A stretch of DNA of 64,000 bases from Micrococcales bacterium 73-13 (GTDB lineage: Bacteria; Actinomycetota; Actinomycetes; Actinomycetales; Microbacteriaceae). Below the pieces are notes generated by a model. The model was given only the letters and a program-made list of their open reading frames with translations, was not told where the DNA came from and made no database searches. Location of the stretch: positions 9,883 through 73,882 of the forward strand of contig MKVN01000022.1 in assembly GCA_001898855.1 (NCBI GenBank), given 5' to 3'. A program made the translations under genes and the position numbers. This document shows, piece by piece, positions 1 through 64,000 of the stretch (positions are counted from its first letter, which is position 1; every line of letters begins with the position of its first letter).

Positions 1-3000
1 CAGGCGTCCGGGGTCCGCGCGTCGCAGGCCTGCGTCAGCGTCGCGCCGGAGGGACCCTGCGCCGGCACCTGGCCGACGTAGAGCACGAGCGCGACGTCCT
101 TCTGGAAGTGCGGCAGCGACGGGTCCGACGGCCAGGGGTAGTCGAGGTGGATCGCGACCGTCTCGCGGGCGCCGCTCGGCGCGGTCGGGCTCACGTCGAT
201 GGTGAGCGTCAGGTCCGAGGGCGGACCGCTCGGGGTGACCGTGAACGAGCCGCCCCCGTACGTCGCGGTGAACGTCATGGTGTCCCGCCGGCCCGCGTCG
301 TCCATCGAGAAGCCGCCGGCCCAGCTCACCAGCTCGTCGTGCAGGTCGACCGTGATCCGGCCGTTCAGGATGTTCACCGTCTTCGTCACCGGCGTCAGGA
401 TCGCCAGCGGGTCCTTCGGCCGGATCGGGATCGGGACGACCACCGTCGACCAGGCGTCGTCGCCCTGCCCCGCCAGCCGCACGTCGACCGTGCAGGTGTC
501 CGACCCGATGCCGGGCGAGTAGCCGGCCGTGTACTCCAGGACGGCGCCGCCGCCGGAGCGCTGCGCGCACCGCGTCACCGCGAGCGACTCGTTGACGGAG
601 GCGCGGTGCGTCGCGAAGCTGCTGGCCGGGCTCAGCTCGAGCACGTCGCCGGCCCCGATCCCGAGCACCCCCGCGAGGTCGATCTCCCCGGTCTCCAGCT
701 CGGTGACGGGATCCGGCAGCCGGACGACCTGGAGCCGGAGGTCGTCGAGGGCGGGGATGCGCAGCAGGCCCCACGCCGACCTCGCCGCGCCGCTGGCCGG
801 GTCGACCCCGTACTCGACGCGGAACGGGATCGTCGCCCCCGCGGCGGGGATGCGGCCGCGGATCCGGGCGCCGTCGAAGGCGAAGCCGGCCGGGGCGCCG
901 GCGCCGAGCTCCGCGATGCGCAGCGCGGTCGCGTCCCCCGTCGGCCACACCACCTTCCCGCTCAGCACGTCGATGCCGCCCGCCTCGACCTGGCCGCGGG
1001 TCTGCGCCGTCACGACGGTGTCCTCGATGACGGGCTGGTTCGGCGAGTCGCCGGGCGAGACGGTGATGGCGATGACGCCCTCGGCGGTCGATCGGGTCTT
1101 CAGCGACTCGGCGGTGTAGCGGAAGTAGTAGGTGCCCGGCGCGGTCGCGTCCGTGACCCGGAAGCGCACCGAGCCGTCGGGGTAGAGCTCCGTGCTGCCG
1201 TCGGCGAGCGTCGTCGGCCGGGGCTCGACCTGCAGCGCCCGCGCCTGCTCGTAGGGCGAGCCGGCCGCGACGGCGCCGTCGGCGGAGCGCCCGGGCATGC
1301 TCGGCAGCACCTCGTACAGGATGTGCAGCCCGGAGCCGGTCGGATCGACGAGCGAGAGGGCGCCGGCCGCCGGGTCGCGGTCGTTCAGCAGCGGCTCGAC
1401 GTCGATCGGCACCGGGGCGCCGCCCGGCTCGACCTGCCGGACGCGGATCTTGTCGATGAACGTGATCGGCGCGAGGCCGTCGGGGTCCTGGGCGCTCACC
1501 GCGACCCGGACCGTGGCGGTGCCGGTCGCGCCCTCGGCGTCGCGCACGGTGTAGCCGAACTCCGCCTGCCAGCCGCCGGCCGAGAGCCCGCCGATCGCCT
1601 GCTGGTTCACCTCCGGCGCGGTGAACAGCAGCGAGGCGCCGCCCTCCCCGACCATCACCGCGCCGAGCCGCGGCTCGGCCGGCTGGGACACGCCGGTGAC
1701 CACGACGCGATCGCCGTCCGGGTCCATCGTCCCGATCGGGACCGGGATCGACACGGTGCGGCCGGCGAGCGTGCGCGCCTCCAGGTCGGCGGGCCGCGGG
1801 GCGCGGTTCGCGCCCGACGGGAGCACGGTGACGGTGACCTGGGAGCGGGCGAGCAGCTCCGGCGCGCCCTCGAGGTACGCGTAGTAGAAGACCGTGTAGG
1901 TGCCGGGGACGTCCGGGGCGACGTAGCGCAGCGTCGAGCCGGCGGAGAACGCGAGGCCCGCGCCCTCCCCGGAGGTGCTCACGTCGGGGTGCAGCACGAG
2001 CCGCTCGCCGCGCGGGGCGACGTCGTTGGCGAGCACCGCGATGTCGGCGACGTCGCCGGCGCGCACCGTCGCCGCGTCCGGCACCGCGATCGGCGGCTGG
2101 CCGGACGGCGGCACCAGGAACACGCTGACGGTGCCGCGCACCGAGTTCCCGTCGGAGTCGGCGAGCGTGAACGCGACGCTGCCGAACGGGCCGTCGGTGC
2201 GGCCGAGCCGGTCGGCGATGGCGTCGTCCAGGCCGCGCAGCCGGATCAGCGAGTGGTCGACGACGGAGGCGGCGAGCACGGTCGGGCCGCCGTTCGGCGC
2301 CGGACCGGGGGTCGCCGAGGTGACGAGCAGCACCCGGCCGGTCGTGTTCTGCACGGCGCCGAGGACGTCGATGAGCGCGTCCTCGCCCTGGCGCAGGTAG
2401 GCCGTCAGCGGCGGGACGGCGACGGCGTCCTGCTCGGCCGGCAGCACGGTGTAGCGGACGTTCACGTCGTGCTGGTTCGGAGTGGCGGCGTCCTTCACCC
2501 GGACGGAGACGATGTGCTCGCCCGGCTCCGCCGCGCGCAGCCGGATGGTGCCCTCGGCCTCGTTCCAGTCCGCGTCGAGCCGGCTGCCGACGGTGAGCTC
2601 CGTGACGTCGAGCACGTGGTAGCCGCCGGAGCCGCCGCTCGCGAACCGCGCGGCCGGCACCGTCGTCCACTCCCCCGCGCGGCCGAGCACGGCTCCGCCG
2701 CGGACGGCGAAGTCCGGCGCCGCGAGCACCTGGACGGTGAGCTCCCTCGGCTGGGACACGTCGCCGGAGGCGTCCCGGACGGTGACCAGGATCGAGTAGG
2801 AGCCGGGCGCGCGACCCGTGTCGCCGATCGCGAGCCGGCCGTCGGCGGTCGGCATGGCGACCAGCGGGGCGCCGTCCTGCGGGATCGCGGCGTCGATGAC
2901 CATCGCGTCGCCCTCGGCGTCGACCCAGCCACGGAGCACGTCGAAGGTCGCCGTGCCGCCGACCAGGATCTGCGGGCTCGGCCAGTCGACGAAGCACGGG

Positions 3001-4535
3001 TCGGGCGCGAAGTAGTCGGCGCACCACGCCGGCGCGGTGCGCTCGGTCGTCCTCAGGGCGAGCCGGACGGTCGCCGGCTCGACGCTCGCGTTCTTCCCGT
3101 CGGTGGCCCGGTAGCGGAACGACGCCGTCGGCGCGTCACCGGTCACGGTGAGCACGAGCGTCTGGTTCGCCCCGACCAGCGAGAGCGAGCCGAACGCGGG
3201 GTCGAGGCCCTCGACGGAGGCCGGGTCGATGGCGAGCACGTCCTCCGGGTTCGGGTCGTGGTCGTTGTAGAGCACCGGCAGCACGACCGTGGCGCCGGGG
3301 CGCACGCCGAACGCGTCGTCCACCGCGACCGGCGGGGCGGGCGACTCGTCGGGGACGTCGTCGTCGGCCGGAGCCGGCACCACCTCGTCGGCGGTCCACT
3401 GCCGCAGCGGGATGAGCGCGCCGTCCGGAACGCTCCAGAGCATGCCCGTCGAGCGCTCGAGCAGGACGGCGCGGTCGCCGTTGGAGACCAGCGCCGGCCG
3501 GATGCGGACGTTGTCGTCGAAGGCGCCGCCGTCGATCTCCAGCGGGATCGGCTCGGCGAGGCCGGAGACCCAGAGGCTGCCCGTGCCGCCCGAGAGCCAC
3601 GCCGCCGCCCAGCGGTCGCCGAACGCGACCGGCCGGGCCGCGACCCCGGCCGCCGCGACCTGCTCGAGCTGGGCGCCGCCGGCCAGCGCGAACCGGTGCA
3701 GCCCGTTGCTCGAGGCGACCAGGACCGCGTCGGACGCGGGACCGGACGCCTGCAGCAGCGCGTCCGCGCCGATCCCGGCCGGCAGCGCGTAGGGACCGGC
3801 GCCGTCGACCCAGAGCCGGGGCGCGTCCGCGTCCGCCTGGAGCAGCACCACGCGATCGCCGACGAACGCGAGCTGCAGCCCGCCCGGACCGGTCGGCGCG
3901 TCCGTCAGCTCGATCGTCCGCCACAGCGCGGTCGTGATGTCGAAGACGCGGATCCGCCGCTCGGCCTCCTGCGCCGAGTACAGGGCGACGCGGCCGGCCG
4001 CGGAGATCGTGGAGGCCGCGGCGGCGTAGCCCGCGGCGCCGTCCGTCCGCGGCGGCTCCAGCGGGGTCGGCGCGCGGTCGGCGGCGCTCAGCTCGGCGCC
4101 GATCGCGACCGCCGGGGCCGGGCCGGAGAACAGCACGTACCGTCCGGCGGTCTCGATCCCGGAGGTGCCCTCCGGCGCGGCGACGCCCTCGTCGGAGTCG
4201 TCGGCGACGCCCGCCTCGTCGACGTCGAGCGGCTTGGCGGCGTCGATCGGCCAGACCTTGGAGTAGCTCGCCCCGACGACGAAGGCCGAGGATCGCGCCT
4301 GCACGACGTCCGCGATCCCCGCTGCGTCGTTCACCGTCTCGATCTCGCCGATGTCGGTGTTGACCCGGGCGAACTGGCCGCCGGCGGCGTCCCTGGCGAC
4401 CCACACCGATGACTCGACGGTGGGGACGTCCTCGGCGTCGTAGCCCTGCGCCAGGACGGCGCCGCCGACCAGCAGCGTCGCCACCACGGCCCCGCTCGTC
4501 CACGCGATGATCGCGGGGGCGCGCCGCCGGGCCAT
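1..4535 (-). CDS. Giant N-terminally membrane-anchored surface protein with tandem cadherin/Ig-like repeats (partial; the C-terminal end lies beyond the left edge)
   Basis: Absent from the supplied ORF track because no stop lies inside the window. The minus-strand frame from ATG 4535-4533 (MARRRAPAIIAWTSGAVVATLLVGGAVLAQGYDAEDVP..., one TM helix) stays open to base 1, about 1511 codons. Codons are GC3-rich. Repeated motifs such as VAVDDAFGVRPGATVVLPVLYNDHDPNPEDVLAI and PIAVPDAATVRAGDVADIAVLANDVAPRGERLVL are typical of bacterial cadherin-like repeats. ATGA start/stop overlap with the kinase gene. Confidence 0.8.
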   Translation of the reverse strand, partial: MARRRAPAIIAWTSGAVVATLLVGGAVLAQGYDAEDVPTVESSVWVARDAAGGQFARVNTDIGEIETVNDAAGIADVVQARSSAFVVGASYSKVWPIDAAKPLDVDEAGVADDSDEGVAAPEGTSGIETAGRYVLFSGPAPAVAIGAELSAADRAPTPLEPPRTDGAAGYAAAASTISAAGRVALYSAQEAERRIRVFDITTALWRTIELTDAPTGPGGLQLAFVGDRVVLLQADADAPRLWVDGAGPYALPAGIGADALLQASGPASDAVLVASSNGLHRFALAGGAQLEQVAAAGVAARPVAFGDRWAAAWLSGGTGSLWVSGLAEPIPLEIDGGAFDDNVRIRPALVSNGDRAVLLERSTGMLWSVPDGALIPLRQWTADEVVPAPADDDVPDESPAPPVAVDDAFGVRPGATVVLPVLYNDHDPNPEDVLAIDPASVEGLDPAFGSLSLVGANQTLVLTVTGDAPTASFRYRATDGKNASVEPATVRLALRTTERTAPAWCADYFAPDPCFVDWPSPQILVGGTATFDVLRGWVDAEGDAMVIDAAIPQDGAPLVAMPTADGRLAIGDTGRAPGSYSILVTVRDASGDVSQPRELTVQVLAAPDFAVRGGAVLGRAGEWTTVPAARFASGGSGGYHVLDVTELTVGSRLDADWNEAEGTIRLRAAEPGEHIVSVRVKDAATPNQHDVNVRYTVLPAEQDAVAVPPLTAYLRQGEDALIDVLGAVQNTTGRVLLVTSATPGPAPNGGPTVLAASVVDHSLIRLRGLDDAIADRLGRTDGPFGSVAFTLADSDGNSVRGTVSVFLVPPSGQPPIAVPDAATVRAGDVADIAVLANDVAPRGERLVLHPDVSTSGEGAGLAFSAGSTLRYVAPDVPGTYTVFYYAYLEGAPELLARSQVTVTVLPSGANRAPRPADLEARTLAGRTVSIPVPIGTMDPDGDRVVVTGVSQPAEPRLGAVMVGEGGASLLFTAPEVNQQAIGGLSAGGWQAEFGYTVRDAEGATGTATVRVAVSAQDPDGLAPITFIDKIRVRQVEPGGAPVPIDVEPLLNDRDPAAGALSLVDPTGSGLHILYEVLPSMPGRSADGAVAAGSPYEQARALQVEPRPTTLADGSTELYPDGSVRFRVTDATAPGTYYFRYTAESLKTRSTAEGVIAITVSPGDSPNQPVIEDTVVTAQTRGQVEAGGIDVLSGKVVWPTGDATALRIAELGAGAPAGFAFDGARIRGRIPAAGATIPFRVEYGVDPASGAARSAWGLLRIPALDDLRLQVVRLPDPVTELETGEIDLAGVLGIGAGDVLELSPASSFATHRASVNESLAVTRCAQRSGGGAVLEYTAGYSPGIGSDTCTVDVRLAGQGDDAWSTVVVPIPIRPKDPLAILTPVTKTVNILNGRITVDLHDELVSWAGGFSMDDAGRRDTMTFTATYGGGSFTVTPSGPPSDLTLTIDVSPTAPSGARETVAIHLDYPWPSDPSLPHFQKDVALVLYVGQVPAQGPSGATLTQACDARTPDA

Positions 4536-5653
4536 CAGCCGATGACCCCGGTCAGCAGCAGCACGACGATCGTCGCGGCGACGATGACGCCGGCGACGAC
4601 ACCGCCGACGATCCCGGCCTTCCATCCCCCGCCGCGGGCCGCGACGACCACCTCGTCGGGGTCGCGGCTGACGCTCGGGGTCTGTCCCGCCGCGCGCGCG
4701 GCGCGGCGCGAGTCGCGGCTGACGGTCGAGATCACCGGTCCGCGCCCGTCCTGCGGCCCCGCGCTCGGCGCCGCGATGCCGCTCGCGACGTCGATCGGGG
4801 TCGGCAGCAGGCCGAGCTCCTGCTGCAGCCGACGCAGCTCCTCGGCGAGCTGCAGCATCGTCGAGGGACGCTGCTCAGGATCCTTCGCCATCGTCCGCGC
4901 GAGCAGCTGCTCGACCTGCGGCGGCACGTCGGGCCGGTGCAGCGGCGTGTAGTGCGCGCGCAGCACCCGCTCGCGCATGAGCTCGCGCGTGTTCCTCTCC
5001 CGCTCCGGGGAGGCGAACGGGCTGCGGCCGGCCAGCAGCGTGTACAGCGTCGCGCCGAGACTCCAGATCTCGCTGCGCACCGTGCCGGTGGTGCGCTCCG
5101 AGACCACCTCGGGGCTGGACCACGGGATGCTCATCGCGACCAGCTGCTCTTGGTCGTCGGGTCCCGAGGCGGAGGCGGCGATCCCGAAGTCGCCGAGCAC
5201 GGGCTGGCCGAGCTGGGTGACGAGGATGTTCGACGGCTTGACGTCCCGGTGCAGCATGCCGGCGCGGTGCGCAGTCTCGAGCGCCGCCGCCATCCGGATC
5301 CCGGTGTCGAGCACCACCGGCAGGGCGATCGGGGCGCGCCGGTACCGCTCGCCGAAGGTCTCCGGGCAGTACTCGGTGACGAGGTAGGGACGGCCGTCGG
5401 AGGAGATGCTCGCCTGGTGGATGGTCAGGATCGAGGGGTGCATCGAGAGCTGGGCCATGGCGTTCGCCTCGGCGTCGAACAGCCGCCGCGCCGCGGGGTC
5501 GATCGCGTCCGAGCTCAGCACCTTGACGGCGACGGTGCGCCTCGGCAGGTCCTGCTCGTACAGGAACACGTCGGCGAAGCCCCCGGCGCCCAGCGGGCGC
5601 AGATACGCGAACCCGGGTAGGACCGGAGGGGACGACTGCGGCGTGCGCGCCAC
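4535..5653 (-). CDS. Hanks-type Ser/Thr protein kinase, C-terminally tail-anchored
   Basis: 372-aa ORF with a GTG start at 5653 preceded by GGGAGGAGGG. Motifs: LGAGGFADV (Gly loop), VAVK, HRDVKPSN, DFG, SPE. A single hydrophobic helix sits at the extreme C terminus (GIVGGVVAGVIVAATIVVLLLTGVIG-stop). Confidence 0.95.
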   Translation of the reverse strand: MARTPQSSPPVLPGFAYLRPLGAGGFADVFLYEQDLPRRTVAVKVLSSDAIDPAARRLFDAEANAMAQLSMHPSILTIHQASISSDGRPYLVTEYCPETFGERYRRAPIALPVVLDTGIRMAAALETAHRAGMLHRDVKPSNILVTQLGQPVLGDFGIAASASGPDDQEQLVAMSIPWSSPEVVSERTTGTVRSEIWSLGATLYTLLAGRSPFASPERERNTRELMRERVLRAHYTPLHRPDVPPQVEQLLARTMAKDPEQRPSTMLQLAEELRRLQQELGLLPTPIDVASGIAAPSAGPQDGRGPVISTVSRDSRRAARAAGQTPSVSRDPDEVVVAARGGGWKAGIVGGVVAGVIVAATIVVLLLTGVIG

Positions 5654-5911
5654 TCGCGGCCCTCCTCCCAGGCTGTCATCGTAACTTTCACCGCCCGACA
5701 GACGAAGACTCCCCGCGCACCCGCCAGAGCCCGGTTACCCTTGCTGCGTCTCCGCCCTGGGGGAGTTGGCCTGGATGGCGCCACGCGGGGAGCCGTCCTC
5801 GATCCTACCGGTGCTCCGGCCGTCGCGCGGAGCGGTCGCCGGCGCGAACCGCCGGGCCGGGACGGCAGGGTAGACTCGTCGGCGGTCTCCGGGCGATCCT
5901 CGGGACCACCC

Positions 5912-5996
5912 GGAGGTGTCGCCTAGTGGCCTATGGCGCACGCTTGGAAAGCGTGTTGGGTGCAAGCCCTCGGGGGTTCGAATCCCCCCTCCTCCG
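5912..5996 (+). tRNA. tRNA-Ser, anticodon GGA
   Basis: Cloverleaf read by eye. Acceptor GGAGGTG/CTCCTCC (one T-T mismatch), D-arm GCCTAGTGGCCTATGGC, anticodon loop TTGGAAA (GGA), long variable arm (GTGTTGGGTGCAAGCCCTC) typical of class II tRNA-Ser, T-arm GGGGGTTCGAATCCCCC, discriminator G. Confidence 0.92.
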
Positions 5997-6087
5997 CCGC
6001 GAAGACCAGGACTCCTCCCGAGCGCCGTCCCGCTCGTCGGCAGGATGCCATGGCGCGCCGGAACCGGCCCCTCGGACCCTCCGGGAT

Positions 6088-6114
6088 CCGCCGAGGCCGG
6101 CCGCCGCTCGGCGG
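6088..6114. terminator. GC-rich hairpin between the convergent tRNA-Ser and SHOCT gene
   Basis: CCGCCGAG (6088-6095) and CTCGGCGG (6107-6114) are perfect 8-bp complementary arms with an 11-nt loop. The hairpin starts 1 nt after the SHOCT gene stop codon. No T-tract, as is common in actinobacteria. Confidence 0.4.
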
Positions 6115-6115
6115 C

Positions 6116-6394
6116 TCAGCCGGCGGCGAGGATGCGCTGCTTCTGCGCCTCGAACTCCGCCTCGCTGAGGACGCCGGCGTCGCGGAGCTGCCCGAGCTGC
6201 TGCAGCTGGTCGAGCATGGACGAGGCGGCGGGCTCGGCGGCGGGAGCCGGGGCGACGGGCGGCGGCGCTGCCGGGGCCGCGGCGGCCTGCGCCGCGGCAT
6301 CCGCGGCGCTCCAGCGCTGCTGCTGACGACGGTGGACGTTGCCGACCACGTGGGCGGCGACCCCGGCGCGCGCGGCGGTGCGTAGCAGTCCCAT
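6116..6394 (-). CDS. SHOCT domain-containing small protein
   Basis: Internal ATG at 6394 of the 114-aa track ORF (MGLLRTAARAG...). The C terminus LDQLQQLGQLRDAGVLSEAEFEAQKQRILAAG matches the SHOCT motif. ATGA overlap with the upstream gene; Ala/Pro-rich linker. Confidence 0.75.
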   Translation of the reverse strand: MGLLRTAARAGVAAHVVGNVHRRQQQRWSAADAAAQAAAAPAAPPPVAPAPAAEPAASSMLDQLQQLGQLRDAGVLSEAEFEAQKQRILAAG

Positions 6395-6834
6395 CAGTGC
6401 TCCTCCTCCGTGGTCTCGAGCGCGTGCTCGAGCTCGTCGATCGCGATGCCGCCGGCCCACAGCAGCCGGCCGCCGTTGCCGACGACGCTGTCGGCAACGG
6501 CGGCGAGGCTGCGGTCCTCGTACACGATCGCGATCGCGAGCTCGTCGCCGGTGAGCTCCGCGGCGACCGAAGCGAGGTCGTCGGCGTCGAACAGGTCCGA
6601 CTCCGCGCCGTTGTAGACGGCGAAGTCGAACGCCTCGCCGTGGTCGAGGACGCCGACCGGGCGGCGCACCGGCCGGCCCGAGTCGTCGAGCCCGATCACC
6701 TCGAGGTCGAGGATCTCGATGGCGCCGGCGTCGATCCGCTCGAGCAGCAGGCGCAGCGCGGCGCTCACGTCGGCGGTGCCCGGCACGACGAACACGGCGT
6801 AGTCGACCGGTCCGCTGTAGGTCTCGCTGGTCAT
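6394..6834 (-). CDS. Acidic conserved hypothetical protein, DUF6325-like
   Basis: Start refined to ATG 6834 (MTSETYSGPVDYAVFVVPG...), with GAGGAG 9 nt upstream. The GPV(D/E)Y-VF-PG ... AGAIEILDLEVI pattern resembles the DUF6325 family that is commonly paired with SHOCT proteins. The family assignment is from memory, not from a search. Confidence 0.65.
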   Translation of the reverse strand: MTSETYSGPVDYAVFVVPGTADVSAALRLLLERIDAGAIEILDLEVIGLDDSGRPVRRPVGVLDHGEAFDFAVYNGAESDLFDADDLASVAAELTGDELAIAIVYEDRSLAAVADSVVGNGGRLLWAGGIAIDELEHALETTEEEH

Positions 6835-7009
6835 GTCCTGCTGCTCCTCATCCTGGTCGAGGTCATCGGTCGCGGCGCCGCTCAGCTGGGGGTCCAGCTG
6901 TCCGCCGAGCATTCGCAGAAGCACGGCGAGACGGTCGGGGGCAGACTATTGGCCCGGCCCGAGAGCCGGAGGACCGCCCCCTACCTCGACGGGTGCCGCC
7001 CCGGAGCGG

Positions 7010-7050
7010 CGTCGGCGGCGCGGGACCGCGCCGGGCCCGCGCCGCCGACG
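7010..7050 (-). terminator. Perfect 15-bp-stem hairpin in the 337-bp gap downstream of the 7172-8128 gene
   Basis: CGTCGGCGGCGCGGG (7010-7024) and CCCGCGCCGCCGACG (7036-7050) are exact reverse complements with an 11-nt loop. No T-tract. Confidence 0.3.
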
Positions 7051-7171
7051 GGATTCCGCGGGGCCGCGCCTCGCCTCGCGGTCCGGAGGGGACGGCGCCG
7101 GCCGATCGCGGCATCCGTTCCGCCCGGAGAATCCCCTAGCAGTAGGGAGCCGACGGACCGCGGGTCGCGCC

Positions 7172-8128
7172 TCAGGCCGCGGCGCGATACCGCAGATCCG
7201 AGAGCCGGCCCTCGGAGACGACCCAGAGCCGGTCCTTCGTCGGATCGCCCGTCACGGAGCCGACGGCCTTGCGCCCGTCCGGGATCGCGGCCCCGGCGGC
7301 GCAGTAGAGCAGCGCGACGCTGCTGCGCCCCGACCGGAACTCGTCCGTCTGGTAGCAGTCGCCGATCGCCGTCTCGCCGCCCGCGAGCCGGACGACGTCG
7401 CCGCCCGGCAGCGTCGCCTCCGGCCAGGCGATGGCGAGGCAGGCCGAGCCGTCGCTCGCGCACCAGCGCCCCTCCGCCTCGCGGAAGCCGAGCAGCCTCG
7501 CGGCGAGCACCGCGGCGGTCTGGTCGGTGAGCCCCCGGGTGCCGGCGACGACGTCGTCCACCGTCACGGCGCTGCCGGCCAGCAGCGCGCGGGCGGCGTC
7601 GATGCGCGCCTGCAGCTCGACGCGCAGGCCGTCGTCGGAGACGCGGCCCTCGGTGTCCGCGTTCACCTGCACCGCGGTGCCGATGACCGCGGAGAGATCG
7701 GTCTGCGCGTCCGACAGGGCCTTCGCGCTGCGGGAGCGGGTCACCCGGTCGATCGCGTCGAGCAGACGGCCCCTGGCCGCCTCCGCGCCGGCCGGCGTGC
7801 CGACGGCGCCGGCCTCGACGAGCGCCCCGAGGAGGGCCGAGTACGCCTGCGGGTCGGCGAGCTGGTCGGCGGTCGTCGCCGCCGCGAGCGCCGAGCCCTG
7901 GTCGATCGCCGCCGCGAGCGCAGTGGCGGCGTCGCCGGCGAGCGGGCCGGCCGGCGGACCGGCGGCGCCCCCGGCTCCGAGGACGCCGACGGCGCGGCCG
8001 CCGAGGAGCGCGAGCACGACCACGACGATGCCGGCGAGCACCGCGACGGCGGCACCGCCCCACAGCCACCACGGCGACGGCGGCCGGCGGCCCGCGGGCG
8101 CGTCGAGCACCGCGGTCTTCCCGTCCAT
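7172..8128 (-). CDS. Membrane-anchored hypothetical protein (one N-terminal TM helix, Ala-rich helical region, Cys-containing C-terminal domain)
   Basis: Start refined to ATG 8128 (MDGKTAVLDAPAGRRPPSPWWLWGGAAVAVLAGIVVVVLALLGG...). The longer track ORF has an Arg-rich implausible N terminus. GC3-rich codons. No family recognised. Confidence 0.6.
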   Translation of the reverse strand: MDGKTAVLDAPAGRRPPSPWWLWGGAAVAVLAGIVVVVLALLGGRAVGVLGAGGAAGPPAGPLAGDAATALAAAIDQGSALAAATTADQLADPQAYSALLGALVEAGAVGTPAGAEAARGRLLDAIDRVTRSRSAKALSDAQTDLSAVIGTAVQVNADTEGRVSDDGLRVELQARIDAARALLAGSAVTVDDVVAGTRGLTDQTAAVLAARLLGFREAEGRWCASDGSACLAIAWPEATLPGGDVVRLAGGETAIGDCYQTDEFRSGRSSVALLYCAAGAAIPDGRKAVGSVTGDPTKDRLWVVSEGRLSDLRYRAAA

Positions 8129-8184
8129 GGGCCGCCAGCCTAAGCGGGCAGCCTGACAGCCCGCCGACCCGGATCGGCGATCGA

Positions 8185-9954
8185 TCAGCGGAACAGGTTC
8201 TTCAGCACGCCGCGCAGCACGCCGTTGACCGTGGTCTGGATCGCCGAGCCGATCACCCGCTCGGTGGTCGAGGTCGAGCGGCGCCGGGTGGTGGTCCGCC
8301 GTGCCGAGCGCTCGTACTGCTCCTTCGCCCGCCGGTAGGCCTCGTCGCCGGGGTCGTCGGCCCTGGGGGTCGGCGGCTGCTTGGTCAGGGACGCGTTCAT
8401 CTTCGCGGCGAGCAGCTCGCGCGCGGACTCGCGGTCGATCGGGGTGCCGTACCGCGCGGCCAGCGGCGATGCGGCGACCTGGGCGGCGAGCGCCGCGGGG
8501 TCGGTCGGCGCCATCGAGGCCTGCGGCGCGCGCATCCTGGTCCACGCGACCGGCGACGGGGCGCCGTCCTCGTTCATCACCGTCACGATCGCCTCGCCGG
8601 TCGGCAGCGCCGTGAGCACCTCCTCGAGGTCGTATCCGGACCTCGGGAACGTGCCGACCGCGGCGCGCAGCGCCTTCGCGTCATCGGGCGTGTGCGCGCG
8701 CAGCTGGTGCTGGACCCGGGAGCCGAGCTGCGCGAGCACGTCGTTCGGCAGGTCCTTCGGCGACTGGGTGACGAAGACGATGCCCACGCCCTTGGAGCGG
8801 ATGAGCCGGACGGTCGCGACGATCGAGGCGAGGAAGTCCTTCGACGCCCCGCGGAACAGCAGGTGCGCCTCGTCGAAGAAGAACACCAGCTTCGGCCGCT
8901 CGGTGTCGCCGACCTCCGGCAGCGACTCGAAGAGGTCCGCGAGCAGCCACATCAGGAACGTGGAGAACACGGCCGGCTGGTCGTAGACCTCGGGGATCTC
9001 GAGCAGCGAGATGACGCCGCGGCCATCGGGCGCCTGGCGCAGGAGCAGCTCGGTGTCGATCTCCGGCTCGCCGAAGAACGCGTCGGCGCCCTGGTCGGCG
9101 AACGCGATGAGCTCGCGCAGGATGACGCCGGCGGTCGCCTTGGACAGGCCGCCGAGCTCGGCGAGCTCCGCCTTCCCCTCGTCCGAGACCAGGTAGGTGA
9201 GCACGGCTCGCAGGTCGGAGAGGTCGAGCAGCGGCAGGCCCGCCTCGTCCGCGTAGTGGAAGACCAGGCCGAGCGAGGACTCCTGCGTCTCGTTGAGGCC
9301 GAGGATGCGGCTGAGCAGCAGGGGGCCGAAGCTGCTGACGGTCGCCCGGATCGGGATGCCCGTCCCCCGCCCGCCGAGGCTGTAGAACTCCGTGGGGAAC
9401 GCCGCAGGCGTCCAGTCCTGGCCGATGCTCGCGGTGCGGGCGAGCAGCCGCTCGCTGCTGGTGCCCGGGGTGGCGACGCCGGAGAGGTCGCCCTTGACGT
9501 CGGCGGCGAAGACCGGGACGCCGTTCGCGCTGAGCTGCTCGGCGATCAGCTGCAGGGTGCGGGTCTTGCCGGTGCCGGTCGCGCCGGCGACGAGACCGTG
9601 CCGGTTCAGCATGCCGATCGGGACGCGGACGCGGACCTCCGGCAGCGCGACCCCGTCGACGAGCGCGCCGAGCTCGAGCGCGGGGGCGGAGAACGCGTAC
9701 CCGGCGCGGACCGCCTCGGCGCCGGCGGGGCCGAGCGGGCCTGCGGCGGCCGCGCCGGCGCTCCGGGTCTGGTCGCCCACGGCGGTCTCCTCGACCGCCG
9801 ATGCCACCTCGACCGACGACGACCCTTCGGCCGCCTCGGCCGCCGGGGCGTCCGCCGCCTGCTGCGAGAGCTGCGCGCGCAGCGCCTCGACCTGGGCCTG
9901 CAGCGCCGCCAGCTGCTCCTGCGCCGCCGCGAGCGCGTCCGCCGGGTCCGTCAT
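8185..9954 (-). CDS. HerA-like (DUF853/YjgR-type) P-loop ATPase
   Basis: 589-aa ORF. Walker A GATGTGKT, Walker B KLVFFFDEAHLLF, and the FVTQSPKDLP motif typical of the DUF853 family. It carries an N-terminal coiled-coil/Ala-rich extension and a basic C-terminal tail. Confidence 0.85.
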   Translation of the reverse strand: MTDPADALAAAQEQLAALQAQVEALRAQLSQQAADAPAAEAAEGSSSVEVASAVEETAVGDQTRSAGAAAAGPLGPAGAEAVRAGYAFSAPALELGALVDGVALPEVRVRVPIGMLNRHGLVAGATGTGKTRTLQLIAEQLSANGVPVFAADVKGDLSGVATPGTSSERLLARTASIGQDWTPAAFPTEFYSLGGRGTGIPIRATVSSFGPLLLSRILGLNETQESSLGLVFHYADEAGLPLLDLSDLRAVLTYLVSDEGKAELAELGGLSKATAGVILRELIAFADQGADAFFGEPEIDTELLLRQAPDGRGVISLLEIPEVYDQPAVFSTFLMWLLADLFESLPEVGDTERPKLVFFFDEAHLLFRGASKDFLASIVATVRLIRSKGVGIVFVTQSPKDLPNDVLAQLGSRVQHQLRAHTPDDAKALRAAVGTFPRSGYDLEEVLTALPTGEAIVTVMNEDGAPSPVAWTRMRAPQASMAPTDPAALAAQVAASPLAARYGTPIDRESARELLAAKMNASLTKQPPTPRADDPGDEAYRRAKEQYERSARRTTTRRRSTSTTERVIGSAIQTTVNGVLRGVLKNLFR

Positions 9955-9963
9955 GGCACCAGG

Positions 9964-11244
9964 CTAGACGGGAAGCTCCCGCTGCCCCCAGCCCTGCCCG
10001 TAGCCGCCCTCCGACTCCGGCCGCGCCATGAGCTCGAGGAACGGGTCCGCCTCGAACGCCTCCGGCCCGAGCACCCCGGTGCCGGACCAGACGCCGGTCG
10101 CGAGCAGCTCGAGCGCGATGACCGGGTTCAGCGCGGTCTGCCAGACGACGCACTGCGAGGCGTACTCGCGCATCGTCCACTCGTTGTCGGCGACGTGGTA
10201 CAGGTACGTCGACCGCGGCGCGCCGTCGACGCCGGTGCCGCGCGCCCACAGGCCCGCGCAGGTCTTCCCGGTCATCCGCGGCCCGATCGTCGCCGGGTCC
10301 GGCAGGCCGGCGGCCACCACGTCCCGCGGGGCGACCTCGACCGGCCCGGCGGCCGAGCGCACCCGGAGCGGCTCGGTGCGGTCGAGCCCGAGCGCGTGCA
10401 GCGTCTTCAGGATGCCGATCATCTCGTCCCCGAGCCCGTACTTGAAGGTCACCCGCCGCGCCCGGTCGCCGAGCCAGCGCGGCATCAGCAGCACCTCCTC
10501 GTGCTCGACGTTGACGCACTCGACCGGCCCGATCCCCTCCGGGAAGTCGAACACCTCCGGCTCGGAGAAGGGCGCCGTCGTCCGGAACCCGCTCCCGCGC
10601 TCCCAGACGACCGGCGGGTTCAGGCACTCCTCGATGACGGTCCAGATGGAGAACGACGGCGCGAAGACCTCCTCGCCGTGCTCGTCGCGCACCACGAGGT
10701 TCGCGCCGTCCCTGGTGCCGAGCTCCTCGACCTCGGCGAAGAGGCGGTCGACGGCGTAGCGGGCGAACACGTCGGAGAGCCCCGGCTCGACGCCCATCCC
10801 GACCAGCGCGAGCCGGCCCGCGCCCTCCCACTCGGCCGCGAGCGCGAACTGGTCGTCGCCGAGCTTGACGAAGGGCTCCCGGTACGGGTCGGTCGGGTGC
10901 GGCACGGACAGGCTCATCGCCATGTCGAGGTAGTCGGCGCCGGCGGCGAACGCGCCCCGGAAGACGGGCATCACGAACTTCGGCTCGACCGCGTTCATCA
11001 CGTGCGTCGCGCCGTGGCGGCGCGCGACCTCGGCGACGACGTCCTCGTCGGAGGCGTCGATCCGGTCCGCGGCGAACCTCGCGGCGACCTCGGGCCCGTG
11101 CCGCTGCGCGATCCAGGCGACGGTGCGCTCGGCGCGCTCGAGCGCGTAGTCGGCGACGACGACGCGCTCGAAGCACGAGCGCCGGGCAGCGATCTTCGCG
11201 ATCGCGTCCCCGACGCCTCCGGCGCCGACCAGCAGGATCCGCAT
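9964..11244 (-). CDS. Saccharopine dehydrogenase family oxidoreductase
   Basis: 426-aa ORF with N-terminal Rossmann MRILLVGAGGVGDAIAKIAA. Overall similarity to the saccharopine dehydrogenase NADP-binding and C-terminal domains is recalled from family knowledge. Confidence 0.85.
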   Translation of the reverse strand: MRILLVGAGGVGDAIAKIAARRSCFERVVVADYALERAERTVAWIAQRHGPEVAARFAADRIDASDEDVVAEVARRHGATHVMNAVEPKFVMPVFRGAFAAGADYLDMAMSLSVPHPTDPYREPFVKLGDDQFALAAEWEGAGRLALVGMGVEPGLSDVFARYAVDRLFAEVEELGTRDGANLVVRDEHGEEVFAPSFSIWTVIEECLNPPVVWERGSGFRTTAPFSEPEVFDFPEGIGPVECVNVEHEEVLLMPRWLGDRARRVTFKYGLGDEMIGILKTLHALGLDRTEPLRVRSAAGPVEVAPRDVVAAGLPDPATIGPRMTGKTCAGLWARGTGVDGAPRSTYLYHVADNEWTMREYASQCVVWQTALNPVIALELLATGVWSGTGVLGPEAFEADPFLELMARPESEGGYGQGWGQRELPV

Positions 11245-11320
11245 CCGCTCAGCGTAGGGGCGCGGTGCTCGCCGGTCGAGCGATCGTCCCGCCGGGTGCG
11301 GCGGCCCGGCGGCGCCGGGC

Positions 11321-12427
11321 TCAGAAGACGATGACGGGCTTGACGGTCACGCCGTGGTGCATGTCCTGCGCCGCCTGCTCGATCTCCTCGAGCGGGTAGC
11401 GCCGCTGCATCCGCTCGAGCGGCAGCTCGCCGGCGGCGTGCAGCTCGACCAGCTCGCGGATCAGCTCCGGCGGGTTCGCGTCGCCCATCGTGATGCCCTT
11501 GAGCGCCTTGCCGAGCAGCAGCCCGGTCATCTCGACCGGCAGCGGCGTGCCCGGCGCCGCGACCCCGACGACGAGCACGGTGCCGCCGACCGCCGCCGAG
11601 TCCATCGCGGCGGCGCCGACCGCGGGCGACGCCGTGGTGTCGAAGGCGAGGGTCGTGCCGCGCCCCCCGGTGAGCTCCGCGATCCGCGCGGCGACGTCCT
11701 CGCTCGAGGCGTCGATCGCGTGCGTCGCGCCGAGCTCCAGCGCGAGCGCCAGGCGCTCCGGCACCCGGTCGATCGCGATCAGCACCGCCGGGCGGCGGCG
11801 GGCCGCGCCCCAGATCGCGGCGAGGCCGACCGCGCCGACGCCGTAGACGGCGACGAGGTCCTCGGGACCGGGCCGCAGCTCGTTCCACATCGCGCCGACC
11901 CCGGTGATGACGCCGCAGCCGAGCGGGGCGAGCACCGCGAGGTCGGCGGAGCCGTCGACCTTCACGAGCGCGCGCTCGTCGGCGATCGAGTACTCGGCGA
12001 ACGCGGACTGGCCGAAGAAGTGGGCGTGGGTCGGCTCGCCGCCCAGCCGCGTCGCGCCCGAGTCGGCGCCGCGGACGTCGCCGAGCACGTTCCGCGGGAA
12101 CCAGGTCGTGCAGTAGGCGGGATGGCCGCCGCGGCAGGGCGCGCAGTCGCCGCAGGAGGTGAAGCTCATCAGCACCCGGTCGCCCGGCGCGACCGAGGTC
12201 ACGCCCGGCCCGACCCGCTCGACGACGCCGGCGCCCTCATGACCGAGGATCCCCGGCAGCGCGAACGGCGCCCCGATCGCCTGCACGCCGAGGTCGGTGT
12301 GGCAGAGCCCGGTCGCGACGAGACGGACGAGGACCTCGCCGCTGCCCGGCTCGTCGAACTCCAGCTCGACCACCTCGAAGGGTGCTCCGGCCCCCGTGAC
12401 GAGGGCGCCTCTCCCGGTCGTCGTCAT
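11321..12427 (-). CDS. Zn-dependent alcohol dehydrogenase (aryl/benzyl alcohol dehydrogenase-like)
   Basis: Start refined to ATG 12427 (MTTTGRGALV...), preceded by GAGAGGAAG. Motifs: GLCHTDL, GHEGAGVVE, the structural Zn cysteines SCGDCAPC, and the nucleotide fold VYGVGAVGL. Confidence 0.9.
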   Translation of the reverse strand: MTTTGRGALVTGAGAPFEVVELEFDEPGSGEVLVRLVATGLCHTDLGVQAIGAPFALPGILGHEGAGVVERVGPGVTSVAPGDRVLMSFTSCGDCAPCRGGHPAYCTTWFPRNVLGDVRGADSGATRLGGEPTHAHFFGQSAFAEYSIADERALVKVDGSADLAVLAPLGCGVITGVGAMWNELRPGPEDLVAVYGVGAVGLAAIWGAARRRPAVLIAIDRVPERLALALELGATHAIDASSEDVAARIAELTGGRGTTLAFDTTASPAVGAAAMDSAAVGGTVLVVGVAAPGTPLPVEMTGLLLGKALKGITMGDANPPELIRELVELHAAGELPLERMQRRYPLEEIEQAAQDMHHGVTVKPVIVF

Positions 12428-12546
12428 GTGCTTCCTCTCGCCGTTGAGGGATTCGGGCATCTGCCGCATAATCAGTAAACCTGATAATCACGCTCGGGCG
12501 CGAGCGCGTTCCGATCGGGCGGTTTCTCGACGAGGAGATGACTGAG

Positions 12547-14010
12547 ATGAGCGGTACGAGCGTGCTGGCGGGGCCGGCGAAGCTGTACATCGGCGGCGAG
12601 TGGGCGGAGGCCTCCGGCGGGGAGCGCCGCGACATCGTCGACCCGGCCACGGGCACGAAGATCGCCGACGTCCCCGAGGGCACCACCGCCGACGCCGACG
12701 CGGCGATCGCGGCGGCGAAGGCGGCCTTCCCCGAATGGTCGGCGAAGTCCGGGCGCGAGCGCTCGCGCATCCTGAACCGGGTCGCGCAGCTCATGGGCGA
12801 GCGGCTCGAGGCCTTCGCCCAGGCCGAGACGCAGGACGTCGGCAAGCCGATCCTGTTCACCCGGATGATCGACATCCCGACGGCGATCGAGCAGTTCGAG
12901 TACTTCGCGGCGCTCGCGCAGACGCTCGACGGCTCGGTGCGCGAGACGCCGCTGCCGGCGCTCTCGCTGGTGCGCCGCGAGCCGCTCGGCGTGGTCGCGG
13001 CGATCACCCCGTTCAACTTCCCGATGATCCTGGCCGCGTCGAAGCTCGCGCCGGCGCTCGCCGCGGGCAACACGATCGTGCACAAGCCGGCCGAGGACAC
13101 CCCGCTGTCGGCGTTCCTGCTCGCCGAGGTGCTCGCCGACGCGGGCGTGCCGAGCGGGGTCTACAACCTCGTGACCGGGCCGGGCGCCGAGCTCGGCGAC
13201 CACATCGTCGCGCACCCGGACGTCGCGGCGATCGCGTTCACCGGCTCGACGACGGTCGGCAAGCGCATCGCCTCGGTCGCCGGCGCGAGCCTCAAGCCGG
13301 CGATGACGGAGCTCGGCGGCAACGGGGCGAACATCGTGTTCGCGGACGCCGACCTCGACGCGGCGGTCACGACGGTCATCAACGCGTTCGTCTACAACAC
13401 CGGCCAGTTCTGCATGTCCGGCACCCGGCTGCTCGTCGAGCGGCCGATCCACGACACGCTCGTCGGCATCCTGGCCGGCGCCGTGCCGCACGTCCCGCTC
13501 GGCAGCCCGAGCGATCCCGGCACGGTCATCGGTCCGCTCGTCAGCGAGCGGCAGCGGACGCGCGTGCAGCGCCTCGTCGACCAGGCGGTCGCCGACGGCG
13601 GCACGGTCGTCGCGGGCGGGGCGCCGCTCGACCTCGACGGCGGCTACTACTACCCGCCGACGATCATCACGGGCGTGCCGAACGACTCGGAGGCCGTGCA
13701 GGAGGAGATCTTCGGCCCGGTGCTCACCGTGCAGGCCTTCGACACCGAGGCCGAGGCGATCGAGCTCGCGAACTCGACGCGCTACGGGCTCGCGGCCGGC
13801 GTGCAGACCGCCGACGCCGCGAAGGCGCTGCGGGTGACGAAGGCGCTCAAGGCCGGCGTGCAGTGGGTCAACGGCTGGGCGATGCTCGACCCCTCGGTCC
13901 CGTTCGGCGGCTACAAGGACTCGGGCCTCGGCCGGGAGAGCGGCCCCGAGGCGCTGCTGAACTACACGCGGTCGAAGTCGGTGACGATCTCCGTCCCGCC
14001 CGCCTCGTGA
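12547..14010 (+). CDS. NAD(P)-dependent aldehyde dehydrogenase
   Basis: Track ORF 12538-14010. ATG 12547 has better GAGGAG spacing (9 nt) than 12538. Motifs: ELGGNG, catalytic FNTGQFCMSGTR, and the EEIFGPV glutamate box. Confidence 0.92.
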   Translation: MSGTSVLAGPAKLYIGGEWAEASGGERRDIVDPATGTKIADVPEGTTADADAAIAAAKAAFPEWSAKSGRERSRILNRVAQLMGERLEAFAQAETQDVGKPILFTRMIDIPTAIEQFEYFAALAQTLDGSVRETPLPALSLVRREPLGVVAAITPFNFPMILAASKLAPALAAGNTIVHKPAEDTPLSAFLLAEVLADAGVPSGVYNLVTGPGAELGDHIVAHPDVAAIAFTGSTTVGKRIASVAGASLKPAMTELGGNGANIVFADADLDAAVTTVINAFVYNTGQFCMSGTRLLVERPIHDTLVGILAGAVPHVPLGSPSDPGTVIGPLVSERQRTRVQRLVDQAVADGGTVVAGGAPLDLDGGYYYPPTIITGVPNDSEAVQEEIFGPVLTVQAFDTEAEAIELANSTRYGLAAGVQTADAAKALRVTKALKAGVQWVNGWAMLDPSVPFGGYKDSGLGRESGPEALLNYTRSKSVTISVPPAS

Positions 14011-15728
14011 AGGACGCGACCGGATCGCGCACGGACGGCGGGACCGAGGCCCTCGCGGCCGAGCCCGCCTGGGACGTGAACTGGTCCCAGCTCTGGGACC
14101 GGGTCGCGGCCGCCCGGCCGGACGCGATCGCGATCGAGTCGCCCGGGGCGACCCGCGACTACGCGGAGCTGGAGGACCGGGCCTCACGGCTGGCCCGCGC
14201 CTTCGCGGACCTCGGGGTCGGCGCCGGGGACACCGTCGGACTGTTCCTGTACAACCGCGCCGAGTACCTGGAGGCGATCTACGCGGCGTTCAAGCTCGGC
14301 GCCATCCCGGTGAACATGAACTTCCGCTACCGGGCGCAGGAGCTCGCGGAGCTCGTCTCGATCTCCCGCAGCCGGGTCCTCGTGGCCCCCTCCTCGCTGC
14401 GCACCGAGGTCGCCGGGGCCCTCGAGCTGCTGCGGGCGGCGACCGGGGACGGCGAGGCGCGCCCCGAGACGGCGCCGGCGCTCGTCGAGATCGACGACGG
14501 GCTCGCGCCGGACGCCGGCGCCGCGCCCGAGGGCGCGCTGGCCTACGAGTCGCTGCTCCGCGAGCGCTACGACGGCCCCGACGTCCGCCGCGGCGCCGAC
14601 CAGATCCACCTCTTCACCGGCGGCACGACCGGGACGCCGAAGGCGGTGATCTGGCAGCACGGCGACCTGCTCGACGCGCAGCTGGTGTCCCTCTACGGCA
14701 CCGGACCGGCCGGCGCGCTCCCGGACAGCGTCGACGCGATGGTCGCCATCGCGACCGACCCCGACCGGCCGGCGCCGAAGATGCTGCCGATCGCCCCGCT
14801 CATGCACTCCTCGGCGATGTTCAACTCGATGAACACGCTGACGCTCGGCGGCACCGTCGTCTTCCTCGACAACCCGCGCTTCGACCCGGCCCAGGTGCTC
14901 CGCACCATCCAGGATCGCCGAGTCACCCGCACCGTCATCGCGGGCAACGCGGTCTCCGCGCCGCTCGTCGACGAGCTGCGCCGCGCGGCCGCCGGTGGCG
15001 AGCCGTACGACGTGTCCTCGCTCGACCTGATCGTCTCCTCCGGGATGGCCTGGACCGACGAGTCGAAGGCGGAGCTGCTCGAGCACCTCTCCGGCGCGCT
15101 GCTGTTCGACATCTTCGGCGCGACCGAGGGGGGGCCGTTCGCGTACGCCTTCGTCCGGTCCCCGGAGGACCTGCCGAGCCGGATCGTGCTCGCGCAGGGG
15201 GCCGTCGTGCTCGACGAGGACGGAGCGGAGCTCGACCGCGAGTCGGGTGCGACCGGGGTGCTCGCCTACGCCGGGCCGAAGCCGCTCGGCTACCGCGACG
15301 CGCCGGAGCAGACGGCGAGGACCTACCGGCGGGTCGGCGACCGGCTCTACGTCGCCCCCGGCGACTACGTGCGGCTGCTCGGCGGCGGACGCGTCGAGTT
15401 CCTCGGCCGCAGCTCCGCGACGGTGAACACCGGCGGGGAGAAGGTGTACCCGGCCGAGGTCGAGGACGCGCTGCGGCGACATCCCGACGTCACGGACGCG
15501 GTCGTCTTCGGCGTCGCGGACCGCCGCTGGGGGCAGGCGGTCGCCGCGGTGGTCGCGGTCCGGCCGGGCTCGACGGCCACCGCCGAGGAGCTCACAGGCC
15601 TGGTCGGCGACCGGCTCGCCGGCTACAAGAAGCCCCGCCGCCTGGTGCTGGTCGACTCGCTCGAGCGCACCCCGAGCGGGAAGGCGGACATGCGCCGCAT
15701 GCAGGCGCTCGTCGAGTCCGCCGGCTGA
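14007..15728 (+). CDS. AMP-dependent synthetase/ligase (acyl-CoA synthetase family)
   Basis: This is the real part of the 1042-aa track ORF. The GTG at 14007 overlaps the aldehyde dehydrogenase stop (GTGA). AMP-binding motif LFTGGTTGTPKAV, NTGGEKVYPAEVE, and C-terminal GKADMRR lysine. Confidence 0.88.
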   Translation: MKDATGSRTDGGTEALAAEPAWDVNWSQLWDRVAAARPDAIAIESPGATRDYAELEDRASRLARAFADLGVGAGDTVGLFLYNRAEYLEAIYAAFKLGAIPVNMNFRYRAQELAELVSISRSRVLVAPSSLRTEVAGALELLRAATGDGEARPETAPALVEIDDGLAPDAGAAPEGALAYESLLRERYDGPDVRRGADQIHLFTGGTTGTPKAVIWQHGDLLDAQLVSLYGTGPAGALPDSVDAMVAIATDPDRPAPKMLPIAPLMHSSAMFNSMNTLTLGGTVVFLDNPRFDPAQVLRTIQDRRVTRTVIAGNAVSAPLVDELRRAAAGGEPYDVSSLDLIVSSGMAWTDESKAELLEHLSGALLFDIFGATEGGPFAYAFVRSPEDLPSRIVLAQGAVVLDEDGAELDRESGATGVLAYAGPKPLGYRDAPEQTARTYRRVGDRLYVAPGDYVRLLGGGRVEFLGRSSATVNTGGEKVYPAEVEDALRRHPDVTDAVVFGVADRRWGQAVAAVVAVRPGSTATAEELTGLVGDRLAGYKKPRRLVLVDSLERTPSGKADMRRMQALVESAG

Positions 15729-15771
15729 GCGAGCGATCCGGGCCGGCGGCCGGCCGGGCCGGCGCTCCGGG

Positions 15772-16749
15772 TCAGACCAGCGTGCTGAGCAGCACCCCCG
15801 GCCGCGCCCCGACGTGCGAGATGACCTCGGCGGCCGCGACGCCGCCGAGGCGCGCACACTCGTCGAGCGGGAGGCCGCGGGTGAAGCCGTGCAGGAAGCC
15901 CGACGCGTACAGGTCGCCGGCGCCGGTCGTGTCGACCACGCGTGCGACCGGCTCCGCCTCCACCGCGTAGGTCTCGCCGCCGCGGACCACGACCGAGCCG
16001 CGCTCGCTGCGGGTCAGCACCATGACCTTCTCCTCGCGGCGCGCCCGCTCCATCGCCGCCTCGAAGGAGTCGACCTCGTAGAGGGACATGATCTCGACCT
16101 CGTTCGCGAAGACGACGTCGAGGTGGTTCGAGACCAGGTCGCGGAACTCGCCCCGGAAGCGGTCGACGCAGAACGGGTCGGACAGCGTCAGCGAGGTGAG
16201 CCGGCCGGCGCCGTGCGCGGCGTCGAAGGCCTTGAGCACGGCCGCCTTCGCGGCGTCGGTGTCCCACAGGTAGCCCTCGACGTAGACGATCCGCGCCGAG
16301 GCGACGTAGTCCTCGTCGATGTCCGCCGGGCCGAGGCCGCGGCCCGCGCCGAGATAGGTGTTCATGGTGCGCTGCGCGTCCGGCGACACGAAGATGAGGC
16401 AGCGTCCCGTCGCCGGGCCCTCGGTCGCCCGCGGCACCTCGAAGCTCACGCCGATCGACTGCAGGTCGTGCGCGAAGACGTCGCCGAGCTGGTCGTCGCG
16501 GACCTTGCCGATGAACGCGCCGCGACCGCCGAGCGAGGCGATGCCGGCCATCGTGTTCCCCGCCGAGCCGCCGGACATCTCGATCCCCGGCCCCATCGCG
16601 CCGTAGATGTCGACGGCACGGCCCTCGTCGATGAGGTGCATGGTGCCCTTGGCGAGGCCGAGCTCGTCGAGGAACGCGTCCTCGGCGTGCGAGAGCACGT
16701 CGACCATGGCGTTCCCCATGCCGAGGACGTCGAAGATCGCGTCGGTCAT
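15772..16749 (-). CDS. PfkB-family carbohydrate/adenosine kinase
   Basis: 325-aa ORF. N terminus FDVLGMGNAMVDVL, SGGSAGNT, and C-terminal DTTGAGDLYASGFL (PfkB signature 2). The pattern resembles adenosine kinase. Confidence 0.88.
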   Translation of the reverse strand: MTDAIFDVLGMGNAMVDVLSHAEDAFLDELGLAKGTMHLIDEGRAVDIYGAMGPGIEMSGGSAGNTMAGIASLGGRGAFIGKVRDDQLGDVFAHDLQSIGVSFEVPRATEGPATGRCLIFVSPDAQRTMNTYLGAGRGLGPADIDEDYVASARIVYVEGYLWDTDAAKAAVLKAFDAAHGAGRLTSLTLSDPFCVDRFRGEFRDLVSNHLDVVFANEVEIMSLYEVDSFEAAMERARREEKVMVLTRSERGSVVVRGGETYAVEAEPVARVVDTTGAGDLYASGFLHGFTRGLPLDECARLGGVAAAEVISHVGARPGVLLSTLV

Positions 16750-16832
16750 GAGGTGCTTCCCCTCGGGCTCGCCGGATCGGACCGACGACGATTCTGGCAG
16801 ACCCGCGGACCGAAGCCGGACGCCGCGCGGCG

Positions 16833-16861
16833 TTCAGCTTGGGCTGCACAGCGTTTAGGCT
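16833..16861 (+). promoter_or_regulatory. Candidate sigma-A type promoter giving a leaderless transcript for the flavin oxidoreductase gene
   Basis: TTCAGC (16833-16838), 17-nt spacer, TAGGCT (16856-16861), with ATG at 16868 only 6 nt after the -10. No SD sequence fits in that gap. Confidence 0.35.
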
Positions 16862-16867
16862 GACTTA

Positions 16868-18016
16868 ATGGACGTCGCCACGATGCTGGCACCGCTGTTC
16901 GAGCCCCTCGAGGTCGGACCGGTCACCCTGCGCAACCGCTTCGTGATGCCGGGCATGCAGCGCGAGTGGTGCGTGGACGGCGTGCCGACGCCGCGGCTGG
17001 CGGAGTACTACCGCCGGCGCGCCGCCGGGGGCACCGCGCTGATCATCTCCGAGGCCTGCGCGGTCGACCACCCGAGCGCGACACAGCGCCCGGTGTTCGC
17101 CTGGCTCGCCGAGCGCAGCCGCGACGCCTGGGCCCGCTGCGTCGACGCCGTGCGGGGCGAGGGTGCCGAGTTCTTCATGCAGCTCTGGCACGAGGGCGCC
17201 TATCCCGGGCGGCGCGGCGAGATCCGGCCGGGCGATCCCCCGGCCCTCAGCCCGTCCGGGCTGATGACGGCGGACCGCCCGAACGGCCGCGCGCTGACGA
17301 CCGCGGAGCTCGACGAGATCGAGGCGGCGTTCGTGCGCAGCGCGCTGCTCGCGCGGTCGATCGGCGCCTCCGGTGTGGAGGTGCACGCCTGCCACGGCTA
17401 CCTGCTCGACCAGTTCCTCTGGCACGAGACCAACCGTCGCGACGACGGCTTCGGCGGCGCCGACCTGCGCGACCGGCTGCGGTTCCCCACCCGGGTGATC
17501 GCGGCGGTGCGCGAGGCGGTCGGGCCGGACATGGCGGTCTCGGTGCGGTTCTCCCAGTGGAAGGAGGCCGACTACCAGGCTCGCATCGCGGAGACGCCCG
17601 ACGAGCTGCGGGTCGTCGTGGAGGCCTTCGAGGCCGCGGGAGCCGACATGCTGCACTCCTCCACCCGGCGCTTCTGGACGCCCGAGTGGCCGGAGCTCGA
17701 CGCCGACCTCGGGCTCGCCGGCTGGGTCAGGCGCTTCGCCCGCGTGCCGGTCGCCGCCGTCGGCAGCCTCGGGCTCGCGACCGACGTCATGACGAGGCTG
17801 AACGGCCGCCCGGCCGAGCAGATCGGGCTGCCGGCGTTCGAGGAGCTGCTGCGCCGGTTCGAGCGCGGCGACTTCGACCTGATGACCGTCGGCCGCGCGC
17901 AGATCGCCGACCCGGACTGGGTCGCCAAGGTGCGGCGCGGGGCGATCGAGGAGCTGCGCGCCTACGACAGCGTCGCGGCCGAGCGCGAGCTCGAGGAGTT
18001 CGTGGCCGCGAGCTGA
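16868..18016 (+). CDS. NADH:flavin oxidoreductase (Old Yellow Enzyme family)
   Basis: 382-aa ORF. LRNRFVMPGM, GVEVHACHGYLLDQFL and a TIM-barrel-like pattern typical of OYE/NemA-type enzymes. Confidence 0.88.
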   Translation: MDVATMLAPLFEPLEVGPVTLRNRFVMPGMQREWCVDGVPTPRLAEYYRRRAAGGTALIISEACAVDHPSATQRPVFAWLAERSRDAWARCVDAVRGEGAEFFMQLWHEGAYPGRRGEIRPGDPPALSPSGLMTADRPNGRALTTAELDEIEAAFVRSALLARSIGASGVEVHACHGYLLDQFLWHETNRRDDGFGGADLRDRLRFPTRVIAAVREAVGPDMAVSVRFSQWKEADYQARIAETPDELRVVVEAFEAAGADMLHSSTRRFWTPEWPELDADLGLAGWVRRFARVPVAAVGSLGLATDVMTRLNGRPAEQIGLPAFEELLRRFERGDFDLMTVGRAQIADPDWVAKVRRGAIEELRAYDSVAAERELEEFVAAS

Positions 18017-18041
18017 CCGGCCCGCGCCCGGGCCCGGCGGC

Positions 18042-19754
18042 TCAGAACGCCTGCTCGATCCAGGCGTCGCCGCCGACCTTCCTGCCGAGGAAGGTCCCCT
18101 GCGGGTCGGCCGTGCCCTCGTAGACCGAGGCGCTCGGCAGCGCGAACTCCTGGTCCTGGAGGCGGGTCGACACGACGATGTCGGCGTCGAACGAGGGGAT
18201 CTCCACGCGGAACTGCTGGGCGTACGCGACCCCGGTCGCGGGGCTCGTCCAGAGCTCGCCGACCGGCGTGATCCTGCTCGCGACGTAGTAGAGCTGCCCC
18301 TGCGGGTCCTGGATCGTCGCGTACGCGTCGACTGGGACGCCGATCTCCGGCTTGTAGCCCTCGCCGATGATGCCGGCGTTCGAGATGGTGTAGCCGTTGT
18401 CGAGCTGCATGTCCTGGAGCAGCCAGCGCACCCGGCTGTCCGAGCTGCTGCCGCCGAAGTAGCCGTACTCGTGGTCCATCCAGGTCGTGCCGCTCACCTC
18501 GTAGGACTTGCCGTCGATCGTGATCGTGCCGCTCGCCTCGAGGCGGGTGAAGGAGAAGTAGTAGTTGTCCTTCGACAGGCTCTGCACGGTCGCGCTCGGC
18601 TCGATCCCGGTGCCGAAGACGAAGAACGGACGGCCCTGCTGGGAGAACGTCAGGTCGAACTCGATCGGCGTCAGGCTCGGGTCGTCGACGAGCGTCGCGG
18701 TCACGTGGATGTCCTGCGACGGGTCCGCCTGCGGCGCCGTCATCGAGAGGGCGTTGCGGACCGCGACGGCCGTCGCGCCGGAGCCGCCTCCCCCGACGAG
18801 CGTGACCGTCGGCGTCTCGGCGTAGCCCGTTCCCGGGTCGAGGAGCACGATCTGGCCGACGGCGCCCGACGCGTCGAGCACGGCCATCGCCGAGGCGCCG
18901 GAGCCGTCGCCCTCGATGCGCACCTCTGGCGCCGAGGTGTAGCCCGAGCCGCCGTCGGTCACGGTGAAGCCGCCGACGGTCCAGCTCGGGTCGCCGAGCC
19001 GCGCGTACCAGTCCTTCGAGGGATCGCCCTCGGCCCAGGTCGAGACGTCGAAGTTGCCGATCGGCTTCGGGACGTAGACCTGGGTGCGCTCGTAGTGGCG
19101 CTCGGCGTCGACGTCGCTCAGCGACATCTGCGTCATCGCGAAGCCCTGGCCGATGAAGGAGGCGCCGTTGAGCTCGAAGCCGAAGACGCGGTCGCCGGCC
19201 CGCAGCGTGCCGATGTGCCACCACCACTCGGTCGGGGCGCCGTTGTGCCGGTACATGTCCTTGGGCAGCGCGAGGACGACGTTCTCCTCCGGCACGGGGT
19301 CGGGCTTCGTGTCGCCCTTCCAGATCGGGTTCGCGGGCACCGCCATGCTCGGAGCGGGCACGCCGCCGGGCCAGTTCGTCGCGAGCAGGATCGCGAGCAC
19401 CGCGGCGGTCGCTGCGACCGCGCCCGGCACCGCGGGCGGCAGCGGCGTCTCGCGGCGGCGCAGGTGGGTGACGATCGCGCCGATCATGACGAGCACCAGG
19501 CCGATCGCGGCCGCCGCGACGAGCCACCACGCGAGCGGCGCGTAGTCGCCCTGCGCGACGAGGCCGACGACGAGCCCGGCGGCGCCGAGCAGCTCGACGA
19601 CGCCGATCAGCTTGATCTGCCAGCCCCGGAACCCCTCCGTCCAGGCCATGCCCATGCGCCGCAGCCGCGCCTTCGGCACGACGAGCTTGAGGACGCCCGT
19701 GACCAGGAACAGCAGTGCGGCGAGACCGCCGAAGATCCACAGTGCGATGCCCAC
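18042..19754 (-). CDS. Fusion protein: N-terminal DoxX-like 4-TM domain plus C-terminal AttH/CrtC-like lipocalin (hydratase-like) domain
   Basis: 570-aa ORF. Residues 1-100 are DoxX-like (LKLV..., ELLGAAGLVVG, IGAIVTHLRRR). AttH/CrtC hallmarks are PTEWWWHIGTL, YYFSFTRLEASGTITIDGKSYEVSGTTWMDHEYG and YEGTADPQG. An inserted tandem GSGYTSAPEV/GTGYAETPTV module is present (see findings). Confidence 0.85.
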   Translation of the reverse strand: MGIALWIFGGLAALLFLVTGVLKLVVPKARLRRMGMAWTEGFRGWQIKLIGVVELLGAAGLVVGLVAQGDYAPLAWWLVAAAAIGLVLVMIGAIVTHLRRRETPLPPAVPGAVAATAAVLAILLATNWPGGVPAPSMAVPANPIWKGDTKPDPVPEENVVLALPKDMYRHNGAPTEWWWHIGTLRAGDRVFGFELNGASFIGQGFAMTQMSLSDVDAERHYERTQVYVPKPIGNFDVSTWAEGDPSKDWYARLGDPSWTVGGFTVTDGGSGYTSAPEVRIEGDGSGASAMAVLDASGAVGQIVLLDPGTGYAETPTVTLVGGGGSGATAVAVRNALSMTAPQADPSQDIHVTATLVDDPSLTPIEFDLTFSQQGRPFFVFGTGIEPSATVQSLSKDNYYFSFTRLEASGTITIDGKSYEVSGTTWMDHEYGYFGGSSSDSRVRWLLQDMQLDNGYTISNAGIIGEGYKPEIGVPVDAYATIQDPQGQLYYVASRITPVGELWTSPATGVAYAQQFRVEIPSFDADIVVSTRLQDQEFALPSASVYEGTADPQGTFLGRKVGGDAWIEQAF

Positions 19755-19862
19755 GGCCGTCCTCCCCGAGACGCGCGGGAGCCGATGCCCCGCGCAGGTC
19801 CAACGCTAGCGGTCATCGGGCTCCGCGCGGCACCGATCCCGGCGCCGACTCCGCCGGAGGCC

Positions 19863-21212
19863 TCAGCGGCTCGACGTGCTCCAGACCTGCCCGCCGGAGC
19901 GCGACCGGCCGCCGGAGCCGCCGCGACGCGAGCGACGGCCGCCGCGGGGCGACGCGGCGCCGGCGCCCTGGGCGCTTCCGCGCGGGGCGTCGCGCGGGGC
20001 CGAGCGGCGCGGCGCGGGCTGGGCGGGCGCGGGCGGTGCGACGCGGGGCGCGACCTCGCCGACGAGCTCGCGCACGGGGGCCGCGGCGGCGGTCACGCGC
20101 TGGCTCTGGACCCGGATCCCGGCCCGGCGCATCATGCCGGCGACGTCGCGCTCCTGCTCCGGCGTCACCAGCGTGACGACGTCGCCGGCCGCGCCCGCGC
20201 GCGCGGTGCGACCGGAGCGGTGCAGGTAGGCCTTGTGCTCGGTCGGTGGGTCGACGTGCACGACGAGCTCGACGTCGTCGACGTGGACGCCGCGCGCGGC
20301 GACGTCGGTCGCGACGAGCACCCGCACGGCGCCGTCCGCGAAGGCCGCGAGGTTGCGATCGCGCTGGCCCTGGCTCAGGTTGCCGTGCAGGTCGACCGCG
20401 GGGATGCCGGCGGCGGTGAGCTCGCGGGCGAGTCGCTTCGCGGTGTGCTTGGTGCGCAGGAACAGGATGCGGCGGCCGACGCCGGAGGCGAGCGCATGGA
20501 CGAGCTCCCTCTTCGCGGCCGCGTCCACGACGAACGCGTGGTGCGTCATCGCGACCGGCGGCGCGTCGATCTCGTCGACCTCGTGCTGCCTCGGGTCGTG
20601 CAGGAAGCGCCGGACGAGCTTGTCCACGCCGTTGTCGAGCGTGGCGCTGAACAGCATCCGCTGCCCCGTCTCCGGCGTCGCGGACATGATCCGGGTCACC
20701 CCGGGCAGGAAGCCGAGGTCCGCCATGTGGTCGGCCTCGTCGAGGACGGTGATCTCGATCGCGTCGAGGCGCAGGTGCCCCTGCTGCATGAGGTCCTCGA
20801 GGCGGCCGGGGCAGGCGACGACGATGTCGACGCCGGCGCGCAGCGCCGCCACCTGGCGGACCTGCGAGACGCCGCCGAAGATCGTCGTCGTGGTCAGGCC
20901 GCAGGCCGCCGCGAGCGGCGCGATGACGGCGTCGATCTGGGTGGCGAGCTCGCGGGTCGGCGCCAGCACGAGGCCGAGCGGTCGGCCGGCACGACGGGTG
21001 CCGCTCGCGAGCCGGGCGACCATGGGGATGCCGAATGCGAGCGTCTTGCCCGAGCCGGTGCGGCCGCGGCCGAGCACGTCGCGGCCGGCGAGGGTGTCGG
21101 GCAGGGTGTCGGCCTGGATGGGGAAGGCGGTCGTCTTGCCCGCGCGGGCGAGGACCTCCACGAGCGCGGCGGGGACGCCGAGCTCGGAGAACGTCGGGTG
21201 GAGGGTGGTCAT
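19863..21212 (-). CDS. DEAD-box ATP-dependent RNA helicase
   Basis: Start refined to ATG 21212 (MTTLHPTFSELGV...), with GAAGGA 4 nt upstream. Q-motif FPIQ, GSGKT, DEAD, SAT, HRSGRTARAG, and an Arg/Gly/Ser-rich C-terminal tail. Confidence 0.93.
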   Translation of the reverse strand: MTTLHPTFSELGVPAALVEVLARAGKTTAFPIQADTLPDTLAGRDVLGRGRTGSGKTLAFGIPMVARLASGTRRAGRPLGLVLAPTRELATQIDAVIAPLAAACGLTTTTIFGGVSQVRQVAALRAGVDIVVACPGRLEDLMQQGHLRLDAIEITVLDEADHMADLGFLPGVTRIMSATPETGQRMLFSATLDNGVDKLVRRFLHDPRQHEVDEIDAPPVAMTHHAFVVDAAAKRELVHALASGVGRRILFLRTKHTAKRLARELTAAGIPAVDLHGNLSQGQRDRNLAAFADGAVRVLVATDVAARGVHVDDVELVVHVDPPTEHKAYLHRSGRTARAGAAGDVVTLVTPEQERDVAGMMRRAGIRVQSQRVTAAAAPVRELVGEVAPRVAPPAPAQPAPRRSAPRDAPRGSAQGAGAASPRGGRRSRRGGSGGRSRSGGQVWSTSSR

Positions 21213-21468
21213 GCTGTCCTTCTGCCGCGCTCGCGCGGCGGGGCGCGGAGGCGGTCGGGATCGGGGGTGGCGAAGGCGTCGATCGACGCGATCGTTCGCC
21301 GGAGAAGATGTCAGCCGTGCTCTCGTGAGGAGATGACGGCGAGGGAGTGTTCCACGACGCTTGCGGAGCGAGAACCGCGCCGCGAGTGACCCCATCCTAT
21401 CAGGACGCCGGCCGGCGGGCCTGCGAGACCCCCGGCCGCGGGCGCCCGGCGAGCGGCTCGCGCGGGCG

Positions 21469-21984
21469 CTACTCGAGCGGCCGGCGGTAGGACAGGTCGT
21501 CCCGGTCCCAGCGCCCCGTGTCGTAGACGTCGAGCAGCCGGTGCGAGCGCGGGCGCGTGACCGGCATCTCGCCGGTCCAGTCGAGGATCAGCACCCGGCG
21601 GGCGATGCGCCACTGCCCCGACCGCCGCTCGAAGCGGTCGACGTACCGGCCGCCGAGCACGTCGTCGCCGGTCTCGTCCTCGCGGCGCTGCACCACGAGC
21701 ACGTAGGTCTCGGTGTGGCAGACGTCGCCGTCGAAGTCGAAGCTGGTGTTGCCGAGGTAGTGGTTGTGCGCGAGCCACCGCTTCGCGTGCTCCCGGTTGC
21801 CCCACTCCGCGAGCTCCTCCGGATCGCCCTGGAACCGTCCGTGCGTGTCGACGGCGTCGGGGTGGAACGCCGACACCACGATCTCCGTGTCGTGGCGGTC
21901 CAGCCCCCGGCTGTACCGGATCAGCGCGTCGCGGATGCTCTCCCGGTCGAGCAGCCGCTGCAGCGCGGCCTCGTCGATCGTCAT
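21469..21984 (-). CDS. SnoaL-like / NTF2-family protein
   Basis: 171-aa ORF. IRDALIRYSRGLDRHD and the overall SnoaL_4 pattern. ATGA overlap with the upstream lactonase gene. Confidence 0.8.
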   Translation of the reverse strand: MTIDEAALQRLLDRESIRDALIRYSRGLDRHDTEIVVSAFHPDAVDTHGRFQGDPEELAEWGNREHAKRWLAHNHYLGNTSFDFDGDVCHTETYVLVVQRREDETGDDVLGGRYVDRFERRSGQWRIARRVLILDWTGEMPVTRPRSHRLLDVYDTGRWDRDDLSYRRPLE

Positions 21985-22901
21985 CGTCCTCCTCCTTGCT
22001 CCTGAGGCTCGGCGGGCCTCGCCGAGCCGGTGTGGATGGGCATGCCGGGCACCCCGAGGCGCAGCCGGAGCAGCCGGCCGGATCCCCAGTAGGAGTGCCC
22101 GAGCGCGTTCCGGCGCTCCGGGCCGTCGTCGGTGAGGTAGAGCTCGTCGCCGTGGAACGCGCAGTTCGTCAGCACCGTGCCGCCGAGGTCGAGGAGCTCG
22201 GCGCCGGAGCCGTCCGCGTGCACGACGTGCAGCCCGCCGGAGTGCAGGGTCGCGACGTAGACGTCGCCGTTCGCCGCGACCGCCATGCCGTCCGGGATGC
22301 TGCCCGGCTCGAACTCGTGGAGATCCTCGATGCGGCCATCGCGGTCCATCCGGCGCATCCGGCGCGAGAACGACTCGACCCAGAGCAGGCGGCCCTCGGC
22401 GTCGACCGCGACGCCGTTCGGGTAGCCGGGGCCGGCCTCGACGACGGTCTCCGCACGACCGTCGGGATGGACGAGGTGGATGAACCCGGGGTCCGGATGC
22501 TCGGGCTCCCAGGGACCCGGGTCGGTGAAGTAGAGCCCCTCGGGCCCGAACGACAGGTCGTTCGGACGGCTCAGCGGCCTGCCGTCGACCTCGGTGAGGA
22601 TCGTCTCGGGGACGCCCCCCTCGACGACGCGCTGGATGTAGCCGGACGACGAGTCGAAGGACCGCAGTCCGCCGAGCGCGCCGCCGTTGTTCGCGACGTA
22701 GACGTGCCCGTCCGCGCCGAGGGTGGCGCCGTTCGGGTAGCCGCCCACCTTGGCGTAGATGTGCTCGCCGCGCTCCGCGGACCAGGCGTTGAGCAGTCCG
22801 CGGTAGGTGTCGGTGTACAGCACCCGTCCGTCGGGCAGGCTCACCGGCCCCTCGGCGTTGGTGATGCGCTCGACGAGCACCTCGGGTTCCCGAGACGCCA
22901 T
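21981..22901 (-). CDS. SMP-30/gluconolactonase/LRE-family lactonase
   Basis: Start refined to ATG 22901 (MASREPEVLVERI...), preceded by GAGGAGGAG. Repeated beta-propeller motifs: NAEGPV, PNGATLGADG, PNDLSFGPEG, PNGVAVDAEG, PDGMAVAANG. Confidence 0.88.
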   Translation of the reverse strand: MASREPEVLVERITNAEGPVSLPDGRVLYTDTYRGLLNAWSAERGEHIYAKVGGYPNGATLGADGHVYVANNGGALGGLRSFDSSSGYIQRVVEGGVPETILTEVDGRPLSRPNDLSFGPEGLYFTDPGPWEPEHPDPGFIHLVHPDGRAETVVEAGPGYPNGVAVDAEGRLLWVESFSRRMRRMDRDGRIEDLHEFEPGSIPDGMAVAANGDVYVATLHSGGLHVVHADGSGAELLDLGGTVLTNCAFHGDELYLTDDGPERRNALGHSYWGSGRLLRLRLGVPGMPIHTGSARPAEPQEQGGGR

Positions 22902-22980
22902 GACTCCTCCTCGTCGTGGGCCGCTCGGCGTGCGGGCTGCATCGGATGCGACCCGCACGCCGAGCGACGGCCGGTCCGGC

Positions 22981-24282
22981 TCAGGCTCCCGGGTTGTTGA
23001 AGAACAGGTCCAGGAACGGCCCGTCGATCCACGGGCCGACGCTCTGCGTGTCGGCCTGCGAGGTCGTCCCCTCGCCCGGCACCACGTACTTGGCGAGGTT
23101 GTCGTTCGTCACGAGCTTCGGGGCGACCGGGATCTGGTTGAGGATCGGCTGCTCGCCCGCCATCACGCGCTGGAGCACGTCCCACACCGAGTCGACGACC
23201 TGCAGCGCCGTCTCCGGCACGCCGACGCCCTGGTAGCCGCTGCCGAGCGCCTGATCCCAGTAGGCGAGCGAGGCGGCTGTCGTGCCGAGGTCGATCACCA
23301 GCGGGGCGGGCCTGCCGACCGAGGCGAACGCGTCCCACACCCCGGCGCCCATGGTGCCGATCTGCAGCACGGCGTCGATCTGCTCCGGGTGCGAGGCGAG
23401 GAAGGTCACCAGCGAGGACTTCGTCACCGAGTTGGAGTACCCGCCGTAGACGGTCCCGACCACCTTGATGTCCGGGCAGGACTCGAGCACCTGCTTCGCG
23501 GCGTCGAGGCTCACGGTCGTGATCGAGATGCCCTCGATGCCGGCCACGACGATCAGGTTGCCCTGGCCGCCGAGCATCCGGGCCGCCTGGGCCATCGGCT
23601 GCGCGACGTAGTTGAAGGGGTTGTTCCCGACGTTGACGGCGTAGCTCGAGGGCACGTTGCCGACGATGGTGATCGTCGGGATGCCCTTCTCGCCGGCCGC
23701 GTCGACCGGCGCCTTCATCGCCTCGCCGTCGAGGGGGTACATGAGGATGACGTCGGCGCCGTCCTCGACGAGCTTGTTGTAGCCGGCGATCTGGTCCGCC
23801 GCGGTCATCGTCGCCGCATCCGCCGGGATCTGCACGAGCAGGTCGCCCTCGACGAGACCGGCCTGCTTCGCCTTCTCGAAGTCGGCCTCGATCTCGGCGA
23901 CGGCCGCGGTCGCCCAGGCGTTCGCGACGGGCAGGAAGGCGAGCCCGACCTTGTACGGCGCCCCGGCCGCCGGCAGCTGCTCGGCCCAGGAGCTCGCCAG
24001 GATCGGCTGCGGGAACCCGCTGAAGGCGTCCTGCGCCGCCTGCGGGAGCTGAGCGACCAGGTCGTCCGGGTCGTCCTGCGGCGGCAGCACCGGGGCGGTG
24101 CCGCAGGCGCCGAGGTCGGGGGTCGCGCTGCCGGTGTCGGCGCCGGTCGGCGACGGCGACCCGCTGCCCGAGCAGGCGGCGAGGGTGATCGCGAGGCTCG
24201 CGGCGCCGAGGACGGCCGCGCCGCGGATCGTCGCGCGGACCGCGCCGGGACTGCCGGACGCCCGCATGATTCTTCCGAACAT
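22981..24282 (-). CDS. Sugar ABC transporter substrate-binding lipoprotein (periplasmic binding protein type I)
   Basis: 433-aa ORF. Signal peptide with lipobox LAAC followed by a Ser/Gly/Pro linker. Sits in an operon with two permeases and a double-ABC ATPase. Confidence 0.85.
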   Translation of the reverse strand: MFGRIMRASGSPGAVRATIRGAAVLGAASLAITLAACSGSGSPSPTGADTGSATPDLGACGTAPVLPPQDDPDDLVAQLPQAAQDAFSGFPQPILASSWAEQLPAAGAPYKVGLAFLPVANAWATAAVAEIEADFEKAKQAGLVEGDLLVQIPADAATMTAADQIAGYNKLVEDGADVILMYPLDGEAMKAPVDAAGEKGIPTITIVGNVPSSYAVNVGNNPFNYVAQPMAQAARMLGGQGNLIVVAGIEGISITTVSLDAAKQVLESCPDIKVVGTVYGGYSNSVTKSSLVTFLASHPEQIDAVLQIGTMGAGVWDAFASVGRPAPLVIDLGTTAASLAYWDQALGSGYQGVGVPETALQVVDSVWDVLQRVMAGEQPILNQIPVAPKLVTNDNLAKYVVPGEGTTSQADTQSVGPWIDGPFLDLFFNNPGA

Positions 24283-24337
24283 TGCAGTTCACTCCAATCG
24301 TGTTCACGGTGCCCGGCGGCGTCGCCGGGGGTCTGGG

Positions 24338-25339
24338 TCAGACGCGGTCCCTGATGCGGCGCTCGCGTCCGTAGATGGCCATGGCGAGGAGGATCACCGC
24401 GCCGTACATGATCTGCTGGTCGGCCGAGGTGAGCCCGTGGCCGACGAGCACGGTGGTGACCATGGTCAGCAGCAGGGCGCCGACGACGGTGCGGGTGTAG
24501 TCCCCCGGCCCGCCGCCGGTCGTCCCGCCGACGATCACCGCCGCGAGACTGATGAAGAGGTACGGGTTGCCGAGGTTCGGGTCGACGTTCCCGGAGAAGG
24601 AGACGAGCATGACGCCGGCGAGCGCCGAACACAGGGCGCTGAACGCGAACGCGATGACCCAGACCCGGCGGGTGCGCACCAGCGCGTACTCCGCGGCGAC
24701 CGGGTTCGCCCCGGTGAGGTACAGCCGTCGCCCGCCGACGGTGAACCGGAGGAACACCGCCAGGGCGATCGTCACGAGCACCCAGATCACGATGATCGGC
24801 GGGACCGGGAGGCCGAAGGTCGTGGAGATCGGCGAGGAGAGCCCGGTCAGCCAGGTGGGCGCCTGCCCCACGACGGCGAGGCCCGACGGCCCGCGGACGA
24901 TGCCGAGGGCGAACGAGCCCATCGCGAGGGTGAGGATCAGCGGCTGGATCCGGAAGCGGTGCGAGAGGTAGCCGACGAGCCCGCCGAGCACGAGCGCGCC
25001 GGGGACGAGGATCAGGAAGGCGCCCCAGAAGCCGATGCCGAGCTGCTCGGAGACCTGGGTGACCAGCAGCGCGCCGGCGACGATGAAGCCGGCGACCGAC
25101 AGGTCGAAGCCGCCGACCAGGATCGTGATGGTCTGGCCGATCGAAGCGAGCCCGGCGAGCGCGGCGATGACGAGCACCGAGACGACGCTCAGGCCGCCGC
25201 CGAATCCGGGCAGGGTGACGACGCCGACCACGAACGCGACGACGAGGAGCACGAGCTGCAGCAGTGGGAAGCGGCGCTGCGCCGCCGCAAGCGCCCGCCA
25301 GGCGCCGCGCCGCGGCGGTGAGCCGGCCGCCGCGCTCAC
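24338..25339 (-). CDS. Sugar ABC transporter permease (ribose/AraH-type)
   Basis: This is the real part of the 476-aa track ORF. The GTG at 25339 overlaps the upstream permease stop (GTGA). Multi-TM hydrophobic sequence with LYLTGANPVAAEYALV typical of this permease family. Confidence 0.85.
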   Translation of the reverse strand: MSAAAGSPPRRGAWRALAAAQRRFPLLQLVLLVVAFVVGVVTLPGFGGGLSVVSVLVIAALAGLASIGQTITILVGGFDLSVAGFIVAGALLVTQVSEQLGIGFWGAFLILVPGALVLGGLVGYLSHRFRIQPLILTLAMGSFALGIVRGPSGLAVVGQAPTWLTGLSSPISTTFGLPVPPIIVIWVLVTIALAVFLRFTVGGRRLYLTGANPVAAEYALVRTRRVWVIAFAFSALCSALAGVMLVSFSGNVDPNLGNPYLFISLAAVIVGGTTGGGPGDYTRTVVGALLLTMVTTVLVGHGLTSADQQIMYGAVILLAMAIYGRERRIRDRV

Positions 25340-26319
25340 GCCCGCCTCCCCGTCCGCTCGCCGGACAGCAGCGCGCCGACCACCACCGCGACGATGAGCA
25401 TCGCGCCGTAGATCGCCGGCAGCCAGGTCTGCGGCACCTGGGCGTCCGCGAGCACCGACTGGACCAGGAAGATCGACGCGGCGCCGAGCAGCGCGCCGGT
25501 CATCCCGCCCGCGCCGCCGGCGAGCGAGGTGCCCCCGAGCGCGACGGCGGCGATCGCGATGAGGGTGTAGGCGGAGCTCGTGCTCGAGTCGGCGGTGCGC
25601 ACCAGCGCGACGAGCACGAGGCCCGCGATCCCGGCGAAGGCGCCGCCGAGGGCGAACGCGACGACCCGCACGGCCGAGACGGCGATGCCGGCGGTGAACG
25701 CCGTGGCGTCGTTCCCGCCCACCGCGTAGAGGTTGCGCCGGAAGGCGGTGAGCCCGAGGAGCGCCCACAGCGCGACCGGGATGGCGAGGCTGATCAGCGG
25801 CCCGGGGAAGCCTCCGATGCTCCCGGCGAGCGACGTCGCCCAGTTGTCGTCGGCGAGCCGCATCGGCGTCGGCGCGAGCTTGAGGTTGATCCCGATGACG
25901 ATGAAGTACATCGCGAGGGTCACCACGATCGGGGAGAGCCGCAGCCAGATGACGATGAGGCCGTTGACGGCGCCGATCGCGCCGCCGAGCAGCATGAGGA
26001 TCGGCAGCGCCTCGAGGCCGCCGAGCCCGTTCGGCGCGAGATAGCCGGCGAACACGATCCCGGAGAGGGTCATCACCGGCCCGATCGACATGTCGATGCC
26101 GCCGCGGCCGCTGACGATCGACGGCATGCTCGCCGCGGCGGCGACCGCCAGCGGCGCGAACGACGCGAGCTGGGCGATCCAGCCGAAGTTCGGCTGCAGC
26201 ACGAGGTTCACCGCCAGCAGCACGATGGTAAGCCCGAGCGCGAGCAGGTAGCCGTGCCGCCGGAGCAGGCGGCGCAGCCGGGGCTCGCCCGCACGGCGCG
26301 GCGCGGCGACGGCGCTCAT
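25336..26319 (-). CDS. Sugar ABC transporter permease (ribose/AraH-type)
   Basis: This is the real part of the 682-aa track ORF. The ATG at 26319 overlaps the ATPase stop (ATGA). MSAVAAPRRAG..., multi-TM, and the LYAVGGNDATAFTAGI motif. Confidence 0.85.
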   Translation of the reverse strand: MSAVAAPRRAGEPRLRRLLRRHGYLLALGLTIVLLAVNLVLQPNFGWIAQLASFAPLAVAAAASMPSIVSGRGGIDMSIGPVMTLSGIVFAGYLAPNGLGGLEALPILMLLGGAIGAVNGLIVIWLRLSPIVVTLAMYFIVIGINLKLAPTPMRLADDNWATSLAGSIGGFPGPLISLAIPVALWALLGLTAFRRNLYAVGGNDATAFTAGIAVSAVRVVAFALGGAFAGIAGLVLVALVRTADSSTSSAYTLIAIAAVALGGTSLAGGAGGMTGALLGAASIFLVQSVLADAQVPQTWLPAIYGAMLIVAVVVGALLSGERTGRRA

Positions 26320-27884
26320 GACGCGAGCTCCTCGGCGCCGAAGAAGCTGGCGACCAGCGCCTCGCGGGTGAGGCCCTCGTGCGGGAAGACGGCGGCGAGC
26401 TCGTCGTCGCGGAACACCAGGACGCGGTCCATCAGCTCGAGGTGCTCCTCGAGCTCGGTCGAGAGCATGACGACGGCGAGGCCCTCGGCCGCGAGCCCTT
26501 CGAGGAGCGCGTAGAGGTCGCGCTTGGCGCCGATGTCGATCCCGCGGGTGGGGTCGTTGAGCAGCAGGACCTCCGGCTCGGCGGCCAGGCTGCGCGCGAT
26601 GATGACCTTCTGCTGGTTGCCGCCGGACAGCGTGCCGATGCCGTCCTCGGGCCGGCCCAGCTTGATCCGCAGCCGCTCGACGTAGTCGGTGAGCCGTCGC
26701 AGCGCCGAGCGGCCGCTGAGCAGCCAGCCCCGCCGGTCGCGGCGCAGCGTGGTGGCGGTGAAGTTCTCGAGGATCGACATCCAGTCGAAGATCGACTCGG
26801 CGCGGCGCTCTCTCGGGACGTAGGCGATGCGGGCCCGTCTCGCCGCGTGCTTCGAGGCGATCGGCTGGCGGCCGCGGCTCGAGACGCGGGTCACCGCGCC
26901 GCCGGCGTCGCCGAGCCCCCAGAGCGCGCGGAGGAAGGCGTCCTGGCCCTGGCCCTCGAGCCCGGCGAGGCCGACGATCTCCCCGGCGCGCAGCTCGAAG
27001 TCCAGCGGCGCGGCGTCGGCGCGGACCCGCAGCCCGCTCGCCTGGAGGACGACGTCGCCGGGCGCGCGGCGAGCGCGGTCGGTGCGCGCCTCGTCGCCGA
27101 GCTGATGCGCCTGTCCGGTCATCAGGCGCACCACCTCGGCGGTCGTCCACTCGGCGCCGTCGAGCGTGGCGACCGTCTCGCCCGAGCGCAGCACGGTCAC
27201 CCGGTCGGCGACCTCGCGGACCTCGTCCATCCGGTGCGTGATGAGCACGACGCCGGAGCCCGCCGCCACGCGCCGCCGCACGATCTCGAAGAGCCGGTTG
27301 CGGGTGTCGAAGTCGAGCGCCGAGGTCGCCTCGTCGAGGATCAGCAGGTCGGGGTCGCGCAGCAGGGCGCGGGCGATCGCGCACGCCTGCCGGTCGCTCA
27401 GGTCGAGGTCGCCGACGAGCGCGTCGAGCGGCGGGGGCGAGACGAGCAGCTCGGCGAGCGCCGCCTCCGCGCGGCGGCGGCGCTCGCGCGGCCCCTGCGC
27501 GATGCGGAAGAGGCCGTCGGCGCCGAGCCAGAGATTGTCGAAGACCGTCCGGTTCGGCGCGGCGAGCACCTCCTGGAAGACGGTCGCGATCCCGCTGCGC
27601 AGCGCCGCCGCAGGGGTGCGGAACGCGGCCACGGCCCGTCCGGCGAGCAGGATCCTCCCGCGGTCGGGGGCGTGGACGCCGCTCAGGATCTTGACGATCG
27701 TGCTCTTCCCCGAGCCGTTCTCCCCCATCAGCGCGTGCACCTCGCCGCGGTGCACCTCGAGCGAGGCGTCGCGGACGGCCACGGTCGGGCCGAAGGCCTT
27801 GCCCACCGACTCCATCCGAAGCAGGACGCCGTCGACAGTGGGCAAGGCCGGGAGCTCCTTCGACTCGACACGCGGAGGCCGCAT
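26316..27884 (-). CDS. Sugar ABC transporter ATP-binding protein (tandem ABC domains)
   Basis: 522-aa ORF. First Walker A GENGSGKST, LLILDEATSALD, second signature LSGGNQQKV, LLLNDPTRGIDIG. Confidence 0.93.
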   Translation of the reverse strand: MRPPRVESKELPALPTVDGVLLRMESVGKAFGPTVAVRDASLEVHRGEVHALMGENGSGKSTIVKILSGVHAPDRGRILLAGRAVAAFRTPAAALRSGIATVFQEVLAAPNRTVFDNLWLGADGLFRIAQGPRERRRRAEAALAELLVSPPPLDALVGDLDLSDRQACAIARALLRDPDLLILDEATSALDFDTRNRLFEIVRRRVAAGSGVVLITHRMDEVREVADRVTVLRSGETVATLDGAEWTTAEVVRLMTGQAHQLGDEARTDRARRAPGDVVLQASGLRVRADAAPLDFELRAGEIVGLAGLEGQGQDAFLRALWGLGDAGGAVTRVSSRGRQPIASKHAARRARIAYVPRERRAESIFDWMSILENFTATTLRRDRRGWLLSGRSALRRLTDYVERLRIKLGRPEDGIGTLSGGNQQKVIIARSLAAEPEVLLLNDPTRGIDIGAKRDLYALLEGLAAEGLAVVMLSTELEEHLELMDRVLVFRDDELAAVFPHEGLTREALVASFFGAEELAS

Positions 27885-27917
27885 TCGTCTATACGATCCG
27901 AATATCGGCTGCGTCAG

Positions 27918-27929
27918 ATTCTATAGAAT
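27918..27929. promoter_or_regulatory. Perfect 12-bp AT-rich palindrome ATTCTATAGAAT in the GntR / ABC-operon divergent region (candidate operator with back-to-back -10 hexamers)
   Basis: ATTCTA|TAGAAT is its own reverse complement, and each half reads TAGAAT in the outward direction. It lies 34 nt from the ATPase ATG and 60 nt from the GntR ATG. A weaker related half-site TCTATA is at 27888-27893. Confidence 0.45.
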
Positions 27930-27988
27930 TTTGACGAGCTGTCCAGCGGCACGGCTCGCGGGCACCCGATGGGGAGGCGACGGATAGC

Positions 27989-28705
27989 ATGAGACGCGTG
28001 GCGGACACCCCGGAGCGGACGGGCGACGAGCACGGCGCTCGGCGGGGCCCGGACGTCGCGGAGTACGTGCGCGACCTCATCATCACGCGGCAGCTCAAGG
28101 CCGGCGACCGGGTGCGCGCGGAGCAGGTCGCGCAGGCGCTCGAGGTCTCCGCGACCCCGGTGCGCGAGGCGCTCCGCTCGCTCCAGGCCCAGGGCTTCCT
28201 GAGCTACCAGCACAACCGCGGCTTCGTCGTCTCCCGGCTCTCCCCCGAGGACATCCGCGACGTGTACATCTCGATCGGCCTGCTCGCCGGCGAGCTGGCC
28301 GCCCGGGCCGCGATGACGGCGAGCCACGACGATCTCGCGCCGATCCGCGCCATCCAGGAGCAGCTGCACGCCGCCGAGGCCTCGGGCGACCACTCGAACG
28401 TCACCGAGCTGACCGCCGAGTTCTACCACCAGCTGCACATCCTGGGCCAGTCGCCGAAGATCGTGAACCTCGTGCTGACGCTGGACATGTACACGACCCG
28501 GGAGCTGCACGCGACGATCCCCGGCTGGTTCGAGGCGGTGGTGCGATTCCAGGATCTGCTGCTCGCGGCCTTCGACGCCCACCAGCCGGAGGCCGCCCGG
28601 GCCGCCGTCCGAGGGCACATGGAGGACGTCGCAGAGCTGTTCTCGGAGTGGCTGGAGACCGCCAGCGAGCCGGCGAGGCACCGCGTCCCATCCAGCAGGA
28701 CGTGA
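27989..28705 (+). CDS. GntR-family transcriptional regulator with FCD (FadR-like) effector domain
   Basis: 238-aa ORF. Winged HTH VAQALEVSATPVREALRSLQAQGFL and a helical C-terminal domain. Divergent from the sugar ABC operon. Confidence 0.9.
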   Translation: MRRVADTPERTGDEHGARRGPDVAEYVRDLIITRQLKAGDRVRAEQVAQALEVSATPVREALRSLQAQGFLSYQHNRGFVVSRLSPEDIRDVYISIGLLAGELAARAAMTASHDDLAPIRAIQEQLHAAEASGDHSNVTELTAEFYHQLHILGQSPKIVNLVLTLDMYTTRELHATIPGWFEAVVRFQDLLLAAFDAHQPEAARAAVRGHMEDVAELFSEWLETASEPARHRVPSSRT

Positions 28706-28708
28706 TTT

Positions 28709-28718
28709 TCTATATAGA
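28709..28718. promoter_or_regulatory. Perfect 10-bp palindrome TCTATATAGA in the 27-bp gap between the convergent GntR and CotH genes
   Basis: TCTAT|ATAGA is its own reverse complement. It shares the TCTA..TAGA arms with the 27918-27929 palindrome and sits in an AT-rich island within otherwise GC-rich DNA. Confidence 0.35.
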
Positions 28719-28732
28719 TTTCTCGCGATGAC

Positions 28733-30115
28733 TCAATCGACTCCGTCGATGCCGAGCGCGGCGGCGATCGCGGCCGACTCGCTGCGCACGGTGTCCGCCG
28801 GCACCAGACCGCCGGCCTGATCCAGCAGCAGGCTCGTCCAGGCGTCGAGGATGCCGAAGGCCTGCCCGCTCTCGATCAGCTCGCGCTGCAGCTCGTCCGC
28901 GGCCCGGTCGATCATGGCGGAGAACGCGGGGTCCGCGCGGAACCGCTCGGCGAGCACGTTCCCGCCGCTCGGGCCGCCGGGGCCGAAGCCGCCCTGCGGC
29001 GCCTGGCCGTCCTGCGGGAAGCGGCCGCCCTGCGGCGCGGCGCCGACGCCGGGCGGCTGGCCGCCCGGCTGGCCCGTAGCGCCCGGAGCGCCGCCGGCGC
29101 CGGGCGCGAACCCGCCGCCGGGGCCGCCCGCACCGAGCCCCCCGCCGGGGCCGCCGCCCGGCGAGGCGCCGAAGGCGAGGTTGAGGTCCCAGCTGACGAC
29201 GGTCATCCGGCCGGTCGTGGCGTCGTAGGCGAGGTAGGAGTTGTTCCCGGGACCGTCGATGTCGTCGGTGTTGCCGACCAGGTCCTGGAACGCGAGGTAG
29301 GTCGCGAACGCCTCGACGTCGAGATGGTCGCCGAGCTGCGCGGCGAAGGTCGCGTCGTCCGACTCGTTCACGAACTCGAGGAAGGCGATGAGCGGGCCGT
29401 AGTCCTCCTCGCCCGCCTCCTGATCGAAGGACTCGGCGTAGGCGGCCGGGTCGTCGCCGACGTAGTCCCAGGAGCCGCCGGCCTCCGACTTGTAGAGCAG
29501 CACGCCCTCGCCGAGCTCGTCGGCCGTCCAGGCGTCGTCCGGGTTCTGGATGACAAGCCGCAGCCGCGACCCGCCGCCGTTGACGGAGAAGGAGGCTCCG
29601 ATCGCCGACTCGGAGGCGAGGCCCGCCGCGCCGAGCAGCGAGAGCGCGACGGCCTCGTTGAGCGAGGTCGACGACGAGTTGCCGCGCACCACCAGATCGC
29701 TCTGCCCATCCCACGACTGCCCGTCGACGTACTTGTCGAGCCGGATCCGCCACGGGATCGTCGCCGGGTCGGTGTCCGCGGTGATCTGACGCAGGCTCGA
29801 ATTGCCCTTCAGCTTCAGCCCCACCCGGTCGAACCGGACGCCATCGATCGTCACCGACGCCTCCACCCAGACCTTCTCGCCGGTCTCGGCGTACGTCGTC
29901 AGGGCGTCCTGCAGCGCCGCCTCGTCGACCTCGAGATCGATCTGGTGCAGCGTCGAGGCGTCCCAGAGGTCCGCCGCGCTGAGGCTCACGGAGCCGGCGG
30001 CGGCGACCACCGCCCCCGACTTGGCGGATGGGGCGCCGGCGGCGGCGCAGCCCGCCAGCACCAGCGCCGGCACGAGGAGCAGACCGGCCAGGCCCGCGGA
30101 TCGACGTCGTGACAT
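28733..30115 (-). CDS. CotH kinase-family lipoprotein with an internal Gly/Pro-rich low-complexity insert
   Basis: Track ORF 28733-30133. The ATG at 30115 (MSRRRSAGLAGLLLVPALVLAGC) gives a lipobox signal peptide. CotH-like core: IDGVRFDRVGLKLKGNSS, SLNEAVALSLL, NNSYLAYDATTGRMTVVSWDLNLAFG. Confidence 0.8.
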   Translation of the reverse strand: MSRRRSAGLAGLLLVPALVLAGCAAAGAPSAKSGAVVAAAGSVSLSAADLWDASTLHQIDLEVDEAALQDALTTYAETGEKVWVEASVTIDGVRFDRVGLKLKGNSSLRQITADTDPATIPWRIRLDKYVDGQSWDGQSDLVVRGNSSSTSLNEAVALSLLGAAGLASESAIGASFSVNGGGSRLRLVIQNPDDAWTADELGEGVLLYKSEAGGSWDYVGDDPAAYAESFDQEAGEEDYGPLIAFLEFVNESDDATFAAQLGDHLDVEAFATYLAFQDLVGNTDDIDGPGNNSYLAYDATTGRMTVVSWDLNLAFGASPGGGPGGGLGAGGPGGGFAPGAGGAPGATGQPGGQPPGVGAAPQGGRFPQDGQAPQGGFGPGGPSGGNVLAERFRADPAFSAMIDRAADELQRELIESGQAFGILDAWTSLLLDQAGGLVPADTVRSESAAIAAALGIDGVD

Positions 30116-30208
30116 GCCTCGATGCCAGCGCATCCGGCTATGGCTCAGCTATGCCCGAGGTGGACACTCGCTATCAGGCGACGGGCTGATGCCGAAGGAC
30201 CGGAACAG

Positions 30209-30281
30209 TGCCCCTGGAGAGAATCGAACTCCCGACGCCCTCCTTAGGACGGAGGCGCTCTATCCACTGAGCTACAGAGGC
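30209..30281 (-). tRNA. tRNA-Arg, anticodon CCT
   Basis: The reverse complement folds as a cloverleaf. Acceptor GCCTCTG/CAGGGGC (one G-U pair), D-arm GCTCAGTGGATAGAGC, anticodon stem CCTCC/GGAGG with loop GTCCTAA (CCT), T-arm GGGAGTTCGATTCTCTC, discriminator A. 73 nt, no encoded CCA. Confidence 0.9.
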
Positions 30282-30323
30282 GGGCATCCCAGTGTAGCGA
30301 GCGGGCCGGCGTGCGGCGCCGGC

Positions 30324-31109
30324 TCAGAGGAAGACGCTCGTGCCGCCGTCGACGACGAAGTTCTGCCCGGTGACCCAGCGCGCCTCGTCGGAGGCGAGGA
30401 ACAGGGCCATCCGCACCGGGTCCTCGGGCTCGCCCGGGCGGCCGTCGAAGGTGTGCCGGATCATGTTCGCCACCGGCGACCGGTCGCCGTCCCGGTCGAT
30501 CCAGGCCTGCACCGGCGGGCTGGCGATCACCCCGGGCGAGATCGCGTTGGCGCGGATCCCGTGCCGGGCGCCCTCCGCGGCGAGCTGGCGGCTCAGCGCG
30601 ATGACCGCGCCCTTGGTGAGCGAGTGCGCGGCCTGGGTGAACTCGCGGTCCCCCACCATGCCGGAGACCGAGCCGACGACGATGATCACGCCGCCGTGCT
30701 GCCGCACGAGGATCGGCCAGACCGCCTGGGCGGGGAACCAGACCGTGTCGATCTCGTTGCGCACGGTCGAGCGGAAGTCCTCCTCGCTCATCTCGCCGAA
30801 GGGCTCGAACCTGGGCGCGCTCGCGTTGCAGTAGAGCACGTCGATTCGTCCGTGCCGCGCGGCGGCGCGCTCCACCCAGGCCCGCGCGGCGCGCGGATCG
30901 GCGAAGTCGACGGGCTCCGAGGGCTCCATCCGGAAGCCGTCCGCCCGGACATGCGCGACCGTCTCGTCGTTGTCCGCCTGGTTCAGGTCGGCGCCGACCA
31001 CCGTGGCGCCCTCGCGGGCGAAGAGCCGGGCGGCCGCCCGCCCCTGCCCGCCGCCGGTCCCGGTGATGAGCACGACCTTGCCGTCGAGGCGACCGCAGGC
31101 GACCGTCAT
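30324..31109 (-). CDS. Short-chain dehydrogenase/reductase (SDR) with atypical His at the catalytic Tyr position
   Basis: 261-aa ORF. TGTGGGQG nucleotide motif, CNAS, and GSVSG...AAHSLTK where classical SDRs have YxxxK. C-terminal VTGQNFVVDGG. Confidence 0.85.
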   Translation of the reverse strand: MTVACGRLDGKVVLITGTGGGQGRAAARLFAREGATVVGADLNQADNDETVAHVRADGFRMEPSEPVDFADPRAARAWVERAAARHGRIDVLYCNASAPRFEPFGEMSEEDFRSTVRNEIDTVWFPAQAVWPILVRQHGGVIIVVGSVSGMVGDREFTQAAHSLTKGAVIALSRQLAAEGARHGIRANAISPGVIASPPVQAWIDRDGDRSPVANMIRHTFDGRPGEPEDPVRMALFLASDEARWVTGQNFVVDGGTSVFL

Positions 31110-31208
31110 CCGAGACCCCTTCGCACGACTCGAACCCTACGAGGCCGTCGCCGAGGCGACCATCCGAACCGTGCAGCCGGTTGTCCACTTCGCGCGGACC
31201 CGGCTGCG

Positions 31209-31261
31209 GCACCTCGTCGCCCGCCCTACCGTTGGGCCGAGGAGCGCCGGCGACGAGGTGC
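31209..31261 (+). promoter_or_regulatory. 13-bp perfect-stem hairpin in the leader of the 31286 SDR gene
   Basis: GCACCTCGTCGCC (31209-31221) and GGCGACGAGGTGC (31249-31261) are exact complements with a 27-nt loop. A second 7-bp hairpin CAGCCGG...CCGGCTG sits immediately upstream (about 31173-31207), and the SD GAGGGAGAGG sits immediately downstream. Confidence 0.3.
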
Positions 31262-31285
31262 TCGCGAGGGAGAGGCGGGCAGCCG

Positions 31286-31987
31286 ATGGCCCCATCCGTG
31301 CTCATCACCGGCGGCGCCGGGGCCATCGGACGGGCGGTGGCCGAGTCGTTCGCCGGGGACGGCTGGGAGGTCCATCTGCTCGACCTCGCGCCGGACCTCG
31401 AGGCGATCGCCGGGCGGCTCGGGGCGCGAGCGCTGCGCGCCGACGTCACCGACCCCGCTGCGCTCGCCGGAGCCGTGGCGGGCGTCCCCGCGCTCGACGT
31501 GCTCGTCACCGCCGTCGGGACCTGGCCGCAGCTCCTGATCGACGAGCTGTCCTTCGAGGAGTGGAACCGGCAGATCGCGATCAACCTGTCGAGCGTCTAT
31601 CTCTCGGTCAAGTGCCTGCTGCCGGCGCTGCGCGCGGCGCGGGGATGCGTGGTGAACTTCGCCTCCGCGGCCGCGCTCGTCGGCCACGAGACGATGATCG
31701 CCTACTGCACGGCGAAGGCGGGCGTGATCGGGCTGACCCGGGCGCTCGCGGTGGCGCTCGGCCCCGAGGGCATCAGAGTCAACAGCGTGCTGCCGGGGGC
31801 GCTGGACACGCCGAGCAACGAGGCGCTCCCGCCCGAGATCCTTCAGGACGCGCAGCGCGCGCGAGCGCTGCGCCGTGCCGGGACGGCGCAGGACCTCGTC
31901 GGCGCGACGCGGTTCCTCGCCTCGTCGGGCGCCGAGTTCGTCACCGGGCAGTCGATCGTCGTCGACGGCGGGCTGCACTTCCTGTAG
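31286..31987 (+). CDS. Short-chain dehydrogenase/reductase (SDR)
   Basis: Start refined to ATG 31286 (MAPSVLITGGAGAIGRAV...). Motifs: TGGAGAIG, NFASAAAL...YCTAKAG (YxxxK), VTGQSIVVDGG. Confidence 0.88.
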   Translation: MAPSVLITGGAGAIGRAVAESFAGDGWEVHLLDLAPDLEAIAGRLGARALRADVTDPAALAGAVAGVPALDVLVTAVGTWPQLLIDELSFEEWNRQIAINLSSVYLSVKCLLPALRAARGCVVNFASAAALVGHETMIAYCTAKAGVIGLTRALAVALGPEGIRVNSVLPGALDTPSNEALPPEILQDAQRARALRRAGTAQDLVGATRFLASSGAEFVTGQSIVVDGGLHFL

Positions 31988-32157
31988 CACCGGGCGCGAC
32001 GACGGCCGTGCCGGTTCCGGCGCACCGGCATAGAATCAGCGGATCGGCCGCGGTCCTCGCGCCGCGGCCACGGACGAGGAGGTCCTGGGCAGTGGCGCAT
32101 TCGCACGATGCGGCGCCCGCCGGAGGGTTCGCGCCTCCGGGCGGCGCGAGCCGCCGC

Positions 32158-33126
32158 ATGAGCATCCGCACGAACGACGTCGACGAGGCGCGCGCGATCA
32201 GCGAGCAGGTGTTCTACGCCAACAGCATGGTCGTCTTCGACCGCGCCGCGTTCGACTTCCGGCTCACCTCGGTGCAGGTCGGGCCGGTGACGGTGGGCAT
32301 GATCCGCAACGGGACCGACGTCCATTTCGACTGCTACGAGCGGGGCACCGCCTACCAGCTGGACCTCGGCGTCGCGGGCTCCGCGACGGGCCGCTGCGGC
32401 GACCAGCGCGCGACGATCGGCAACGGCATGGCCGCGATCTCGAACCCGGAGGGCCGGTCCGTCTTCGACCACTGGACCCCGGACTGCGTCCTGCTCGGGG
32501 TGAAGATCGACCGGGCCTTCATGGAGCACCAGCTGCGGGTGCTCACCGGCGAGCCGAGCCGCGAGCCGCTGCGGTTCCGGATGGCCGTCCCGACGCGGGC
32601 GACCGAGCACCAGCCGTGGCTGAGCCTCGTCCGCGCGCTCGCGAGCCTGCTGCCGAGCAGCACCGACGACGCCATGGTCGACGCGCTCGGCGGAGTGCCG
32701 GAGGCCCTCGTCACCGCGCTGCTGGCGACCGTCCCGAACAGCCACTCGGAGCGGATCGAGCGCGCGGCCGAGCGCTCGGAGCCGGCAGCGGTGCGCCGAG
32801 CGGCGAAGGCGATGCGCGAGCAGCCGGAGCGCTCCTGGACGCCGCAGCAGCTGGCGGCGCTCAGCGGCGTCGGCGTGCGCGCCCTGCAGGCCGGCTTCCA
32901 GCGGACCTACGACCGCGGCATCTCGCGCTTCCTCCGCGAGCTGCGCCTCGACCAGGTCCGCGCGGAGCTGCTCCGGGGCGAGCGGCTGGTCAGCGACGTC
33001 GCCGCCGACTACGGCTTCAACCACCTCGGGAGGTTCTCCGCCTACTACGCCGAGCGCTTCGGCGAGCAGCCCCGGGCGACCCGGCGTCGGGCGCAGCCGA
33101 TCGGCTCGGCTGCGCGGCTCAGCTGA
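32158..33126 (+). CDS. AraC-family transcriptional regulator
   Basis: This is the real part of the 718-aa track ORF. ATG is at 32158; an in-frame GTG at 32092 is an alternative start. C-terminal HTH: WTPQQLAALSGVGVRALQAGFQ ... DVAADYGFNHLGRFSAYYAERFGEQP. A TAGAAT -10-like hexamer is at 32041-32046. Confidence 0.85.
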   Translation: MSIRTNDVDEARAISEQVFYANSMVVFDRAAFDFRLTSVQVGPVTVGMIRNGTDVHFDCYERGTAYQLDLGVAGSATGRCGDQRATIGNGMAAISNPEGRSVFDHWTPDCVLLGVKIDRAFMEHQLRVLTGEPSREPLRFRMAVPTRATEHQPWLSLVRALASLLPSSTDDAMVDALGGVPEALVTALLATVPNSHSERIERAAERSEPAAVRRAAKAMREQPERSWTPQQLAALSGVGVRALQAGFQRTYDRGISRFLRELRLDQVRAELLRGERLVSDVAADYGFNHLGRFSAYYAERFGEQPRATRRRAQPIGSAARLS

Positions 33127-34258
33127 GCTCCGCGATCATCCGGGATCGGATCAGCCCCCAGTCGGGCTCGGGGCCGAGTCCGGGCTCGTCGGGCGCGTGG
33201 ACGAGCCCATCGCCATCGATCCGGATGGGAGCGGTCAGTCCCCAATTGAGGTACTCGAGGTCGTACCGGCCGGGCCGGTGGGGGACGAGCACCTCGAACC
33301 AGGCGCAGTTCGGGATGGCCATCGCGACGTGCAGCACCGCGAGGTTGTTCCGCGCGTTGTAGCCGTCGTGGAGCTCGCAGTTCAGGTTGAACGCCTCGGC
33401 GAGGTGGGCGAGCTTGACCAGCCCGGTGATGCCGGCCTTGAGGACGACGTCGCCGCGCAGATAGTCGGTGGCGCGGCTCACCGCCCACAGCACGTGCGCC
33501 GGGAGACCGCCCAGGGTGAGCTCGGTCGCCAGCAGCGGGATGATGAGCGCCTGCTTGAGGCGCAGGTAGCCGTCGAGGTCGTCAGGACCGAGCGGGTCCT
33601 CGAACCACTCGTAGTCCAGGCGCTCCAGCACGCGGCCGACCCGCACGGCCTGGGCGTAGCTGTACCGGAAGAACGGGTCGGCGAACAGCGCGTAGCCCGG
33701 CCCGAGCGCCTCGCGCACCCGTCGGTACACCTCGATGTCGACGTCGATGTGCGCGGCCGTGGCCGCGCCCACCGCGCGCGGCCCGTGCATGCTCGGCGGG
33801 TGGACCTTGTAGCCGGCGAAGCCCTGCTCGCGATAGGCGACGGCCTCGTCGACGTACGCGGCGGCGTCCGGCAGCACCCAGGACGACGCGTACGCCGGGA
33901 TCGTCGTGCGCACCGTCCCGAGGAGGCGATGCACCGGGAGACCCGCCGCCTTGCCCGCGATGTCCCAGAGGGCGACGTCGACGTAGCTGCGCGTCGTCGG
34001 GTCGAGGTCGCGACGGGCGCCGAGCTGCCCCCAGATCGCGCCGATCTCCAGCGGGTCCCGCCCGAGCAGTCGCGGCTTGACGACCTCGAGGAGCTGCTTG
34101 ACGACGTCCGGCTGCGGCGGCGTCAGGAACGTGACGCCCTCGATCCCCTCGTCGGTCACGACGACGAGCACCGCGTTCTCGACGGTCGGGGGGTCGCCGG
34201 GGAAGGTCGTGCGCGTCTCCCGCTCGTGCACGATGACGCGCAGGTCGGTGATGCGCAT
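33119..34258 (-). CDS. Enolase-superfamily enzyme (mandelate racemase/muconate lactonizing enzyme family)
   Basis: 379-aa ORF. MRITDLRV..., VDVALWDIAGKAAGLPVHRLLG, YKVHPP, FEDPL and the overall MR/MLE layout. Substrate not inferable. Confidence 0.85.
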   Translation of the reverse strand: MRITDLRVIVHERETRTTFPGDPPTVENAVLVVVTDEGIEGVTFLTPPQPDVVKQLLEVVKPRLLGRDPLEIGAIWGQLGARRDLDPTTRSYVDVALWDIAGKAAGLPVHRLLGTVRTTIPAYASSWVLPDAAAYVDEAVAYREQGFAGYKVHPPSMHGPRAVGAATAAHIDVDIEVYRRVREALGPGYALFADPFFRYSYAQAVRVGRVLERLDYEWFEDPLGPDDLDGYLRLKQALIIPLLATELTLGGLPAHVLWAVSRATDYLRGDVVLKAGITGLVKLAHLAEAFNLNCELHDGYNARNNLAVLHVAMAIPNCAWFEVLVPHRPGRYDLEYLNWGLTAPIRIDGDGLVHAPDEPGLGPEPDWGLIRSRMIAELS

Positions 34259-34322
34259 GATCGCCTCGTCCCTTCCGCCGGCGGCTCCGATACGGAGGCT
34301 AGGGACCGGGCGGGGGGCGCGC

Positions 34323-34414
34323 TATCCGTCGCGGACGTCGGACTGTCCGTTTCCCGCCCCGCTCCCTCGAGGCGCCCGCGCCCGAAACGGACAGCCGGCG
34401 TCGCCGATCGGATA
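34323..34414. repeat. Long imperfect inverted repeat (92 bp) in the enolase/hydrolase divergent intergenic region
   Basis: Perfect inner arms CTGTCCGTTTC (34343-34353) and GAAACGGACAG (34384-34394). Outer arms TATCCG (34323-34328) and CGGATA (34409-34414), with partially matching sequence between the outer and inner arms. 30-nt central loop. Confidence 0.5.
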
Positions 34415-34502
34415 CCGCCGGGAGGCGGGCGCTCGTAGCGTGATCCCGCCGACCGAGACGGCGAGACGCGCAGGCGATCCGACCGCGCAGGGCAGGAGAG
34501 GG

Positions 34503-35336
34503 ATGACCATGACGTCGAGCACGGCGACGCTGCCGGACGGCACGCGCCTCGCGTGCCGCGAGCTCGGCGAAGGCCGGCCGGTGCTCCTGCATCCCGGCTT
34601 CGCGCTGACCCGCGAGCTGTGGGCGCCGCTCATGGCCGAGCTGGCGGAGGACCACCGGTGCATCGCCTTCGACCCGCGCGGTCACGGCGCCTCCGACTCC
34701 CCCGCCGGCCGCTGGACGATCGAACGGCTCGCCGAGGACCTCGCCGAGCTCGCCGACGTCCTCGACCTGCGCGACGCGACCCTCGTCGGGCACTCGCTGG
34801 GCGGGGCGGTGGCCTGCACCGCCGTGCTCGACTTCGACGCGGCGGCTCGGTTCTCCCGGCTGGTGCTCCTCGGACCGGCCGTGCCGGGCTTCGTGCAGCG
34901 CCCCGGCCAGCCGTTCGGCGCTCCGCGGCCGGTCTTCGACCGGCTGCTGGGCGAGATGACCGACGACTTCGTCGGGACCTCGCGCCGGACGGCGGAGATC
35001 TTCTTCCACCAGGCGGACCCCGAAGCCGGACGCGCGGTCATGGAGGCCGGGCTGCGGATGCGCCCCGAGGTCGCGGCGGAGCTGTTCGCGCAGCTCGGCG
35101 AGATCGACCTCGCCGACCGTCTCGACGAGATCCCGATGCCCGTGCTCGCCCTCTGGGGCCGGCACGACACGCTCTCCGACCCCCGCTGGGCCGGGTGGTT
35201 CGAGGACCTCGAACTGCCGGGCTGGCGGACGGGGATCCTCGAGCACAGCGCCCACGGGTCGATGCTCGACGAGCCGGAGGAGCTCGCGAGCCGGATCCGC
35301 GCCTTCGAAGGACTGGAGTCGACACCATGGACGTGA
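34503..35336 (+). CDS. Alpha/beta-fold hydrolase
   Basis: This is the real part of the 419-aa track ORF (MTMTSSTATLPDGTRLACRELGEGRPVLLHPGF...). Nucleophile elbow GHSLGG, with downstream Asp/His regions (RHDTL..., HSAHGS). The start may be 34503 or 34509. Confidence 0.85.
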   Translation: MTMTSSTATLPDGTRLACRELGEGRPVLLHPGFALTRELWAPLMAELAEDHRCIAFDPRGHGASDSPAGRWTIERLAEDLAELADVLDLRDATLVGHSLGGAVACTAVLDFDAAARFSRLVLLGPAVPGFVQRPGQPFGAPRPVFDRLLGEMTDDFVGTSRRTAEIFFHQADPEAGRAVMEAGLRMRPEVAAELFAQLGEIDLADRLDEIPMPVLALWGRHDTLSDPRWAGWFEDLELPGWRTGILEHSAHGSMLDEPEELASRIRAFEGLESTPWT

Positions 35337-36517
35337 CCACCCCGACCAGCGCGATCGCCGACGAGCTGATCGCCCGCATCGACGCGGCGGCACCCGCGAT
35401 CGAGGCCGAGGCGGACGCCAACGAGGCCGCCGGCCGGCTGAACGAGCGCACCGTCGAGCTGCTGCGCCGGATCGGCGTGCTCGAGGCGATGGTGCCGGCG
35501 GAGCACGGCGGCCCGGACCTGAGCGTCTACGACGTGCTGCGCGTCTTCGACCGGCTGAGCTACGTCGACGCGTCCGCCGGCTGGGTCGCGATGATCCCGG
35601 GCGTCCAGGGCAAGTCGCTGCTGCTGCTCGACGACGACGTCCGGGACCGGATGTCCCGGACCGGCTATCCGTTCGTCGCCGGGCAGGGCGCCCCGAACGG
35701 CCGGGCGATCGTGACGGACGGCGGCTACCGGGTGTCGGGGCGGTGGTCCTACGGCAGCGCGATCCTGCACTGCGACACCGTCGTCGGGCTCGCGACCGTC
35801 GTCGACGACACCGGCCCCGTGCTCGACGCGGAAGGGATGCCCGACCTCGTGATGTTCTACACGCCGGTGGCGAACGCGACGATCGAGGGCAACTGGGACG
35901 TCATCGGCATGCGTGCGACGGGCAGCGTCGACTACTCGATCTCGGACGTGTTCGTCCCGGAGGAGATGGTCGCGCGAGGCGCGTTCACCCGGACGCTGAG
36001 CGGACGGGGCCAGGCGAGGCTGCTGGGCTTCACCGGCTGGGTCATGACCGTGCACTGCGCCGTGCCGACCGGGGCGGGACGGCGCCTCCTGGACGAGCTC
36101 GGCGCGCTGGCGCGGACGCCGCGCGGCCGGGGCGGGCGCCTCGCCGACGACCCGCGGTTCATGGCCGAGCTCGGCCGCGCGGAGGCCGCGTACCGCGGCG
36201 CCCGCGCGCTGATGTACCAGGCGTTCGGCGACGCGCAGGAGCGCATGAACGGCGGGGCGCCGGCCACCCGCCGTGATCTGACGGACATGCGCACGGCGTC
36301 CGTCCTCATGCACGACGTGAACATCGCCAACGCCGCGCTCGCCATGCGCGAGTCGGGCGGCGTCGGGCTGCGGGCGGGCCGGCTGCAGCGCCTGTACCGC
36401 GACGTGGTCGCGATGGGCCAGCACCTGCAGGCCGGCCACCCCACCTGGGCACAGGTCGCCAGGGACTACGTCGGCGAGGCCGAGGGGATGACCTGGGCGC
36501 TCAACGCGCTGGTCTGA
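35327..36517 (+). CDS. Acyl-CoA dehydrogenase-fold flavoenzyme (possibly a group-D flavin monooxygenase type)
   Basis: This is the real part of the 654-aa track ORF. ATG at 35327 follows GGACTGGAG and overlaps the hydrolase 3' end by 10 nt. Three-domain ACAD-like layout with GYRVSGRWSYGS (middle beta domain). No recognisable catalytic Glu assignment was made. Confidence 0.75.
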   Translation: MDVTTPTSAIADELIARIDAAAPAIEAEADANEAAGRLNERTVELLRRIGVLEAMVPAEHGGPDLSVYDVLRVFDRLSYVDASAGWVAMIPGVQGKSLLLLDDDVRDRMSRTGYPFVAGQGAPNGRAIVTDGGYRVSGRWSYGSAILHCDTVVGLATVVDDTGPVLDAEGMPDLVMFYTPVANATIEGNWDVIGMRATGSVDYSISDVFVPEEMVARGAFTRTLSGRGQARLLGFTGWVMTVHCAVPTGAGRRLLDELGALARTPRGRGGRLADDPRFMAELGRAEAAYRGARALMYQAFGDAQERMNGGAPATRRDLTDMRTASVLMHDVNIANAALAMRESGGVGLRAGRLQRLYRDVVAMGQHLQAGHPTWAQVARDYVGEAEGMTWALNALV

Positions 36518-36547
36518 GGCCCGGGGGACGCCGCGGCGCGGTCGCCG

Positions 36548-37231
36548 CTACGGCCGCGGCGGCGGGTAGAGGTAGAGCGCGACGGAGCCGGCGGGGATGA
36601 CGCGGGAGCCGTAGACGAGCGGGCTCCAGTTGTACTCCTCGATCGTCACCGTGCCGTCGTCGTTGACGGCCTGGACGTAGGCGACGTGGTTCGCACCGTA
36701 GCCGAACCAGGCGACGGCGCCGGCGACCGGGGTCGTCGAGGTCGCCCACCCGTTCGCCGCCCAGGCGTCCGCCCAGCTCGCCGCCTCGCCGCCGGTCGGC
36801 GTGAGGTAGCCCCAGTCCATCAGCCACGGCTCGCCGAAGGAGCCGGCGTCGCGGTTGAGCCGCCAGGCGACGAAGTCGGTGCAGGTGCGGATGCCGTAGC
36901 GCAGCGGCGACATGCCGTAGCCGTTCGGGCTGTCCTTCAGGTAGTAGTCGTCGCCGATCGGCCAGCTGATGTTCCCGTTCGCGAGCCGGTATGCGGCCGC
37001 GAGGTCCTCCGCGGTCGGCTCGGCCGGGAGCCCGGTCAGGGTGTCGCGCTCGGCGACCACCGGGCTCGCGATCGCGGCGACCTGGAGGCCCTGTCCGGCG
37101 GCCGCCGCCGAGCCGCTGCTCGCGGGCTGGGAGGCCGCGACCGCGTCCTCGTGCGTGCCCGCGTAGGCCGGGAGGGAGAGGGCTCCGAGGAGGCCGACGG
37201 CGCCGACGAACGCGACGACCTGGCGGAGCAT
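36548..37231 (-). CDS. Secreted CHAP-domain peptidoglycan hydrolase/amidase
   Basis: Start refined to ATG 37231 (MLRQVVAFVGAVGLLGALSLPAYAGT signal peptide). CHAP catalytic Cys context RTCTDFVAWRL and His context ANHVAYVQAV. Confidence 0.82.
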   Translation of the reverse strand: MLRQVVAFVGAVGLLGALSLPAYAGTHEDAVAASQPASSGSAAAAGQGLQVAAIASPVVAERDTLTGLPAEPTAEDLAAAYRLANGNISWPIGDDYYLKDSPNGYGMSPLRYGIRTCTDFVAWRLNRDAGSFGEPWLMDWGYLTPTGGEAASWADAWAANGWATSTTPVAGAVAWFGYGANHVAYVQAVNDDGTVTIEEYNWSPLVYGSRVIPAGSVALYLYPPPRP

Positions 37232-37248
37232 GGTCTCCAGAGTACCTC

Positions 37249-37758
37249 TTATGCCGCGACGAAACCTGGGACGAGGAATTCGTCCCAGTCGGGCCGGGTC
37301 CGCTCGACCCCGCGGACGAGCCAGGTCGGCCCGTACGGCGGGCGCGGGCGGACGCGCAGCGACCAGCCCATCTCGCCGGGCGTTCGGTCCCCCTTCGCGT
37401 TGTTGCACCGCAGGCAGCAGGCGACCAGGTTCTCCCAGCTGTCCGCGCCGCCGCGGGAGCGCGGCAGCACGTGGTCGATCGTGGTGGCGGGCGCCGCGCA
37501 GTAGCCGCAGCGCTGGCCGTCCCGGCGGAGCACGCCGCGGCGGGAGACCGACACCTGCCGGCCGCCGGGGATGCGGACGTAATTGCGCAGCACGATGACC
37601 GACGGTCGCGGCCAGCTCGCCGTCTCGGAGCGCACCGGGTCGGTCTCGTCCGCGGCGACGACGCTCGCCTTCTGGTTCATCACGAGGACGAGCGCCCGCT
37701 TGAAGGAGACGACGGCGAGCGGCTCATACCCTGCGTTCAGGACCAGCGTGCGCGTCAT
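37249..37758 (-). CDS. Stand-alone HNH endonuclease-family protein
   Basis: 169-aa ORF. CGYC...IDHVLPRSRGGADSWENLVACCLRCNNAKGDR (HNH with two CxxC pairs). Confidence 0.88.
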   Translation of the reverse strand: MTRTLVLNAGYEPLAVVSFKRALVLVMNQKASVVAADETDPVRSETASWPRPSVIVLRNYVRIPGGRQVSVSRRGVLRRDGQRCGYCAAPATTIDHVLPRSRGGADSWENLVACCLRCNNAKGDRTPGEMGWSLRVRPRPPYGPTWLVRGVERTRPDWDEFLVPGFVAA

Positions 37759-37854
37759 CGCGCTCCGCGAGCCCTGCCGGGTATGTGGTCCATGGCCAAA
37801 GACTAACGGACCGCTCCGCGGGTGACAGGGGAACGGCGCGCCATCGCGGCGACC

Positions 37855-38544
37855 TCAGACCACGACGAAGAGGTGCGACGCCGTCACGATCGGCAGCACG
37901 ATCGGCGTGCCGCCGTCGGCCTCGAGCCGGATGTCGTCGCCCGCGCGCGAGATCGTCGCGGACGCGCCCGGCTGGATCCCGGCCTCCTTGAGCTGCTCGA
38001 GCAGCTCCGGATCGACCTGCACCCGCTCGCTGAGGCGGCGGATGGTCGCCCGCAGCTCGTCGCCCGCGGCGTCCAGGGCCGCCGGCAGCGCGATGACGCC
38101 GTCCATGAACTCGGGCGCGACCGGACCGCCGATCTCCTCCAGCCCGGGGATCGGGTTCCCGTACGGCGACTCGGTCGGCTCGCCGAGCATCCGGTAGAGC
38201 CGGCGCTCGACCTGCTCGCTCATCACGTGCTCCCAGCGGCACGCCTCGTCGTGCACGAGCTCCCACTCGAGCCCGATGACGTCGGCGAGCAGCCGCTCCG
38301 CGAGCCGGTGCTTGCGCATCACGTGCACCGCGCGTCGTCGTCCCTCGGCGGTGAGCTCGAGGTGCCGGTCGCCCTCGACGGTGACCAGGCCGTCGCGCTC
38401 CATTCGGCTGATGGTCTGCGACACCGTCGGACCGGAATGGCCGAGACGCTCGGAGATGCGGGCGCGCAGCGGCACGATCCGCTCCTCCTCGAGGTCGAGG
38501 ATGGTGCGGAGGTACATCTCCGTCGTGTCGACGAGGTCCGTCAC
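37855..38544 (-). CDS. dtxR: Iron/manganese-dependent transcriptional repressor, DtxR/IdeR family
   Basis: 229-aa ORF. MTDLVDTTEMYLRTILDLEEE..PLRARISERL..SGPTVSQT..RMERDGL and RKHRLAERLL...HDEACRWEHVMS closely follow the DtxR/IdeR sequence as I remember it. C-terminal SH3-like domain. Confidence 0.92.
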   Translation of the reverse strand: MTDLVDTTEMYLRTILDLEEERIVPLRARISERLGHSGPTVSQTISRMERDGLVTVEGDRHLELTAEGRRRAVHVMRKHRLAERLLADVIGLEWELVHDEACRWEHVMSEQVERRLYRMLGEPTESPYGNPIPGLEEIGGPVAPEFMDGVIALPAALDAAGDELRATIRRLSERVQVDPELLEQLKEAGIQPGASATISRAGDDIRLEADGGTPIVLPIVTASHLFVVV

Positions 38545-38580
38545 TCGAGCCTCCGTTGGGTACCAGCGGGACCAGCCTAG

Positions 38581-39732
<1,152 letters not shown>

Positions 39733-39749
39733 TCGATCCTGGGGTTCGA

Positions 39750-40301
39750 TCAGGCCTCGTCGAGGTCGTCGATGTCGACGCCGTCGATGTCACCGCCGTG
39801 CGTCAGGCGCGGGCCGTCATCGTCGAGGTCGTCCTCGTCCAGATCGTCGAGATCGTCGTCTTCCTCGTCCAGATCGTCGTCTTCCTCATCCGGCTCGTCG
39901 TCCTCGTCGAGGGCGTCGTCCTCGCCGTCCGGGTCGTCCGTCTGCGCCTCGTCGACCGACTCCGCGGCCTCGGCCGCCGCCGCCTCCTGCTGGGCCTTCC
40001 ACTCCGCGAGCCGCACGGACCAGGGGATCCACTCGGGCGCGAGCAGGGCGTCGTCGCCGGGAATGAGCCCGAGCTCGAGCACGCTCGGCGCCTCGTCGTC
40101 CTGCTCCGCGATCGAGACGACCCAGGACCACCCGCGGTAGCCGGCCTGCGCGCTGGAGTAGACGACGTCCACGACACCGGCGGCGTCCTCGCGGACGCGG
40201 TCCTCGATCCAGTCGCCGACGTGCGCCGGCGAGGCGACCTCCGCGAGCGCCGACCGCGCGAGCTCGTCGTACCGGGAGGCGGATGACACGGGCTCAGGCA
40301 T
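39750..40301 (-). CDS. DUF3027-family protein with a poly-acidic C-terminal tail
   Basis: 183-aa ORF immediately downstream of, and overlapping by 8 nt, the cold-shock-domain gene. This csp-DUF3027 pairing is conserved in actinobacteria (family recalled from memory). Asp/Glu-rich tail. Confidence 0.75.
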   Translation of the reverse strand: MPEPVSSASRYDELARSALAEVASPAHVGDWIEDRVREDAAGVVDVVYSSAQAGYRGWSWVVSIAEQDDEAPSVLELGLIPGDDALLAPEWIPWSVRLAEWKAQQEAAAAEAAESVDEAQTDDPDGEDDALDEDDEPDEEDDDLDEEDDDLDDLDEDDLDDDGPRLTHGGDIDGVDIDDLDEA

Positions 40302-40677
40302 CGAGATCGTCGGCGACGCGGCGCAGCATCGCCGCGATCTTCCCGCCGTGGGCCTTGTCGGGGTACCGCCCGCGCTTCAGGCCGGAGCCGATCGAGTCGA
40401 GCAGCTTGACCAGGTCCTCGATGATGACGGCCATGTCGTCGGCGGGCTTGCGCTGCGCGCGGGTGACGCTCGGCGGCGCCTCCAGGACGCGCACGGAGAG
40501 CGCCTGCGCGCCCTTCCGGCCGTCCGCGACGCCGAACTCGAGCCGCGTGCCGCCCTTGACGGTGACGCCCGCCGGCAGCGCCGAGGCGTGCAGGAAGACC
40601 TCCTGACCGTCATCCGACTGGATGAAGCCGAAGCCCTTGTCCTCGTCGTAGAACTTCACCCGACCGGTGGGCATCAC
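40294..40677 (-). CDS. Cold-shock-domain protein with C-terminal extension
   Basis: 127-aa ORF. GRVKFYDEDKGFGFIQSDDGQEVFLH carries the RNP1/RNP2-like motifs. The extra 60-aa C-terminal domain resembles the long Csp paralogues of actinobacteria. Confidence 0.92.
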   Translation of the reverse strand: MMPTGRVKFYDEDKGFGFIQSDDGQEVFLHASALPAGVTVKGGTRLEFGVADGRKGAQALSVRVLEAPPSVTRAQRKPADDMAVIIEDLVKLLDSIGSGLKRGRYPDKAHGGKIAAMLRRVADDLDA

Positions 40678-40750
40678 TGGCTCCTCGACTCGCGCACCGG
40701 CGTCCGCCGGGCCGCAGCAAGCCTACCGGACGCCCCGATATCCTGGTCGG

Positions 40751-41029
40751 GTGACGAAGACGAACGGCGGCGCATCCGAGGATCAGCCCGCCCCGATCGG
40801 CGACAACCGGCTCGACCGGGTGCTCGCCGGCATGATCGTCGGGATCGTCGTGCTCTCGGTCGTCGCGATCCTCACCTACATGATCGGCACGGCGGGAGGC
40901 TGGCTCGCCGGCCCGACCGCCTACGTCATCTGGACGATCTTCTTCGTCGGCCTGCCGATCGCGATCGTGCTCATGATCGTCGTGACGATCCGCATCGGCA
41001 TCCGCCGCCGCCGCGACAGCGAGCGCTGA
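40751..41029 (+). CDS. Small membrane protein (2 TM helices), unknown function
   Basis: The in-frame GTG at 40751 of the 120-aa track ORF avoids overlap with the csp start region. GC3-rich codons. Two hydrophobic helices followed by RRRRDSER. Confidence 0.6.
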   Translation: MTKTNGGASEDQPAPIGDNRLDRVLAGMIVGIVVLSVVAILTYMIGTAGGWLAGPTAYVIWTIFFVGLPIAIVLMIVVTIRIGIRRRRDSER

Positions 41030-41060
41030 GAGGGGGCTCCCGTCCCGAAGTCCCCGGGCC

Positions 41061-41258
41061 TCAGGCGCGCCCGCGGCGCTCGGCGAGCGTCTGGTCCCCG
41101 GACCCCCAGTGCGTGAGCGGCACCTCCGAGACCACGACCCGGATGGTCTCGACGGGCGCCTCCAGCGCCTCGGCGACCGCGCCGGTGACGCCCCGGATGA
41201 GCTCCCGGATCTGCTCGGGGCGACGGCCCTCGGCGATGGACACCTGGATGATCGGCAC
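41061..41258 (-). CDS. 4-oxalocrotonate tautomerase family enzyme
   Basis: 65-aa ORF. MPIIQVSIAEGRRPEQIRELI has the catalytic Pro1 and the typical length. It is the last gene of the meta-cleavage operon. Confidence 0.88.
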   Translation of the reverse strand: MPIIQVSIAEGRRPEQIRELIRGVTGAVAEALEAPVETIRVVVSEVPLTHWGSGDQTLAERRGRA

Positions 41259-41275
41259 GACGTCCTCCTCGGCCC

Positions 41276-42307
41276 TCAGCGCGCGCCGAACAGGACGGCG
41301 GCCTCGGCGGCGACGTAGCGGTTCGGCGTCCGATAGGCGGTCGCGCCGACGAGCGGGGTGGCGTAGGTGTCGAACTCGGCCGGCAGGTCGGCGCCGTACC
41401 AGATGATGGCGTTGTCGATCGCGTCCTGCGCCCAGAGCACCGGCTCCCAGCTCGGGTCGGTGATCTGATACCCGGGCACGCCGACGAGCTCGATGCGGTT
41501 GCCGCCGGGCTCGAAGACGTAGATGAACTGGGCCTGGCTGATGGCGTGCCGGGCCGGGCCCGCCTCGAACTCGATGCCGTGGTCGGTGAGCACGTCGCAG
41601 GCGTCCTCGAGGTGCTGGAGGTTGCCGTAGAGGAAGGCGACGTGGTGCAGCCGGCCGCCCTCGCCCACCGCGTCCTTGACGAGCGCCACGTCGTGGGAAC
41701 GGGTCAGCGTGCGCAGCCAGGCGCCCATCTCGGTGTCGTCGCCGGCGATGATGTGCTCGCTGAGACGGAACCCGAGGAGGTCGGCGTAGAACCGCTTGTT
41801 CGCCGTGACGTCCTTCGACAGCAGGTTGATGTGGTCGAGGCTGCGGATCGGCACGCCGCGCAGCGGTCGGCGCTGGACGCGGTTGAGCACGATGCTGCGC
41901 TCCGCCTCGGGCGGCGCGTAGTAGTCGACCTCCCAGCCGAGCCGCTGGACGGCGCCGTCGGGCGTCGTGAACTCGTAGGCGGGCCCCATCCCGACCTCGC
42001 CCTCGACCCAGCCGCGTCCCAGGCCAGCCTGCTCGATGGCGGCGACGCGGCGCTCGAGCGCCGCCGGCGACGAGGCGCGCCAGCCGGCGAAGCCCATGCC
42101 CGCCTGCTGCCGATGGGTGACCTTCAGCGAGTGGCCGTAGGGGTCCTCCCAGCCCCGCAGGAAGACGGAGTCGCCGGAGCGGGCCGTCTCGATCATGCCG
42201 AGCAGGTCGCAGAAGAACCGGACCGTCGCATCGACGTCCGGGGAGTAGAGCTCGAACGAGGCGAGCTCGGCGACGTCGAAGATCGGCTCCGCGTCGTTCG
42301 TGGTCAT
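41276..42307 (-). CDS. Extradiol ring-cleavage dioxygenase (catechol 2,3-dioxygenase type, two-domain VOC fold)
   Basis: This is the real part of the 587-aa track ORF. ATG at 42307 is preceded by GAAGGAG. LDHINLL, HDVALV, LHHVAF and FEPGGNRIEL (metal His/His/Glu contexts). Confidence 0.88.
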   Translation of the reverse strand: MTTNDAEPIFDVAELASFELYSPDVDATVRFFCDLLGMIETARSGDSVFLRGWEDPYGHSLKVTHRQQAGMGFAGWRASSPAALERRVAAIEQAGLGRGWVEGEVGMGPAYEFTTPDGAVQRLGWEVDYYAPPEAERSIVLNRVQRRPLRGVPIRSLDHINLLSKDVTANKRFYADLLGFRLSEHIIAGDDTEMGAWLRTLTRSHDVALVKDAVGEGGRLHHVAFLYGNLQHLEDACDVLTDHGIEFEAGPARHAISQAQFIYVFEPGGNRIELVGVPGYQITDPSWEPVLWAQDAIDNAIIWYGADLPAEFDTYATPLVGATAYRTPNRYVAAEAAVLFGAR

Positions 42308-42342
42308 ATGCTGCTCCTTCGAAGACGGACGGCTCGCGCGGA

Positions 42343-43128
42343 TCAGCCCGCGCTGAGGTGGATCGACCCGAGGCTGGTGAACTCGGCCGAGACGACGGTG
42401 CCGGCGGTCAGCGGCACGGCGTCGGTCATGCCGCCCGTGAACACGATCGACCCGGCCGGGATGGACTCGCCACGATCGGCGAGCGCGTTCGCCGCGAGCG
42501 CGAGCGCCTCCGCCGGACTGCCCTGCACCGCGGCGCCGGTGGCGGTCGCCGTCACCTCGCCGTCGACGGTGAGCGCCACCGCCTCGAGCGTGAGGTCGAG
42601 CCCGAGCGGCGGCACGAGCTCCGGGCCGAGCACGAGCAGCGCGGTCGAGGCGTTGTCGGCGACGACGTCCGGCAGCGCGAAGTCGTAGCCGAGGAAGCGG
42701 CTGTCGATGATCTCGATGCCGCCGAGCACGTGGTCGACGGCCGCGAGGGCCGCCGCTGCGGTCACCCCGGGGCCGGCCAGCTCCCGGCCGAGGACGAAGA
42801 CGATCTCCGGCTCCGCCCGCGGCTGGATGAGCCGATCCAGCGGCACGGGGACGTCGGCGGGCAGGATGTGCGCGTCGGTGAGCACCGCGGTCAGCGGCGA
42901 GTCGATGCCCATCCGCTCCTGCTTCGCCCGGCTGGTGAGGCCGAGCTTGATGCCGACGCGGCGCTCGCCGTCGGCCAGTCGCGCCTCGATGAGGGCGCGC
43001 TGCACCGCGTAGGCGGTCTCGACGTCGAGGTCCGGCCACTCCGCCGCGGTGATCCTGCCGCGAGCCGTGCGACGCCGTTCGGCCTCGCGGAGCGCGGCGG
43101 CCGTCGCGATGATCCGCTCCCGGCTCAT
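42343..43128 (-). CDS. 2-oxopent-4-enoate hydratase / 4-oxalocrotonate decarboxylase family protein (MhpD/XylJ/XylI)
   Basis: This is the real part of the 447-aa track ORF. The ATG at 43128 overlaps the aldolase stop (ATGA). [37 protein letters not shown]. Confidence 0.85.
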
Positions 43129-44165
43129 GCGCTCACCGCCACGGGCTCCTCGCGCTCGGCGGCGAGCCGGATCGCGACGTCGATGATCATGTCCTCCTGG
43201 CCGCCCACGTAGCCGGCCTCGCCGACCCGCCGCAGGATCTCGTGCGCGGGCACGCCGTACCGCTCCGCGGCGCGGCGCGCGTGCAGCAGGAAGGAGTTGT
43301 ACACGCCGTAGCGTCCCTGGATGATCGCGTCCCGGTCGAGGAGCGGCACCGTCGGTACGAGCGGGGCGAGCACGTCCTGCGCGGCGTCGAGGATCGCCGG
43401 CAGGTCGACCCCGGTCCTCACCCCGAGCGCGTCGAGCGCCGCGATGAGCACCTCCGTCGGGGTGTTGCCGGCGCCGGCGCCGAGCGCGCGCAGCGTCCCG
43501 TCGATCCGGCGCGCGCCGGCCTCCACGGCGACGATCGAGTTCGCGACGCCGAGGCCCAGATTCATGTGGCCGTGGAACCCGACCTCGGCGTCGCCGCCGA
43601 GCTCGGCCGCGAGCGCCTCCACCCGGGCGCGGACGCCGTCCGGCAGCAGCGCGCCGGCGGAGTCGACGACGTAGACGCACTGGCATCCGGCGTCCGCCAT
43701 GATGCGCGCCTGCCGCGCGAGCTCGGCGGGCCCGGTGCGGTGGGAGAGCATCAGGAACCCGGCGGTCTCCAGGCCGAGCGCCCGCGCGGCCTGGAAGTGC
43801 TGGATGCTGACGTCCGCCTCGGTCGAGTGGGTCGCGATCCGGAGATAAGTCGCGCCGGCCGCGGCCGCCTCCCGGAGGTCCCGCACCGTGCCGAGGCCCG
43901 GCAGCAGCAGCGCGGCGATCCGCGCCCGCTCGACCGCCGAGCGGGCGACCTCGATGAGCCGGATGTCGCTCACCGCGCTGAAGCCGTAGTTGAACGAGGA
44001 GCCGGCGAGGCCGTCGCCGTGGCTGACCTCGATGACGTCGACGCCCGCCGCGTCGAGCGCGGCCGAGACCCGGCGGACCTGCTCCTCGGTGAACCGGTGG
44101 GCGACGGCGTGCGAGCCGTCCCGCAGCGTCGTGTCGGTGATGCGGACGCGCGACGCGGCGCTCAT
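43125..44165 (-). CDS. 4-hydroxy-2-oxovalerate aldolase (DmpG/MhpE type)
   Basis: This is the real part of the 380-aa track ORF. The ATG at 44165 overlaps the dehydrogenase stop (ATGA). [35 protein letters not shown]. Confidence 0.92.
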
Positions 44166-45100
44166 GCGGAGACCTCCTCGACTCGCAGGCCGACCGGGCC
44201 GGCCGCCGCGAGCAGCTCTGCGGCGCGGTTCGCGGCGGCCGTCATGATGTCGAGGTTGCCGGCCCACTCCGGCAGGTAGTCCCCGTTGCCGGTGACCTCG
44301 AGGAACACGGCGACCCGGCCGCTGCCGCCCCAGTCGGGGCTCGGGTCGTCGAACTGCGGATCCGCCTTGAGCCGGTAGCCCGGGACGTACTCCTGCACGG
44401 TGGCGACGGCGCGCTGCACCGACTCGGCGATCGCGTCCCGGTCGATGTCGGGACCGACCGCGGCGAAGACCGTGTCGCGCATGACGAGCGGGGGCTCGAC
44501 CGGGTTGAGGATGATGATCGCCTTGCCGCGCTCGGCCCCGCCGACCGACTCGATCGCGCTCGCCGTCGTCTCGGTGAACTCGTCGATGTTCGCCCGGGTG
44601 CCGGGGCCGGCCGAGCGGGAGGAGATCGAGGCGACGATCTCCGCGTACCGCACGGGGGTGACCCGGCTGATCGCGTGGACGATCGGGATCGTCGCCTGGC
44701 CGCCGCAGGTGATCATGTTGATGTTCGGGCTCTCCCGGTGCACGTCGAGGTTGACGGCCGGGCTCACGAAGGGCCCGATCGCCGCGGGCGTGAGGTCGAT
44801 GGCCCGGATGCCGGCCTCCTCGTAGCGCCGGGCGTTCGCCTGGTGCGCCCGGGCCGAGGTCGCCTCGAACACCACGTCGGGCAGCTCGTCCTGCGCGAGC
44901 AGCCAGTCGACGCCGCCCGCGGAGGCCTCGACGCCGAGCCGGCGCGCTCGGGCGAGCCCGTCGGACTCCGGGTCGACGCCGACCATGTACCGCACGTCGA
45001 ACACGTCCCGGCGCCGGAGCTTGACGAGCAGGTCGGTGCCGATGTTCCCCGGGCCGACGATCGCGGCGGTCGGTCTGCGGGTGGCTGCTGCTTCGCGCAT
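44162..45100 (-). CDS. Acetaldehyde dehydrogenase (acetylating; DmpF/MhpF type)
   Basis: 312-aa [27 protein letters not shown] (catalytic Cys), and the partner aldolase directly downstream. Confidence 0.92.
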
Positions 45101-45125
45101 TCGGGTCCTCGGTTCCTGGTCCTGC

Positions 45126-45917
45126 TCAGTCGGCGCTCGCCACGGCGAAGCGCGCGGTCACCGAGCCGAGCCCGGCGAAGTCGGCGGAGATGACGTCGCC
45201 CGGCTCGGCCGGGACGGCGGCGGTGATCGCACCGGGCAGGACCACCGAGCCGGCCTCGACCGCCGTGCCCGCGCGTCCGAGCGTGTTCACGAGCCAGACG
45301 AGCGCCGACACCGGCGAGCCGAGCACGGCCGCGCCGGCTCCCGTATGCACGATGCGGCCGTTGCGACGCAGGATCCCGCCGGTGAGCCGCAGGTCGCGAC
45401 CGGCGAGCGCGACCGGGGCGGTGCCGAGCACGACGGCCCCGGCCGAGGCGTTGTCGGCGATGGTGTCGGGGAGCGTGATGCGCCAGTCGGCGATGCGCGA
45501 GTCGATGATCTCGAGCGAGGCGACGGCGACGTCGATCGCGCGGATCGCGTCGGCGACGGTGACCCCGGGGCCCTCGAGGCCGCGGCCGAGCACGAAGGCG
45601 ATCTCGGGCTCGACCCGGGGCTGGATGAACCGACCCGCGGGGATCGGCTCCCCGCTCAGGACGACGTCGTCGTCGAAGAGGTGGCCGAAGTCCGGCTGGT
45701 CGACCCCGAGCTGCCGCTGGATCGCGCGCGAGGTGAGGCCGACCTTGTAGCCGATGACGCGCCGGCCCTCCCGGCGCCACGCGTCGACCTGGGCGAGCTG
45801 CACGCGATAGGCCTCGTCCTGTCCCAGCGCGATGCGCTCGGAGATCGGCGGGATGGGCGCGCCGTCGCGCCGCGCCGCGAGCAGCTGCGCCGCGATCCGA
45901 TCGATCTCTTCCTGCAT
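45126..45917 (-). CDS. Second 2-oxopent-4-enoate hydratase / 4-oxalocrotonate decarboxylase family protein
   Basis: This is the real part of the 321-aa track ORF. ATG 45917 ([13 protein letters not shown]...) has a GAGG 9 nt upstream; ATG 45935 is an alternative start. [37 protein letters not shown]. Confidence 0.85.
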
Positions 45918-45975
45918 CCCGACCTCGCCGTCCATTCGCTTGACAGCCTGCGCGAGCAGCCGCGATCCTCCAAGC

Positions 45976-46779
45976 ATGCGTTCCACTGAACGAGACGACC
46001 GCGTCTCCATGATCGGCCGGGTCGACGCCGTGCTGGGGGCGCTCGGCAGCCGTGCGGAGACGCTCGGGATCTCGGAGATCGCCCGCCGCACCGGGATCCC
46101 GAAGGCGTCGACGTCCAGGATCGTGGCGGAGCTCGTCGAGCACGGCTACCTGGAGCGCACCGACGCCGGCGTCGGCCTGGGCCTGCGGCTCTTCGAGCTC
46201 GGCGGCCGCGCCGCCAGGCCGCTCGATCTGCGCCGCCTCGCACTGGTGCACATGGCGGATCTGCGGGGCGCGACCGGGCAGACGGTGCACCTGGCGGTGC
46301 TCGAGGGGACGGAGGTCGTCTACATCGAGATCCTCCGCTCGCGCTCGACCCCGCCGCTGCCGTCGCGGGTCGGCGGGCGGGTGCCCGCCTACGCGACCGG
46401 CGTCGGCAAGGCGCTGCTCGCCGACCTCCCGCCCGAGCGGCTCGAGGCGCATCTGCCCGAGCGGCTGGTGCCTGTCGGACCCCGGACCGTCACGGACCGC
46501 GAACTGCTCGTGCGCGAGCTCGCCGGGATCCGCGAGCGGCGCATCTCCTACGAGCGGGAGGAGTCGGCACCGGACGTCGGCTGCGCCGCCGTGGCGATCC
46601 GCGGGGAGGACGGCGAGCCGATCGCCGCGATCTCGGTGAGCGTGCACCTCGGCTCCGCCGACCTCGCGGCGCTCGGGATCGCCGTCGCCACGGCGGCGAA
46701 CGCCATCGCGCGGGAGGCCGCGAAGGCTCGCTACCGCGGCGCGGGCGGGTCGGCCCGGCGGCGTCGGCAGGCCCGCTAG
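45976..46779 (+). CDS. IclR-family transcriptional regulator
   Basis: This is the real part of the 315-aa track ORF (MRSTERDDRVSMIGRVDAVL...). HTH ISEIARRTGIPKASTSRIVAELVEHGYL and a C-terminal IclR effector domain. Divergent from the meta-cleavage operon across a 58-bp gap. Confidence 0.88.
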   Translation: MRSTERDDRVSMIGRVDAVLGALGSRAETLGISEIARRTGIPKASTSRIVAELVEHGYLERTDAGVGLGLRLFELGGRAARPLDLRRLALVHMADLRGATGQTVHLAVLEGTEVVYIEILRSRSTPPLPSRVGGRVPAYATGVGKALLADLPPERLEAHLPERLVPVGPRTVTDRELLVRELAGIRERRISYEREESAPDVGCAAVAIRGEDGEPIAAISVSVHLGSADLAALGIAVATAANAIAREAAKARYRGAGGSARRRRQAR

Positions 46780-48449
46780 GCCGAGGGCTCCGCGGCGCGG
46801 GCGGCCTCGGCGCGGCGCACGTGGTCCCGGGCGTGCTCGACGGCGGGCGGCAGCTCGTCGAACAGGTGCTTGTGGTGCCGCAGCGAGTCGAGGATGCCGA
46901 CCCGCTTCGCGAGCGCGAGATGGCGCGCCTGGATCCCCTTGAGCAGGACGGTGACGCCGCGCCGCTCCAGCGCCTGCACGAGCTCGGTGATGACGCGCGC
47001 GCCGGTCGCGTCGAGGGAGCCGATCTGGGACATCCGCACGACGACCACCTCGACCCCGCCGTGCACCCGCTCGACCTCGGCGGCGACCGCCTCGGCCGCG
47101 CCGAAGAACATCGCGCCGTCGAGCCGGAACAGCGCGATCCGCTCGTCGCCGGCCTGCGCCGGCCCGGGCAGCGGCTCGCGCGACGCGCTGCCGGATCGCG
47201 CGAGGGCGCGCAGGGCGAGCACCGCCGCGACGACGAGGCCGATGGCGACGGCGATGATGAGGTCGAACGCGATCGTGACGACCGCGGTGAGCCCGAACAC
47301 GAAGGCGTCGCCCCGGCTCGCGCGGACCACCGCGCGCACCGTGGAGGGCGTGACCATCCGCACCGAGGTGACCATCAGCACCCCGGAGAGCGCGGCGAGC
47401 GGGATCTCGGCGACGACGGATGCGGCGAGGTAGACGACCAGCAGCAGCACGACCGCGTGCGTCACGGAGGCGAGGCGGGTGCGACCCCCGCTGCGCACGT
47501 TGACCGCGGTGCGCGCGATCGCGCCGGTGGCCGGCATGCCGCCGAACAGCCCGGACGCCACCGAGGCGAGGCCCTGGCCGACCAGCTCCCGGTCGGCGTC
47601 GACGTGGCCGGTGTCGGCGAGGGTCGAGGCGACGCGGGCCGAGAGCAGCGACTCGATCGCCGCGAGCGCGGCGACCGTCAGCGCCGGGGCGATCAGCTGC
47701 TGCACGGTCGGCCAGTCCAGCGGCGGGACCGAGGGCGGCGGGAGCGCCGAGGGCAGCGCGCCGATCCGGTCCACCGGCGCCTGGGCGAGGAACGCGACGA
47801 CCGACACCAGGATGATGGCGATGATCGAGCCGGGCAGATGGCGGTGGAGGAACGGCGCGGCGACCATCACGGCGGCGACCGCGGCGACGAGGCCGAGCGT
47901 CCAGGGCAGCACCGCGAGGTCCGCCATCGAGATCGACTGGATCGCGGCGACCAGCGCGTTCGTGCTGTGGTCCAGGCCGTTGAAGTCGCCGACCCCGAGC
48001 GCGTTCGGCACCTGCTGCAGGAAGATGATGACCGCGATGCCGAGGGTGAAGCCCTCGATCACCGGCCACGGGATGATCGTCACCAGCCGGCCGAGCTTCA
48101 GGAGCCCGACCACCAGGACGATGACGCCGGCGAGCAGGCTCACCGTCGCGACGGCTCCCACCCCGTGCGCGGCGACGATCGGCGCGAGCACGACGACCAT
48201 CGCGCCGGTGGGCCCGGAGACCTGGACGTTCGAGCCGCCGAACACCGCGGCGACGGCCCCCGCGACGATCGCCGTCACCAGTCCGGCGGCGGCGCCGACC
48301 CCGGAGGAGACGCCGAACGCGAGCGCGAGCGGCAGCGCCACGATGCCGACCGTGAGGCCGGCGAGCAGGTCGAGGCGCCAGGTGCGCGGCAGCGCCCGGT
48401 AGTCGTCCGGGCCCGGCACGAGCGAGCGGACGTATCCGACGAGCCTCAT
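46776..48449 (-). CDS. SulP-family anion transporter with C-terminal STAS domain
   Basis: 557-aa ORF. LLAGLTVGIVALPLALAFGVSSG, GPTGAMVVV, multi-TM core, and a STAS-like tail (LFRLDGAMFFGAAEAV...). Confidence 0.92.
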   Translation of the reverse strand: MRLVGYVRSLVPGPDDYRALPRTWRLDLLAGLTVGIVALPLALAFGVSSGVGAAAGLVTAIVAGAVAAVFGGSNVQVSGPTGAMVVVLAPIVAAHGVGAVATVSLLAGVIVLVVGLLKLGRLVTIIPWPVIEGFTLGIAVIIFLQQVPNALGVGDFNGLDHSTNALVAAIQSISMADLAVLPWTLGLVAAVAAVMVAAPFLHRHLPGSIIAIILVSVVAFLAQAPVDRIGALPSALPPPSVPPLDWPTVQQLIAPALTVAALAAIESLLSARVASTLADTGHVDADRELVGQGLASVASGLFGGMPATGAIARTAVNVRSGGRTRLASVTHAVVLLLVVYLAASVVAEIPLAALSGVLMVTSVRMVTPSTVRAVVRASRGDAFVFGLTAVVTIAFDLIIAVAIGLVVAAVLALRALARSGSASREPLPGPAQAGDERIALFRLDGAMFFGAAEAVAAEVERVHGGVEVVVVRMSQIGSLDATGARVITELVQALERRGVTVLLKGIQARHLALAKRVGILDSLRHHKHLFDELPPAVEHARDHVRRAEAARAAEPSA

Positions 48450-48838
48450 CCCGGGACCTGCTGCAGCCCGATCTCGGGCAGCGACTCCGTCGCGCTCAGC
48501 CGGTCCTGCGACTCCTCGAGGGCGAGGACGAGCAGCCGTCTGGCGACCGTGAGCAGCTGGGCGACCTCGGGGAAGGCGAGCCGGTAGTAGACGAAGCTCG
48601 CCCTCCGCTCGGAGACGACCAGCCGATGCCGGCGGAGCACGGCGAGATGCTGCGAGAGGTGCGAGGGCTCGAGCCCGGTCGCACGCATCAGCTCCGTCAC
48701 GGGGACCTCGTCGCCGCCGGCGAGGACCTCGAGGATCCGCACCCGCAGCGGATGCGCGAGGCCCTTGAACATGTCGGCCTTGACCTGATAGAGCGGCCGG
48801 GCGTCCTGCCAGTCGAGCTCGTCGCTCTGCGGATTCAC
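48446..48838 (-). CDS. ArsR/SmtB-family transcriptional regulator (Cys-free)
   Basis: This is the real part of the 648-aa track ORF. GTG start at 48838. FKGLAHPLRVRILEVLAGGDEVPVTELMRATGLEPSHLSQHLAVLRRHRLV. ATGA overlap with the SulP gene. The start codon is uncertain. Confidence 0.8.
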   Translation of the reverse strand: MNPQSDELDWQDARPLYQVKADMFKGLAHPLRVRILEVLAGGDEVPVTELMRATGLEPSHLSQHLAVLRRHRLVVSERRASFVYYRLAFPEVAQLLTVARRLLVLALEESQDRLSATESLPEIGLQQVPG

Positions 48839-48906
48839 AAACTCATCATATCGAGGCGGACGAGCGTCGATCGCCGACGCGGGCCCGGTCGGCCGCCGCC
48901 GCGGGC

Positions 48907-50313
48907 TCAGCGGCGGATGACCGGGCGCAGCGCCGCGAAGCGACGTCCCCGGATCGCCGACCACCACACCCCGGCGCCGTACGCCAGGTCGTCGATCCGG
49001 CGCAGCAGCCCGAACCGCACCGGGTCGAGGTCGGGCTCGAGCCGGACGTACTCGACCGCGGTGTCGGCGACCGCCGCGACGATCGCCGCGGTGCGCACTC
49101 GTCGCGAGCACACCGCGGCGACCAGGGTCGCCGGCCACCAGTGCCGCAGCAGCAGGGCGGAGGTCTGACCCGCCGCCGCGACCAGGCCCTGCCCGGCCAG
49201 TCGCAGCGCGACCGGGCCGGGTCGGCGCACGCCGTCGAGCCGCCGGGCGATCCGACGCGCCGCGATCGCCGTCGCCACCGCCGCGACCGGCAGCGACCAG
49301 CGTCGCTGCGCGAGCAGCGCCGCCATCGTCGCCGCGCTCCACGGCGCGAGCACCGCGGGGGCGATCGCCTCCGGATGGCGCTCCCCCAGCGCGGCGGCGG
49401 AGGTGCCGTAGGAGAACTTCGTCGCGACGAAGGCGCGGAGGCCGGTGCGGTGCTCGTGCGCGACGGCGACCGCCGGCTCGTAGCGCACCCGATGGCCGGC
49501 CGCGACGAGCCGCCAGACCAGGTCGACGTCCTCGCCGACCCGCATCCCGGCGTCGAAGCCCGCGCCGAGCGCCTCGACCCGGCCGACGAGGCAGGTGCTC
49601 GGCACCCAGCCGACGCGGCTGCCCGGCCGCACCGACGCCGCCTCGGCGCCGAGATCGAGGGAGGAGCGCGCCGCCTCGTACCGGGCGACCCAGCCGCCGC
49701 CGGCGTCGAGCGGGACGATCCTCGGCGCGACGAGGGCGACCAGCGGATCCTGGAAGTGCCGCAGCAGCGCGGGGATCGCGCCGGGCCCGAGCACGACGTC
49801 GGAGTCGGCGAACACGACGAACGGCGTCTCGACGTGCGCGAGGCCCAGGTTCCTCGCCGCGGCGGGACCCCGGTTCCGCCGGCTCGCGACGAGGCGCACG
49901 CCGTGCGCGGCGGCGACGCGACGCAGCTCCGCCGGCCGACGGGAGCCGTCGTCGACGACGACGACCCGGTCGGGCGCCGTGTGCGCCGTGAGCGCGACGA
50001 GCAGGCGATCGAGCTGTGGCGCGCGGTCGCGGATCGGCACCACCACGGTGTGATCCGCGTCGAGATCGGGGAGCCGGTCGAGATCGGGGAGCCGGTCGAG
50101 CACGGGGTCCGCGAGACCGGCCTCCAGCAGCCGGTCGGCGAGCACCGCGCCGACCGGCGTCGCGGCGCTGATCCGCCGGCCGTGCAGCGCACGTCGCGCC
50201 TTCGCGGAGAGCCGCAGCAGCCGGGTGGGCGAGCCGCCGATGAGCGCGGCGCCGCCGTCGAGCACCTCGGTGCGCGGTCCGAGCTCGACGAGGAATCCGG
50301 GCGGCAGGCTCAT
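48907..50313 (-). CDS. mftF: Mycofactocin biosynthesis glycosyltransferase MftF
   Basis: 468-aa ORF. GT2 core (VVVPIRDR..., VVVVDDGS, ARNLG, FADSDV) followed by a TM-rich C-terminal region. ATGA overlap with mftE. The call rests on context within a complete mft gene set. Confidence 0.88.
   Translation of the reverse strand: MSLPPGFLVELGPRTEVLDGGAALIGGSPTRLLRLSAKARRALHGRRISAATPVGAVLADRLLEAGLADPVLDRLPDLDRLPDLDADHTVVVPIRDRAPQLDRLLVALTAHTAPDRVVVVDDGSRRPAELRRVAAAHGVRLVASRRNRGPAAARNLGLAHVETPFVVFADSDVVLGPGAIPALLRHFQDPLVALVAPRIVPLDAGGGWVARYEAARSSLDLGAEAASVRPGSRVGWVPSTCLVGRVEALGAGFDAGMRVGEDVDLVWRLVAAGHRVRYEPAVAVAHEHRTGLRAFVATKFSYGTSAAALGERHPEAIAPAVLAPWSAATMAALLAQRRWSLPVAAVATAIAARRIARRLDGVRRPGPVALRLAGQGLVAAAGQTSALLLRHWWPATLVAAVCSRRVRTAAIVAAVADTAVEYVRLEPDLDPVRFGLLRRIDDLAYGAGVWWSAIRGRRFAALRPVIRR
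50059..50100 (-). repeat. Perfect in-frame 18-bp tandem duplication inside mftF
   Basis: GTCGAGATCGGGGAGCCG occurs at 50059-50076 and 50077-50094, followed by a partial third copy GTCGAG. It encodes DRLPDL-DRLPDL. Confidence 0.9.
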
Positions 50314-51002
50314 CCGACGAACCCCCTCGCCCGCTCGGTCGCGCTCGCGACCATGGCGCGCAGGAGCGCGGCGCCCTCCGCGGCGCTCGCACCGGTCGGG
50401 TCGCCGAGCACGCCGTTCGGCGCGACCGCCCGGACGCCCTCCGCGCGCAGCCGCGGCAGCAGCCCGGCGATCGGTTCGACGGCGCCGGGCTCCGCCGCGT
50501 CGAGCGCGACGAGGTCCGGACGCAGCTGGAGCAGCAGCGAGGTCTCGGCGCGGCCGGCGTGCGCGTCCGCGCCCCGCACGCCGCAGGGCAGCCAGGCGGT
50601 GGGCCGGCCCTCGGACTCGAGCAGCGCGACGACCGCGTCGAGGGTCGGCGCGTTCCCGCCGTGGCCGTTGACGAGGAGGGTGCGCGGCGCCCAGGCGCTC
50701 GCCGAGCGGACCAGCTCGACGAGCAGGGCGCGCAGCGCCCCGTGCCCGATCGAGACGGTGCCGGGGAAGCCCTCGTGCTCGCCGCTGGCGCCGTACGGCA
50801 CGGTCGGGCCGAGCACCGCGCCGACCCCGTCCTCGACGAGCGCGGCGACGAGGCGCTCGGCGACCGCCGCGGCGACGATCGCGTCGGTCGCGAGCGGGAG
50901 ATGCGGGCCGTGCTGCTCCGTGGAGCCGACCGGCACGACCAGCAGGTCGACGCCGGCCGCCTCGGGCCAGCGGAGCTCGGCGAGCCGGCGCACCTTCGTC
51001 AC
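50310..51002 (-). CDS. mftE: Mycofactocin precursor peptide peptidase MftE (creatininase family)
   Basis: 230-aa ORF with a GTG start. VVPVGSTEQHGPHLPLATD, GASGEHEGFPGT, VNGHGGN and HAGRAETS (creatininase-family metal ligands). Flanked by mftD and mftF. Confidence 0.9.
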   Translation of the reverse strand: MTKVRRLAELRWPEAAGVDLLVVPVGSTEQHGPHLPLATDAIVAAAVAERLVAALVEDGVGAVLGPTVPYGASGEHEGFPGTVSIGHGALRALLVELVRSASAWAPRTLLVNGHGGNAPTLDAVVALLESEGRPTAWLPCGVRGADAHAGRAETSLLLQLRPDLVALDAAEPGAVEPIAGLLPRLRAEGVRAVAPNGVLGDPTGASAAEGAALLRAMVASATERARGFVG

Positions 51003-51012
51003 CCGGCCGACG

Positions 51013-52248
51013 CTACCCGGCCGCGCGCGCCCGCGGCTTCCGGACGGCGGCCGCGGGCGGCTCGGGCGCGGCGCCGAGCACCCGGCCGAAGTCCGCCGGG
51101 ATGTGGAGATCGTCGGGGCCGAGCTCCGCGATCGACTGGTGCCCGAGGCCGAGCAGCGCGGAGTCGAGGCCCATGCGCAGCAGGTCGAGCACGTTCTCCA
51201 CGCCGGTCTGGCCGTTCGCCGCGAGGCCCCAGAGATAGGCCCGGCCGATCATGACCGCGCGGGCGCCGAGCGCCAGCGCCTTCGCGACGTCGCCGCCGCG
51301 GCGCACGCCGCCGTCGAGGAGCACCTCGATCTGGTCGCCGACACGCGCGGCGACGGCGGGGAGGCAGCGGATCGAGGCGGGGGTCGTGTCGAGGTTGTTC
51401 CCGCCGTGGTTCGACACGGAGACCGCGTCGACGCCGGCGTCGACGGCGCGCAGCGCGTCGTCGATCCGGGTGACGCCCTTGAGCAGCAGCGGACCGCCCC
51501 ACTCCCGCTTGAGCCAGGCGATGTCCTCCCACTGCGGCGGCGGCGTCTGCATCCACTCGTAGTACGCGGCGAAGAACGTCGGGGCGGCCCCGGTCTGCGG
51601 GTCGCGGAGGTTCGGCGCCGTGAGGTCGGGGAGGCCGCCGCCGGTGACGAACCGCCACGCCCAGGGGAGGTGGGTGATCCCCTCCCATTTCATGTCCCAC
51701 ATCGCCTTGAAGCTCATCCGCTCGGGGATCTGCGGGCTGCCCCAGTCGCGGCCGATCGAGAACGACCAGTCCGTCGTGACGATGAGCGCCTTCGCCCCCG
51801 CGGCCCTGGCCCGGTCCATGCGCTGGGCCATCTGCTCGCGGGTGCCCATCCAGTACAGCTGGTAGAAGGTGTTCGGGTTCGCCGCGACGACGTCCTCCAC
51901 CGGCTTCGAGGCGAACGAGGACAGACCCATGATCGTGCCGCGGTTGGCCGCCGCACGGGCCACGGCGACCTCGCCGTCCGGGTGCACCGCCTGCACGCCG
52001 GTCGGCGAGATCAGCACGGGCAGCGAGATCGGGACTCCGAGGACCGTCGTCCCGAGCTGGCGGTCAGGGCGATGCCCGGCGACGTGCGGCGCGAACTGGA
52101 GCTCCGCGAACGCGTTCATGTTGTCCTCGGGCGTGCGCCCGCGCTCGCTGCCGGCCACGAGGGCCGCGTAGACCGACGGCGGCAGGCGGCGCCGGGCCCG
52201 CCGCTGCGCCTCCAGGACGGTCTCGAACCACGGGTTCCGCTTCGCCAC
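51013..52248 (-). CDS. mftD: Pre-mycofactocin synthase MftD (FMN-dependent alpha-hydroxy-acid oxidase family)
   Basis: Start refined to GTG 52248 (VAKRNPWFETVLEAQRRARRRLPPSVY...), with GAGGAG 6 nt upstream. SNHGGNNLD, DGGVRRGGDV, GARAVMIGRAYLWGL. Confidence 0.9.
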   Translation of the reverse strand: MAKRNPWFETVLEAQRRARRRLPPSVYAALVAGSERGRTPEDNMNAFAELQFAPHVAGHRPDRQLGTTVLGVPISLPVLISPTGVQAVHPDGEVAVARAAANRGTIMGLSSFASKPVEDVVAANPNTFYQLYWMGTREQMAQRMDRARAAGAKALIVTTDWSFSIGRDWGSPQIPERMSFKAMWDMKWEGITHLPWAWRFVTGGGLPDLTAPNLRDPQTGAAPTFFAAYYEWMQTPPPQWEDIAWLKREWGGPLLLKGVTRIDDALRAVDAGVDAVSVSNHGGNNLDTTPASIRCLPAVAARVGDQIEVLLDGGVRRGGDVAKALALGARAVMIGRAYLWGLAANGQTGVENVLDLLRMGLDSALLGLGHQSIAELGPDDLHIPADFGRVLGAAPEPPAAAVRKPRARAAG

Positions 52249-52290
52249 GACGACTCCTCTGCTCCAGGGCTTCGTCGAGTCTACGCGGTT

Positions 52291-52311
52291 ATGTGGCACT
52301 CGATGCCACAT
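52291..52311. promoter_or_regulatory. 21-bp perfect palindrome upstream of mftD; candidate second MftR operator
   Basis: ATGTGGCA-CTCGA-TGCCACAT. The core 52294-52308 is the exact reverse complement of 60766-60780 in the mftR/mftA intergenic region. It lies 43 nt upstream of the mftD GTG. A TAGACT -10-like hexamer on the minus strand is at 52278-52283. Confidence 0.6.
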
Positions 52312-52316
52312 TTATC

Positions 52317-53126
52317 TCAGTAGCTGCTCAGACCTCCGTCGACCACGAACGCGCCGCCGGTCGCCCACTTCGACTCGTCCGAGGCGAGGTAGACCATCAG
52401 GTTGGAGATCTCGCTCGGATCGATGAGCCCTGGCATCCACTTCGTGATCATCCCGTAGAGGTTCGGGTTCTCCTCGCGTCCCGGCTCGAAGCCGTCGCGC
52501 GCACCGACGCCCATCGGGGTGTCGACGCTGCCGGGATGCACGGTGTTGACGCGGATCCCGTCCTTGGCCAGCTCCATCGCGAGCGACTTCGCCAGGGCGA
52601 CCACGCCGAACTTCGACACGTTGTAGGCCATGTTGAACGGGCCCGCCTTGAGGCCGTTCGCCGAGCTGGTCATGATGATCGACCCGCCCCCGGCCGCGAG
52701 CAGCCCGTCGACGCCGGCGAGCACGGTGTTGTAGACCCCGGTGAGGTTGACGTCGAGGGTCGTCTGCCAGATCTCCGGGGTCTGCGCGTGCCAGGGACCG
52801 GTGATGTCGATGCCGGCGTTCGCGATGATCACGTCGAGCCGCCCGAGCCGGGCGACCGCGTCCGACACGAAGGCCTTCATCCCGGCGAGGTCGCGCACGT
52901 CGATCGCGCCGGCGACGATCCGGCGGCCGAGCGACTCGACCTGCCGGACCGTCTCCGCGAGCTCCCCGGCCGAGGCGGTCGGGTAGTTCATGTGCTCGAC
53001 CTGCGCCGGCGCGTCGGTCACGATGACGTCCGCGCCCTCCTCGGCCAGACGCACCGCGTGCGCCCGTCCCTGGCCGCGGCCCGCGCCCGTGATGAACGCG
53101 ACCTTGCCCTCCAGCCGACCGGGCAT
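52317..53126 (-). CDS. Mycofactocin-coupled SDR-family oxidoreductase (carveol dehydrogenase-like)
   Basis: Start refined to ATG 53126 (MPGRLEGKVAFITGAGRGQGRAHAVRLAEEGADVI...), overlapping the VOC gene stop (ATGA). The GKVAFITGA-RGQGR-HA N terminus and the NYP-A-ELAETVRQVE-LGRR insert are typical of the mycofactocin-associated SDR subfamily. Catalytic YNVSK. Confidence 0.85.
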   Translation of the reverse strand: MPGRLEGKVAFITGAGRGQGRAHAVRLAEEGADVIVTDAPAQVEHMNYPTASAGELAETVRQVESLGRRIVAGAIDVRDLAGMKAFVSDAVARLGRLDVIIANAGIDITGPWHAQTPEIWQTTLDVNLTGVYNTVLAGVDGLLAAGGGSIIMTSSANGLKAGPFNMAYNVSKFGVVALAKSLAMELAKDGIRVNTVHPGSVDTPMGVGARDGFEPGREENPNLYGMITKWMPGLIDPSEISNLMVYLASDESKWATGGAFVVDGGLSSY

Positions 53127-53632
53127 CACTGCGCGTCCGTGTAGCGCACCAGCTCGAGCTGGTTCCCCCACGGGTCGAGCACGTAGTTGACCTCGATGCC
53201 CGGCCAGGCGCCGGACTCGTCCTCGCCGGCGGGGACCAGGATCGGCTGCGCGGCCTCGGTGCCGCCGTGGGCGAGGATCTGCTCGACGGCCTTCGGGATG
53301 TCGGAGACGACGAAGGCGATGTGGTGCCCGCCGACGTCGTTGTTCCTCGGCGCCGAGGGGTTGCCCGCCGGACGCAGGTACTCGAAGAACTCGATCGGCC
53401 GGCCGTCGCCGAAGCCGACGAACGCGATGTTGTAGAGCGCGTCCGGGACTGCGACGTGCGTGCCGGTCCAGTCCTCGTCGCCCTCGGACATCGCGCGCGA
53501 GTCGAACGGGCCGAGGCGGTAGAGCACGCGGCCGCCGAGGGCCTTCGTGTAGAACTCGATCGCGGCCTCGAGGTCGGGCACGGTGAGCCCGATGTGGTCG
53601 ATGGCTCCGATGAGCGGAGGAGCTGCAGTCAC
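53126..53632 (-). CDS. VOC (glyoxalase/bleomycin resistance/dioxygenase) family protein
   Basis: This is the real part of the 211-aa track ORF. GTG at 53632 (VTAAPPLIGAIDHIGLTVPDLEAAIEFYTKALGG...). HHIAF and DPWGNQLELV. The start codon is uncertain. Confidence 0.75.
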   Translation of the reverse strand: MTAAPPLIGAIDHIGLTVPDLEAAIEFYTKALGGRVLYRLGPFDSRAMSEGDEDWTGTHVAVPDALYNIAFVGFGDGRPIEFFEYLRPAGNPSAPRNNDVGGHHIAFVVSDIPKAVEQILAHGGTEAAQPILVPAGEDESGAWPGIEVNYVLDPWGNQLELVRYTDAQ

Positions 53633-53720
53633 GCGAGTGTCGCCTTTCTCGTCTCGCCGGTCTCGGCAGCGCCGATCGCGGCAGTGACGCCCCCGCGGGT
53701 CCGCGCGGACGATGCCCGCC

Positions 53721-53770
53721 ATGTTACAGGAAGATGACGCAGTGTTCATTTTTCTTGCCAATGTTCATTT
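53721..53770. promoter_or_regulatory. AT-rich control region with three phased (A/G)TGTT(A/C)A repeats between divergent operons
   Basis: ATGTTACA at 53721, GTGTTCAT at 53742 and ATGTTCAT at 53761, spaced 21 and 19 bp apart. The 9-mer TGTTCATTT is exactly repeated at 53743-53751 and 53762-53770. AATGTTCATT is a near-palindrome (AATG/CATT). Confidence 0.4.
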
Positions 53771-53821
53771 ATGCGTCTAGCGTGTCCGCAGCGTCCCGCT
53801 ATCCATCGAAAGGAAGTCCCA

Positions 53822-54811
53822 ATGAAGCGCTCCTTCCAACTGCTCGCGGTCGCGGCCGCGGCGGTGGCCGGCCTGAGCCTGGCCGCATGCTCGTCCGGCG
53901 CCCCGGCGCCGAGCGAGGCCCCGACCTCGACCGAGCCGGCCGTGTCCTACGTGCCGGTCAACGTCGGCGTCGGCTCCGACGCCGGCTACTCGGCCTTCTT
54001 CGTCGCGGACCAGCAGGGTCTGTTCAAGAAGGCCGGCCTCGACGTCACGCTCACCCCGTTCGCCACCGGCGGCGACGCGCTCGCCGCGCTCAGCGCCGGC
54101 CAGATCCAGATGACGCAGAGCTCACCGGCGACGATCACCACGACCATCGCGAACAACCCGAGCATCACCGCCTTCGTCCAGACCGTGGACATCTCGAAGG
54201 TCAACAAGGTGGTCCTGCGCGACGGCATCGAGTCGGCCAAGGACGTGAAGAACTTCGGCTACATCGCCGGGCTCAGCCAGTACATGGCCTACACGTACTT
54301 CGAGGCCAACGGGGTCGACCCCTCGACGATCAACTGGATCGCGGCCGGCGCGGGCGACATGCCCGCCCTGATCCAGCGCGGCGACATCGACGGCTTCTTC
54401 CTGTGGGAGCCCTGGCCGACCAACGTGACCACCGCCGGCGGCGGGCACATCGTGGCGTCCTCGGCGGACTTCCCGGACATGGTGCCCGTCATGGTGAACT
54501 GGGTCGCCTCCACCGACGCCTGGCTCGAGGCCAACGAGCCGACGGCGCAGGCCATCACCAAGGTGCTCGGCGAGGCCATCGACATCATCAACGCCGACCC
54601 GAAGGTCGCCGCGGCCGCGGTGGAGAAGGCCGTCGCGATCAAGGCCGACGACGCCCTCGTCATGGTCGAGCGGCTGAGCTTCGGCCTCAAGCCGATCACG
54701 AGCGACGTCGTCGCCGCGACGCAGAAGATCGGCGACTTCTTCGTGTCCACCGGAGCCATCAAGGCCACCCCGGACCTGAAGAGCGAACTGGTCCTCGACT
54801 GGTCCTGGTAG
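53822..54811 (+). CDS. ABC transporter substrate-binding lipoprotein (NMT1/THI5-like, NitT/TauT family)
   Basis: Start refined to ATG 53822 (MKRSFQLLAVAAAAVAGLSLAAC lipobox), preceded by AGGAAG. The overall pattern resembles aliphatic sulfonate/nitrate/taurine-type binding proteins. Confidence 0.85.
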   Translation: MKRSFQLLAVAAAAVAGLSLAACSSGAPAPSEAPTSTEPAVSYVPVNVGVGSDAGYSAFFVADQQGLFKKAGLDVTLTPFATGGDALAALSAGQIQMTQSSPATITTTIANNPSITAFVQTVDISKVNKVVLRDGIESAKDVKNFGYIAGLSQYMAYTYFEANGVDPSTINWIAAGAGDMPALIQRGDIDGFFLWEPWPTNVTTAGGGHIVASSADFPDMVPVMVNWVASTDAWLEANEPTAQAITKVLGEAIDIINADPKVAAAAVEKAVAIKADDALVMVERLSFGLKPITSDVVAATQKIGDFFVSTGAIKATPDLKSELVLDWSW

Positions 54812-54814
54812 GTC

Positions 54815-55660
54815 ATGTCGTCCACCATCACGAGCGACCGCGATGCCGGGGGACTCCCCGGCATCGCGGTCGCGATGAACTCCGTCGCGATCGCGTTCGG
54901 CGACCTCACCGTGCTGCACGACGTCGACTTCCGGGTGGAGCCCGGCGAGTTCGTCTGCCTGCTCGGGCCGAGCGGCTGCGGCAAGTCGACGCTGCTCGCG
55001 GCGATCGCCGGCTTCGTCGAGCTGTCCGCGGGCGAGGTCGTCTGCAACGACGAGCCGGTCAAGGGCATCAACCGGCATGCCGGCGTCGTCTTCCAGTCCA
55101 GCGAGGCGCTGTTCGAGTGGCTGACCGCCGAGCAGAACGTCGCCTACGGGCCCAGGATGCACGGGAGGGGCAAGCTGGAGAGCCGCCGCGTCGCGGCGGA
55201 CTTCCTCGCGAAGGTCGGCCTCACCCCCGCCGCGAAGAAGTACCCGCGCGAGCTGTCGGGCGGCATGAAGCAGCGCGTGCAGATCGCCCGCGTGCTCGCG
55301 AACGAGCCGCGACTCGTGCTGATGGACGAGCCGTTCGGCGCACTCGACGCGCAGACCCGGCACGTCCTCCAGGAGGAGCTGGTCCGGCTCTGGCAGCGCA
55401 CCGGCTGCAGCATCGTCTTCGTCACCCACGACATCGACGAGTCGGTGATCCTCGCCGACCGGATCGTCGTGATGACCGCCGGCCCGTCGGCGAGGATCAA
55501 GAGCGTCTACCGGGTGGACGCCGCGCGGCCGAGATCGCGGCAGGACGTCGCGGACCTCTACGACCGCATCCAGGAGGACATCCGGGTCGAGGTCGCGCAG
55601 AGCCTGCTGAACCAGGGTCTCGAGATCGACGCCGGCGTCACCGGAGGCGAGGCCCGATGA
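54815..55660 (+). CDS. ABC transporter ATP-binding protein (NitT/TauT family)
   Basis: 281-aa ORF. GPSGCGKST, LSGGMKQRVQIARVL, LVLMDEPFGALD, VFVTHDIDE. Confidence 0.92.
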   Translation: MSSTITSDRDAGGLPGIAVAMNSVAIAFGDLTVLHDVDFRVEPGEFVCLLGPSGCGKSTLLAAIAGFVELSAGEVVCNDEPVKGINRHAGVVFQSSEALFEWLTAEQNVAYGPRMHGRGKLESRRVAADFLAKVGLTPAAKKYPRELSGGMKQRVQIARVLANEPRLVLMDEPFGALDAQTRHVLQEELVRLWQRTGCSIVFVTHDIDESVILADRIVVMTAGPSARIKSVYRVDAARPRSRQDVADLYDRIQEDIRVEVAQSLLNQGLEIDAGVTGGEAR

Positions 55661-56433
55661 GACGTCGCAAGGGGTTCTGGCCCAACCTGCTGAGCACCCT
55701 CGGCACCTGGGCGATCTCCATCACCGTCGGCCTGCTGCTGTGGTGGCTGGCCTCCTCGCTGCTCGGCCCGTACATCATGCCCTCGCCGTGGGCGACGGTG
55801 GTCGGACTCGGCGAGCTCAGCGACCGGGGAACGCTCTGGCCGTCGATCGGCGCCTCGATGTTCCGCATCATCACCGGGTGGACGATCGGCCTGGTGGTCG
55901 GCGCGCCCATCGGCATCCTGATGGGGCGCATCCGGCTGGTCCGCAACTTCCTCGATCCGTACGTCGAGATCCTCCGGTTCATCCCGGCGATCGCGCTCGT
56001 CACGGTCATGGTCGTGTGGTTCGGCATCGGCGAGCAGAGCAAGATCGCGCTCATCGTCTACACCTCGATCTTCGTCGTCGTGATCAGCACCACCGACGCG
56101 ACGCTGCGGATCTCGAACGACAAGGTGCTCGCCGCGCGCAGCCTCGGCGCCGGGAACACCCAGGTGCTCTGGACCGTGGTGCTCCCGTCGGCGGTGCCCG
56201 GCATCATCACCGGCGCACGGCTCGCCATGGCCAACAGCTTCCTGACGATCGTCTCCGCGGAGATGGTCGCCGCGCGCGAGGGCCTCGGCACGATCATCTG
56301 GACCTCGTACAGCTTCGGCCACATCGACTGGATCTTCGCCGGCATCGTGACCCTCGGAATCCTCGGGTTCTGCTGCGACCGCATCCTGCGCATCATCTCG
56401 ACCACGCTGCTCGCCAGGTTCGGCGTGAAATGA
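55657..56433 (+). CDS. ABC transporter permease (NitT/TauT family)
   Basis: This is the real part of the 899-aa track ORF. The ATG at 55657 overlaps the ATPase stop (ATGA). EAA-like loop ARSLGAGNTQVLWTVVLPSAVPGIITGARLA. About 6 TM helices. Confidence 0.88.
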   Translation: MRRRKGFWPNLLSTLGTWAISITVGLLLWWLASSLLGPYIMPSPWATVVGLGELSDRGTLWPSIGASMFRIITGWTIGLVVGAPIGILMGRIRLVRNFLDPYVEILRFIPAIALVTVMVVWFGIGEQSKIALIVYTSIFVVVISTTDATLRISNDKVLAARSLGAGNTQVLWTVVLPSAVPGIITGARLAMANSFLTIVSAEMVAAREGLGTIIWTSYSFGHIDWIFAGIVTLGILGFCCDRILRIISTTLLARFGVK

Positions 56434-56477
56434 CCCCAATGAAGAACGCGATAGCAAGCAAAGGAAATGAGCAACGA

Positions 56478-57059
56478 ATGACGACTGACGAGATCGCCGA
56501 CCTGAAGCACCGCCTGCACGTCCTCGAGTCCGAGGCCGACATCCGCCGGCTGATGGCGCGATACATGTGGCTGTGCGACACCCCGCTGCCGGAGCACCCC
56601 GGCGACCTCGGGCCGCAGGAGCGCATCAGGCTCATCCTCGAGCTGTACTCGAAGGACGCGGTCTGGGAGGGCGTCGGCCCGTTCTACGACGACCAGTTCG
56701 GCTACTCGAAGGGCATGGCGCAGCTCACCGAGCACTTCGAGGGCTTCTTCGCCGGCAAGGGCGAGGGGCAGAACGCGACCTCCGACCTGCTGCTCAACGC
56801 GCACTATCTGACGACCGAGCAGATCCACGTCCACGAGGACGGCACGACCGCCGACGGCCAGTGGATCCACATGCAGCCATGGCTGTTCAGCGATGGCTCC
56901 GCCCTGCTGCGCTCCTCCCGGCTGAACAACGCGTTCAAGATCGAGGACGGCGTCTGGAAGATGTCCCGCTACCGCACGGAGAACGTGTTCGTCGCACCGC
57001 TGCCGGCGTGGTTCGCGTCGAACTACACGGCGAAGTCAGTGCTCACGCAGGTCGATTGA
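56478..57059 (+). CDS. SnoaL-like / NTF2-family protein
   Basis: This is the real part of the 439-aa track ORF. ATG 56478 (MTTDEIADLKHRLHVLESEADIRRLMARYMWLCD) follows the AT-rich AAAGGAAATGAG. ATG 56430, which overlaps the permease stop, is an alternative start. Confidence 0.75.
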   Translation: MTTDEIADLKHRLHVLESEADIRRLMARYMWLCDTPLPEHPGDLGPQERIRLILELYSKDAVWEGVGPFYDDQFGYSKGMAQLTEHFEGFFAGKGEGQNATSDLLLNAHYLTTEQIHVHEDGTTADGQWIHMQPWLFSDGSALLRSSRLNNAFKIEDGVWKMSRYRTENVFVAPLPAWFASNYTAKSVLTQVD

Positions 57060-57072
57060 GCCGGGTCACGCT

Positions 57073-58278
57073 GTGACCCATCAGCCCGGGCGGGCGTCGG
57101 AGCAGGCATTCTCCGACGCCCGCCGGCGCATCGGCGCCGACGAGTTCCATGCCTGGGTCGCGGTCGCCGACCCGGGGCAGGCCGCCGCGTGGCATCCCGG
57201 ACCCGGACCCCTGGAGGGGATCGCGGTGGGCGTGAAGGACGTCATCGACCTCGCCGGGATGCCGACGAGATGCGGCTCGCCCATCACGCTGGACACCCCG
57301 GTCGCGCGGTCCGCGGTGCTCGTCGAGCGGCTCATCGGTCTGGGCGCGATGCCCGTCGGCAAGACCGTGACCACCGAGTTCGCCTTCTTCGCCCCTGGTC
57401 CGACGCAGAATCCGCGAGCACCCGGGCACACCCCGGGCGGGTCCTCGAGCGGCTCGGCCGCCGCGGTCGCGGCCGGGCACGTCCCGCTCGCGCTCGGCAG
57501 CCAGACCGCCGGATCGCTGATCCGGCCCGCCGCGTACTGCGGCGTGGCCGGCCTGGTGCTCCGCCACGACGCGGTGCCGCTGGAGGGCTTCTCCGGACTC
57601 GCCCCCTCGCTCGACGCCGCCGGGCTGATGGCGCCGACCGTCGCCGGGCTGCGCGCCGCGCACGAGGCCCTGTTCCCCGCCCCGCCCCGCCCGAGCCGGG
57701 CGGCGCGGGCGCTCGTCTGGCACGGCGACGACCTCGACGAGGTGTCGCCCGACATGCGCGCCGCGCTCGAGCGCGCGGCGCAGGCCCTGCGGGGGCTCGG
57801 ACTGGATGTCGAGCCGCTCGGGGACGCGCTCCCGATGCGGTCCCTCGCCGCCGATCACCTGACGGTGATGCAGGCCGAGGTCGCTCGCGAGCGTCAGGAC
57901 CTGATGGCCGCCCGCGAGCGCCTGAGCCCTCAGCTGCGCGGACTGCTCGACGCGGGCGCCGCCGTCCCGACGGCGGACTACGCCGCCGCCATCGCGAGGA
58001 CGACGGCGCAGCGCGCCCGGATCGCCGAGCTGCTCGGCGAGGACACCGTGGTCCTCGGCCCGGCCGCCCCGGGCGCCGCGCCCGCAGGGCTCGGGGCCAC
58101 CGGATCCCCCGTGATGAGCCGACCGTGGCAGCTGCTCGGGCTCCCGCAGCTCGCGGTGGCCGGCAGCGTCGACGCGGCCGGGCTCCCGCTCGGGGTGCAG
58201 CTCGTCGCCCGCGGCGGCGCCGAGACGATGCTGCTGACGGCCGGAGAACTCCTGGAGGCTCGCCTTGCCGAGCGCTGA
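57073..58278 (+). CDS. Amidase (amidase-signature family)
   Basis: 401-aa ORF with a GTG start. GVKDVIDLAGMPT (catalytic Lys), GGSSSGSAAAVAAG and GSQTAGSLIRPAAYCG (Ser-cisSer-Lys triad context). Confidence 0.9.
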   Translation: MTHQPGRASEQAFSDARRRIGADEFHAWVAVADPGQAAAWHPGPGPLEGIAVGVKDVIDLAGMPTRCGSPITLDTPVARSAVLVERLIGLGAMPVGKTVTTEFAFFAPGPTQNPRAPGHTPGGSSSGSAAAVAAGHVPLALGSQTAGSLIRPAAYCGVAGLVLRHDAVPLEGFSGLAPSLDAAGLMAPTVAGLRAAHEALFPAPPRPSRAARALVWHGDDLDEVSPDMRAALERAAQALRGLGLDVEPLGDALPMRSLAADHLTVMQAEVARERQDLMAARERLSPQLRGLLDAGAAVPTADYAAAIARTTAQRARIAELLGEDTVVLGPAAPGAAPAGLGATGSPVMSRPWQLLGLPQLAVAGSVDAAGLPLGVQLVARGGAETMLLTAGELLEARLAER

Positions 58279-58327
58279 TCGCCGACGCACTACTCCGGCC
58301 GGCCGTCGGTCGAATACCTTGGGGAGC

Positions 58328-59029
58328 ATGACCGACACGGTGGAAGATCGAACCGACGCCGTGCCCCGCCTCGGCGTACGCGAACGCAAGGCCCACGCGA
58401 CCCGGCGGCGGCTGCTCGCGTCCGCGCTCGACCTCATGGCGCGCGAGGGGACGGACGCCGTCACGGTCCGTGTCGTCGCCGACCACTCGGACATCGCCAC
58501 CGGCACCTTCTACAACTACTTCCCGTCGGCGGAGGCCCTCATCGAGGCCGTCATCGACCTCGAGATCGGCACCATGGGCCGGCGGCTCGACGCCCTGTCG
58601 AACGGCATCGACGATCCGGCCGACGAGCTCTCCGCCGCGCTCCGGCATCTGGTCCGCGCCTCGATCACCGATCCGACCTGGGGCTGGCTGCTCGTGCGGC
58701 TCGGCTCGGAGAGCGAGTGGGTCGCCACCCTGCTCGGCGCACGGCTGGCTCGGACCGTCGAGCGCGGCGCCACGACGGGACGGTTCATCGTCAAGGACGT
58801 GCCCACCGCGACCGCGATGACCCTCGGCGCCCTCGTCGCGGCGACCCGCGTGTTCCTCGATGCGGGTCGTGCGCTCGGCGAGGCCGAGTCGTCCTTCGTG
58901 GAGAACCAGCTGCGCGCACTCGGCATCACGCCGGCCGAGGCGGAGCGGATCGCGAACCGCCGTCTTCCCGAGCTCCCGATCATCGCGGACCAGGGCGCGA
59001 TGTCGATCGTGCGGATCATCGCGCTCTGA
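58328..59029 (+). CDS. TetR-family transcriptional regulator
   Basis: Start refined to ATG 58328 (MTDTVEDRTDAVPRLGVRERKAHATRRRLLASALDLMAREGTDAVTVRVVADHSDIATGTFYNYFPS), preceded by GGGGAG. Typical TetR N-terminal HTH. Confidence 0.88.
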   Translation: MTDTVEDRTDAVPRLGVRERKAHATRRRLLASALDLMAREGTDAVTVRVVADHSDIATGTFYNYFPSAEALIEAVIDLEIGTMGRRLDALSNGIDDPADELSAALRHLVRASITDPTWGWLLVRLGSESEWVATLLGARLARTVERGATTGRFIVKDVPTATAMTLGALVAATRVFLDAGRALGEAESSFVENQLRALGITPAEAERIANRRLPELPIIADQGAMSIVRIIAL

Positions 59030-59060
59030 CGCCGGCCGCGGGCCGCGGGCCGCGAGCGGC

Positions 59061-60323
59061 CTAGACGCGACTGGGCGCGAAGTCCGCGAGCGGGTCGTCC
59101 TGGAGGTCGTTGACCGGCATGCCGCCGTTGCTGATCCGGGCGAGGTTCGGCTTGATGTCCAGGGCCGCGGCGGGGTCGATCGGACGGGTGCCGAGCCGCA
59201 CCGGCACCTTCCCGGACTTCGAGTAGCGGATGGTCCGGTGCGAGTGGTCCTGGCCGGGGCGCGGGTGGCTCGCATCGTCGTCGCGCGCCGCGAGCAGCTC
59301 CTCGCCGTAGCCCTGCACGCACTCGGGGTCGGGGCCGTCGAGCGGGAGCCCGGTGAAGAACTTCGCCGCCATGCAGCCGCCCTTGCAGGTGTCGTAGAAC
59401 TTGCAGGACGAGCAGGCGCCGCCCGACTGGGGCGACCGCAGCCGCTGGAAGAGCTCGGAGCCCTGCCAGACGCGCTGGAAGCCGCCTTCGCCGCGCACAT
59501 TGCCCGCGAGGAACTCCTCGTGGATCGCGAACGGGCAGGCGTAGACGTCGCCGATCGGGTCGATCAGGCAGACCACCCGGCCCGCGCCGCAGAGGTTGAG
59601 CCCCGGCAGCGCCTGGCCGAAGGCCGACAGGTGGAAGAAGGAGTCGCCGGTGAGCACGCCGTCGCCGTGCGCGACGAGCCAGTCGTAGAGGATCCGCTGC
59701 TGCTCGGGCAGCGGGTGCAGCTCGTCCCACACGTCGGCGCCGCGGCCGGAGGGGCGCAGCCGGGTGAGCCGCAGCTGCGCGCCGTAGCGGTCGGCGATCG
59801 CCTTGAACTCGTCGAGCTGCGGGATGTTCTGCCGGGTGCAGACCACGGAGAGCTTGAAGTTCCGCATGCCGGCGGCCTGCAGGTTCTCCATCGCGCGGAT
59901 CGCGGTGTCGTAGGAGCCCGGCCCGCGCACCCAGTCGTTCACCTCGGGCGTCGCGCCGTCGAGCGAGATCTGGATGTCGAGGTAGTCGTTGCGCGCGAGG
60001 CGCTCGGCGACCTCGGGGGTGATCTTCACGCCGTTCGTCGAGAACTTCACCCCGACGTGGTGGCTCGTCGCGTAGTCGACGAGCTCCCAGAAGTCCGAGC
60101 GCACGGTCGGCTCGCCGCCGCCGATGTTCACGTAGAACACCTGCATCCGCTCGAGCTCGTCGATGACCGCCTTGCACTCCTCGGTCGTCAGCTCGCGCGG
60201 ATCCCGGCGGCCGGAGCTCGACAGGCAGTGCACGCAGGAGAGGTTGCAGGCGTAGGTGAGCTCCCAGGTCAGGCAGATCGGGGCGTCGAGGCCGTACTCG
60301 AAGAGGTCGACGAGCCGGCTCAT
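59061..60323 (-). CDS. mftC: Mycofactocin radical SAM maturase MftC (radical SAM/SPASM)
   Basis: 420-aa ORF. CLTWELTYACNLSCVHC (CxxxCxxC) and SPASM cysteines (CGAGRVVC, CPF, CSSCKFYDTCKGGC). ATGA overlap with mftB. Confidence 0.95.
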   Translation of the reverse strand: MSRLVDLFEYGLDAPICLTWELTYACNLSCVHCLSSSGRRDPRELTTEECKAVIDELERMQVFYVNIGGGEPTVRSDFWELVDYATSHHVGVKFSTNGVKITPEVAERLARNDYLDIQISLDGATPEVNDWVRGPGSYDTAIRAMENLQAAGMRNFKLSVVCTRQNIPQLDEFKAIADRYGAQLRLTRLRPSGRGADVWDELHPLPEQQRILYDWLVAHGDGVLTGDSFFHLSAFGQALPGLNLCGAGRVVCLIDPIGDVYACPFAIHEEFLAGNVRGEGGFQRVWQGSELFQRLRSPQSGGACSSCKFYDTCKGGCMAAKFFTGLPLDGPDPECVQGYGEELLAARDDDASHPRPGQDHSHRTIRYSKSGKVPVRLGTRPIDPAAALDIKPNLARISNGGMPVNDLQDDPLADFAPSRV

Positions 60324-60586
60324 GCCGCCCGCTCCACGAGCATCGAGGAGCGCTCGAGCGCCCCGAGCGCGGCCGCGAACCGCGGCAGATCGGCCTCGCC
60401 CACCCCGGCGTCGGCGCAGGCGACCCTGGCCGTCGGCGCCTCGTCGAGGCGCTGGACGACGTCGAGCAGGGCGCGGTCCTTCAGGAAGGAGAGCTTGCGC
60501 GTGCCGAAGTGGTAGACGAGCGCCCCGAAGGGCTCGGGGCGGATCGACACCTGGGGGTGGACCGCCCAGGCTCGGTCGAGATCCAT
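60320..60586 (-). CDS. mftB: Mycofactocin biosynthesis chaperone MftB (RRE-type peptide-binding protein)
   Basis: MDLDRAWAVHPQVSIRPEPFGALVYHFGTRKLSFLKD matches the MftB N terminus as I remember it. The ATG at 60586 is preferred; the track's GTG at 60613 is an alternative start. Confidence 0.88.
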   Translation of the reverse strand: MDLDRAWAVHPQVSIRPEPFGALVYHFGTRKLSFLKDRALLDVVQRLDEAPTARVACADAGVGEADLPRFAAALGALERSSMLVERAA

Positions 60587-60617
60587 GGCGGGAACGCCGG
60601 ACGCGATGGGCACGGCG

Positions 60618-60713
60618 TCAGTAGACGCCGCACATCCCGTCGATCGAGACCTCCTCGACGAGCTCCTCGGCGGTCACGACGTCCTCGACGTCGACGGTCT
60701 GCGTGCTGTCCAT
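60618..60713 (-). CDS. mftA: Mycofactocin precursor peptide MftA
   Basis: Not in the ORF track because it is too short. ATG at 60713-60711 is preceded by GAGGAA 6 nt upstream. Translation: MDSTQTVDVEDVVTAEELVEEVSIDGMCGVY-stop, ending in the canonical IDGMCGVY. The stop is 4 nt before the longest possible mftB start. Confidence 0.93.
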   Translation of the reverse strand: MDSTQTVDVEDVVTAEELVEEVSIDGMCGVY

Positions 60714-60765
60714 GATCGGTTCCTCAGCTTCGAAGTCGGCCACAGCGGGCGGTGAGTACCTAATC

Positions 60766-60780
60766 TGGCATCGAGTGCCA
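60766..60780. promoter_or_regulatory. TGGCA-N5-TGCCA palindrome in the mftR/mftA divergent region; candidate MftR operator
   Basis: TGGCATCGAGTGCCA lies 53-67 nt upstream of the mftA ATG and just upstream of mftR. An identical 15-mer in inverted orientation is at 52294-52308. A TTGGCA -35-like hexamer overlaps it on the mftA strand, and TAATCT (60761-60766) is a -10-like hexamer on the mftR strand. Confidence 0.55.
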
Positions 60781-60800
60781 ATATGCGCAAGTGGAGCACA

Positions 60801-61418
60801 ATGACATCCATGGAACGCTCAGGGGCGCGACCCGGGGAGCCGCGACGGAGCACTCGCGCCGTGACCAGCACCGCCGAGCTGAGTCACATCGGCCTGCGGC
60901 TCTTCCTCGAGCGCGGCTTCGAGGCGACGACGGTCGACGACATCGCGGCCGCGGCCGGCATCGGGCGGCGGACGTTCTTCCGCTACTTCCCGTCGAAGAA
61001 CGACCTCGCCTGGGGCGACTTCGACGCGCTCGTCGCGTCGATGCGCGAGCATCTCGCCGCCACCCCGGCCGAGCTGCCGATGATCGCCGCGCTCCGGGTC
61101 GCCATCGTCGAGTTCAACCGCTTCCCGGTCGAGGAGATCGAGTACCACCGGCAGCGGATGCGGCTCATCCTGAACGCGCCCGCCCTCGTGGGGCACTCGG
61201 CGCTGCGCTATCAGAGCTGGCGCACCGCCATCGCGGAGTTCGTCGCGGCGCGCGCCGGCGGGACCCCGGACGACCTGCTGCCGAGCACCGTCGGCTCCGT
61301 GATGCTGGGGCTCGCGCTCGGCGCCTACGCCTACTGGCTCGCGCATCCCGAGACCGAGCTCGTGACGGCGATCGAGACCGCCTTCGACGAGCTCGGCGCG
61401 GCGTTCGGCGACGCGTGA
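60801..61418 (+). CDS. mftR: Mycofactocin system transcriptional regulator MftR (TetR family)
   Basis: Track ORF 60783-61418. ATG 60801 is preferred (GGAG 4 nt upstream, clear of the palindrome); 60783 and 60810 are alternatives. HTH TTVDDIAAAAGIGRRTFFRYFPSKNDL. Divergent from mftA. Confidence 0.88.
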   Translation: MTSMERSGARPGEPRRSTRAVTSTAELSHIGLRLFLERGFEATTVDDIAAAAGIGRRTFFRYFPSKNDLAWGDFDALVASMREHLAATPAELPMIAALRVAIVEFNRFPVEEIEYHRQRMRLILNAPALVGHSALRYQSWRTAIAEFVAARAGGTPDDLLPSTVGSVMLGLALGAYAYWLAHPETELVTAIETAFDELGAAFGDA

Positions 61419-62917
61419 CCGAGCGGGGCGGGCGCTGGGACGCGATCGTCGTCGGCGCCGGGACGAGCGGCAGCGTCGTGGCGGCGCTGCTCAGCGAGGA
61501 CCCGTCCCGCCGGGTGCTCGTCCTGGAGGCCGGTCCGGTGCCGACGTCCTCGTCGGGGCTGCCCCGCCGGCTGCTCGACGCCGGGCTCGTCCCGGGGGCC
61601 GCGCCCCGGACCGCGGAGACCTCGCGCTACCCGGCGGCGCTGACGCGGGACGGGGGCGCGGACTTCCACGTCACGCGCGGGCGGATGCTCGGCGGGTCCT
61701 CGGCGATCAACGGCGCGGCCTTCGTCCGGCCGCGTCCCGAGGACTTCGCGCGCTGGGCGACGGCGGGACTGCCCTGGGACCACGACACGGCGCTGCCGGC
61801 GATGCGCCGGCTGGAGCGCGACCTCGACCTCGGCGCGAGCGCGCTGCACGGCGACGCGGGGCCGATCCCGGTCCACCGCACGCCGCTCGACCACCCGATC
61901 GGCGCCGCCTTCCGCGACGCCGCGCTCGACGCCGGGCATCCGTGGGAGGCCGACAAGAACGCGCCGGGCGAGCCGGGCATCGGCCCGCTCCCCCGGAACG
62001 TCGAGCACGGGCGCCGCGTCCAGCCCGGCGACGCCTACCTGCTCGCCGCCCGGGACCGGGGGAACCTCGTGATCCTCGGCGAGGCGCCCGTGATCGGGCT
62101 CGCCGTCGACGGCGGGCGCGTGGTCGGCGTCCGGTACGCGGTCGAGGGCGCCGAGGCCATCGCCCGGGCCGACGAGGTGGTGCTCTGCGCCGGGCCCGTC
62201 GAGTCCACGCACCTGCTGCTGCTCGCCGGCATCGGACCGGCCGTGGCGCTGCGCCGGGCCGGCCTGCCGGTGCGCCTCGACGCGCCGGGGGTCGGGACGG
62301 CCTTCGCCGACCACCCCCAGGTCGTCCTCGAGTGGGCGCCGCCGCGGCCCGCCGCCGCCCCGGCCGGCGAGTGGACCGCCGGCGTGCTGCACGCGGGCTC
62401 GGTCGAGCTCCTGCAGGGCGCCAAGCCGCTCGCCGCCCTCGGCGGCGACCGCACCGAGCCGACCGGTCCGCTGCCGCTCCTCGTCACCGATCTCGCACCC
62501 CGCTCGACGGGGCGGCTCGTCCTCGACCCGGCGGACCCGCGGCTCCCGCCGCGCCTCGACTACGGCTACCTCGCCGACGACGCGGCCCGGTGCGCGCTGC
62601 GCGAGGGCGTGCGGCTCGGGCTCGAGCTGATCCGCGCGATGGGCGGGGTGCTCGTCTCCGGTCCGGCCTCGACGAGCGGCCGGGACGTCGACGCCTGGGT
62701 GCGCGCGCACCTCACGACGGCGTTCCACAGCTGCGGGACCGTCCCCATCGGCGGCCCGCTCGACGCGGCCGGCCGCCTCCGCGGGATCGACGGGCTGCGC
62801 GTCGCGGACACCTCGGTCCTCCCGGACGCCCCGAGCCGCGGACCCGCGCTCGCCGCGGTGCTCGTCGGCGAGCTCCTCGGCCGCGGCGGAGCCGCCGCCG
62901 ATCAGCCGCGGACGTAG
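61415..62917 (+). CDS. mftG: Mycofactocin-system GMC-family oxidoreductase MftG
   Basis: This is the real part of the 708-aa track ORF. The GTG at 61415 overlaps the mftR stop (GTGA). DAIVVGAGTSGSVVAALLSEDPSRRVLVLEAGP (FAD fold), GGSSAINGA, and C-terminal HSCGT/VADTSVLP. The MftG assignment rests on context. Confidence 0.82.
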   Translation: MTERGGRWDAIVVGAGTSGSVVAALLSEDPSRRVLVLEAGPVPTSSSGLPRRLLDAGLVPGAAPRTAETSRYPAALTRDGGADFHVTRGRMLGGSSAINGAAFVRPRPEDFARWATAGLPWDHDTALPAMRRLERDLDLGASALHGDAGPIPVHRTPLDHPIGAAFRDAALDAGHPWEADKNAPGEPGIGPLPRNVEHGRRVQPGDAYLLAARDRGNLVILGEAPVIGLAVDGGRVVGVRYAVEGAEAIARADEVVLCAGPVESTHLLLLAGIGPAVALRRAGLPVRLDAPGVGTAFADHPQVVLEWAPPRPAAAPAGEWTAGVLHAGSVELLQGAKPLAALGGDRTEPTGPLPLLVTDLAPRSTGRLVLDPADPRLPPRLDYGYLADDAARCALREGVRLGLELIRAMGGVLVSGPASTSGRDVDAWVRAHLTTAFHSCGTVPIGGPLDAAGRLRGIDGLRVADTSVLPDAPSRGPALAAVLVGELLGRGGAAADQPRT

Positions 62918-63672
62918 CGGAGCACGAGCTCGTCGGACTCGCCGTGCAGCACGTGGGCGAGCCGGAGGCCGACCTCGGCCGGGGCACCGTGGGCGATCCT
63001 CGGGCCGACGCCGGAGCGCAGCCGCGGCTCGATCGTGAGGCAGAGCTCGTCGACGACGTCCTGCGCCGCGAACGCGCCGAACAGCGACGGACCACCCTCG
63101 CACAGCACGTCGGTCCAGCCCCGGTCGGCGAAGGCCCGGCGCAGTCGCTCACCCTCCACCTCGACCTCGCCGCAGTCGACGAGCTCGGCGACCTCGGACA
63201 GCGCGGCGCGCGCCGCGGCCGGCGCGGTGGCGACCGTGAGCACGATCGGCCGCACCGGCGACTCGGCGAACAGCGGCGAGCCGGGATCCAGATCGAGCCG
63301 CCCGGACACGATCGCGAGGCCCGGGTGCTCGGCGAGCCCGTGCGCCAGCCGCCACTCGCGCTGGCCCGGGCTCACCAGCGGGCCCTCGTACCCCTCGTGC
63401 CGCACGGTGCCGGCGCCGACCAGGACGACGTCGGCGAGGCGGCGGAGCACGCCGAAGACGGCCTTGTCGACCGCGGAGGAGATCGTGCCGCTGCGTCCGT
63501 CGGCGCCGGTGGCCGAGCCGTCGAGCGTGCTGACGAAGTTCATCCGGATCCAGGGCCCGCCGTCCGGAGCCTCGCCGGCGGCGCCCGGCCGGCCGTACCG
63601 GGCGGCGAGCGCCTCCCGGTCGAGCCCGGTCCGCGGCTCGGGATGGAGCTCGTCGATCCTCGGCATGCTCAT
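62902..63672 (-). CDS. RibD C-terminal-domain / dihydrofolate-reductase-like pyrimidine reductase family protein
   Basis: 256-aa ORF. MNFVSTLDGSATG, DVVLVGAGTV and LCEGGPSLFGAF. Its 3' end overlaps the mftG 3' end convergently by 16 nt. Confidence 0.8.
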   Translation of the reverse strand: MSMPRIDELHPEPRTGLDREALAARYGRPGAAGEAPDGGPWIRMNFVSTLDGSATGADGRSGTISSAVDKAVFGVLRRLADVVLVGAGTVRHEGYEGPLVSPGQREWRLAHGLAEHPGLAIVSGRLDLDPGSPLFAESPVRPIVLTVATAPAAARAALSEVAELVDCGEVEVEGERLRRAFADRGWTDVLCEGGPSLFGAFAAQDVVDELCLTIEPRLRSGVGPRIAHGAPAEVGLRLAHVLHGESDELVLRYVRG

Positions 63673-63680
63673 CGGGCGCC

Positions 63681-64000
63681 TCAGTTCTGTCCGTTGTTGT
63701 GCCAGACCCGTGCCGGCTCGCGCAGGCCCAGGGCGGCCTCGGTCATGCGCACCGCGTCAACCGTCTCGGCGACGTCGTGCACCCGCACGATGCGCGCGCC
63801 GGCGATGACGCAGGCCACCGCCGCGGCGACCGAGCCGATCACGCGGCCGTCGCGGGCGCGGTCGAGCGTCTCGCCGATGAAGTCCTTGTTCGAGAGCGCG
63901 ACGAGCGTCGGGTAGCCGAGCGCGACGATCTCGGACAGCCGGCGGACGAGCTCGAGCGAGTGCAGGGTGTTCTTGTTCAGGTCGTGGCCCGGGTCGACGA
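63681..64000 (-). CDS. folP: Dihydropteroate synthase (C-terminal part; the 5' end lies beyond the right edge)
   Basis: Not in the ORF track (no start in the window). The reverse frame ending TGA at 63683-63681 reads ...VDPGHDLNKNTLHSLELVRRLSEIVALGYPTLVALSNKDFIGETLDRARDGRVIGSVAAAVACVIAGARIVRVHDVAETVDAVRMTEA..., matching the pterin-binding DHPS C terminus. Confidence 0.8.
   Translation of the reverse strand, partial: VDPGHDLNKNTLHSLELVRRLSEIVALGYPTLVALSNKDFIGETLDRARDGRVIGSVAAAVACVIAGARIVRVHDVAETVDAVRMTEAALGLREPARVWHNNGQN

Follow-up and report, generated by a model that had tools for sequence, protein, structure and literature searches.

The locus described here holds a full, ordinary set of mycofactocin cofactor genes from a Microbacteriaceae-like bacterium, arranged as separate transcription units that, judging from the sequence, are probably under the joint control of one repressor, MftR. 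An identical MftR operator core lies 5' of both the mftABC and the mftDEF block, so the two halves look co-regulated, and both blocks are probably still switched on together. The stretch of DNA analysed, 64 kb in length and called the window below, belongs to an uncultured Microbacteriaceae-like actinobacterium in which the mycofactocin system would, in the best explanation, be functional. One unit would consist of mftABC and the divergent mftR-mftG pair, with a common control region and one MftR operator, and the other of mftDEF with its own operator copy overlapping a likely promoter after an SDR gene; a self-contained eight-gene catabolic island would be lodged at the mftC-mftD junction.

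A profile search of the window placed all eight mft genes above their NCBIfam equivalog cut-offs, and every gene assignment made in the sequence-only reading held:

48907..50313, minus strand: mftF, mycofactocin glycosyltransferase, 468 aa (TIGR03965, 422.5 bits, cut-off 280), overlapping mftE by 4 nt
50310..51002, minus strand: mftE, creatininase-family peptidase, 230 aa (TIGR03964, 286.7 bits, cut-off 172)
51013..52248, minus strand: mftD, pre-mycofactocin synthase, 411 aa, GTG start (TIGR03966, 649.5 bits, cut-off 470.85)
59061..60323, minus strand: mftC, radical SAM/SPASM maturase, 420 aa (TIGR03962, 653.6 bits, cut-off 265)
60320..60586, open reading frame to 60613, minus strand: mftB, chaperone/RiPP recognition element, 88 aa (TIGR03967, 106.7 bits, cut-off 33), overlapping mftC by 4 nt
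60618..60713, minus strand: mftA, precursor peptide of 31 aa ending in VSIDGMCGVY (TIGR03969, 44.9 bits, cut-off 25)
60861..61418, plus strand: mftR, TetR-family repressor, 185 aa in the public call (TIGR03968, 253.2 bits, cut-off 224.9)
61415..62917, plus strand: mftG, GMC-family mycofactocin dehydrogenase, 500 aa (TIGR03970, 412.9 bits, cut-off 387.45), joined to mftR by a GTGA overlap that had been noticed earlier and is seen in the sequence

The start of mftD agrees with the public gene call and is preceded by a Shine-Dalgarno-like AGAGGAG; the only uncertain coordinate is the start of mftR, for which in-frame candidates exist at 60783, 60801, 60810, and 60861, the last being the public call. 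The features by which the mycofactocin system was defined (Haft 2011) are all found: the invariant C-terminal Cys-Gly-Val-Tyr of MftA, and an MftC radical SAM/SPASM maturase with both cysteine motifs, CxxxCxxC (C26/C30/C33) and C-x2-C-x5-C-x3-C (C304/C307/C313/C317). Of the universal markers, MftB adjoins MftC and MftF is in the neighbourhood, 8.7 kb from mftC, while the frequent accessory members MftD, MftE, MftR, and MftG occur in one copy each within the 64 kb window, all above their cut-offs. The organism, seen so far in metagenomes only, would be predicted to produce glycosylated mycofactocin.

The mycobacterial cluster, MSMEG_1420-1428 in M. smegmatis and Rv0691c-Rv0696 in M. tuberculosis (Haft 2011, PMC3023750, and later work), has the same eight gene families (mftR, A, B, C, D, E, F, and G), the same IDGMCGVY terminus of MftA, and an mftR likewise divergent from mftA. 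In contrast to mycobacteria, mftABCDEF are not contiguous in the window, where mftDEF follow at a distance of 6.8 kb, beyond a cassette on the opposite strand, and mftG is paired with mftR, whereas mycobacterial mftG follows mftF. The split of 6.8 kb and the strand layout are as first described. The intervening segment of 6.7 kb (52317-59029) contains eight genes, two on the minus and six on the plus strand; the stop of its TetR gene faces that of mftC across 31 bp, a convergent gap confirmed from the stop positions, and 68 bp separate its SDR gene from mftD. With six opposite-strand genes in between, the view that mftABC and mftDEF cannot form one transcript is upheld, as is the suggestion that mftD may be started immediately downstream of the SDR gene. 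A hairpin of -32 kcal/mol in the 31 bp gap was considered as a terminator and rejected, being usual for the composition (z = -1.2).

The source of the window is a metagenome assembly, and raw GC content dips to 0.65-0.70 across the island (52-57 kb), as might be expected if the island had been falsely joined between two true mft halves during assembly or binning. This is most improbable. Both junctions were recovered in independent assemblies from other samples, that of mftC with the TetR gene in five contigs (L002-L006) and that of the SDR gene with mftD in L007, and the split is therefore not an assembly error, which the earlier reading had named as a possible refutation. Logan contig SRR5487615_50758 (L002) runs from mftG through mftC, TetR, amidase, SnoaL, and permease to the ATPase gene, and contig k141_264598 of ENA ERZ27263116 (L007) from SnoaL through SBP, VOC, SDR, mftD, and mftE to mftF, with identical proteins in both cases. 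The GC dip stems from the first two codon positions; all genes have a GC3 of 0.92-0.99, and none looks compositionally foreign. The proposed dating of the insertion by comparing 52317-59029 with its flanks accordingly gave no sign of recent foreign origin.

The segment between mftC and mftD is one pre-existing island, in which a VOC-SDR pair diverges from an ABC importer-SnoaL-amidase-TetR series:

52317..53126, minus strand: mycofactocin-coupled SDR oxidoreductase, 269 aa (TIGR03971, 311.3 bits, a narrow margin over the cut-off of 300), its start overlapping the VOC stop (TGATG)
53126..53632, minus strand: VOC/glyoxalase-family protein, 168 aa (PF00903, PF13669), first gene of the minus-strand arm
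53633..53821, no strand assigned: divergent control region between the VOC and SBP genes, with the direct repeat TGTTCATTT at 53743-53751 and 53762-53770
53822..54811, plus strand: NMT1/SsuA-type ABC substrate-binding protein (SBP), 329 aa (PF13379, PF09084; TIGR01728 below cut-off)
54815..55660, plus strand: ABC transporter ATPase, 281 aa (PF00005; NCBIfam nitrate/taurine-type ATPase families below cut-offs)
55657..56433, plus strand: ABC transporter permease, 258 aa (PF00528)
56478..57059, plus strand: SnoaL_4/NTF2-family protein, 193 aa (PF13577)
57073..58278, plus strand: amidase-signature amidase, 401 aa (PF01425, 177 bits)
58328..59029, plus strand: island TetR regulator, 233 aa, with TetR_N and TetR_C_40 domain matches, convergent with mftC

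The same unit, in the same order and orientation and with 58-89% protein identity per gene, recurs in further Actinomycetota contigs from metagenomes (L094-L098) that have neither mft genes nor operator sites nearby; its neighbours there differ, being SpoU-like methyltransferase, DUF485/SSF transporter, or Tad pilus genes. VOC orthologs in L094, L096, and L098 are 68-79% identical, and the SDR ortholog of L096, in the same VOC-SDR pair, is 75% identical; SnoaL_4 homologs with about 60-89% identity occur widely. The count of eight intervening genes, six of them on the opposite strand, thus stands, whereas their description as unrelated does not, since they form one conserved island that includes a mycofactocin-coupled SDR. 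That SDR adjoins mftD and scores above the subfamily cut-off, with mft genes alongside; it would be expected to use mycofactocin, which would re-oxidise a non-exchangeable NAD. None of 80 genome loci has island genes near mft, no sister species was found with the island inside its mft locus, and the arrangement is shared only by contigs with a 100% identical MftC. The island TetR was ruled out as an MftR, reaching only 32.5 bits with TIGR03968 against the cut-off of 224.9; the repeat TGTTCATTT is a possible candidate site for this regulator.

The M. smegmatis MftR operator, Omft, is a DNase I-footprinted 27-mer, TCCATTCTGGCACTCGATGCCATATAT, with a footprint at -79..-53, 5' of mftA, and a palindrome of the form T-N2-GGCA-N5-TGCC-N2-A; MftR binding to it is relieved by long-chain acyl-CoA (Mendauletova & Latham, PMC8728441). 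The core of that operator is matched at 15 of 15 positions by the 15-mer TGGCACTCGATGCCA, of which the 64 kb contain two copies and no more. The two copies are predicted MftR operators:

60761..60785, core 60766-60780, no strand assigned: copy 1, TGGCACTCGATGCCA on the mftA-sense strand, 23.7 bits with the position weight matrix (PWM)
52289..52313, core 52294-52308, no strand assigned: copy 2, an exact repeat of TGGCACTCGATGCCA, PWM 22.1 bits

The core of copy 1 lies 53-67 bp 5' of mftA in the divergent gap between mftA and mftR, a position comparable to that of the M. smegmatis footprint (PMC8728441), and it departs from the extended palindrome at the last position, with T instead of A. Copy 2, for which mycobacteria have no counterpart 5' of mftD, fits the full palindrome (TGTGGCA-N5-TGCCACA); its core lies in the gap of 68 bp between SDR and mftD, 46-60 bp 5' of the mftD start. 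It is followed by a -10-like hexamer, TAGACT (52283-52278), and presumably overlaps a working mftD promoter; MftR is expected to bind both sites in this organism, given an MftR that passes its equivalog cut-off and sites that are conserved in relatives. The PWM, for which 36 sites from other genomes were used and the window left out, found only the two operators in the window, nothing else reaching 6 bits. As a control, shuffled sequence totalling 1.48 Mb gave 1 match reaching 10 bits or more, and the approximately 75 real matches are all intergenic and adjoin mft or SDR genes. Because the 36 sites had been picked by strict matching to the pattern, there is some circularity in the specificity obtained for the 80 loci, whereas the window and L089-L099 do not depend on that selection.

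The sequence-only reading had the split separate early from late biosynthetic steps; on such a view, MftB/C would be governed by MftR, and MftE/D/F, together with the VOC-SDR operon, by the island TetR and its substrate. Such an uncoupling of the pathway is unlikely. VOC, SDR, mftD, mftE, and mftF are indeed co-directional, the gap of 68 bp between SDR and mftD contains no recognisable terminator, and the VOC-SDR pair diverges from the operon containing the TetR gene. Yet the MftR operator is repeated exactly between SDR and mftD, the islands found elsewhere lack such an operator, and mftD-proximal operators recur in relatives regardless of the upstream gene; a repressor bound at the mftD site would also stop read-through. 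With the same operator core 5' of both blocks, the claimed separation in regulation is not borne out. Since no terminator is evident in the gap, read-through from VOC-SDR into mftD is possible, and so is a mixed arrangement in which it would be superimposed on an MftR-controlled mftD promoter. A consensus promoter and terminator scan was uninformative in DNA of 70-78% GC, yielding one promoter-like match, inside the TetR gene, and terminators at the level of shuffled sequences.

Among MftD-anchored loci, of which 69 were classifiable, mftC and mftD are contiguous in 34 and non-contiguous in 35, and all seven of the closest MftC relatives examined are rearranged, so that the split, taken at first to be exceptional, is not. 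Of the earlier proviso that it might prove both common and already described in this lineage, the first part largely applies, whereas no published account of split mft loci was found in a limited literature search. In the closest relatives, members of the Microbacteriaceae, the permutation differs in each, and a gene on the opposite strand often separates the blocks. Such loci are present in Gryllotalpicola kribbensis (L009), Compostimonas suwonensis (L012), Agromyces (L031), Microbacterium marinilacus (L047), Gryllotalpicola sp. (L089), and Microbacterium sp. X-17 (L091). As in the window, mftABC and mftD(EF) form distinct blocks, either re-ordered or with 2-9 kb between them, SDR genes of the mycofactocin type are found between the blocks or next to them, mftG or mftR is divergent from mftA, and operator-like sites are often present 5' of both blocks. 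Unlike the window, with its one SDR gene and no AAA+/VWA pair, these relatives usually carry one to six co-directional SDR genes and a MoxR-type AAA+/VWA pair 5' of mftD; the VOC-ABC importer-SnoaL-amidase-TetR island, which the window has instead, is at the mft locus in 0 of the 80 genome loci. In this family, the mftC-mftD junction would be a rearrangement hot spot that gathers mycofactocin-dependent dehydrogenase genes.

Of 34 loci with a detached mftD, 12 have an operator-like site 5' of it, against 0 of 34 with a contiguous one (Fisher p = 1.5e-4). In approximately two-thirds of the detached-mftD loci, the 250 bp next to mftD contain no operator, and a second operator is therefore a frequent but not obligatory companion of a detached mftD; some detached loci have an operator 5' of the SDR gene preceding mftD, and others have none at all. 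Sites 5' of both mftA and mftD are also present in L089-L093 and L099, which were outside the PWM set, and L099 has an SDR-site-mftD junction like that of the window. These observations bear on whether the duplicated 15-mer could have arisen by chance or been left behind by the rearrangement, for instance as a recombination scar, rather than being a working operator. Both copies do adjoin boundaries of rearranged blocks, and recombination at a short palindrome is conceivable, but this explanation is very unlikely: an exact 15-mer pair is unexpected in 64 kb, its sequence is that of the footprinted operator of a distant genus, and no mftD-upstream site exists wherever mftD directly follows mftC. 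Moreover, diverged copies in relatives still fit the PWM at the same positions, which argues for selection and not for a recent scar.

No new kind of system is revealed: the locus belongs to a known one in rearranged form, and what it adds, modestly, would be a modular regulon in which MftR has two operators. A detached, mftD-led module with its own operator would make the MftR regulon modular instead of a single operon. Tentatively, as the module is here also fused behind a TetR-controlled VOC-SDR operon, late maturation could receive a dual input, from MftR and from read-through driven by the amide substrate of the island, and the conserved MoxR AAA+/VWA pair in the loci of relatives may be an accessory component of mycofactocin systems that has gone unrecognised. 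A limited literature search found nothing on an MftR regulon beyond mftA or on a link between mycofactocin and MoxR/VWA. Mycobacterial gene order is unsuitable as a template for annotating mycofactocin loci, and tools that expect contiguous mftABCDEF would break up or miss the systems of Microbacteriaceae, in which about half of the surveyed loci prove to be split or permuted. The mapped MftR operator appears to be conserved to the base far beyond mycobacteria and to be repeated 5' of a detached mftD, which would offer a simple rule for predicting MftR regulons from sequence, including operons of mycofactocin-dependent dehydrogenases.

All eight canonical mycofactocin (mft) genes lie in the window where the sequence-only reading had placed them (48907-62917). 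The open reading frames were scanned against NCBIfam with its curated equivalog cut-offs, and each product scores above the respective threshold.

NCBIfam scores of the mft gene products in the window
MftF: 422.5 bits, cut-off 280
MftE: 286.7 bits, cut-off 172
MftD: 649.5 bits, cut-off 470.85
MftC: 653.6 bits, cut-off 265
MftB: 106.7 bits, cut-off 33
MftA: 44.9 bits, cut-off 25
MftR: 253.2 bits, cut-off 224.9
MftG: 412.9 bits, cut-off 387.45

MftA, of 31 residues, has the C-terminus IDGMCGVY, and both the CxxxCxxC and the SPASM C-x2-C-x5-C-x3-C motifs are found in MftC. All defining features that can be tested in the sequence are present, and the locus thus counts as a genuine mycofactocin system. 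Also confirmed are the overlap between mftR and mftG at GTGA, the convergence of mftC and a TetR gene across 31 bp, and the eight genes separating mftC from mftD (two on the minus strand, six on the plus strand). An assembly artefact, named earlier as a possible refutation of the split, is ruled out: the window has its match in metagenome assembly ERZ778028, on a contig of 111 kb, and both junctions, with identical proteins, recur in contigs assembled independently from other samples. One (L002, Logan SRR5487615) extends from mftG past mftC and the genes for TetR, amidase, SnoaL and the permease and reaches into the gene of the ATPase; the other (L007, ENA ERZ27263116) runs from SnoaL to the substrate-binding protein (SBP), VOC, SDR, mftD, mftE and mftF.

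Genes of the island between mftD and mftC (52317-59029)
minus strand: SDR, TIGR03971 mycofactocin-coupled (311.3 bits, cut-off 300)
minus strand: VOC/glyoxalase protein
plus strand: substrate-binding protein, NMT1/SsuA-type
plus strand: ABC ATPase
plus strand: permease
plus strand: SnoaL_4 protein
plus strand: amidase
plus strand: TetR regulator, TetR_C_40

These genes had been described as unrelated; judged by their occurrence elsewhere, they are a single pre-existing island, including a mycofactocin-type dehydrogenase. SnoaL homologs of 76-89% identity are found in the cassette VOC <> SBP-ATPase-permease-SnoaL-amidase-TetR on three other contigs (L094, L095, L098), in unrelated genomic contexts without mft genes, and the closest copy of the island (L096) also contains the VOC-SDR pair, with the SDR 75% identical; the eight genes have thus travelled together. 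On its TetR side the L096 island adjoins a SpoU-like gene, not mftC. In the window the SDR and VOC genes overlap at their stop and start codons (TGATG). Genes for mycofactocin-type dehydrogenases generally tend to lie within mft loci or close to them (Haft 2011, PMC3023750), and the position of the island's SDR beside mft genes agrees with this tendency. The insertion looks species-specific, since the island is common at this position only to contigs with 100% identical MftC. Dating it by composition, as had been proposed, fails as far as GC is concerned: GC3 is 0.92-0.99 in every gene, the raw GC dip across the island is due to codon positions 1 and 2, and no sign of recent foreign origin was found in GC or GC3 of the island against its flanks. 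In the control region between the divergent VOC and SBP genes, which is richer in AT, a direct repeat, TGTTCATTT, is present in two copies 10 bp apart (53743-53751 and 53762-53770); the TetR (TetR_C_40) regulator encoded in the island may bind there.

The split itself is not exceptional. A scan anchored on MftD, with each GTDB species represented by one genome, gave 80 loci, onto which the window proteins were mapped; the closest are from Microbacteriaceae, Gryllotalpicola kribbensis (81%) followed by Microbacterium, Leucobacter, Compostimonas and Cryobacterium.

Arrangement of mftC and mftD in the 80 surveyed loci
contiguous: 34 loci
same strand, 1.9-9 kb apart: 21 loci
mftD with flanks lacking mftC: 13 loci
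other order or orientation: 1 locus
too short for classification: 11 loci

Among the classified loci, 34 are thus contiguous and 35 otherwise. In the Microbacteriaceae type, one to six mycofactocin-type SDR genes occupy the gap as a co-directional array, and after them, directly upstream of mftD, come genes for an AAA+ ATPase of MoxR type and for a VWA protein. All seven of the closest MftC relatives examined (85-87% identity) are permuted, each differently, including these layouts:
mftG / mftABC-flavodoxin / mftR / AAA-VWA-mftDEF
mftR / mftD-X-mftE / mftG / mftABC
mftF-mftR / mftDE-AAA-VWA / mftG / mftABC
mftG / mftABC / mftR / SDR-SDR-AAA-VWA-SDR-mftD
mftA(B)C-SDR-mftD

Several of the seven have an opposite-strand gene between mft blocks. 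These permutations and opposite-strand genes indicate that separate transcription of mftABC and mftD(EF) is the norm in the clade, and the window adds a further permutation to a lineage in which gene order is often permuted. The split is therefore common, as the survey shows, and the refutation that the sequence-only reading had set for itself largely applies; a literature search found no publication describing the arrangement.

The AAA+ (PF07728/PF07726) and VWA (PF13519/VWA_CoxE) genes form a conserved pair inside mft loci, usually directly upstream of mftD, in about 21 of the 80 genome loci and most of the closest relatives, for example:
L009, 8026-9957
L016, 7977-9959
L089, 12856-14736
L092, 6212-8098
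L099, 8740-10617

The pair is not among the named mft genes; no paper linking mycofactocin with MoxR/VWA was found in the literature searched, and homologs of the two proteins are absent from the 64 kb window. Other breaks are of a different kind. In Rhodococcus loci mftD is duplicated in tandem, with 68-70% identity to the query (L054 10001-12318, L060 10001-12348, L064 9992-12324; also L043, L053, L071), and mftE-mftF(-mftG) lie 4-8 kb downstream of it, the split falling between mftD and mftE rather than mftC and mftD. In Nesterenkonia haasae (L049, 8524-13499 and 16369-17549) the break is between mftB and mftC, with mftCDEF about 3 kb apart from mftR-mftA-mftB and operator-like sites before mftC (28.4 bits) and mftA (27.8 bits). 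Two Streptomyces loci, from S. avicenniae (L016) and Streptomyces sp. CBMA29 (L025), are laid out as in Microbacteriaceae (mftABC, SDR array, AAA-VWA, mftDEF), whereas other Streptomyces loci are mostly contiguous, which suggests horizontal movement of whole mft loci between orders. A MAG labelled Candidatus Melainabacteria, a cyanobacterial-lineage organism (L037), carries a cluster of actinobacterial type in which mftD and mftF are each present twice, its MftD 70% identical to the query; this may reflect mis-binning, mislabelling or transfer.

The 68-bp SDR-mftD gap holds a palindrome, TGTGGCATCGAGTGCCACA, having one 15-mer in common with the mftA-mftR gap; the window contains exactly these two copies of the 15-mer (52294-52308 and 60766-60780). 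The M. smegmatis operator of MftR, the TetR-family repressor, was footprinted with DNase I at -79 to -53 from mftA as TCCATTCTGGCACTCGATGCCATATAT, with the conserved palindrome T-N2-GGCA-N5-TGCC-N2-A (PMC8728441), and its core, TGGCACTCGATGCCA, is identical to both window sites at 15 of 15 bases. Relative to the start of mftA, the copy on that side spans -53 to -67, in the orientation seen in M. smegmatis; the copy on the mftD side spans -46 to -60 relative to the GTG of mftD, and after it come the hexamer TAGACT and AGAGGAG, which resembles a Shine-Dalgarno sequence. Of the in-frame mftR starts (ATG 60783, which abuts the operator, ATG 60801, ATG 60810 and GTG 60861), we favour 60861, given the public call and a site-to-aligned-mftR distance of about 70-90 bp in relatives.

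A weight matrix derived from 36 sites that matched the pattern among the relatives' 80 loci, with author-chosen seeds and the window left out, detects only these two sites in the window (22.1 and 23.7 bits), no other reaching 6 bits. Its matches of at least 10 bits in the relatives are all intergenic, adjoining mftA/B, mftR, mftG, detached mftD or mftC, or SDR genes; shuffled sequence gives one match in 1.48 Mb. In the 250 bp preceding mftD, 12 of 34 detached loci have a site, vs none of 34 contiguous ones (Fisher p = 1.5e-4, ignoring kinship and with author-chosen seeds). Six held-out loci fetched later, independent of the matrix (L089-L093, L099), have sites before both mftA and mftD, L099 with an SDR-[site]-mftD junction as in the window. 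A junction of this kind is also found in a cultured relative, Compostimonas suwonensis DSM 25625. No operator-like site was found by the matrix in island copies outside mft loci, so the second predicted operator goes with mftD and is no part of the island. High-scoring sites also lie upstream of mycofactocin-type SDR genes, besides biosynthetic ones:
L026, 14354-14378
L033, 14293-14317
L018, 5926-5950
L020, 5145-5169
L081, 9051-9075

MftR may thus directly control cofactor-dependent dehydrogenases in several genera.

The identical operator core before mftA and mftD favours the opposite of the earlier proposal that the split uncouples early from late steps. MftR would repress two promoter regions through identical operators, the divergent mftABC / mftR-mftG region and that of mftDEF, and early and late maturation steps would stay co-regulated despite their physical separation. 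Such co-regulation of both blocks is most likely, with MftR binding and promoter activity predicted from sequence; the island's SDR presumably uses mycofactocin as cofactor. The narrower idea in the earlier reading, a possible start of mftD transcription immediately behind the SDR gene, is supported. No terminator is evident between SDR and mftD, and read-through from VOC-SDR, by which the TetR of the island would act on mftD as a second input, is conceivable beside control by MftR. The only modestly new element is the predicted operator duplicated before the detached mftD; the mycobacterial operator core is conserved base-perfect in Microbacteriaceae.

Follow-up and report, generated by a model that had tools for sequence, protein, structure and literature searches.

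Organisation of the mycofactocin gene cluster

The window, by which we mean the whole 64-kb stretch of DNA analysed here, carries a mycofactocin (mft) gene cluster in two separate halves. Genes were assigned by NCBIfam and Pfam searches, together with the gene calls on the 111-kb metagenome contig ENA ERZ778028 NODE_325, and every mft assignment scored above the curated equivalog cut-off. The features of the locus are the following:

48446-48838: gene for an ArsR regulator
48907-50313, minus strand: mftF (TIGR03965, 422.5 bits)
50310-51002, minus strand: mftE (TIGR03964, 286.7 bits)
51013-52248, minus strand: mftD (TIGR03966, 649.8 bits), with a GTG start; the gene calls of the source contig include exactly this protein
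52291-52311, no strand assigned: predicted MftR box 2, a perfect 21-bp palindrome, ATGTGGCA-CTCGA-TGCCACAT
52317-53126, minus strand: gene for a mycofactocin-coupled short-chain dehydrogenase, SDR (TIGR03971, 311.3 bits against a cut-off of 300)
53126-53632, minus strand: VOC/glyoxalase-family gene (Pfam Glyoxalase), directly upstream of the SDR gene on the mftD strand
53822-59029, plus strand: opposite-strand block encoding an ABC substrate-binding protein, ATPase and permease, a SnoaL-like protein, an amidase and a second TetR regulator
58328-59029, plus strand: the second TetR gene, within that block
59061-60323, minus strand: mftC, radical SAM maturase (TIGR03962, 653.6 bits)
60320-60613, minus strand: mftB (TIGR03967, 106.7 bits)
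60618-60713, minus strand: mftA, precursor peptide ending in ...IDGMCGVY (TIGR03969, 45.3 bits against a cut-off of 25)
60763-60783, no strand assigned: predicted MftR box 1, core TGGCATCGAGTGCCA at 60766-60780, in the mftR/mftA divergent region
60783-61418, plus strand: mftR, TetR-family repressor (TIGR03968, 253.2 bits against a cut-off of 224.9)
61415-62917, plus strand: mftG, mycofactocin dehydrogenase (TIGR03970, 412.9 bits against a cut-off of 387.45), with GMC oxidoreductase Pfam domains

One half of the cluster thus comprises mftG and mftR diverging from mftABC, the other the VOC gene, the SDR gene and mftDEF, and the 5.2-kb opposite-strand block lies between them. Because the start of mftG overlaps the stop of mftR (61415-61418), these two genes can be read as an operon that leads away from box 1 and diverges from mftABC. 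The position of mftG next to mftR looks different from the published scheme for Mycolicibacterium smegmatis, which lists mftG alongside mftA-F. The start of mftR itself is uncertain, the candidates being ATG codons at 60783, 60801 or 60810 and the GTG at 60861 that was called on the source contig. Among 45 homologues, the helix-turn-helix region of MftR is its most conserved part (70%, compared with 45% in the C-terminal domain). In the other half, the VOC and SDR genes overlap by a single nucleotide (53126), and mftD is preceded by a Shine-Dalgarno sequence, GAGGAG, at 52259-52254.

Since the opposite-strand block separates the two halves, transcription from the mftA promoter cannot reach mftDEF. 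In none of the 160 comparison loci listed does such a block stand between mftC and mftD; at the thresholds used, its genes had no homologues there except for the ABC ATPase, which was matched in two of the loci. It looks like a lineage-specific insertion. G+C content is 0.65-0.70 over 54-57 kb, while the window average is about 0.74.

Several other sequence features were noted in the window. The divergent VOC and ABC binding-protein genes are separated by 189 nt of A+T-rich DNA, which contains the direct repeats AGTGTTCATTT (53741-53751) and AATGTTCATTT (53760-53770), 19 nt apart, and a related CATGTTAC at 53720-53727; the repeats at 53720-53770 may serve the second TetR as its operator. At 54834-54873, just past the stop of the binding-protein gene (54811) and inside the 5' end of the called ABC ATPase gene, the 18-bp arms of a perfect inverted repeat enclose a 4-nt loop (GCGACCGCGATGCCGGGG ... 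CCCCGGCATCGCGGTCGC). Homology of the ATPase starts only at about residue 19, so that this hairpin may be intercistronic and the ATPase start miscalled. AT-skew peaks at 25001-26000 (0.33) and at 47001-50000 (0.21-0.29), and the count of recurring 15-mers brought up a short CGACGATCTGGACGAGGAAGACGACGATC-like tandem repeat at 39832-39873 with periods of about 21 and 30 nt.

A palindrome upstream of mftD shares its core with the mftR/mftA divergent region

The 68-nt non-coding gap between the SDR gene and mftD, one of the few intergenic gaps here, contains the sequence ATGTGGCACTCGATGCCACAT at 52291-52311, in which perfect 8-bp arms flank the 5-nt spacer CTCGA. A preliminary description of this DNA had reported such a 21-bp palindrome and had placed it 5 nt past the SDR stop and upstream of the mftD GTG at 52248, and both points are confirmed: the SDR stop codon (TGA) occupies 52319-52317, 5 nt from box 2, and the centre of the box lies 53 nt upstream of the GTG. 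Its arms exceed the length required by the motif by 3 bp and come closer to perfect symmetry than those of box 1.

The core of box 2 is TGGCACTCGATGCCA at 52294-52308, the exact reverse complement of 60766-60780 (TGGCATCGAGTGCCA) in box 1, so that the inverted 15-nt identity of the two cores described earlier, spacer included, was reproduced. Box 1 is centred 60 nt upstream of the mftA ATG, in keeping with the description, which had put both copies some 50 nt ahead of the leading gene of an mft half-operon. Compared with box 1 relative to mftA, box 2 is inverted relative to mftD, and each of the two boxes combines one TGGCAC half-site with one TGGCAT half-site. From the column frequencies of the family, the probability that independent boxes share this uncommon spacer is about 0.02.

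That the motif does not occur elsewhere in the window, as had been stated from inspection, was borne out by three kinds of scan. Allowing up to three mismatches to the 15-mer gave a sole extra match in the 64-kb window, which was unrelated; the pattern TGGCA-N5-TGCCA with up to one mismatch returned only box 1 and box 2; and a weight matrix trained on 61 boxes from other genomes gave 26.2 bits to box 1, 21.0 bits to box 2 (against a training median of 30.9) and 2.9 bits to the third-best site. No further box was therefore found upstream of the VOC and SDR genes (53633-53821) or in the rest of the window, where this 2.9-bit site was the best.

The preliminary description had also argued that an exact 15-mer recurrence is very unlikely by chance. 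Put so generally the argument was rejected, as 412 distinct 15-mers recur in the window, whose G+C content is 74%, and 13 palindromes of the 8-N5-8 type are present. It does stand in conditional form: for this particular, relatively A+T-rich 15-mer, about 9e-5 further copies are expected in the window, and we used this expectation together with the weight matrix instead. The flanks, which had been described as partly agreeing, share N-ATT on one side only, and alignment of the 20-nt flanks of the two boxes was no better than that of shuffled sequences (p = 0.79 and 0.32). A recent segmental duplication of the mftA promoter was rejected on the basis of these flanks and of the inverted orientation of box 2 relative to its gene. 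The term "duplicated", applied earlier to the operator, has no support, as the two sites show no homology outside the core.

These results bear on the reading that box 2 is a chance recurrence, or the decaying and non-functional relic of a promoter duplication. The many recurring 15-mers and palindromes of this G+C-rich window would agree with it, as would the inversion of box 2 with respect to its gene and the lack of an mftD box in the closest relatives listed. However, the expectation for this specific 15-mer is minute, box 2 sits in one of the few intergenic gaps and directly 5' of mftD, and its core is intact, with arms more perfect than those of box 1. A duplication relic should moreover have kept homology in its flanks, where none was found, and the position is enriched across the family, as described below. 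We consider this reading very improbable.

The core is identical to the footprinted MftR operator of M. smegmatis

The operator of MftR has been defined by DNase I footprinting upstream of mftA in Mycolicibacterium smegmatis mc2 155 (Omft; Mendauletova & Latham, J Biol Chem 2022, PMC8728441). Its sequence is 5'-TCCATTCTGGCACTCGATGCCATATAT, that is, TCCATTC-TGGCACTCGATGCCA-TATAT, and the palindrome T-N2-GGCA-N5-TGCC-N2-A was reported for 83 mycobacteria (PMC8728441). For the contiguous clusters of mycobacteria a single such site is published, 5' of mftA; in M. smegmatis it spans -79 to -53, and there long-chain acyl-CoA was shown to relieve the repression by MftR (PMC8728441). Studies of mycofactocin regulation have been confined to mycobacteria, in which the one operator stands before a contiguous mftA-F operon.

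The core found in the window is identical to that of Omft at 15 of 15 positions, including the non-palindromic spacer. Box 2 keeps the mycobacterial pattern with its outer T and A (ATGTGGCA...TGCCACAT), both boxes lie ahead of the start of an mft gene by about 50-80 nt (here -53 for mftD and -60 for mftA), and the gene for a cognate TIGR03968 regulator is close by. Read on the mftA strand, box 1 has the orientation in which Omft is printed; we assume that the paper gives Omft in the sense of mftA. The differences are that here a second site stands before mftD, that the cluster is split and the organism Microbacteriaceae-like, and that box 2 is inverted with respect to its gene, has 8-bp arms and follows the stop codon of a gene on the same strand by 5 nt.

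For Rv0691c, the MftR homologue of Mycobacterium tuberculosis, PMC8728441 and PMC6398593 cite work on a regulon by ChIP-seq and by regulatory network studies. As they appear in those citations, the Rv0691c targets differ from the present case in being network inferences and in belonging to a contiguous cluster. A second operator inside an mft cluster is not described in the literature found on MftR and Rv0691c; likewise, for operators at mftD, mftC or SDR genes, the literature found has only the single site 5' of mftA in mycobacteria. KstR of mycobacteria provides an example of a TetR-family regulon with multiple operators. The likeness lies in one TetR repressor with a lipid-derived effector acting on several transcription units through one palindromic box, whereas the family, the motif and the pathway are different, so that the analogy is one of logic only.

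MftR-type boxes precede mftD, mftC and SDR genes in other genomes

For comparison we used the surroundings of MftD homologues in 80 loci from genomes and 80 from metagenomes, all taken from the matches listed and labelled L001-L161. Among these matches MftD identity reached 81% (Gryllotalpicola) and 79%; the nearest relatives belong to the Microbacteriaceae. In the 80 genome loci (1.48 Mb) the perfect pattern TGGCA-N5-TGCCA occurs at 24 sites, and at 21 of them an mft gene, mftR or a mycofactocin-type SDR gene follows within 250 nt; such positions make up 3.5% of the sequence (binomial p = 4e-28). The weight matrix, which was symmetrised over 21 nt and has the consensus T[AT][AT]-TGGCAC-YSR-GTGCCA-[AT][AT]A, was then applied with a hit defined as at least 12 bits. 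Over all 160 loci listed (2.24 Mb) it gave 116 hits, and 104 of them are followed within 250 nt by a mycofactocin-system gene; the closest such gene was mftR in 43 cases, mftA in 22, mftD in 21, an SDR gene in 10, mftB in five, mftC in two and mftG in one. Two or more boxes were present in 21 of the loci. The ATG and CAT flanks of box 2 deviate from the T[AT][AT] of the family consensus, which lowers its score below the training median.

Boxes in front of mftD were found in several arrangements that resemble the one described here. In Compostimonas suwonensis (L004) the order is mftABC ... SDR, box, mftDEF, as in the window, and the similarly split clusters of a Rhodoglobus locus (L015), L049 and L110 have a box before mftD at their end. 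Three low-G+C Microbacteriaceae-like contigs have a box between divergent mftR and mftD, without mftABC between these genes (L003 at 1189, L084 at 9921 and L086 at 9922). In Nesterenkonia haasae (L041; boxes at 8529 and 17068) one box precedes mftCDEF and another lies between divergent mftR and mftAB about 8 kb away, so that each part has its own. Other examples at mftD, mftC or SDR genes come from two Leucobacter loci (L010 and L009) and from Microbacterium marinilacus (L039). In Spirillospora (L018, 14359) and Actinomadura rifamycini (L025, 14298) the box is upstream of a mycofactocin-type SDR gene that itself lies downstream of mftF, an arrangement which, judged from sequence, suggests that MftR also controls enzymes that use the cofactor. 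A strong box at 15557 in L078 has no long ORF starting nearby.

The second box is not universal. Among the closest relatives listed, no mftD box was found in L001, L002 and L082 (81%, 78% and 79% MftD identity), and the cluster of L082 is contiguous. About 10 of 26 split clusters have an mftD box and about 16 do not. The idea that a second box occurs only where opposite-strand genes interrupt the cluster was not borne out, as judged with a crude gene caller based on G+C at third codon positions. Since boxes recur at mft genes across the comparison loci, the mftD box is, on this comparative sequence evidence, an instance of a widespread arrangement and neither a peculiarity of this contig nor a dispersed repeat.

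The same survey speaks to whether box 2 could be a dispersed, REP-like repeat or the operator of another regulator, such as the second TetR (58328-59029) or the ArsR protein (48446-48838). Two further regulators are indeed encoded within 7 kb. Yet the 15-mer has only two copies in the 64-kb window, both in 5' regions of mft genes, and the preliminary description had held that its occurrence at many unrelated sites would point to a REP-like element. No such spread was seen in the window or in the 160 loci listed, where just two loci share the exact 15-mer, each time before a mycofactocin-system gene (an SDR gene in L018 and, in the same orientation as in the window, mftD in L087). Boxes in the comparison loci listed also occur without homologues of the second TetR, none of which was found in these box-bearing loci, and the two copies of (A/G)TGTTCATTT at 53741-53770 are the more natural candidate for a site of that protein. 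Of all the readings discussed here, this is the one to which we give the least credence.

Promoter geometry and proposed mode of repression

In other Actinobacteria the box stands in a fixed register with its promoter. In 50 of the 61 boxes a TANNNT -10 hexamer (for example TAGAAT, TACTCT or TAGTCT) starts exactly 2 nt past the box, towards the regulated gene, and this register is shared by many families. The two boxes described here differ from this majority, since no -10 at +2 was found at box 1 or at box 2. At box 2 the sequence TAGACT (52283-52278, minus strand), whose presence on the mftD strand had been described correctly, starts at +11 and is the only TANNNT within 30 nt downstream of the box on that strand. 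From its position TAGACT is a candidate -10, which would place box 2 at about -40 to -20.

The accompanying proposal that one arm of the box supplies a -35-like hexamer did not hold, because GTGGCA (52309-52304) is separated from TAGACT by 20 nt, outside the usual 16-19 nt, and a scan for consensus promoters of the sigma-70 type gave none at box 1 or box 2. Of the earlier claim that mftDEF has its own MftR-controlled promoter, the second operator is sustained, as the Omft core, the cognate MftR and the recurrence in other genomes speak for it; the -35 assignment fails, and the separate promoter is a candidate. The missing -10 at box 2 is no argument against its function, because box 1, which must serve mftA and mftR, lacks it too; promoters of this lineage may differ from the family geometry.

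An alternative to promoter occlusion is that no promoter exists in the SDR-mftD gap and that MftR bound at box 2 stops RNA polymerase elongating through a VOC-SDR-mftDEF transcript. Transcription would then come from the region upstream of the VOC gene (53633-53821), the SDR would be constitutive and biosynthesis conditional. The arrangement of VOC, SDR and mftD on one strand, with a 1-nt overlap between the first two and 68 nt between the last two, is consistent with such a block to elongation, as are the lack of a canonical -10 abutting box 2 and of a consensus promoter in the scan, and the many loci whose boxes fall inside or beside the stretch transcribed at the 5' end of mftR. Against it stand TAGACT, a good TANNNT at a distance that puts box 2 over the -35 region, and the relatives, in which 13 of 18 mftD boxes have a clear -10 of their own. 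In addition, TetR-family dimers usually act as promoter-occluding repressors. We regard a block to elongation as possible but doubtful as an account of box 2; with respect to the mode alone, we lean slightly towards occlusion of a local promoter, with TAGACT as -10 and the box over the -35, over a pure read-through roadblock.

The palindrome could also act mainly in RNA, as a 3' stem-loop that ends or stabilises the VOC-SDR transcript, in which case its 15-mer identity with the mftA region would be incidental. Box 2 begins 5 nt past the SDR stop and folds into a 9-pair hairpin of -12.3 kcal/mol (z = -4.1), a value reached by none of 200 shuffled sequences, and the 3 bp by which its arms exceed the needs of the box are those that depart from the family flank consensus. 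On the other hand, no U-tract follows and the terminator scan gave zero hits; the core is that of a footprinted protein-binding site; in box 1 the same core lies in a divergent promoter region without an upstream gene end and folds weakly (-5.8 kcal/mol, z = -0.3); and other mftD boxes have no same-strand gene end nearby, as in the three loci in which the box separates mftR from mftD (L003, L084 and L086). A role mainly at the RNA level is in our view improbable. Two specific candidates were also discarded: an intrinsic terminator at box 1 or box 2, where the scan found none and the stable stem of box 2 has no T-run, and a known RNA family, as there was no Rfam match over 48-62 kb at E <= 1.

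A combination of both roles seems unlikely, if less so than RNA function by itself. Box 2 DNA would be the MftR operator while its RNA, as a 9-bp stem, would end or protect the VOC-SDR transcript. If this were true, expression of the mycofactocin-consuming enzyme would be insulated from that of the biosynthetic genes. On this broader reading, the boxes at mftD, mftC and mycofactocin-type SDR genes would make up an MftR regulon of many sites in Actinobacteria outside the mycobacteria, of which the literature found has no description.

A probable second MftR operator in the split cluster

Taken together, the sequence comparisons lead us to favour the reading that MftR has a second functional operator at box 2, before mftDEF, and we put its probability at about 0.85. 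The preliminary description had arrived at a second MftR operator in this split cluster, and the identity of the core with the footprinted Omft, the presence of a cognate mftR and the mftD boxes of other genomes support it. Box 2 shows the four properties of an MftR operator that can be examined in sequence, namely the core match, the 5' location, the cognate MftR and a box that is conserved elsewhere, if not universally. It is a fresh instance of the known MftR-operator element, and as such an expected extension rather than a surprise.

In the regulation that we propose, an MftR dimer on box 2 would repress mftDEF, while box 1 would control both mftABC and mftR-mftG. By analogy with M. smegmatis, binding of long-chain acyl-CoA to MftR would release the two boxes together and both halves of the cluster would be turned on. 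The binding of MftR at box 2, the mode of repression and the effector are all points that we infer.

The picture of how TetR-type repressors act is unchanged by this finding. What it adds is that the same repressor box recurs before the detached parts of broken-up clusters and before some mycofactocin-dependent SDR genes, so that MftR regulons of organisms other than mycobacteria can be predicted by a simple sequence rule. Among the cultured relatives, Compostimonas suwonensis, Leucobacter and Microbacterium marinilacus are suited to testing it. All these data suggest that the biosynthesis and the use of mycofactocin are co-regulated by one acyl-CoA-responsive repressor.

What the first reader, a model, noticed from the sequence alone, without database searches (positions are those of the whole stretch)
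52317..59029. Transport and catabolic module embedded in the mft locus, candidate for a mycofactocin-dependent pathway with unknown substrate
The block between mftD and mftC encodes two divergent units that share one AT-rich control region (53633-53821). On the minus strand are a VOC-family enzyme and an SDR of the mycofactocin-coupled (carveol dehydrogenase-like) type, directly upstream of mftDEF. On the plus strand are a NitT/TauT-type ABC importer (lipoprotein, ATPase, permease), a SnoaL-like protein, an amidase-signature enzyme and a TetR regulator. Mycofactocin-coupled SDRs are thought to need mycofactocin to re-oxidise a tightly bound nicotinamide cofactor. Placing one of them inside the biosynthetic locus, next to an importer, an amide hydrolase and polyketide-cyclase-like/VOC folds, suggests a dedicated uptake-and-oxidation route for an unidentified amide- or alcohol-containing compound. 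I know of no described mycofactocin-linked pathway with this composition.
Basis: inference. Interest (0 to 1): 0.65.

Follow-up and report, generated by a model that had tools for sequence, protein, structure and literature searches.

The report
Auxin-type catabolic cassette inside mycofactocin locus
A portable, self-regulated gene cassette for importing and breaking down an aromatic amide, related to part of the bacterial auxin-degradation pathway, sits in the middle of a mycofactocin cofactor locus; only one of its eight enzymes is likely to need that cofactor.

Summary
The eight genes are present as described (52317-59029). The SDR passes the mycofactocin-coupled SDR model (TIGR03971, 311.6 bits against a cutoff of 300) and has the family's insertion at the NAD site.

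The block is not specific to mycofactocin loci. Its seven-gene core (VOC | lipoprotein-ATPase-permease-NTF2-amidase-TetR) recurs in five other actinobacterial contexts with no mft gene nearby; none of the four that show the VOC side has a TIGR03971-type SDR there. One further context has all eight genes outside an mft locus. The closest relative's locus is collinear (mftABC-SDR-mftDEF) but lacks the seven genes. So this is a 5.9-kb insertion into a gap that carries variable cargo in related Microbacteriaceae.

The "SnoaL-like" and amidase genes are homologues of IacI and IacH from iac indole-3-acetate catabolic clusters. The regulator is RolR-like. The footprinted MftR operator core occurs exactly twice in the window, before mftA and before mftD, and not in the block's own control region.

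Best reading: a portable, self-regulated uptake and catabolism module for an aromatic amide or lactam related to iac intermediates. Here, and once elsewhere, it has acquired a mycofactocin-coupled SDR. Mycofactocin dependence is plausible for that single step only.

The parts
48907..50313 (-). mftF (mycofactocin glycosyltransferase)
   Evidence: TIGR03965, 422.5 bits against cutoff 280.
50310..51002 (-). mftE (peptidyl-dipeptidase)
   Evidence: TIGR03964, 286.7 bits against cutoff 172.
51013..52248 (-). mftD (pre-mycofactocin synthase), 411 aa
   Evidence: TIGR03966, 649.5 bits. The start at 52248 (GTG after GAGGAG) matches the 100%-identical database protein P0241 of 411 aa.
52294..52308 (.). 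Second MftR operator core, TGGCACTCGATGCCA, in the 68-nt spacer between the SDR stop and the mftD start
   Evidence: One of only 2 matches in 64 kb, against 0.01 expected. Identical to the core of the footprinted M. smegmatis Omft (PMC8728441). Related copies lie before mftD in L100 and L101.
52317..53126 (-). Mycofactocin-coupled SDR (TIGR03971 type), 269 aa
   Evidence: 311.6 bits against cutoff 300. 12-residue insertion after beta2 and conserved D38/S155/Y168/K172. Best PDB match is the mycobacterial 'carveol dehydrogenase' 3tsc, E = 1e-71. 75% aa identity to the L088 SDR.
53126..53632 (-). VOC/glyoxalase-fold protein, 168 aa; its stop overlaps the SDR start
   Evidence: PF00903, E = 3e-14. 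Start inferred from homologues and the SD sequence. 63-70% aa identity to the VOC of all other cassettes.
53633..53821 (.). Divergent control region with a conserved motif: ATGTTACA..(T/A)GTGA(A/C)..GTTCATTTTT-N11-GTTCATTT
   Evidence: The motif aligns across 6 cassette copies. The core 53720-53780 is 39% G+C. No MftR operator here.
53822..54811 (+). Lipoprotein substrate-binding protein, NMT1/SsuA fold (NitT/TauT-type ABC importer)
   Evidence: PF13379, E = 1.7e-20. TIGR01728 scores 87.7 bits, below its cutoff of 163.5. The signal peptide with LAAC lipobox is read from the sequence.
54815..55660 (+). ABC ATPase
   Evidence: PF00005, E = 1.5e-32. Best NCBIfam hits are ntrCD and TauB-type, below cutoffs.
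55657..56433 (+). ABC permease (TauC/SaoP-like)
   Evidence: PF00528, E = 5.8e-26. Frame established by the GC3 plot.
56478..57059 (+). IacI-like NTF2/SnoaL_4 protein, 193 aa
   Evidence: PF13577. 57-66% aa identity to proteins that sit in iacABCDEFGH clusters. AF2 model has pLDDT 83.5; the top structural matches are the lyases and dehydratases LdpA, LinA and BaiE.
57073..58278 (+). IacH-like short amidase-signature enzyme, 401 aa
   Evidence: PF01425, E = 7e-52. 49-55% aa identity to the amidase of actinobacterial iac clusters. Malonamidase E2 is the best PDB match, E = 3e-50. The K54/S124/S148 triad is intact.
58265..59029 (+). RolR-like TetR regulator (probable start 58328, 233 aa)
   Evidence: PF00440 plus PF21306. 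RolR structures 3aqs/3aqt match at E = 1e-42 over the full length. D94, R145 and R148 equivalents are kept; D149 is replaced by Thr. Start options.
59061..60323 (-). mftC (radical SAM maturase)
   Evidence: TIGR03962, 653.6 bits.
60320..60613 (-). mftB
   Evidence: TIGR03967, 106.7 bits.
60618..60713 (-). mftA precursor peptide (…IDGMCGVY)
   Evidence: Read from the sequence.
60766..60780 (.). First MftR operator core (TGGCATCGAGTGCCA) in the mftR/mftA intergenic region
   Evidence: Operator sequence from PMC8728441.
60783..61418 (+). mftR
   Evidence: TIGR03968, 253.2 bits against cutoff 224.9.
61415..62917 (+). mftG (GMC oxidoreductase)
   Evidence: TIGR03970, 411.3 bits against cutoff 387.45. 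Start.

Best explanation
The block is a portable catabolic cassette that landed in the variable cargo gap between mftC and mftD.

Core cassette (seven genes):
- A RolR-like TetR repressor controls a divergent promoter region.
- In one direction this drives a NitT/TauT-type ABC importer, then an IacI-like NTF2-fold enzyme (probably a cofactor-free lyase or dehydratase), then an IacH-like Ser-cisSer-Lys amidase.
- In the other direction it drives a VOC-fold enzyme.

Inferred function: by analogy with iac clusters, the cassette takes up and opens or deaminates an aromatic amide or lactam. The substrate would resemble a mid-pathway intermediate of indole-3-acetate catabolism, of the oxindole/dioxindole type. 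The effector would be a small aromatic compound.

The SDR: in this genome and one other, a TIGR03971 nicotinoprotein SDR is translationally coupled behind the VOC gene. It probably adds one alcohol-oxidation step whose electrons go to mycofactocin.

Regulation: the cassette is regulated on its own. The two halves of the mft locus each keep an MftR operator, so the insertion does not uncouple mftDEF from MftR.

Shown:
- Gene content and family assignments.
- Portability of the cassette.
- The insertion site.
- The positions of the operator cores.

Inferred:
- The substrate class.
- The order of the reactions.
- Use of mycofactocin by the SDR.
For: Cassette recurrence:
- The seven-gene core, with the same order and orientation and 57-85% aa identity, is found with unrelated flanks in L081-83, L084-85, L086-87 (= L001) and L090. 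It is partial in L002.
- All eight genes are in L088/L089. Nucleotide homology there ends exactly at 52317 and 59029. The flanks are a catechol-2,3-dioxygenase-like gene, an M24 hydrolase and a TrmH-like gene, not mft genes.

Insertion:
- The empty site is L099 (mftC 90%, mftD 84% aa identity). It is collinear from RibD_C to SulP and has mftC-SDR-mftD. Homology breaks at window positions 59071 and 53120.
- The gap carries other cargo in relatives: six SDRs plus MoxR and VWA in Agromyces; FMN reductase, mftR, MoxR and VWA in Gryllotalpicola.

IacI/IacH identity:
- In 78 GTDB loci, most relatives of the SnoaL protein sit beside homologues of iacA to iacH.
- Rhizobium (L091) and Amycolatopsis (L092) loci have the complete sets.
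- The literature describes IacI as SnoaL-fold and a marker of iac loci, and IacH as a short amidase (PMC7225977, PMC9613470, PMC11373566).
- The same SBP-ATPase-permease-IacI order occurs in Herbaspirillum and others, beside iacA and iacG.

Other components:
- Amidase catalytic triad intact.
- NTF2 model resembles lyases and dehydratases.
- Regulator matches RolR at E = 1e-42.
- SDR: TIGR03971 score of 311.6 and the NAD-site insertion. It is closer to the L088 SDR (80% nt) than to the SDR resident in the L099 gap (70% nt), while mftD is 85% nt identical to L099.
- MftR operator core found only at mftA and mftD.
Against: - No substrate is demonstrated. The roles of IacH and IacI in the iac pathway are themselves unresolved, so the analogy gives a compound class, not a compound.
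- The cassette proteins form their own subclade, with shared indels and at most 66% identity to IacI proteins from iac clusters. They may have a different substrate.
- The RolR specificity residue Asp149 is Thr here.
- The SDR passes TIGR03971 only narrowly and misses NF009467 (264 bits against 269).
- The contexts without mft genes cover only 2-10 kb on each side. Those genomes may still encode mycofactocin elsewhere.
- VOC-SDR transcripts could read through into mftD. The operator palindrome there could equally act as an RNA hairpin (z = -2.6).
Confidence: 0.6

Rival explanations
1. The whole eight-gene block is a dedicated mycofactocin-dependent pathway, placed in the biosynthetic locus because its function requires the cofactor.
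For: - TIGR03971 SDR inside the block.
- The block sits between mftC and mftD, immediately upstream of mftDEF on the same strand.
- SDR and VOC are translationally coupled in two contexts.
Against: - Five of the six other contexts have the seven-gene core without any mft gene nearby; in the four that show the VOC side, no TIGR03971-type SDR is fused to it. The eight-gene copy in L088 is outside an mft locus.
- No MftR operator lies in the block's control region.
- The block has its own RolR-like regulator.
- The mftC-mftD gap carries unrelated cargo in relatives.
Confidence: 0.15
2. Pure juxtaposition. A mobile seven-gene cassette landed next to the SDR that already lived between mftC and mftD. 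The SDR has nothing to do with the cassette's chemistry.
For: - The closest relative, L099, has an SDR at exactly this position without the cassette.
- The nucleotide alignment to L099 runs through the SDR up to its start.
- None of the four seven-gene cassette copies that show the VOC side has an SDR fused to the VOC.
Against: - The window SDR is only 58% aa / 70% nt identical to the L099 SDR, while the flanking mftC and mftD are 84-90% aa identical.
- The window SDR is 75% aa / 80% nt identical to the SDR attached to the cassette in L088, with the same one-base VOC/SDR overlap, in a non-mft setting.
- So the SDR travels with the cassette.
Confidence: 0.15
3. The cassette acts on a substrate unrelated to auxin or indole. 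Candidates are a small aliphatic amide such as malonamate, or a urea, biuret or sulfonate-type nitrogen source. On this reading the IacH/IacI resemblance reflects only shared folds.
For: - The best solved homologue of the amidase is malonamidase E2 (E = 3e-50), followed by AtzE and biuret hydrolase relatives.
- The transporter's best family matches are taurine, sulfonate and nitrate systems.
- The cassette lacks iacA to iacG.
- The cassette IacI-like proteins form a separate subclade with their own indels.
Against: - 57-66% identity to IacI proteins from iac clusters is very high for a mere fold resemblance.
- The amidase is 49-55% identical to the amidases of actinobacterial iac clusters.
- The regulator is RolR-like with a conserved hydrophobic aromatic pocket.
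- The L088 copy is followed by a catechol-2,3-dioxygenase-like gene.
- A similar transporter precedes iacI in proteobacterial loci that contain iacA and iacG.
Confidence: 0.25

Closest known systems
iac gene clusters for indole-3-acetic acid catabolism (Pseudomonas putida 1290 iacABCDEFGRHI and iac-like loci)
   Same: - The NTF2/SnoaL_4 protein and the short amidase are homologues of IacI and IacH. They are 57-66% and 30-55% identical to the copies inside full iac clusters.
- The two genes are adjacent, as they are in many iac loci.
- An SBP-ATPase-permease-IacI arrangement also exists in some iac-like loci.
   Different: - No iacA, B, C, D, E, F or G in the block.
- The regulator is a RolR-like TetR, not MarR or LysR.
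- It adds a VOC enzyme and, in two copies, a mycofactocin-type SDR.
- The cassette proteins form a separate subclade with shared indels.
Mycofactocin loci with neighbouring TIGR03971 SDRs (Haft 2011, PMC3023750; Haft et al. 2017, PMC5264612)
   Same: - An SDR of this subfamily is encoded within the mft cluster.
- It has the same NAD-site insertion and catalytic residues.
- Relatives carry one to six such SDRs in the same mftC-mftD gap.
   Different: - Here the SDR is fused to a complete importer, hydrolase and regulator cassette of separate origin.
- The same fusion also exists outside an mft locus.
RolR, the resorcinol-responsive TetR repressor of Corynebacterium glutamicum (PDB 3AQS/3AQT; PMC3086911)
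   Same: - Full-length similarity (E = 1e-42) and the same C-terminal domain family, PF21306.
- Asp94, Arg145, Arg148 and the hydrophobic pocket residues are conserved.
   Different: - Asp149, which sets resorcinol specificity, is Thr, so the effector is probably different.
- It controls an importer/amidase cassette rather than rolHMD.
Malonamidase E2 of Bradyrhizobium japonicum (PDB 1OCK and others)
   Same: - A short (about 400 aa) amidase-signature enzyme.
- The alignment is nearly full length and the Lys-cisSer-Ser triad is conserved.
   Different: - The match is remote. NCBIfam scores are all far below the equivalog cutoffs.
- The genomic partners point to aromatic rather than malonamate chemistry.
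M. smegmatis MftR-Omft regulation of mftA-F (PMC8728441)
   Same: The operator core TGGCACTCGATGCCA is identical and lies upstream of mftA.
   Different: A second copy precedes mftD, so the split locus has two MftR-controlled units. The mycobacterial locus is contiguous, with one mapped operator.

Membership tests
TIGR03971 mycofactocin-coupled SDR | Score at or above the curated cutoff of the subfamily model | tested here: met
   311.6 bits against cutoff 300 for the 269-aa protein. The L088 orthologue scores 307.4. The sister model NF009467 scores 264.2 against 269, just below its cutoff.
TIGR03971 mycofactocin-coupled SDR | [quoted passage not shown] | tested here: met
   A 12-residue insertion (QVEHMNYPTASA) lies after the beta2 Asp, relative to IacE and a classical SDR. 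It is shared with the Agromyces and Rhodococcus members. The feature is described in PMC5264612.
TIGR03971 mycofactocin-coupled SDR | Catalytic Ser-Tyr-Lys and the NAD-specifying Asp are conserved | tested here: met
   D38, S155, Y168 and K172 are invariant in the alignment. Criteria from PMC3023750.
TIGR03971 mycofactocin-coupled SDR | Occurs in a genome that encodes mycofactocin biosynthesis | tested here: met
   mftA to mftG and mftR are all in the window. Unknown for the L088 organism.
TIGR03971 mycofactocin-coupled SDR | Non-exchangeable NAD(H), re-oxidised by mycofactocin | not testable with these tools
   Needs biochemistry.
iac-type indole-3-acetate catabolic locus | IacI (SnoaL-fold marker protein) present | tested here: met
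   61-63% aa identity to the IacI of the complete Rhizobium and Amycolatopsis iac clusters.
iac-type indole-3-acetate catabolic locus | IacH amidase present | tested here: met
   50% aa identity to the Amycolatopsis IacH and 30% to the Rhizobium IacH.
iac-type indole-3-acetate catabolic locus | IacA and IacB, which initiate IAA oxidation and are marker genes with iacI | tested here: not met
   No homologue in the block or in any cassette copy. The only ACAD-like hit in the window is a generic one at 35.4-36.4 kb, at 27-32% identity.
iac-type indole-3-acetate catabolic locus | IacCD Rieske dioxygenase with IacF and IacG reductases | tested here: not met
   Absent from the window and from all cassette copies.
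Amidase-signature family | Pfam PF01425 match and the Lys-cisSer-Ser catalytic triad | tested here: met
   177 bits against cutoff 27. K54, S124 and S148 align with K62, S131 and S155 of malonamidase E2.
NitT/TauT-type ABC importer | NMT1-fold binding protein, TauC/SsuC-like permease and cognate ATPase in one operon | tested here: met
   PF13379, PF00528 and PF00005. All substrate-specific NCBIfam models score below their cutoffs, so the substrate is not assigned.
RolR-type TetR regulators | Full-length similarity to RolR, including the C-terminal ligand domain | tested here: met
   E = 1e-42 over residues 11-240. PF21306 scores 81 bits.
RolR-type TetR regulators | Four-residue resorcinol recognition motif Asp94-Arg145-Arg148-Asp149 | tested here: not met
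   D109, R160 and R163 are conserved, but the Asp149 equivalent is Thr164. Motif from PMC3086911.
MftR regulon | Omft operator core upstream of the transcription unit | tested here: not met
   For the block, there is no match in 53633-53821. The only two matches in the window lie before mftA and before mftD.

The most novel reading that the evidence does not exclude
The cassette is a salvage route for an excreted auxin catabolite of the 2-oxindole-3-acetate, dioxindole-3-acetate or dioxindole type.
- The IacI-like lyase and the IacH-like lactam/amide hydrolase act in sequence. This would reveal the long-unresolved roles of IacI and IacH.
- In the eight-gene version, the mycofactocin-coupled SDR oxidises a secondary alcohol intermediate, for example dioxindole to isatin.
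- That would be a first defined physiological substrate for a TIGR03971 enzyme outside alcohol and terpene metabolism.
Probability: 0.12. Interest if true: 0.75.

Novelty: new variant of a known kind. Interest (0 to 1): 0.45.

Why it matters
**For mycofactocin biology.**
- Physiological substrates are unknown for almost all of the many TIGR03971 SDRs.
- Here one is fused to a small, self-contained module with an importer and a dedicated sensor. That offers two proteins (the binding protein and the TetR regulator) with which to fish for the ligand.

**For auxin catabolism.**
- A minimal cassette containing only the IacH-like and IacI-like enzymes plus an importer argues that these two act together on a diffusible compound.
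- This makes their unresolved role testable.

**For locus architecture.**
- The mftC-mftD gap is a cargo slot.
- A second copy of the footprinted MftR operator can keep mftDEF under MftR control when the locus is split.

**Limits.** The stronger claim, a new mycofactocin-dependent pathway, is not established.

Tried and rejected
1. **Base composition as evidence of recent transfer: rejected.** The lower G+C of the block comes from codon positions 1 and 2. GC3 is 0.90-0.98 across the block and its flanks, and mftC itself is 70% G+C.
2. **Promoter and terminator scans:** nothing above shuffles. The G+C-rich stem between the TetR and mftC stops is no better than shuffled sequence.
3. **The stem-loop after the SDR stop (z = -2.6):** first read as an RNA attenuator, and mftDEF as dependent on the cassette promoter. 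This reading was downgraded when the same palindrome proved to be the MftR operator core.
4. **Metagenome scan with a subclade profile:** gave only 3 loci, one already known. The cassette is rare, so the context count stays small.
5. **Plasmid collection:** no record carries the cassette. Only generic ABC and amidase matches were found.
6. **Rfam:** no riboswitch or other RNA family in 48-63 kb.
7. **Sequence search of the PDB with the NTF2 protein:** nothing significant. A fold search was needed.
8. **Same-genome test:** tested whether the cassette contig L081 and the mft contig L099, from the same sample, belong to one genome. The tetranucleotide correlation was 0.945, lower than L099 against the window (0.989). 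This is inconclusive and leans against.
9. **No mobile-element repeats** were found at the insertion boundaries.

Full report
**1. What is there**

The window has 73.6% G+C, so genes were called from third-position G+C and family matches.

The minus strand carries:
- mftA (60618-60713, …IDGMCGVY), mftB and mftC (59061-60323);
- further on, a VOC-fold gene (53126-53632), an SDR (52317-53126), mftD (51013-52248), mftE and mftF;
- then an ArsR-type regulator and a SulP transporter.

The plus strand, between mftC and the VOC gene, carries:
- a lipoprotein binding protein of the NMT1/SsuA fold (53822-54811);
- an ABC ATPase and a permease;
- a SnoaL_4 protein (56478-57059);
- a 401-aa amidase-signature protein (57073-58278);
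- a TetR regulator (ending at 59029).

mftR and mftG lie divergently beyond mftA.

MftD is 100% identical to a protein of the MAG "Micrococcales bacterium 73-13". That MAG, or a near-identical genome, is the likely source of the window.

**2. The SDR**

- The 269-aa protein scores 311.6 bits on TIGR03971 (cutoff 300). It falls just short on the sister model NF009467 (264 against 269).
- It has the 12-residue insertion after beta2 that defines the nicotinoprotein subfamily, plus the conserved Asp, Ser, Tyr and Lys (criteria in PMC3023750 and PMC5264612).
- Its best solved relatives are the mycobacterial "carveol dehydrogenases" (3tsc, E = 1e-71).

**3. The block is a portable unit, mostly found without mycofactocin genes**

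Searching with the SnoaL_4 protein found a small subclade at 66-93% identity. Their contigs show the same seven genes (VOC on one strand; SBP, ATPase, permease, SnoaL_4, about 405-aa amidase and TetR_C_40 regulator on the other) in unrelated surroundings:

| Context | Flanking genes |
|---|---|
| L081-83 | Inositol-phosphatase and CLC channel on one side; DUF485 and SSF transporter on the other |
| L084-85 | MarR then an ordinary SDR on one side; DUF2200 and Tad pilus genes on the other |
| L086-87 (= L001, MAG GCA_015654575.1) | SprT-like; 2-phosphosulfolactate phosphatase |
| L090 | PRK, PGM, rpsI |
| L002 (partial copy) | No mftC after the TetR regulator |

- None of these has an mft gene within the 2-10 kb available.
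- None of the four contexts that show the VOC side has a TIGR03971-type SDR fused to the VOC gene. L084 has an ordinary SDR two genes beyond the VOC.
- One context, L088/L089, has all eight genes. Its SDR is 75% aa identical, scores 307.4 bits on TIGR03971, and shows the same one-base VOC/SDR overlap.
- Nucleotide homology between L088 and the window runs over 52317-53622 and 53736-59029 and stops there.
- Beyond the L088 SDR lie a catechol-2,3-dioxygenase-like gene and an M24 hydrolase. Beyond its TetR regulator lies a TrmH-like gene, not mftC.
- A metagenome scan added nothing new, and no plasmid carries the cassette. The cassette is rare.

**4. It is an insertion into a variable gap of the mft locus**

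- The closest mft locus found is L099 (MftC 90%, MftD 84% aa identity). It is collinear with the window from the RibD_C gene through mftG, mftR, mftABC, one SDR and mftDEF to ArsR and SulP, but lacks the seven genes.
- Homology breaks at window positions 59071 and 53120.
- In Agromyces the same gap holds six TIGR03971 SDRs plus MoxR and VWA genes. In Gryllotalpicola it holds an FMN reductase, mftR, MoxR and VWA.
- An SDR between mftC and mftD is therefore the norm here, in line with the published observation that these SDRs often neighbour mft genes.
- The window's SDR is not simply the resident one. It is 58% aa / 70% nt identical to the L099 SDR, against 85% nt for the adjacent mftD. It is 75% aa / 80% nt identical to the cassette-linked SDR of L088.
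- The SDR thus belongs to the eight-gene version of the cassette. Whether that version formed in an mft locus and moved out, or formed elsewhere and replaced the resident SDR, is open.
- Base composition gives no sign of recent transfer. GC3 is uniformly 0.90-0.98.

**5. What the cassette enzymes are**

The SnoaL_4 protein:
- It belongs to a very conserved family (57-66% identity) spread over Actinobacteria and Alpha- and Betaproteobacteria.
- In most of 78 species-representative loci, the family member sits beside homologues of iacA, B, C, D, E, F, G and H.
- The Rhizobium (L091) and Amycolatopsis (L092) loci show the full iac set by Pfam content.
- The literature describes IacI as a SnoaL-fold protein and a marker of iac loci, with an unresolved function (PMC7225977, PMC9613470).
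- The literature describes IacH as a short amidase of unknown role (PMC11373566, PMC11676955).

The cassette therefore contains IacI-like and IacH-like genes but none of iacA to iacG.

- The amidase is 49-55% identical to the amidases of actinobacterial iac clusters. Its best solved relative is malonamidase E2, and its Lys-cisSer-Ser triad is intact.
- An AlphaFold model of the IacI-like protein (pLDDT 83.5) is closest to the cofactor-free lyases and dehydratases LdpA, LinA, BaiE and scytalone dehydratase.
- In Herbaspirillum and a few other proteobacteria, an SBP-ATPase-permease set of the same type directly precedes iacI, beside iacA and a flavin reductase. The transporter-IacI link is therefore older than this cassette.
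- The regulator matches RolR, the resorcinol-sensing TetR of Corynebacterium, over its full length (E = 1e-42). The pocket-lid residues and hydrophobic pocket are kept, but the specificity residue Asp149 is replaced by Thr.

Together these findings point to a small aromatic amide or lactam as substrate or effector. This is inference. No compound is identified, and the cassette proteins form their own subclade with private indels.

**6. Regulation**

- The 189-nt divergent region (53633-53821) is 60% G+C with a 39% G+C core.
- It carries a motif conserved in all six cassette copies: ATGTTACA, a TGTGAA-like element, and two GTTCATTT(TT) repeats about 21 nt apart. This is presumably the operator of the cassette's own regulator.
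- Separately, the palindrome TGGCACTCGATGCCA occurs exactly twice in the 64 kb, against 0.01 expected.
  - One copy lies in the mftR/mftA intergenic region (60766-60780).
  - The other lies in the 68-nt spacer between the SDR stop and the mftD start (52294-52308).
- It is identical to the core of the DNase-footprinted MftR operator of M. smegmatis, 5'-TCCATTCTGGCACTCGATGCCATATAT (PMC8728441).
- Variants of it precede mftA and mftD (and MoxR) in Gryllotalpicola, and mftD in L100. In L099 a variant precedes mftA, while the short mftC-SDR and SDR-mftD spacers have none.
- The sequence-level prediction is that mftABC and mftDEF are each under MftR control, while the inserted block answers to its own sensor.
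- Read-through from VOC-SDR into mftD cannot be excluded.

**7. Verdict**

One enzyme of the block is a bona fide mycofactocin-type SDR that travels with the cassette in two contexts, so a mycofactocin-dependent step is plausible.
- The cassette as a whole is an independent, self-regulated module, found in five of the six other contexts without mft neighbours and, wherever the VOC side is visible there, without that SDR. Its landing place is a gap that habitually carries cargo.
- It is best described as a new variant that combines two known kinds: part of an iac-type pathway, and an mft-coupled SDR.
- Interest is moderate. Its value lies in offering tractable handles on two open questions: the substrates of TIGR03971 SDRs, and the roles of IacH and IacI.

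Noticed in passing
window 52294-52308 and 60766-60780: The exact core of the experimentally footprinted mycobacterial MftR operator (TGGCACTCGATGCCA) occurs twice: before mftA and before mftD. This implies two MftR-controlled units in a split mft locus. The mftD copy is also a 9-bp perfect stem in RNA (z = -2.6).
   Followed up: partly
L095 7323-14585; L101 6497-9925; L099 9167-9973: The gap between mftC and mftD carries different cargo in related Microbacteriaceae. Agromyces has six paralogous TIGR03971 SDRs plus MoxR-like AAA and VWA genes. Gryllotalpicola has an FMN reductase, mftR, MoxR and VWA. L099 has a single SDR.
   Followed up: partly
L101 4750, about 7803 and 9953; L100 10089: Operator-like variants (GGCACT[CG][AG]GTGCC followed by a TAGT/TACT -10-like element) precede several transcription units within mft loci, including the MoxR-VWA pair.
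   Followed up: partly
L088 3-2182: In the only other eight-gene copy, the SDR is followed by a catechol-2,3-dioxygenase-like gene (307 bits against cutoff 320) and a creatinase/M24-type hydrolase. This suggests a longer aromatic catabolic operon there.
   Followed up: partly
L088 3576-3981: The divergent control region of this cassette copy is twice as long (406 nt). It holds two copies of the GTTCATTTTT-type operator-like motif.
   Followed up: no
L070 3409-13156: Herbaspirillum sp. GW103 has a different partial iac-like cluster: TonB receptor, IacA-like oxygenase, NitT/TauT ABC importer, IacI, an alpha/beta hydrolase in place of the amidase, and a 515-aa protein ending in a flavin reductase domain.
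   Followed up: partly
L093 202-9146: A 65%-identical relative of the SDR sits in a non-mft cluster with another SnoaL_4 protein, a GMC oxidoreductase, an aldo-keto reductase, a zinc ADH, a second SDR and an FAD oxidoreductase. This is another pairing of this SDR type with an NTF2-fold protein.
   Followed up: no
window 46776-48850: An ArsR/SmtB-type regulator and a SulP-family transporter directly follow mftF. They are conserved at this position in L099.
   Followed up: no
window 57073-58278: The amidase gene has clearly higher G+C (0.77) than the rest of the cassette (0.66-0.71). The same holds in L088 (0.73 against 0.65-0.70), so this reflects amino-acid composition, not a mosaic.
   Followed up: yes
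window 56430-56478: The start of the IacI-like gene is ambiguous. A near-identical database protein is called from 56430 (209 aa), but homologues and a Shine-Dalgarno sequence favour 56478 (193 aa).
   Followed up: partly
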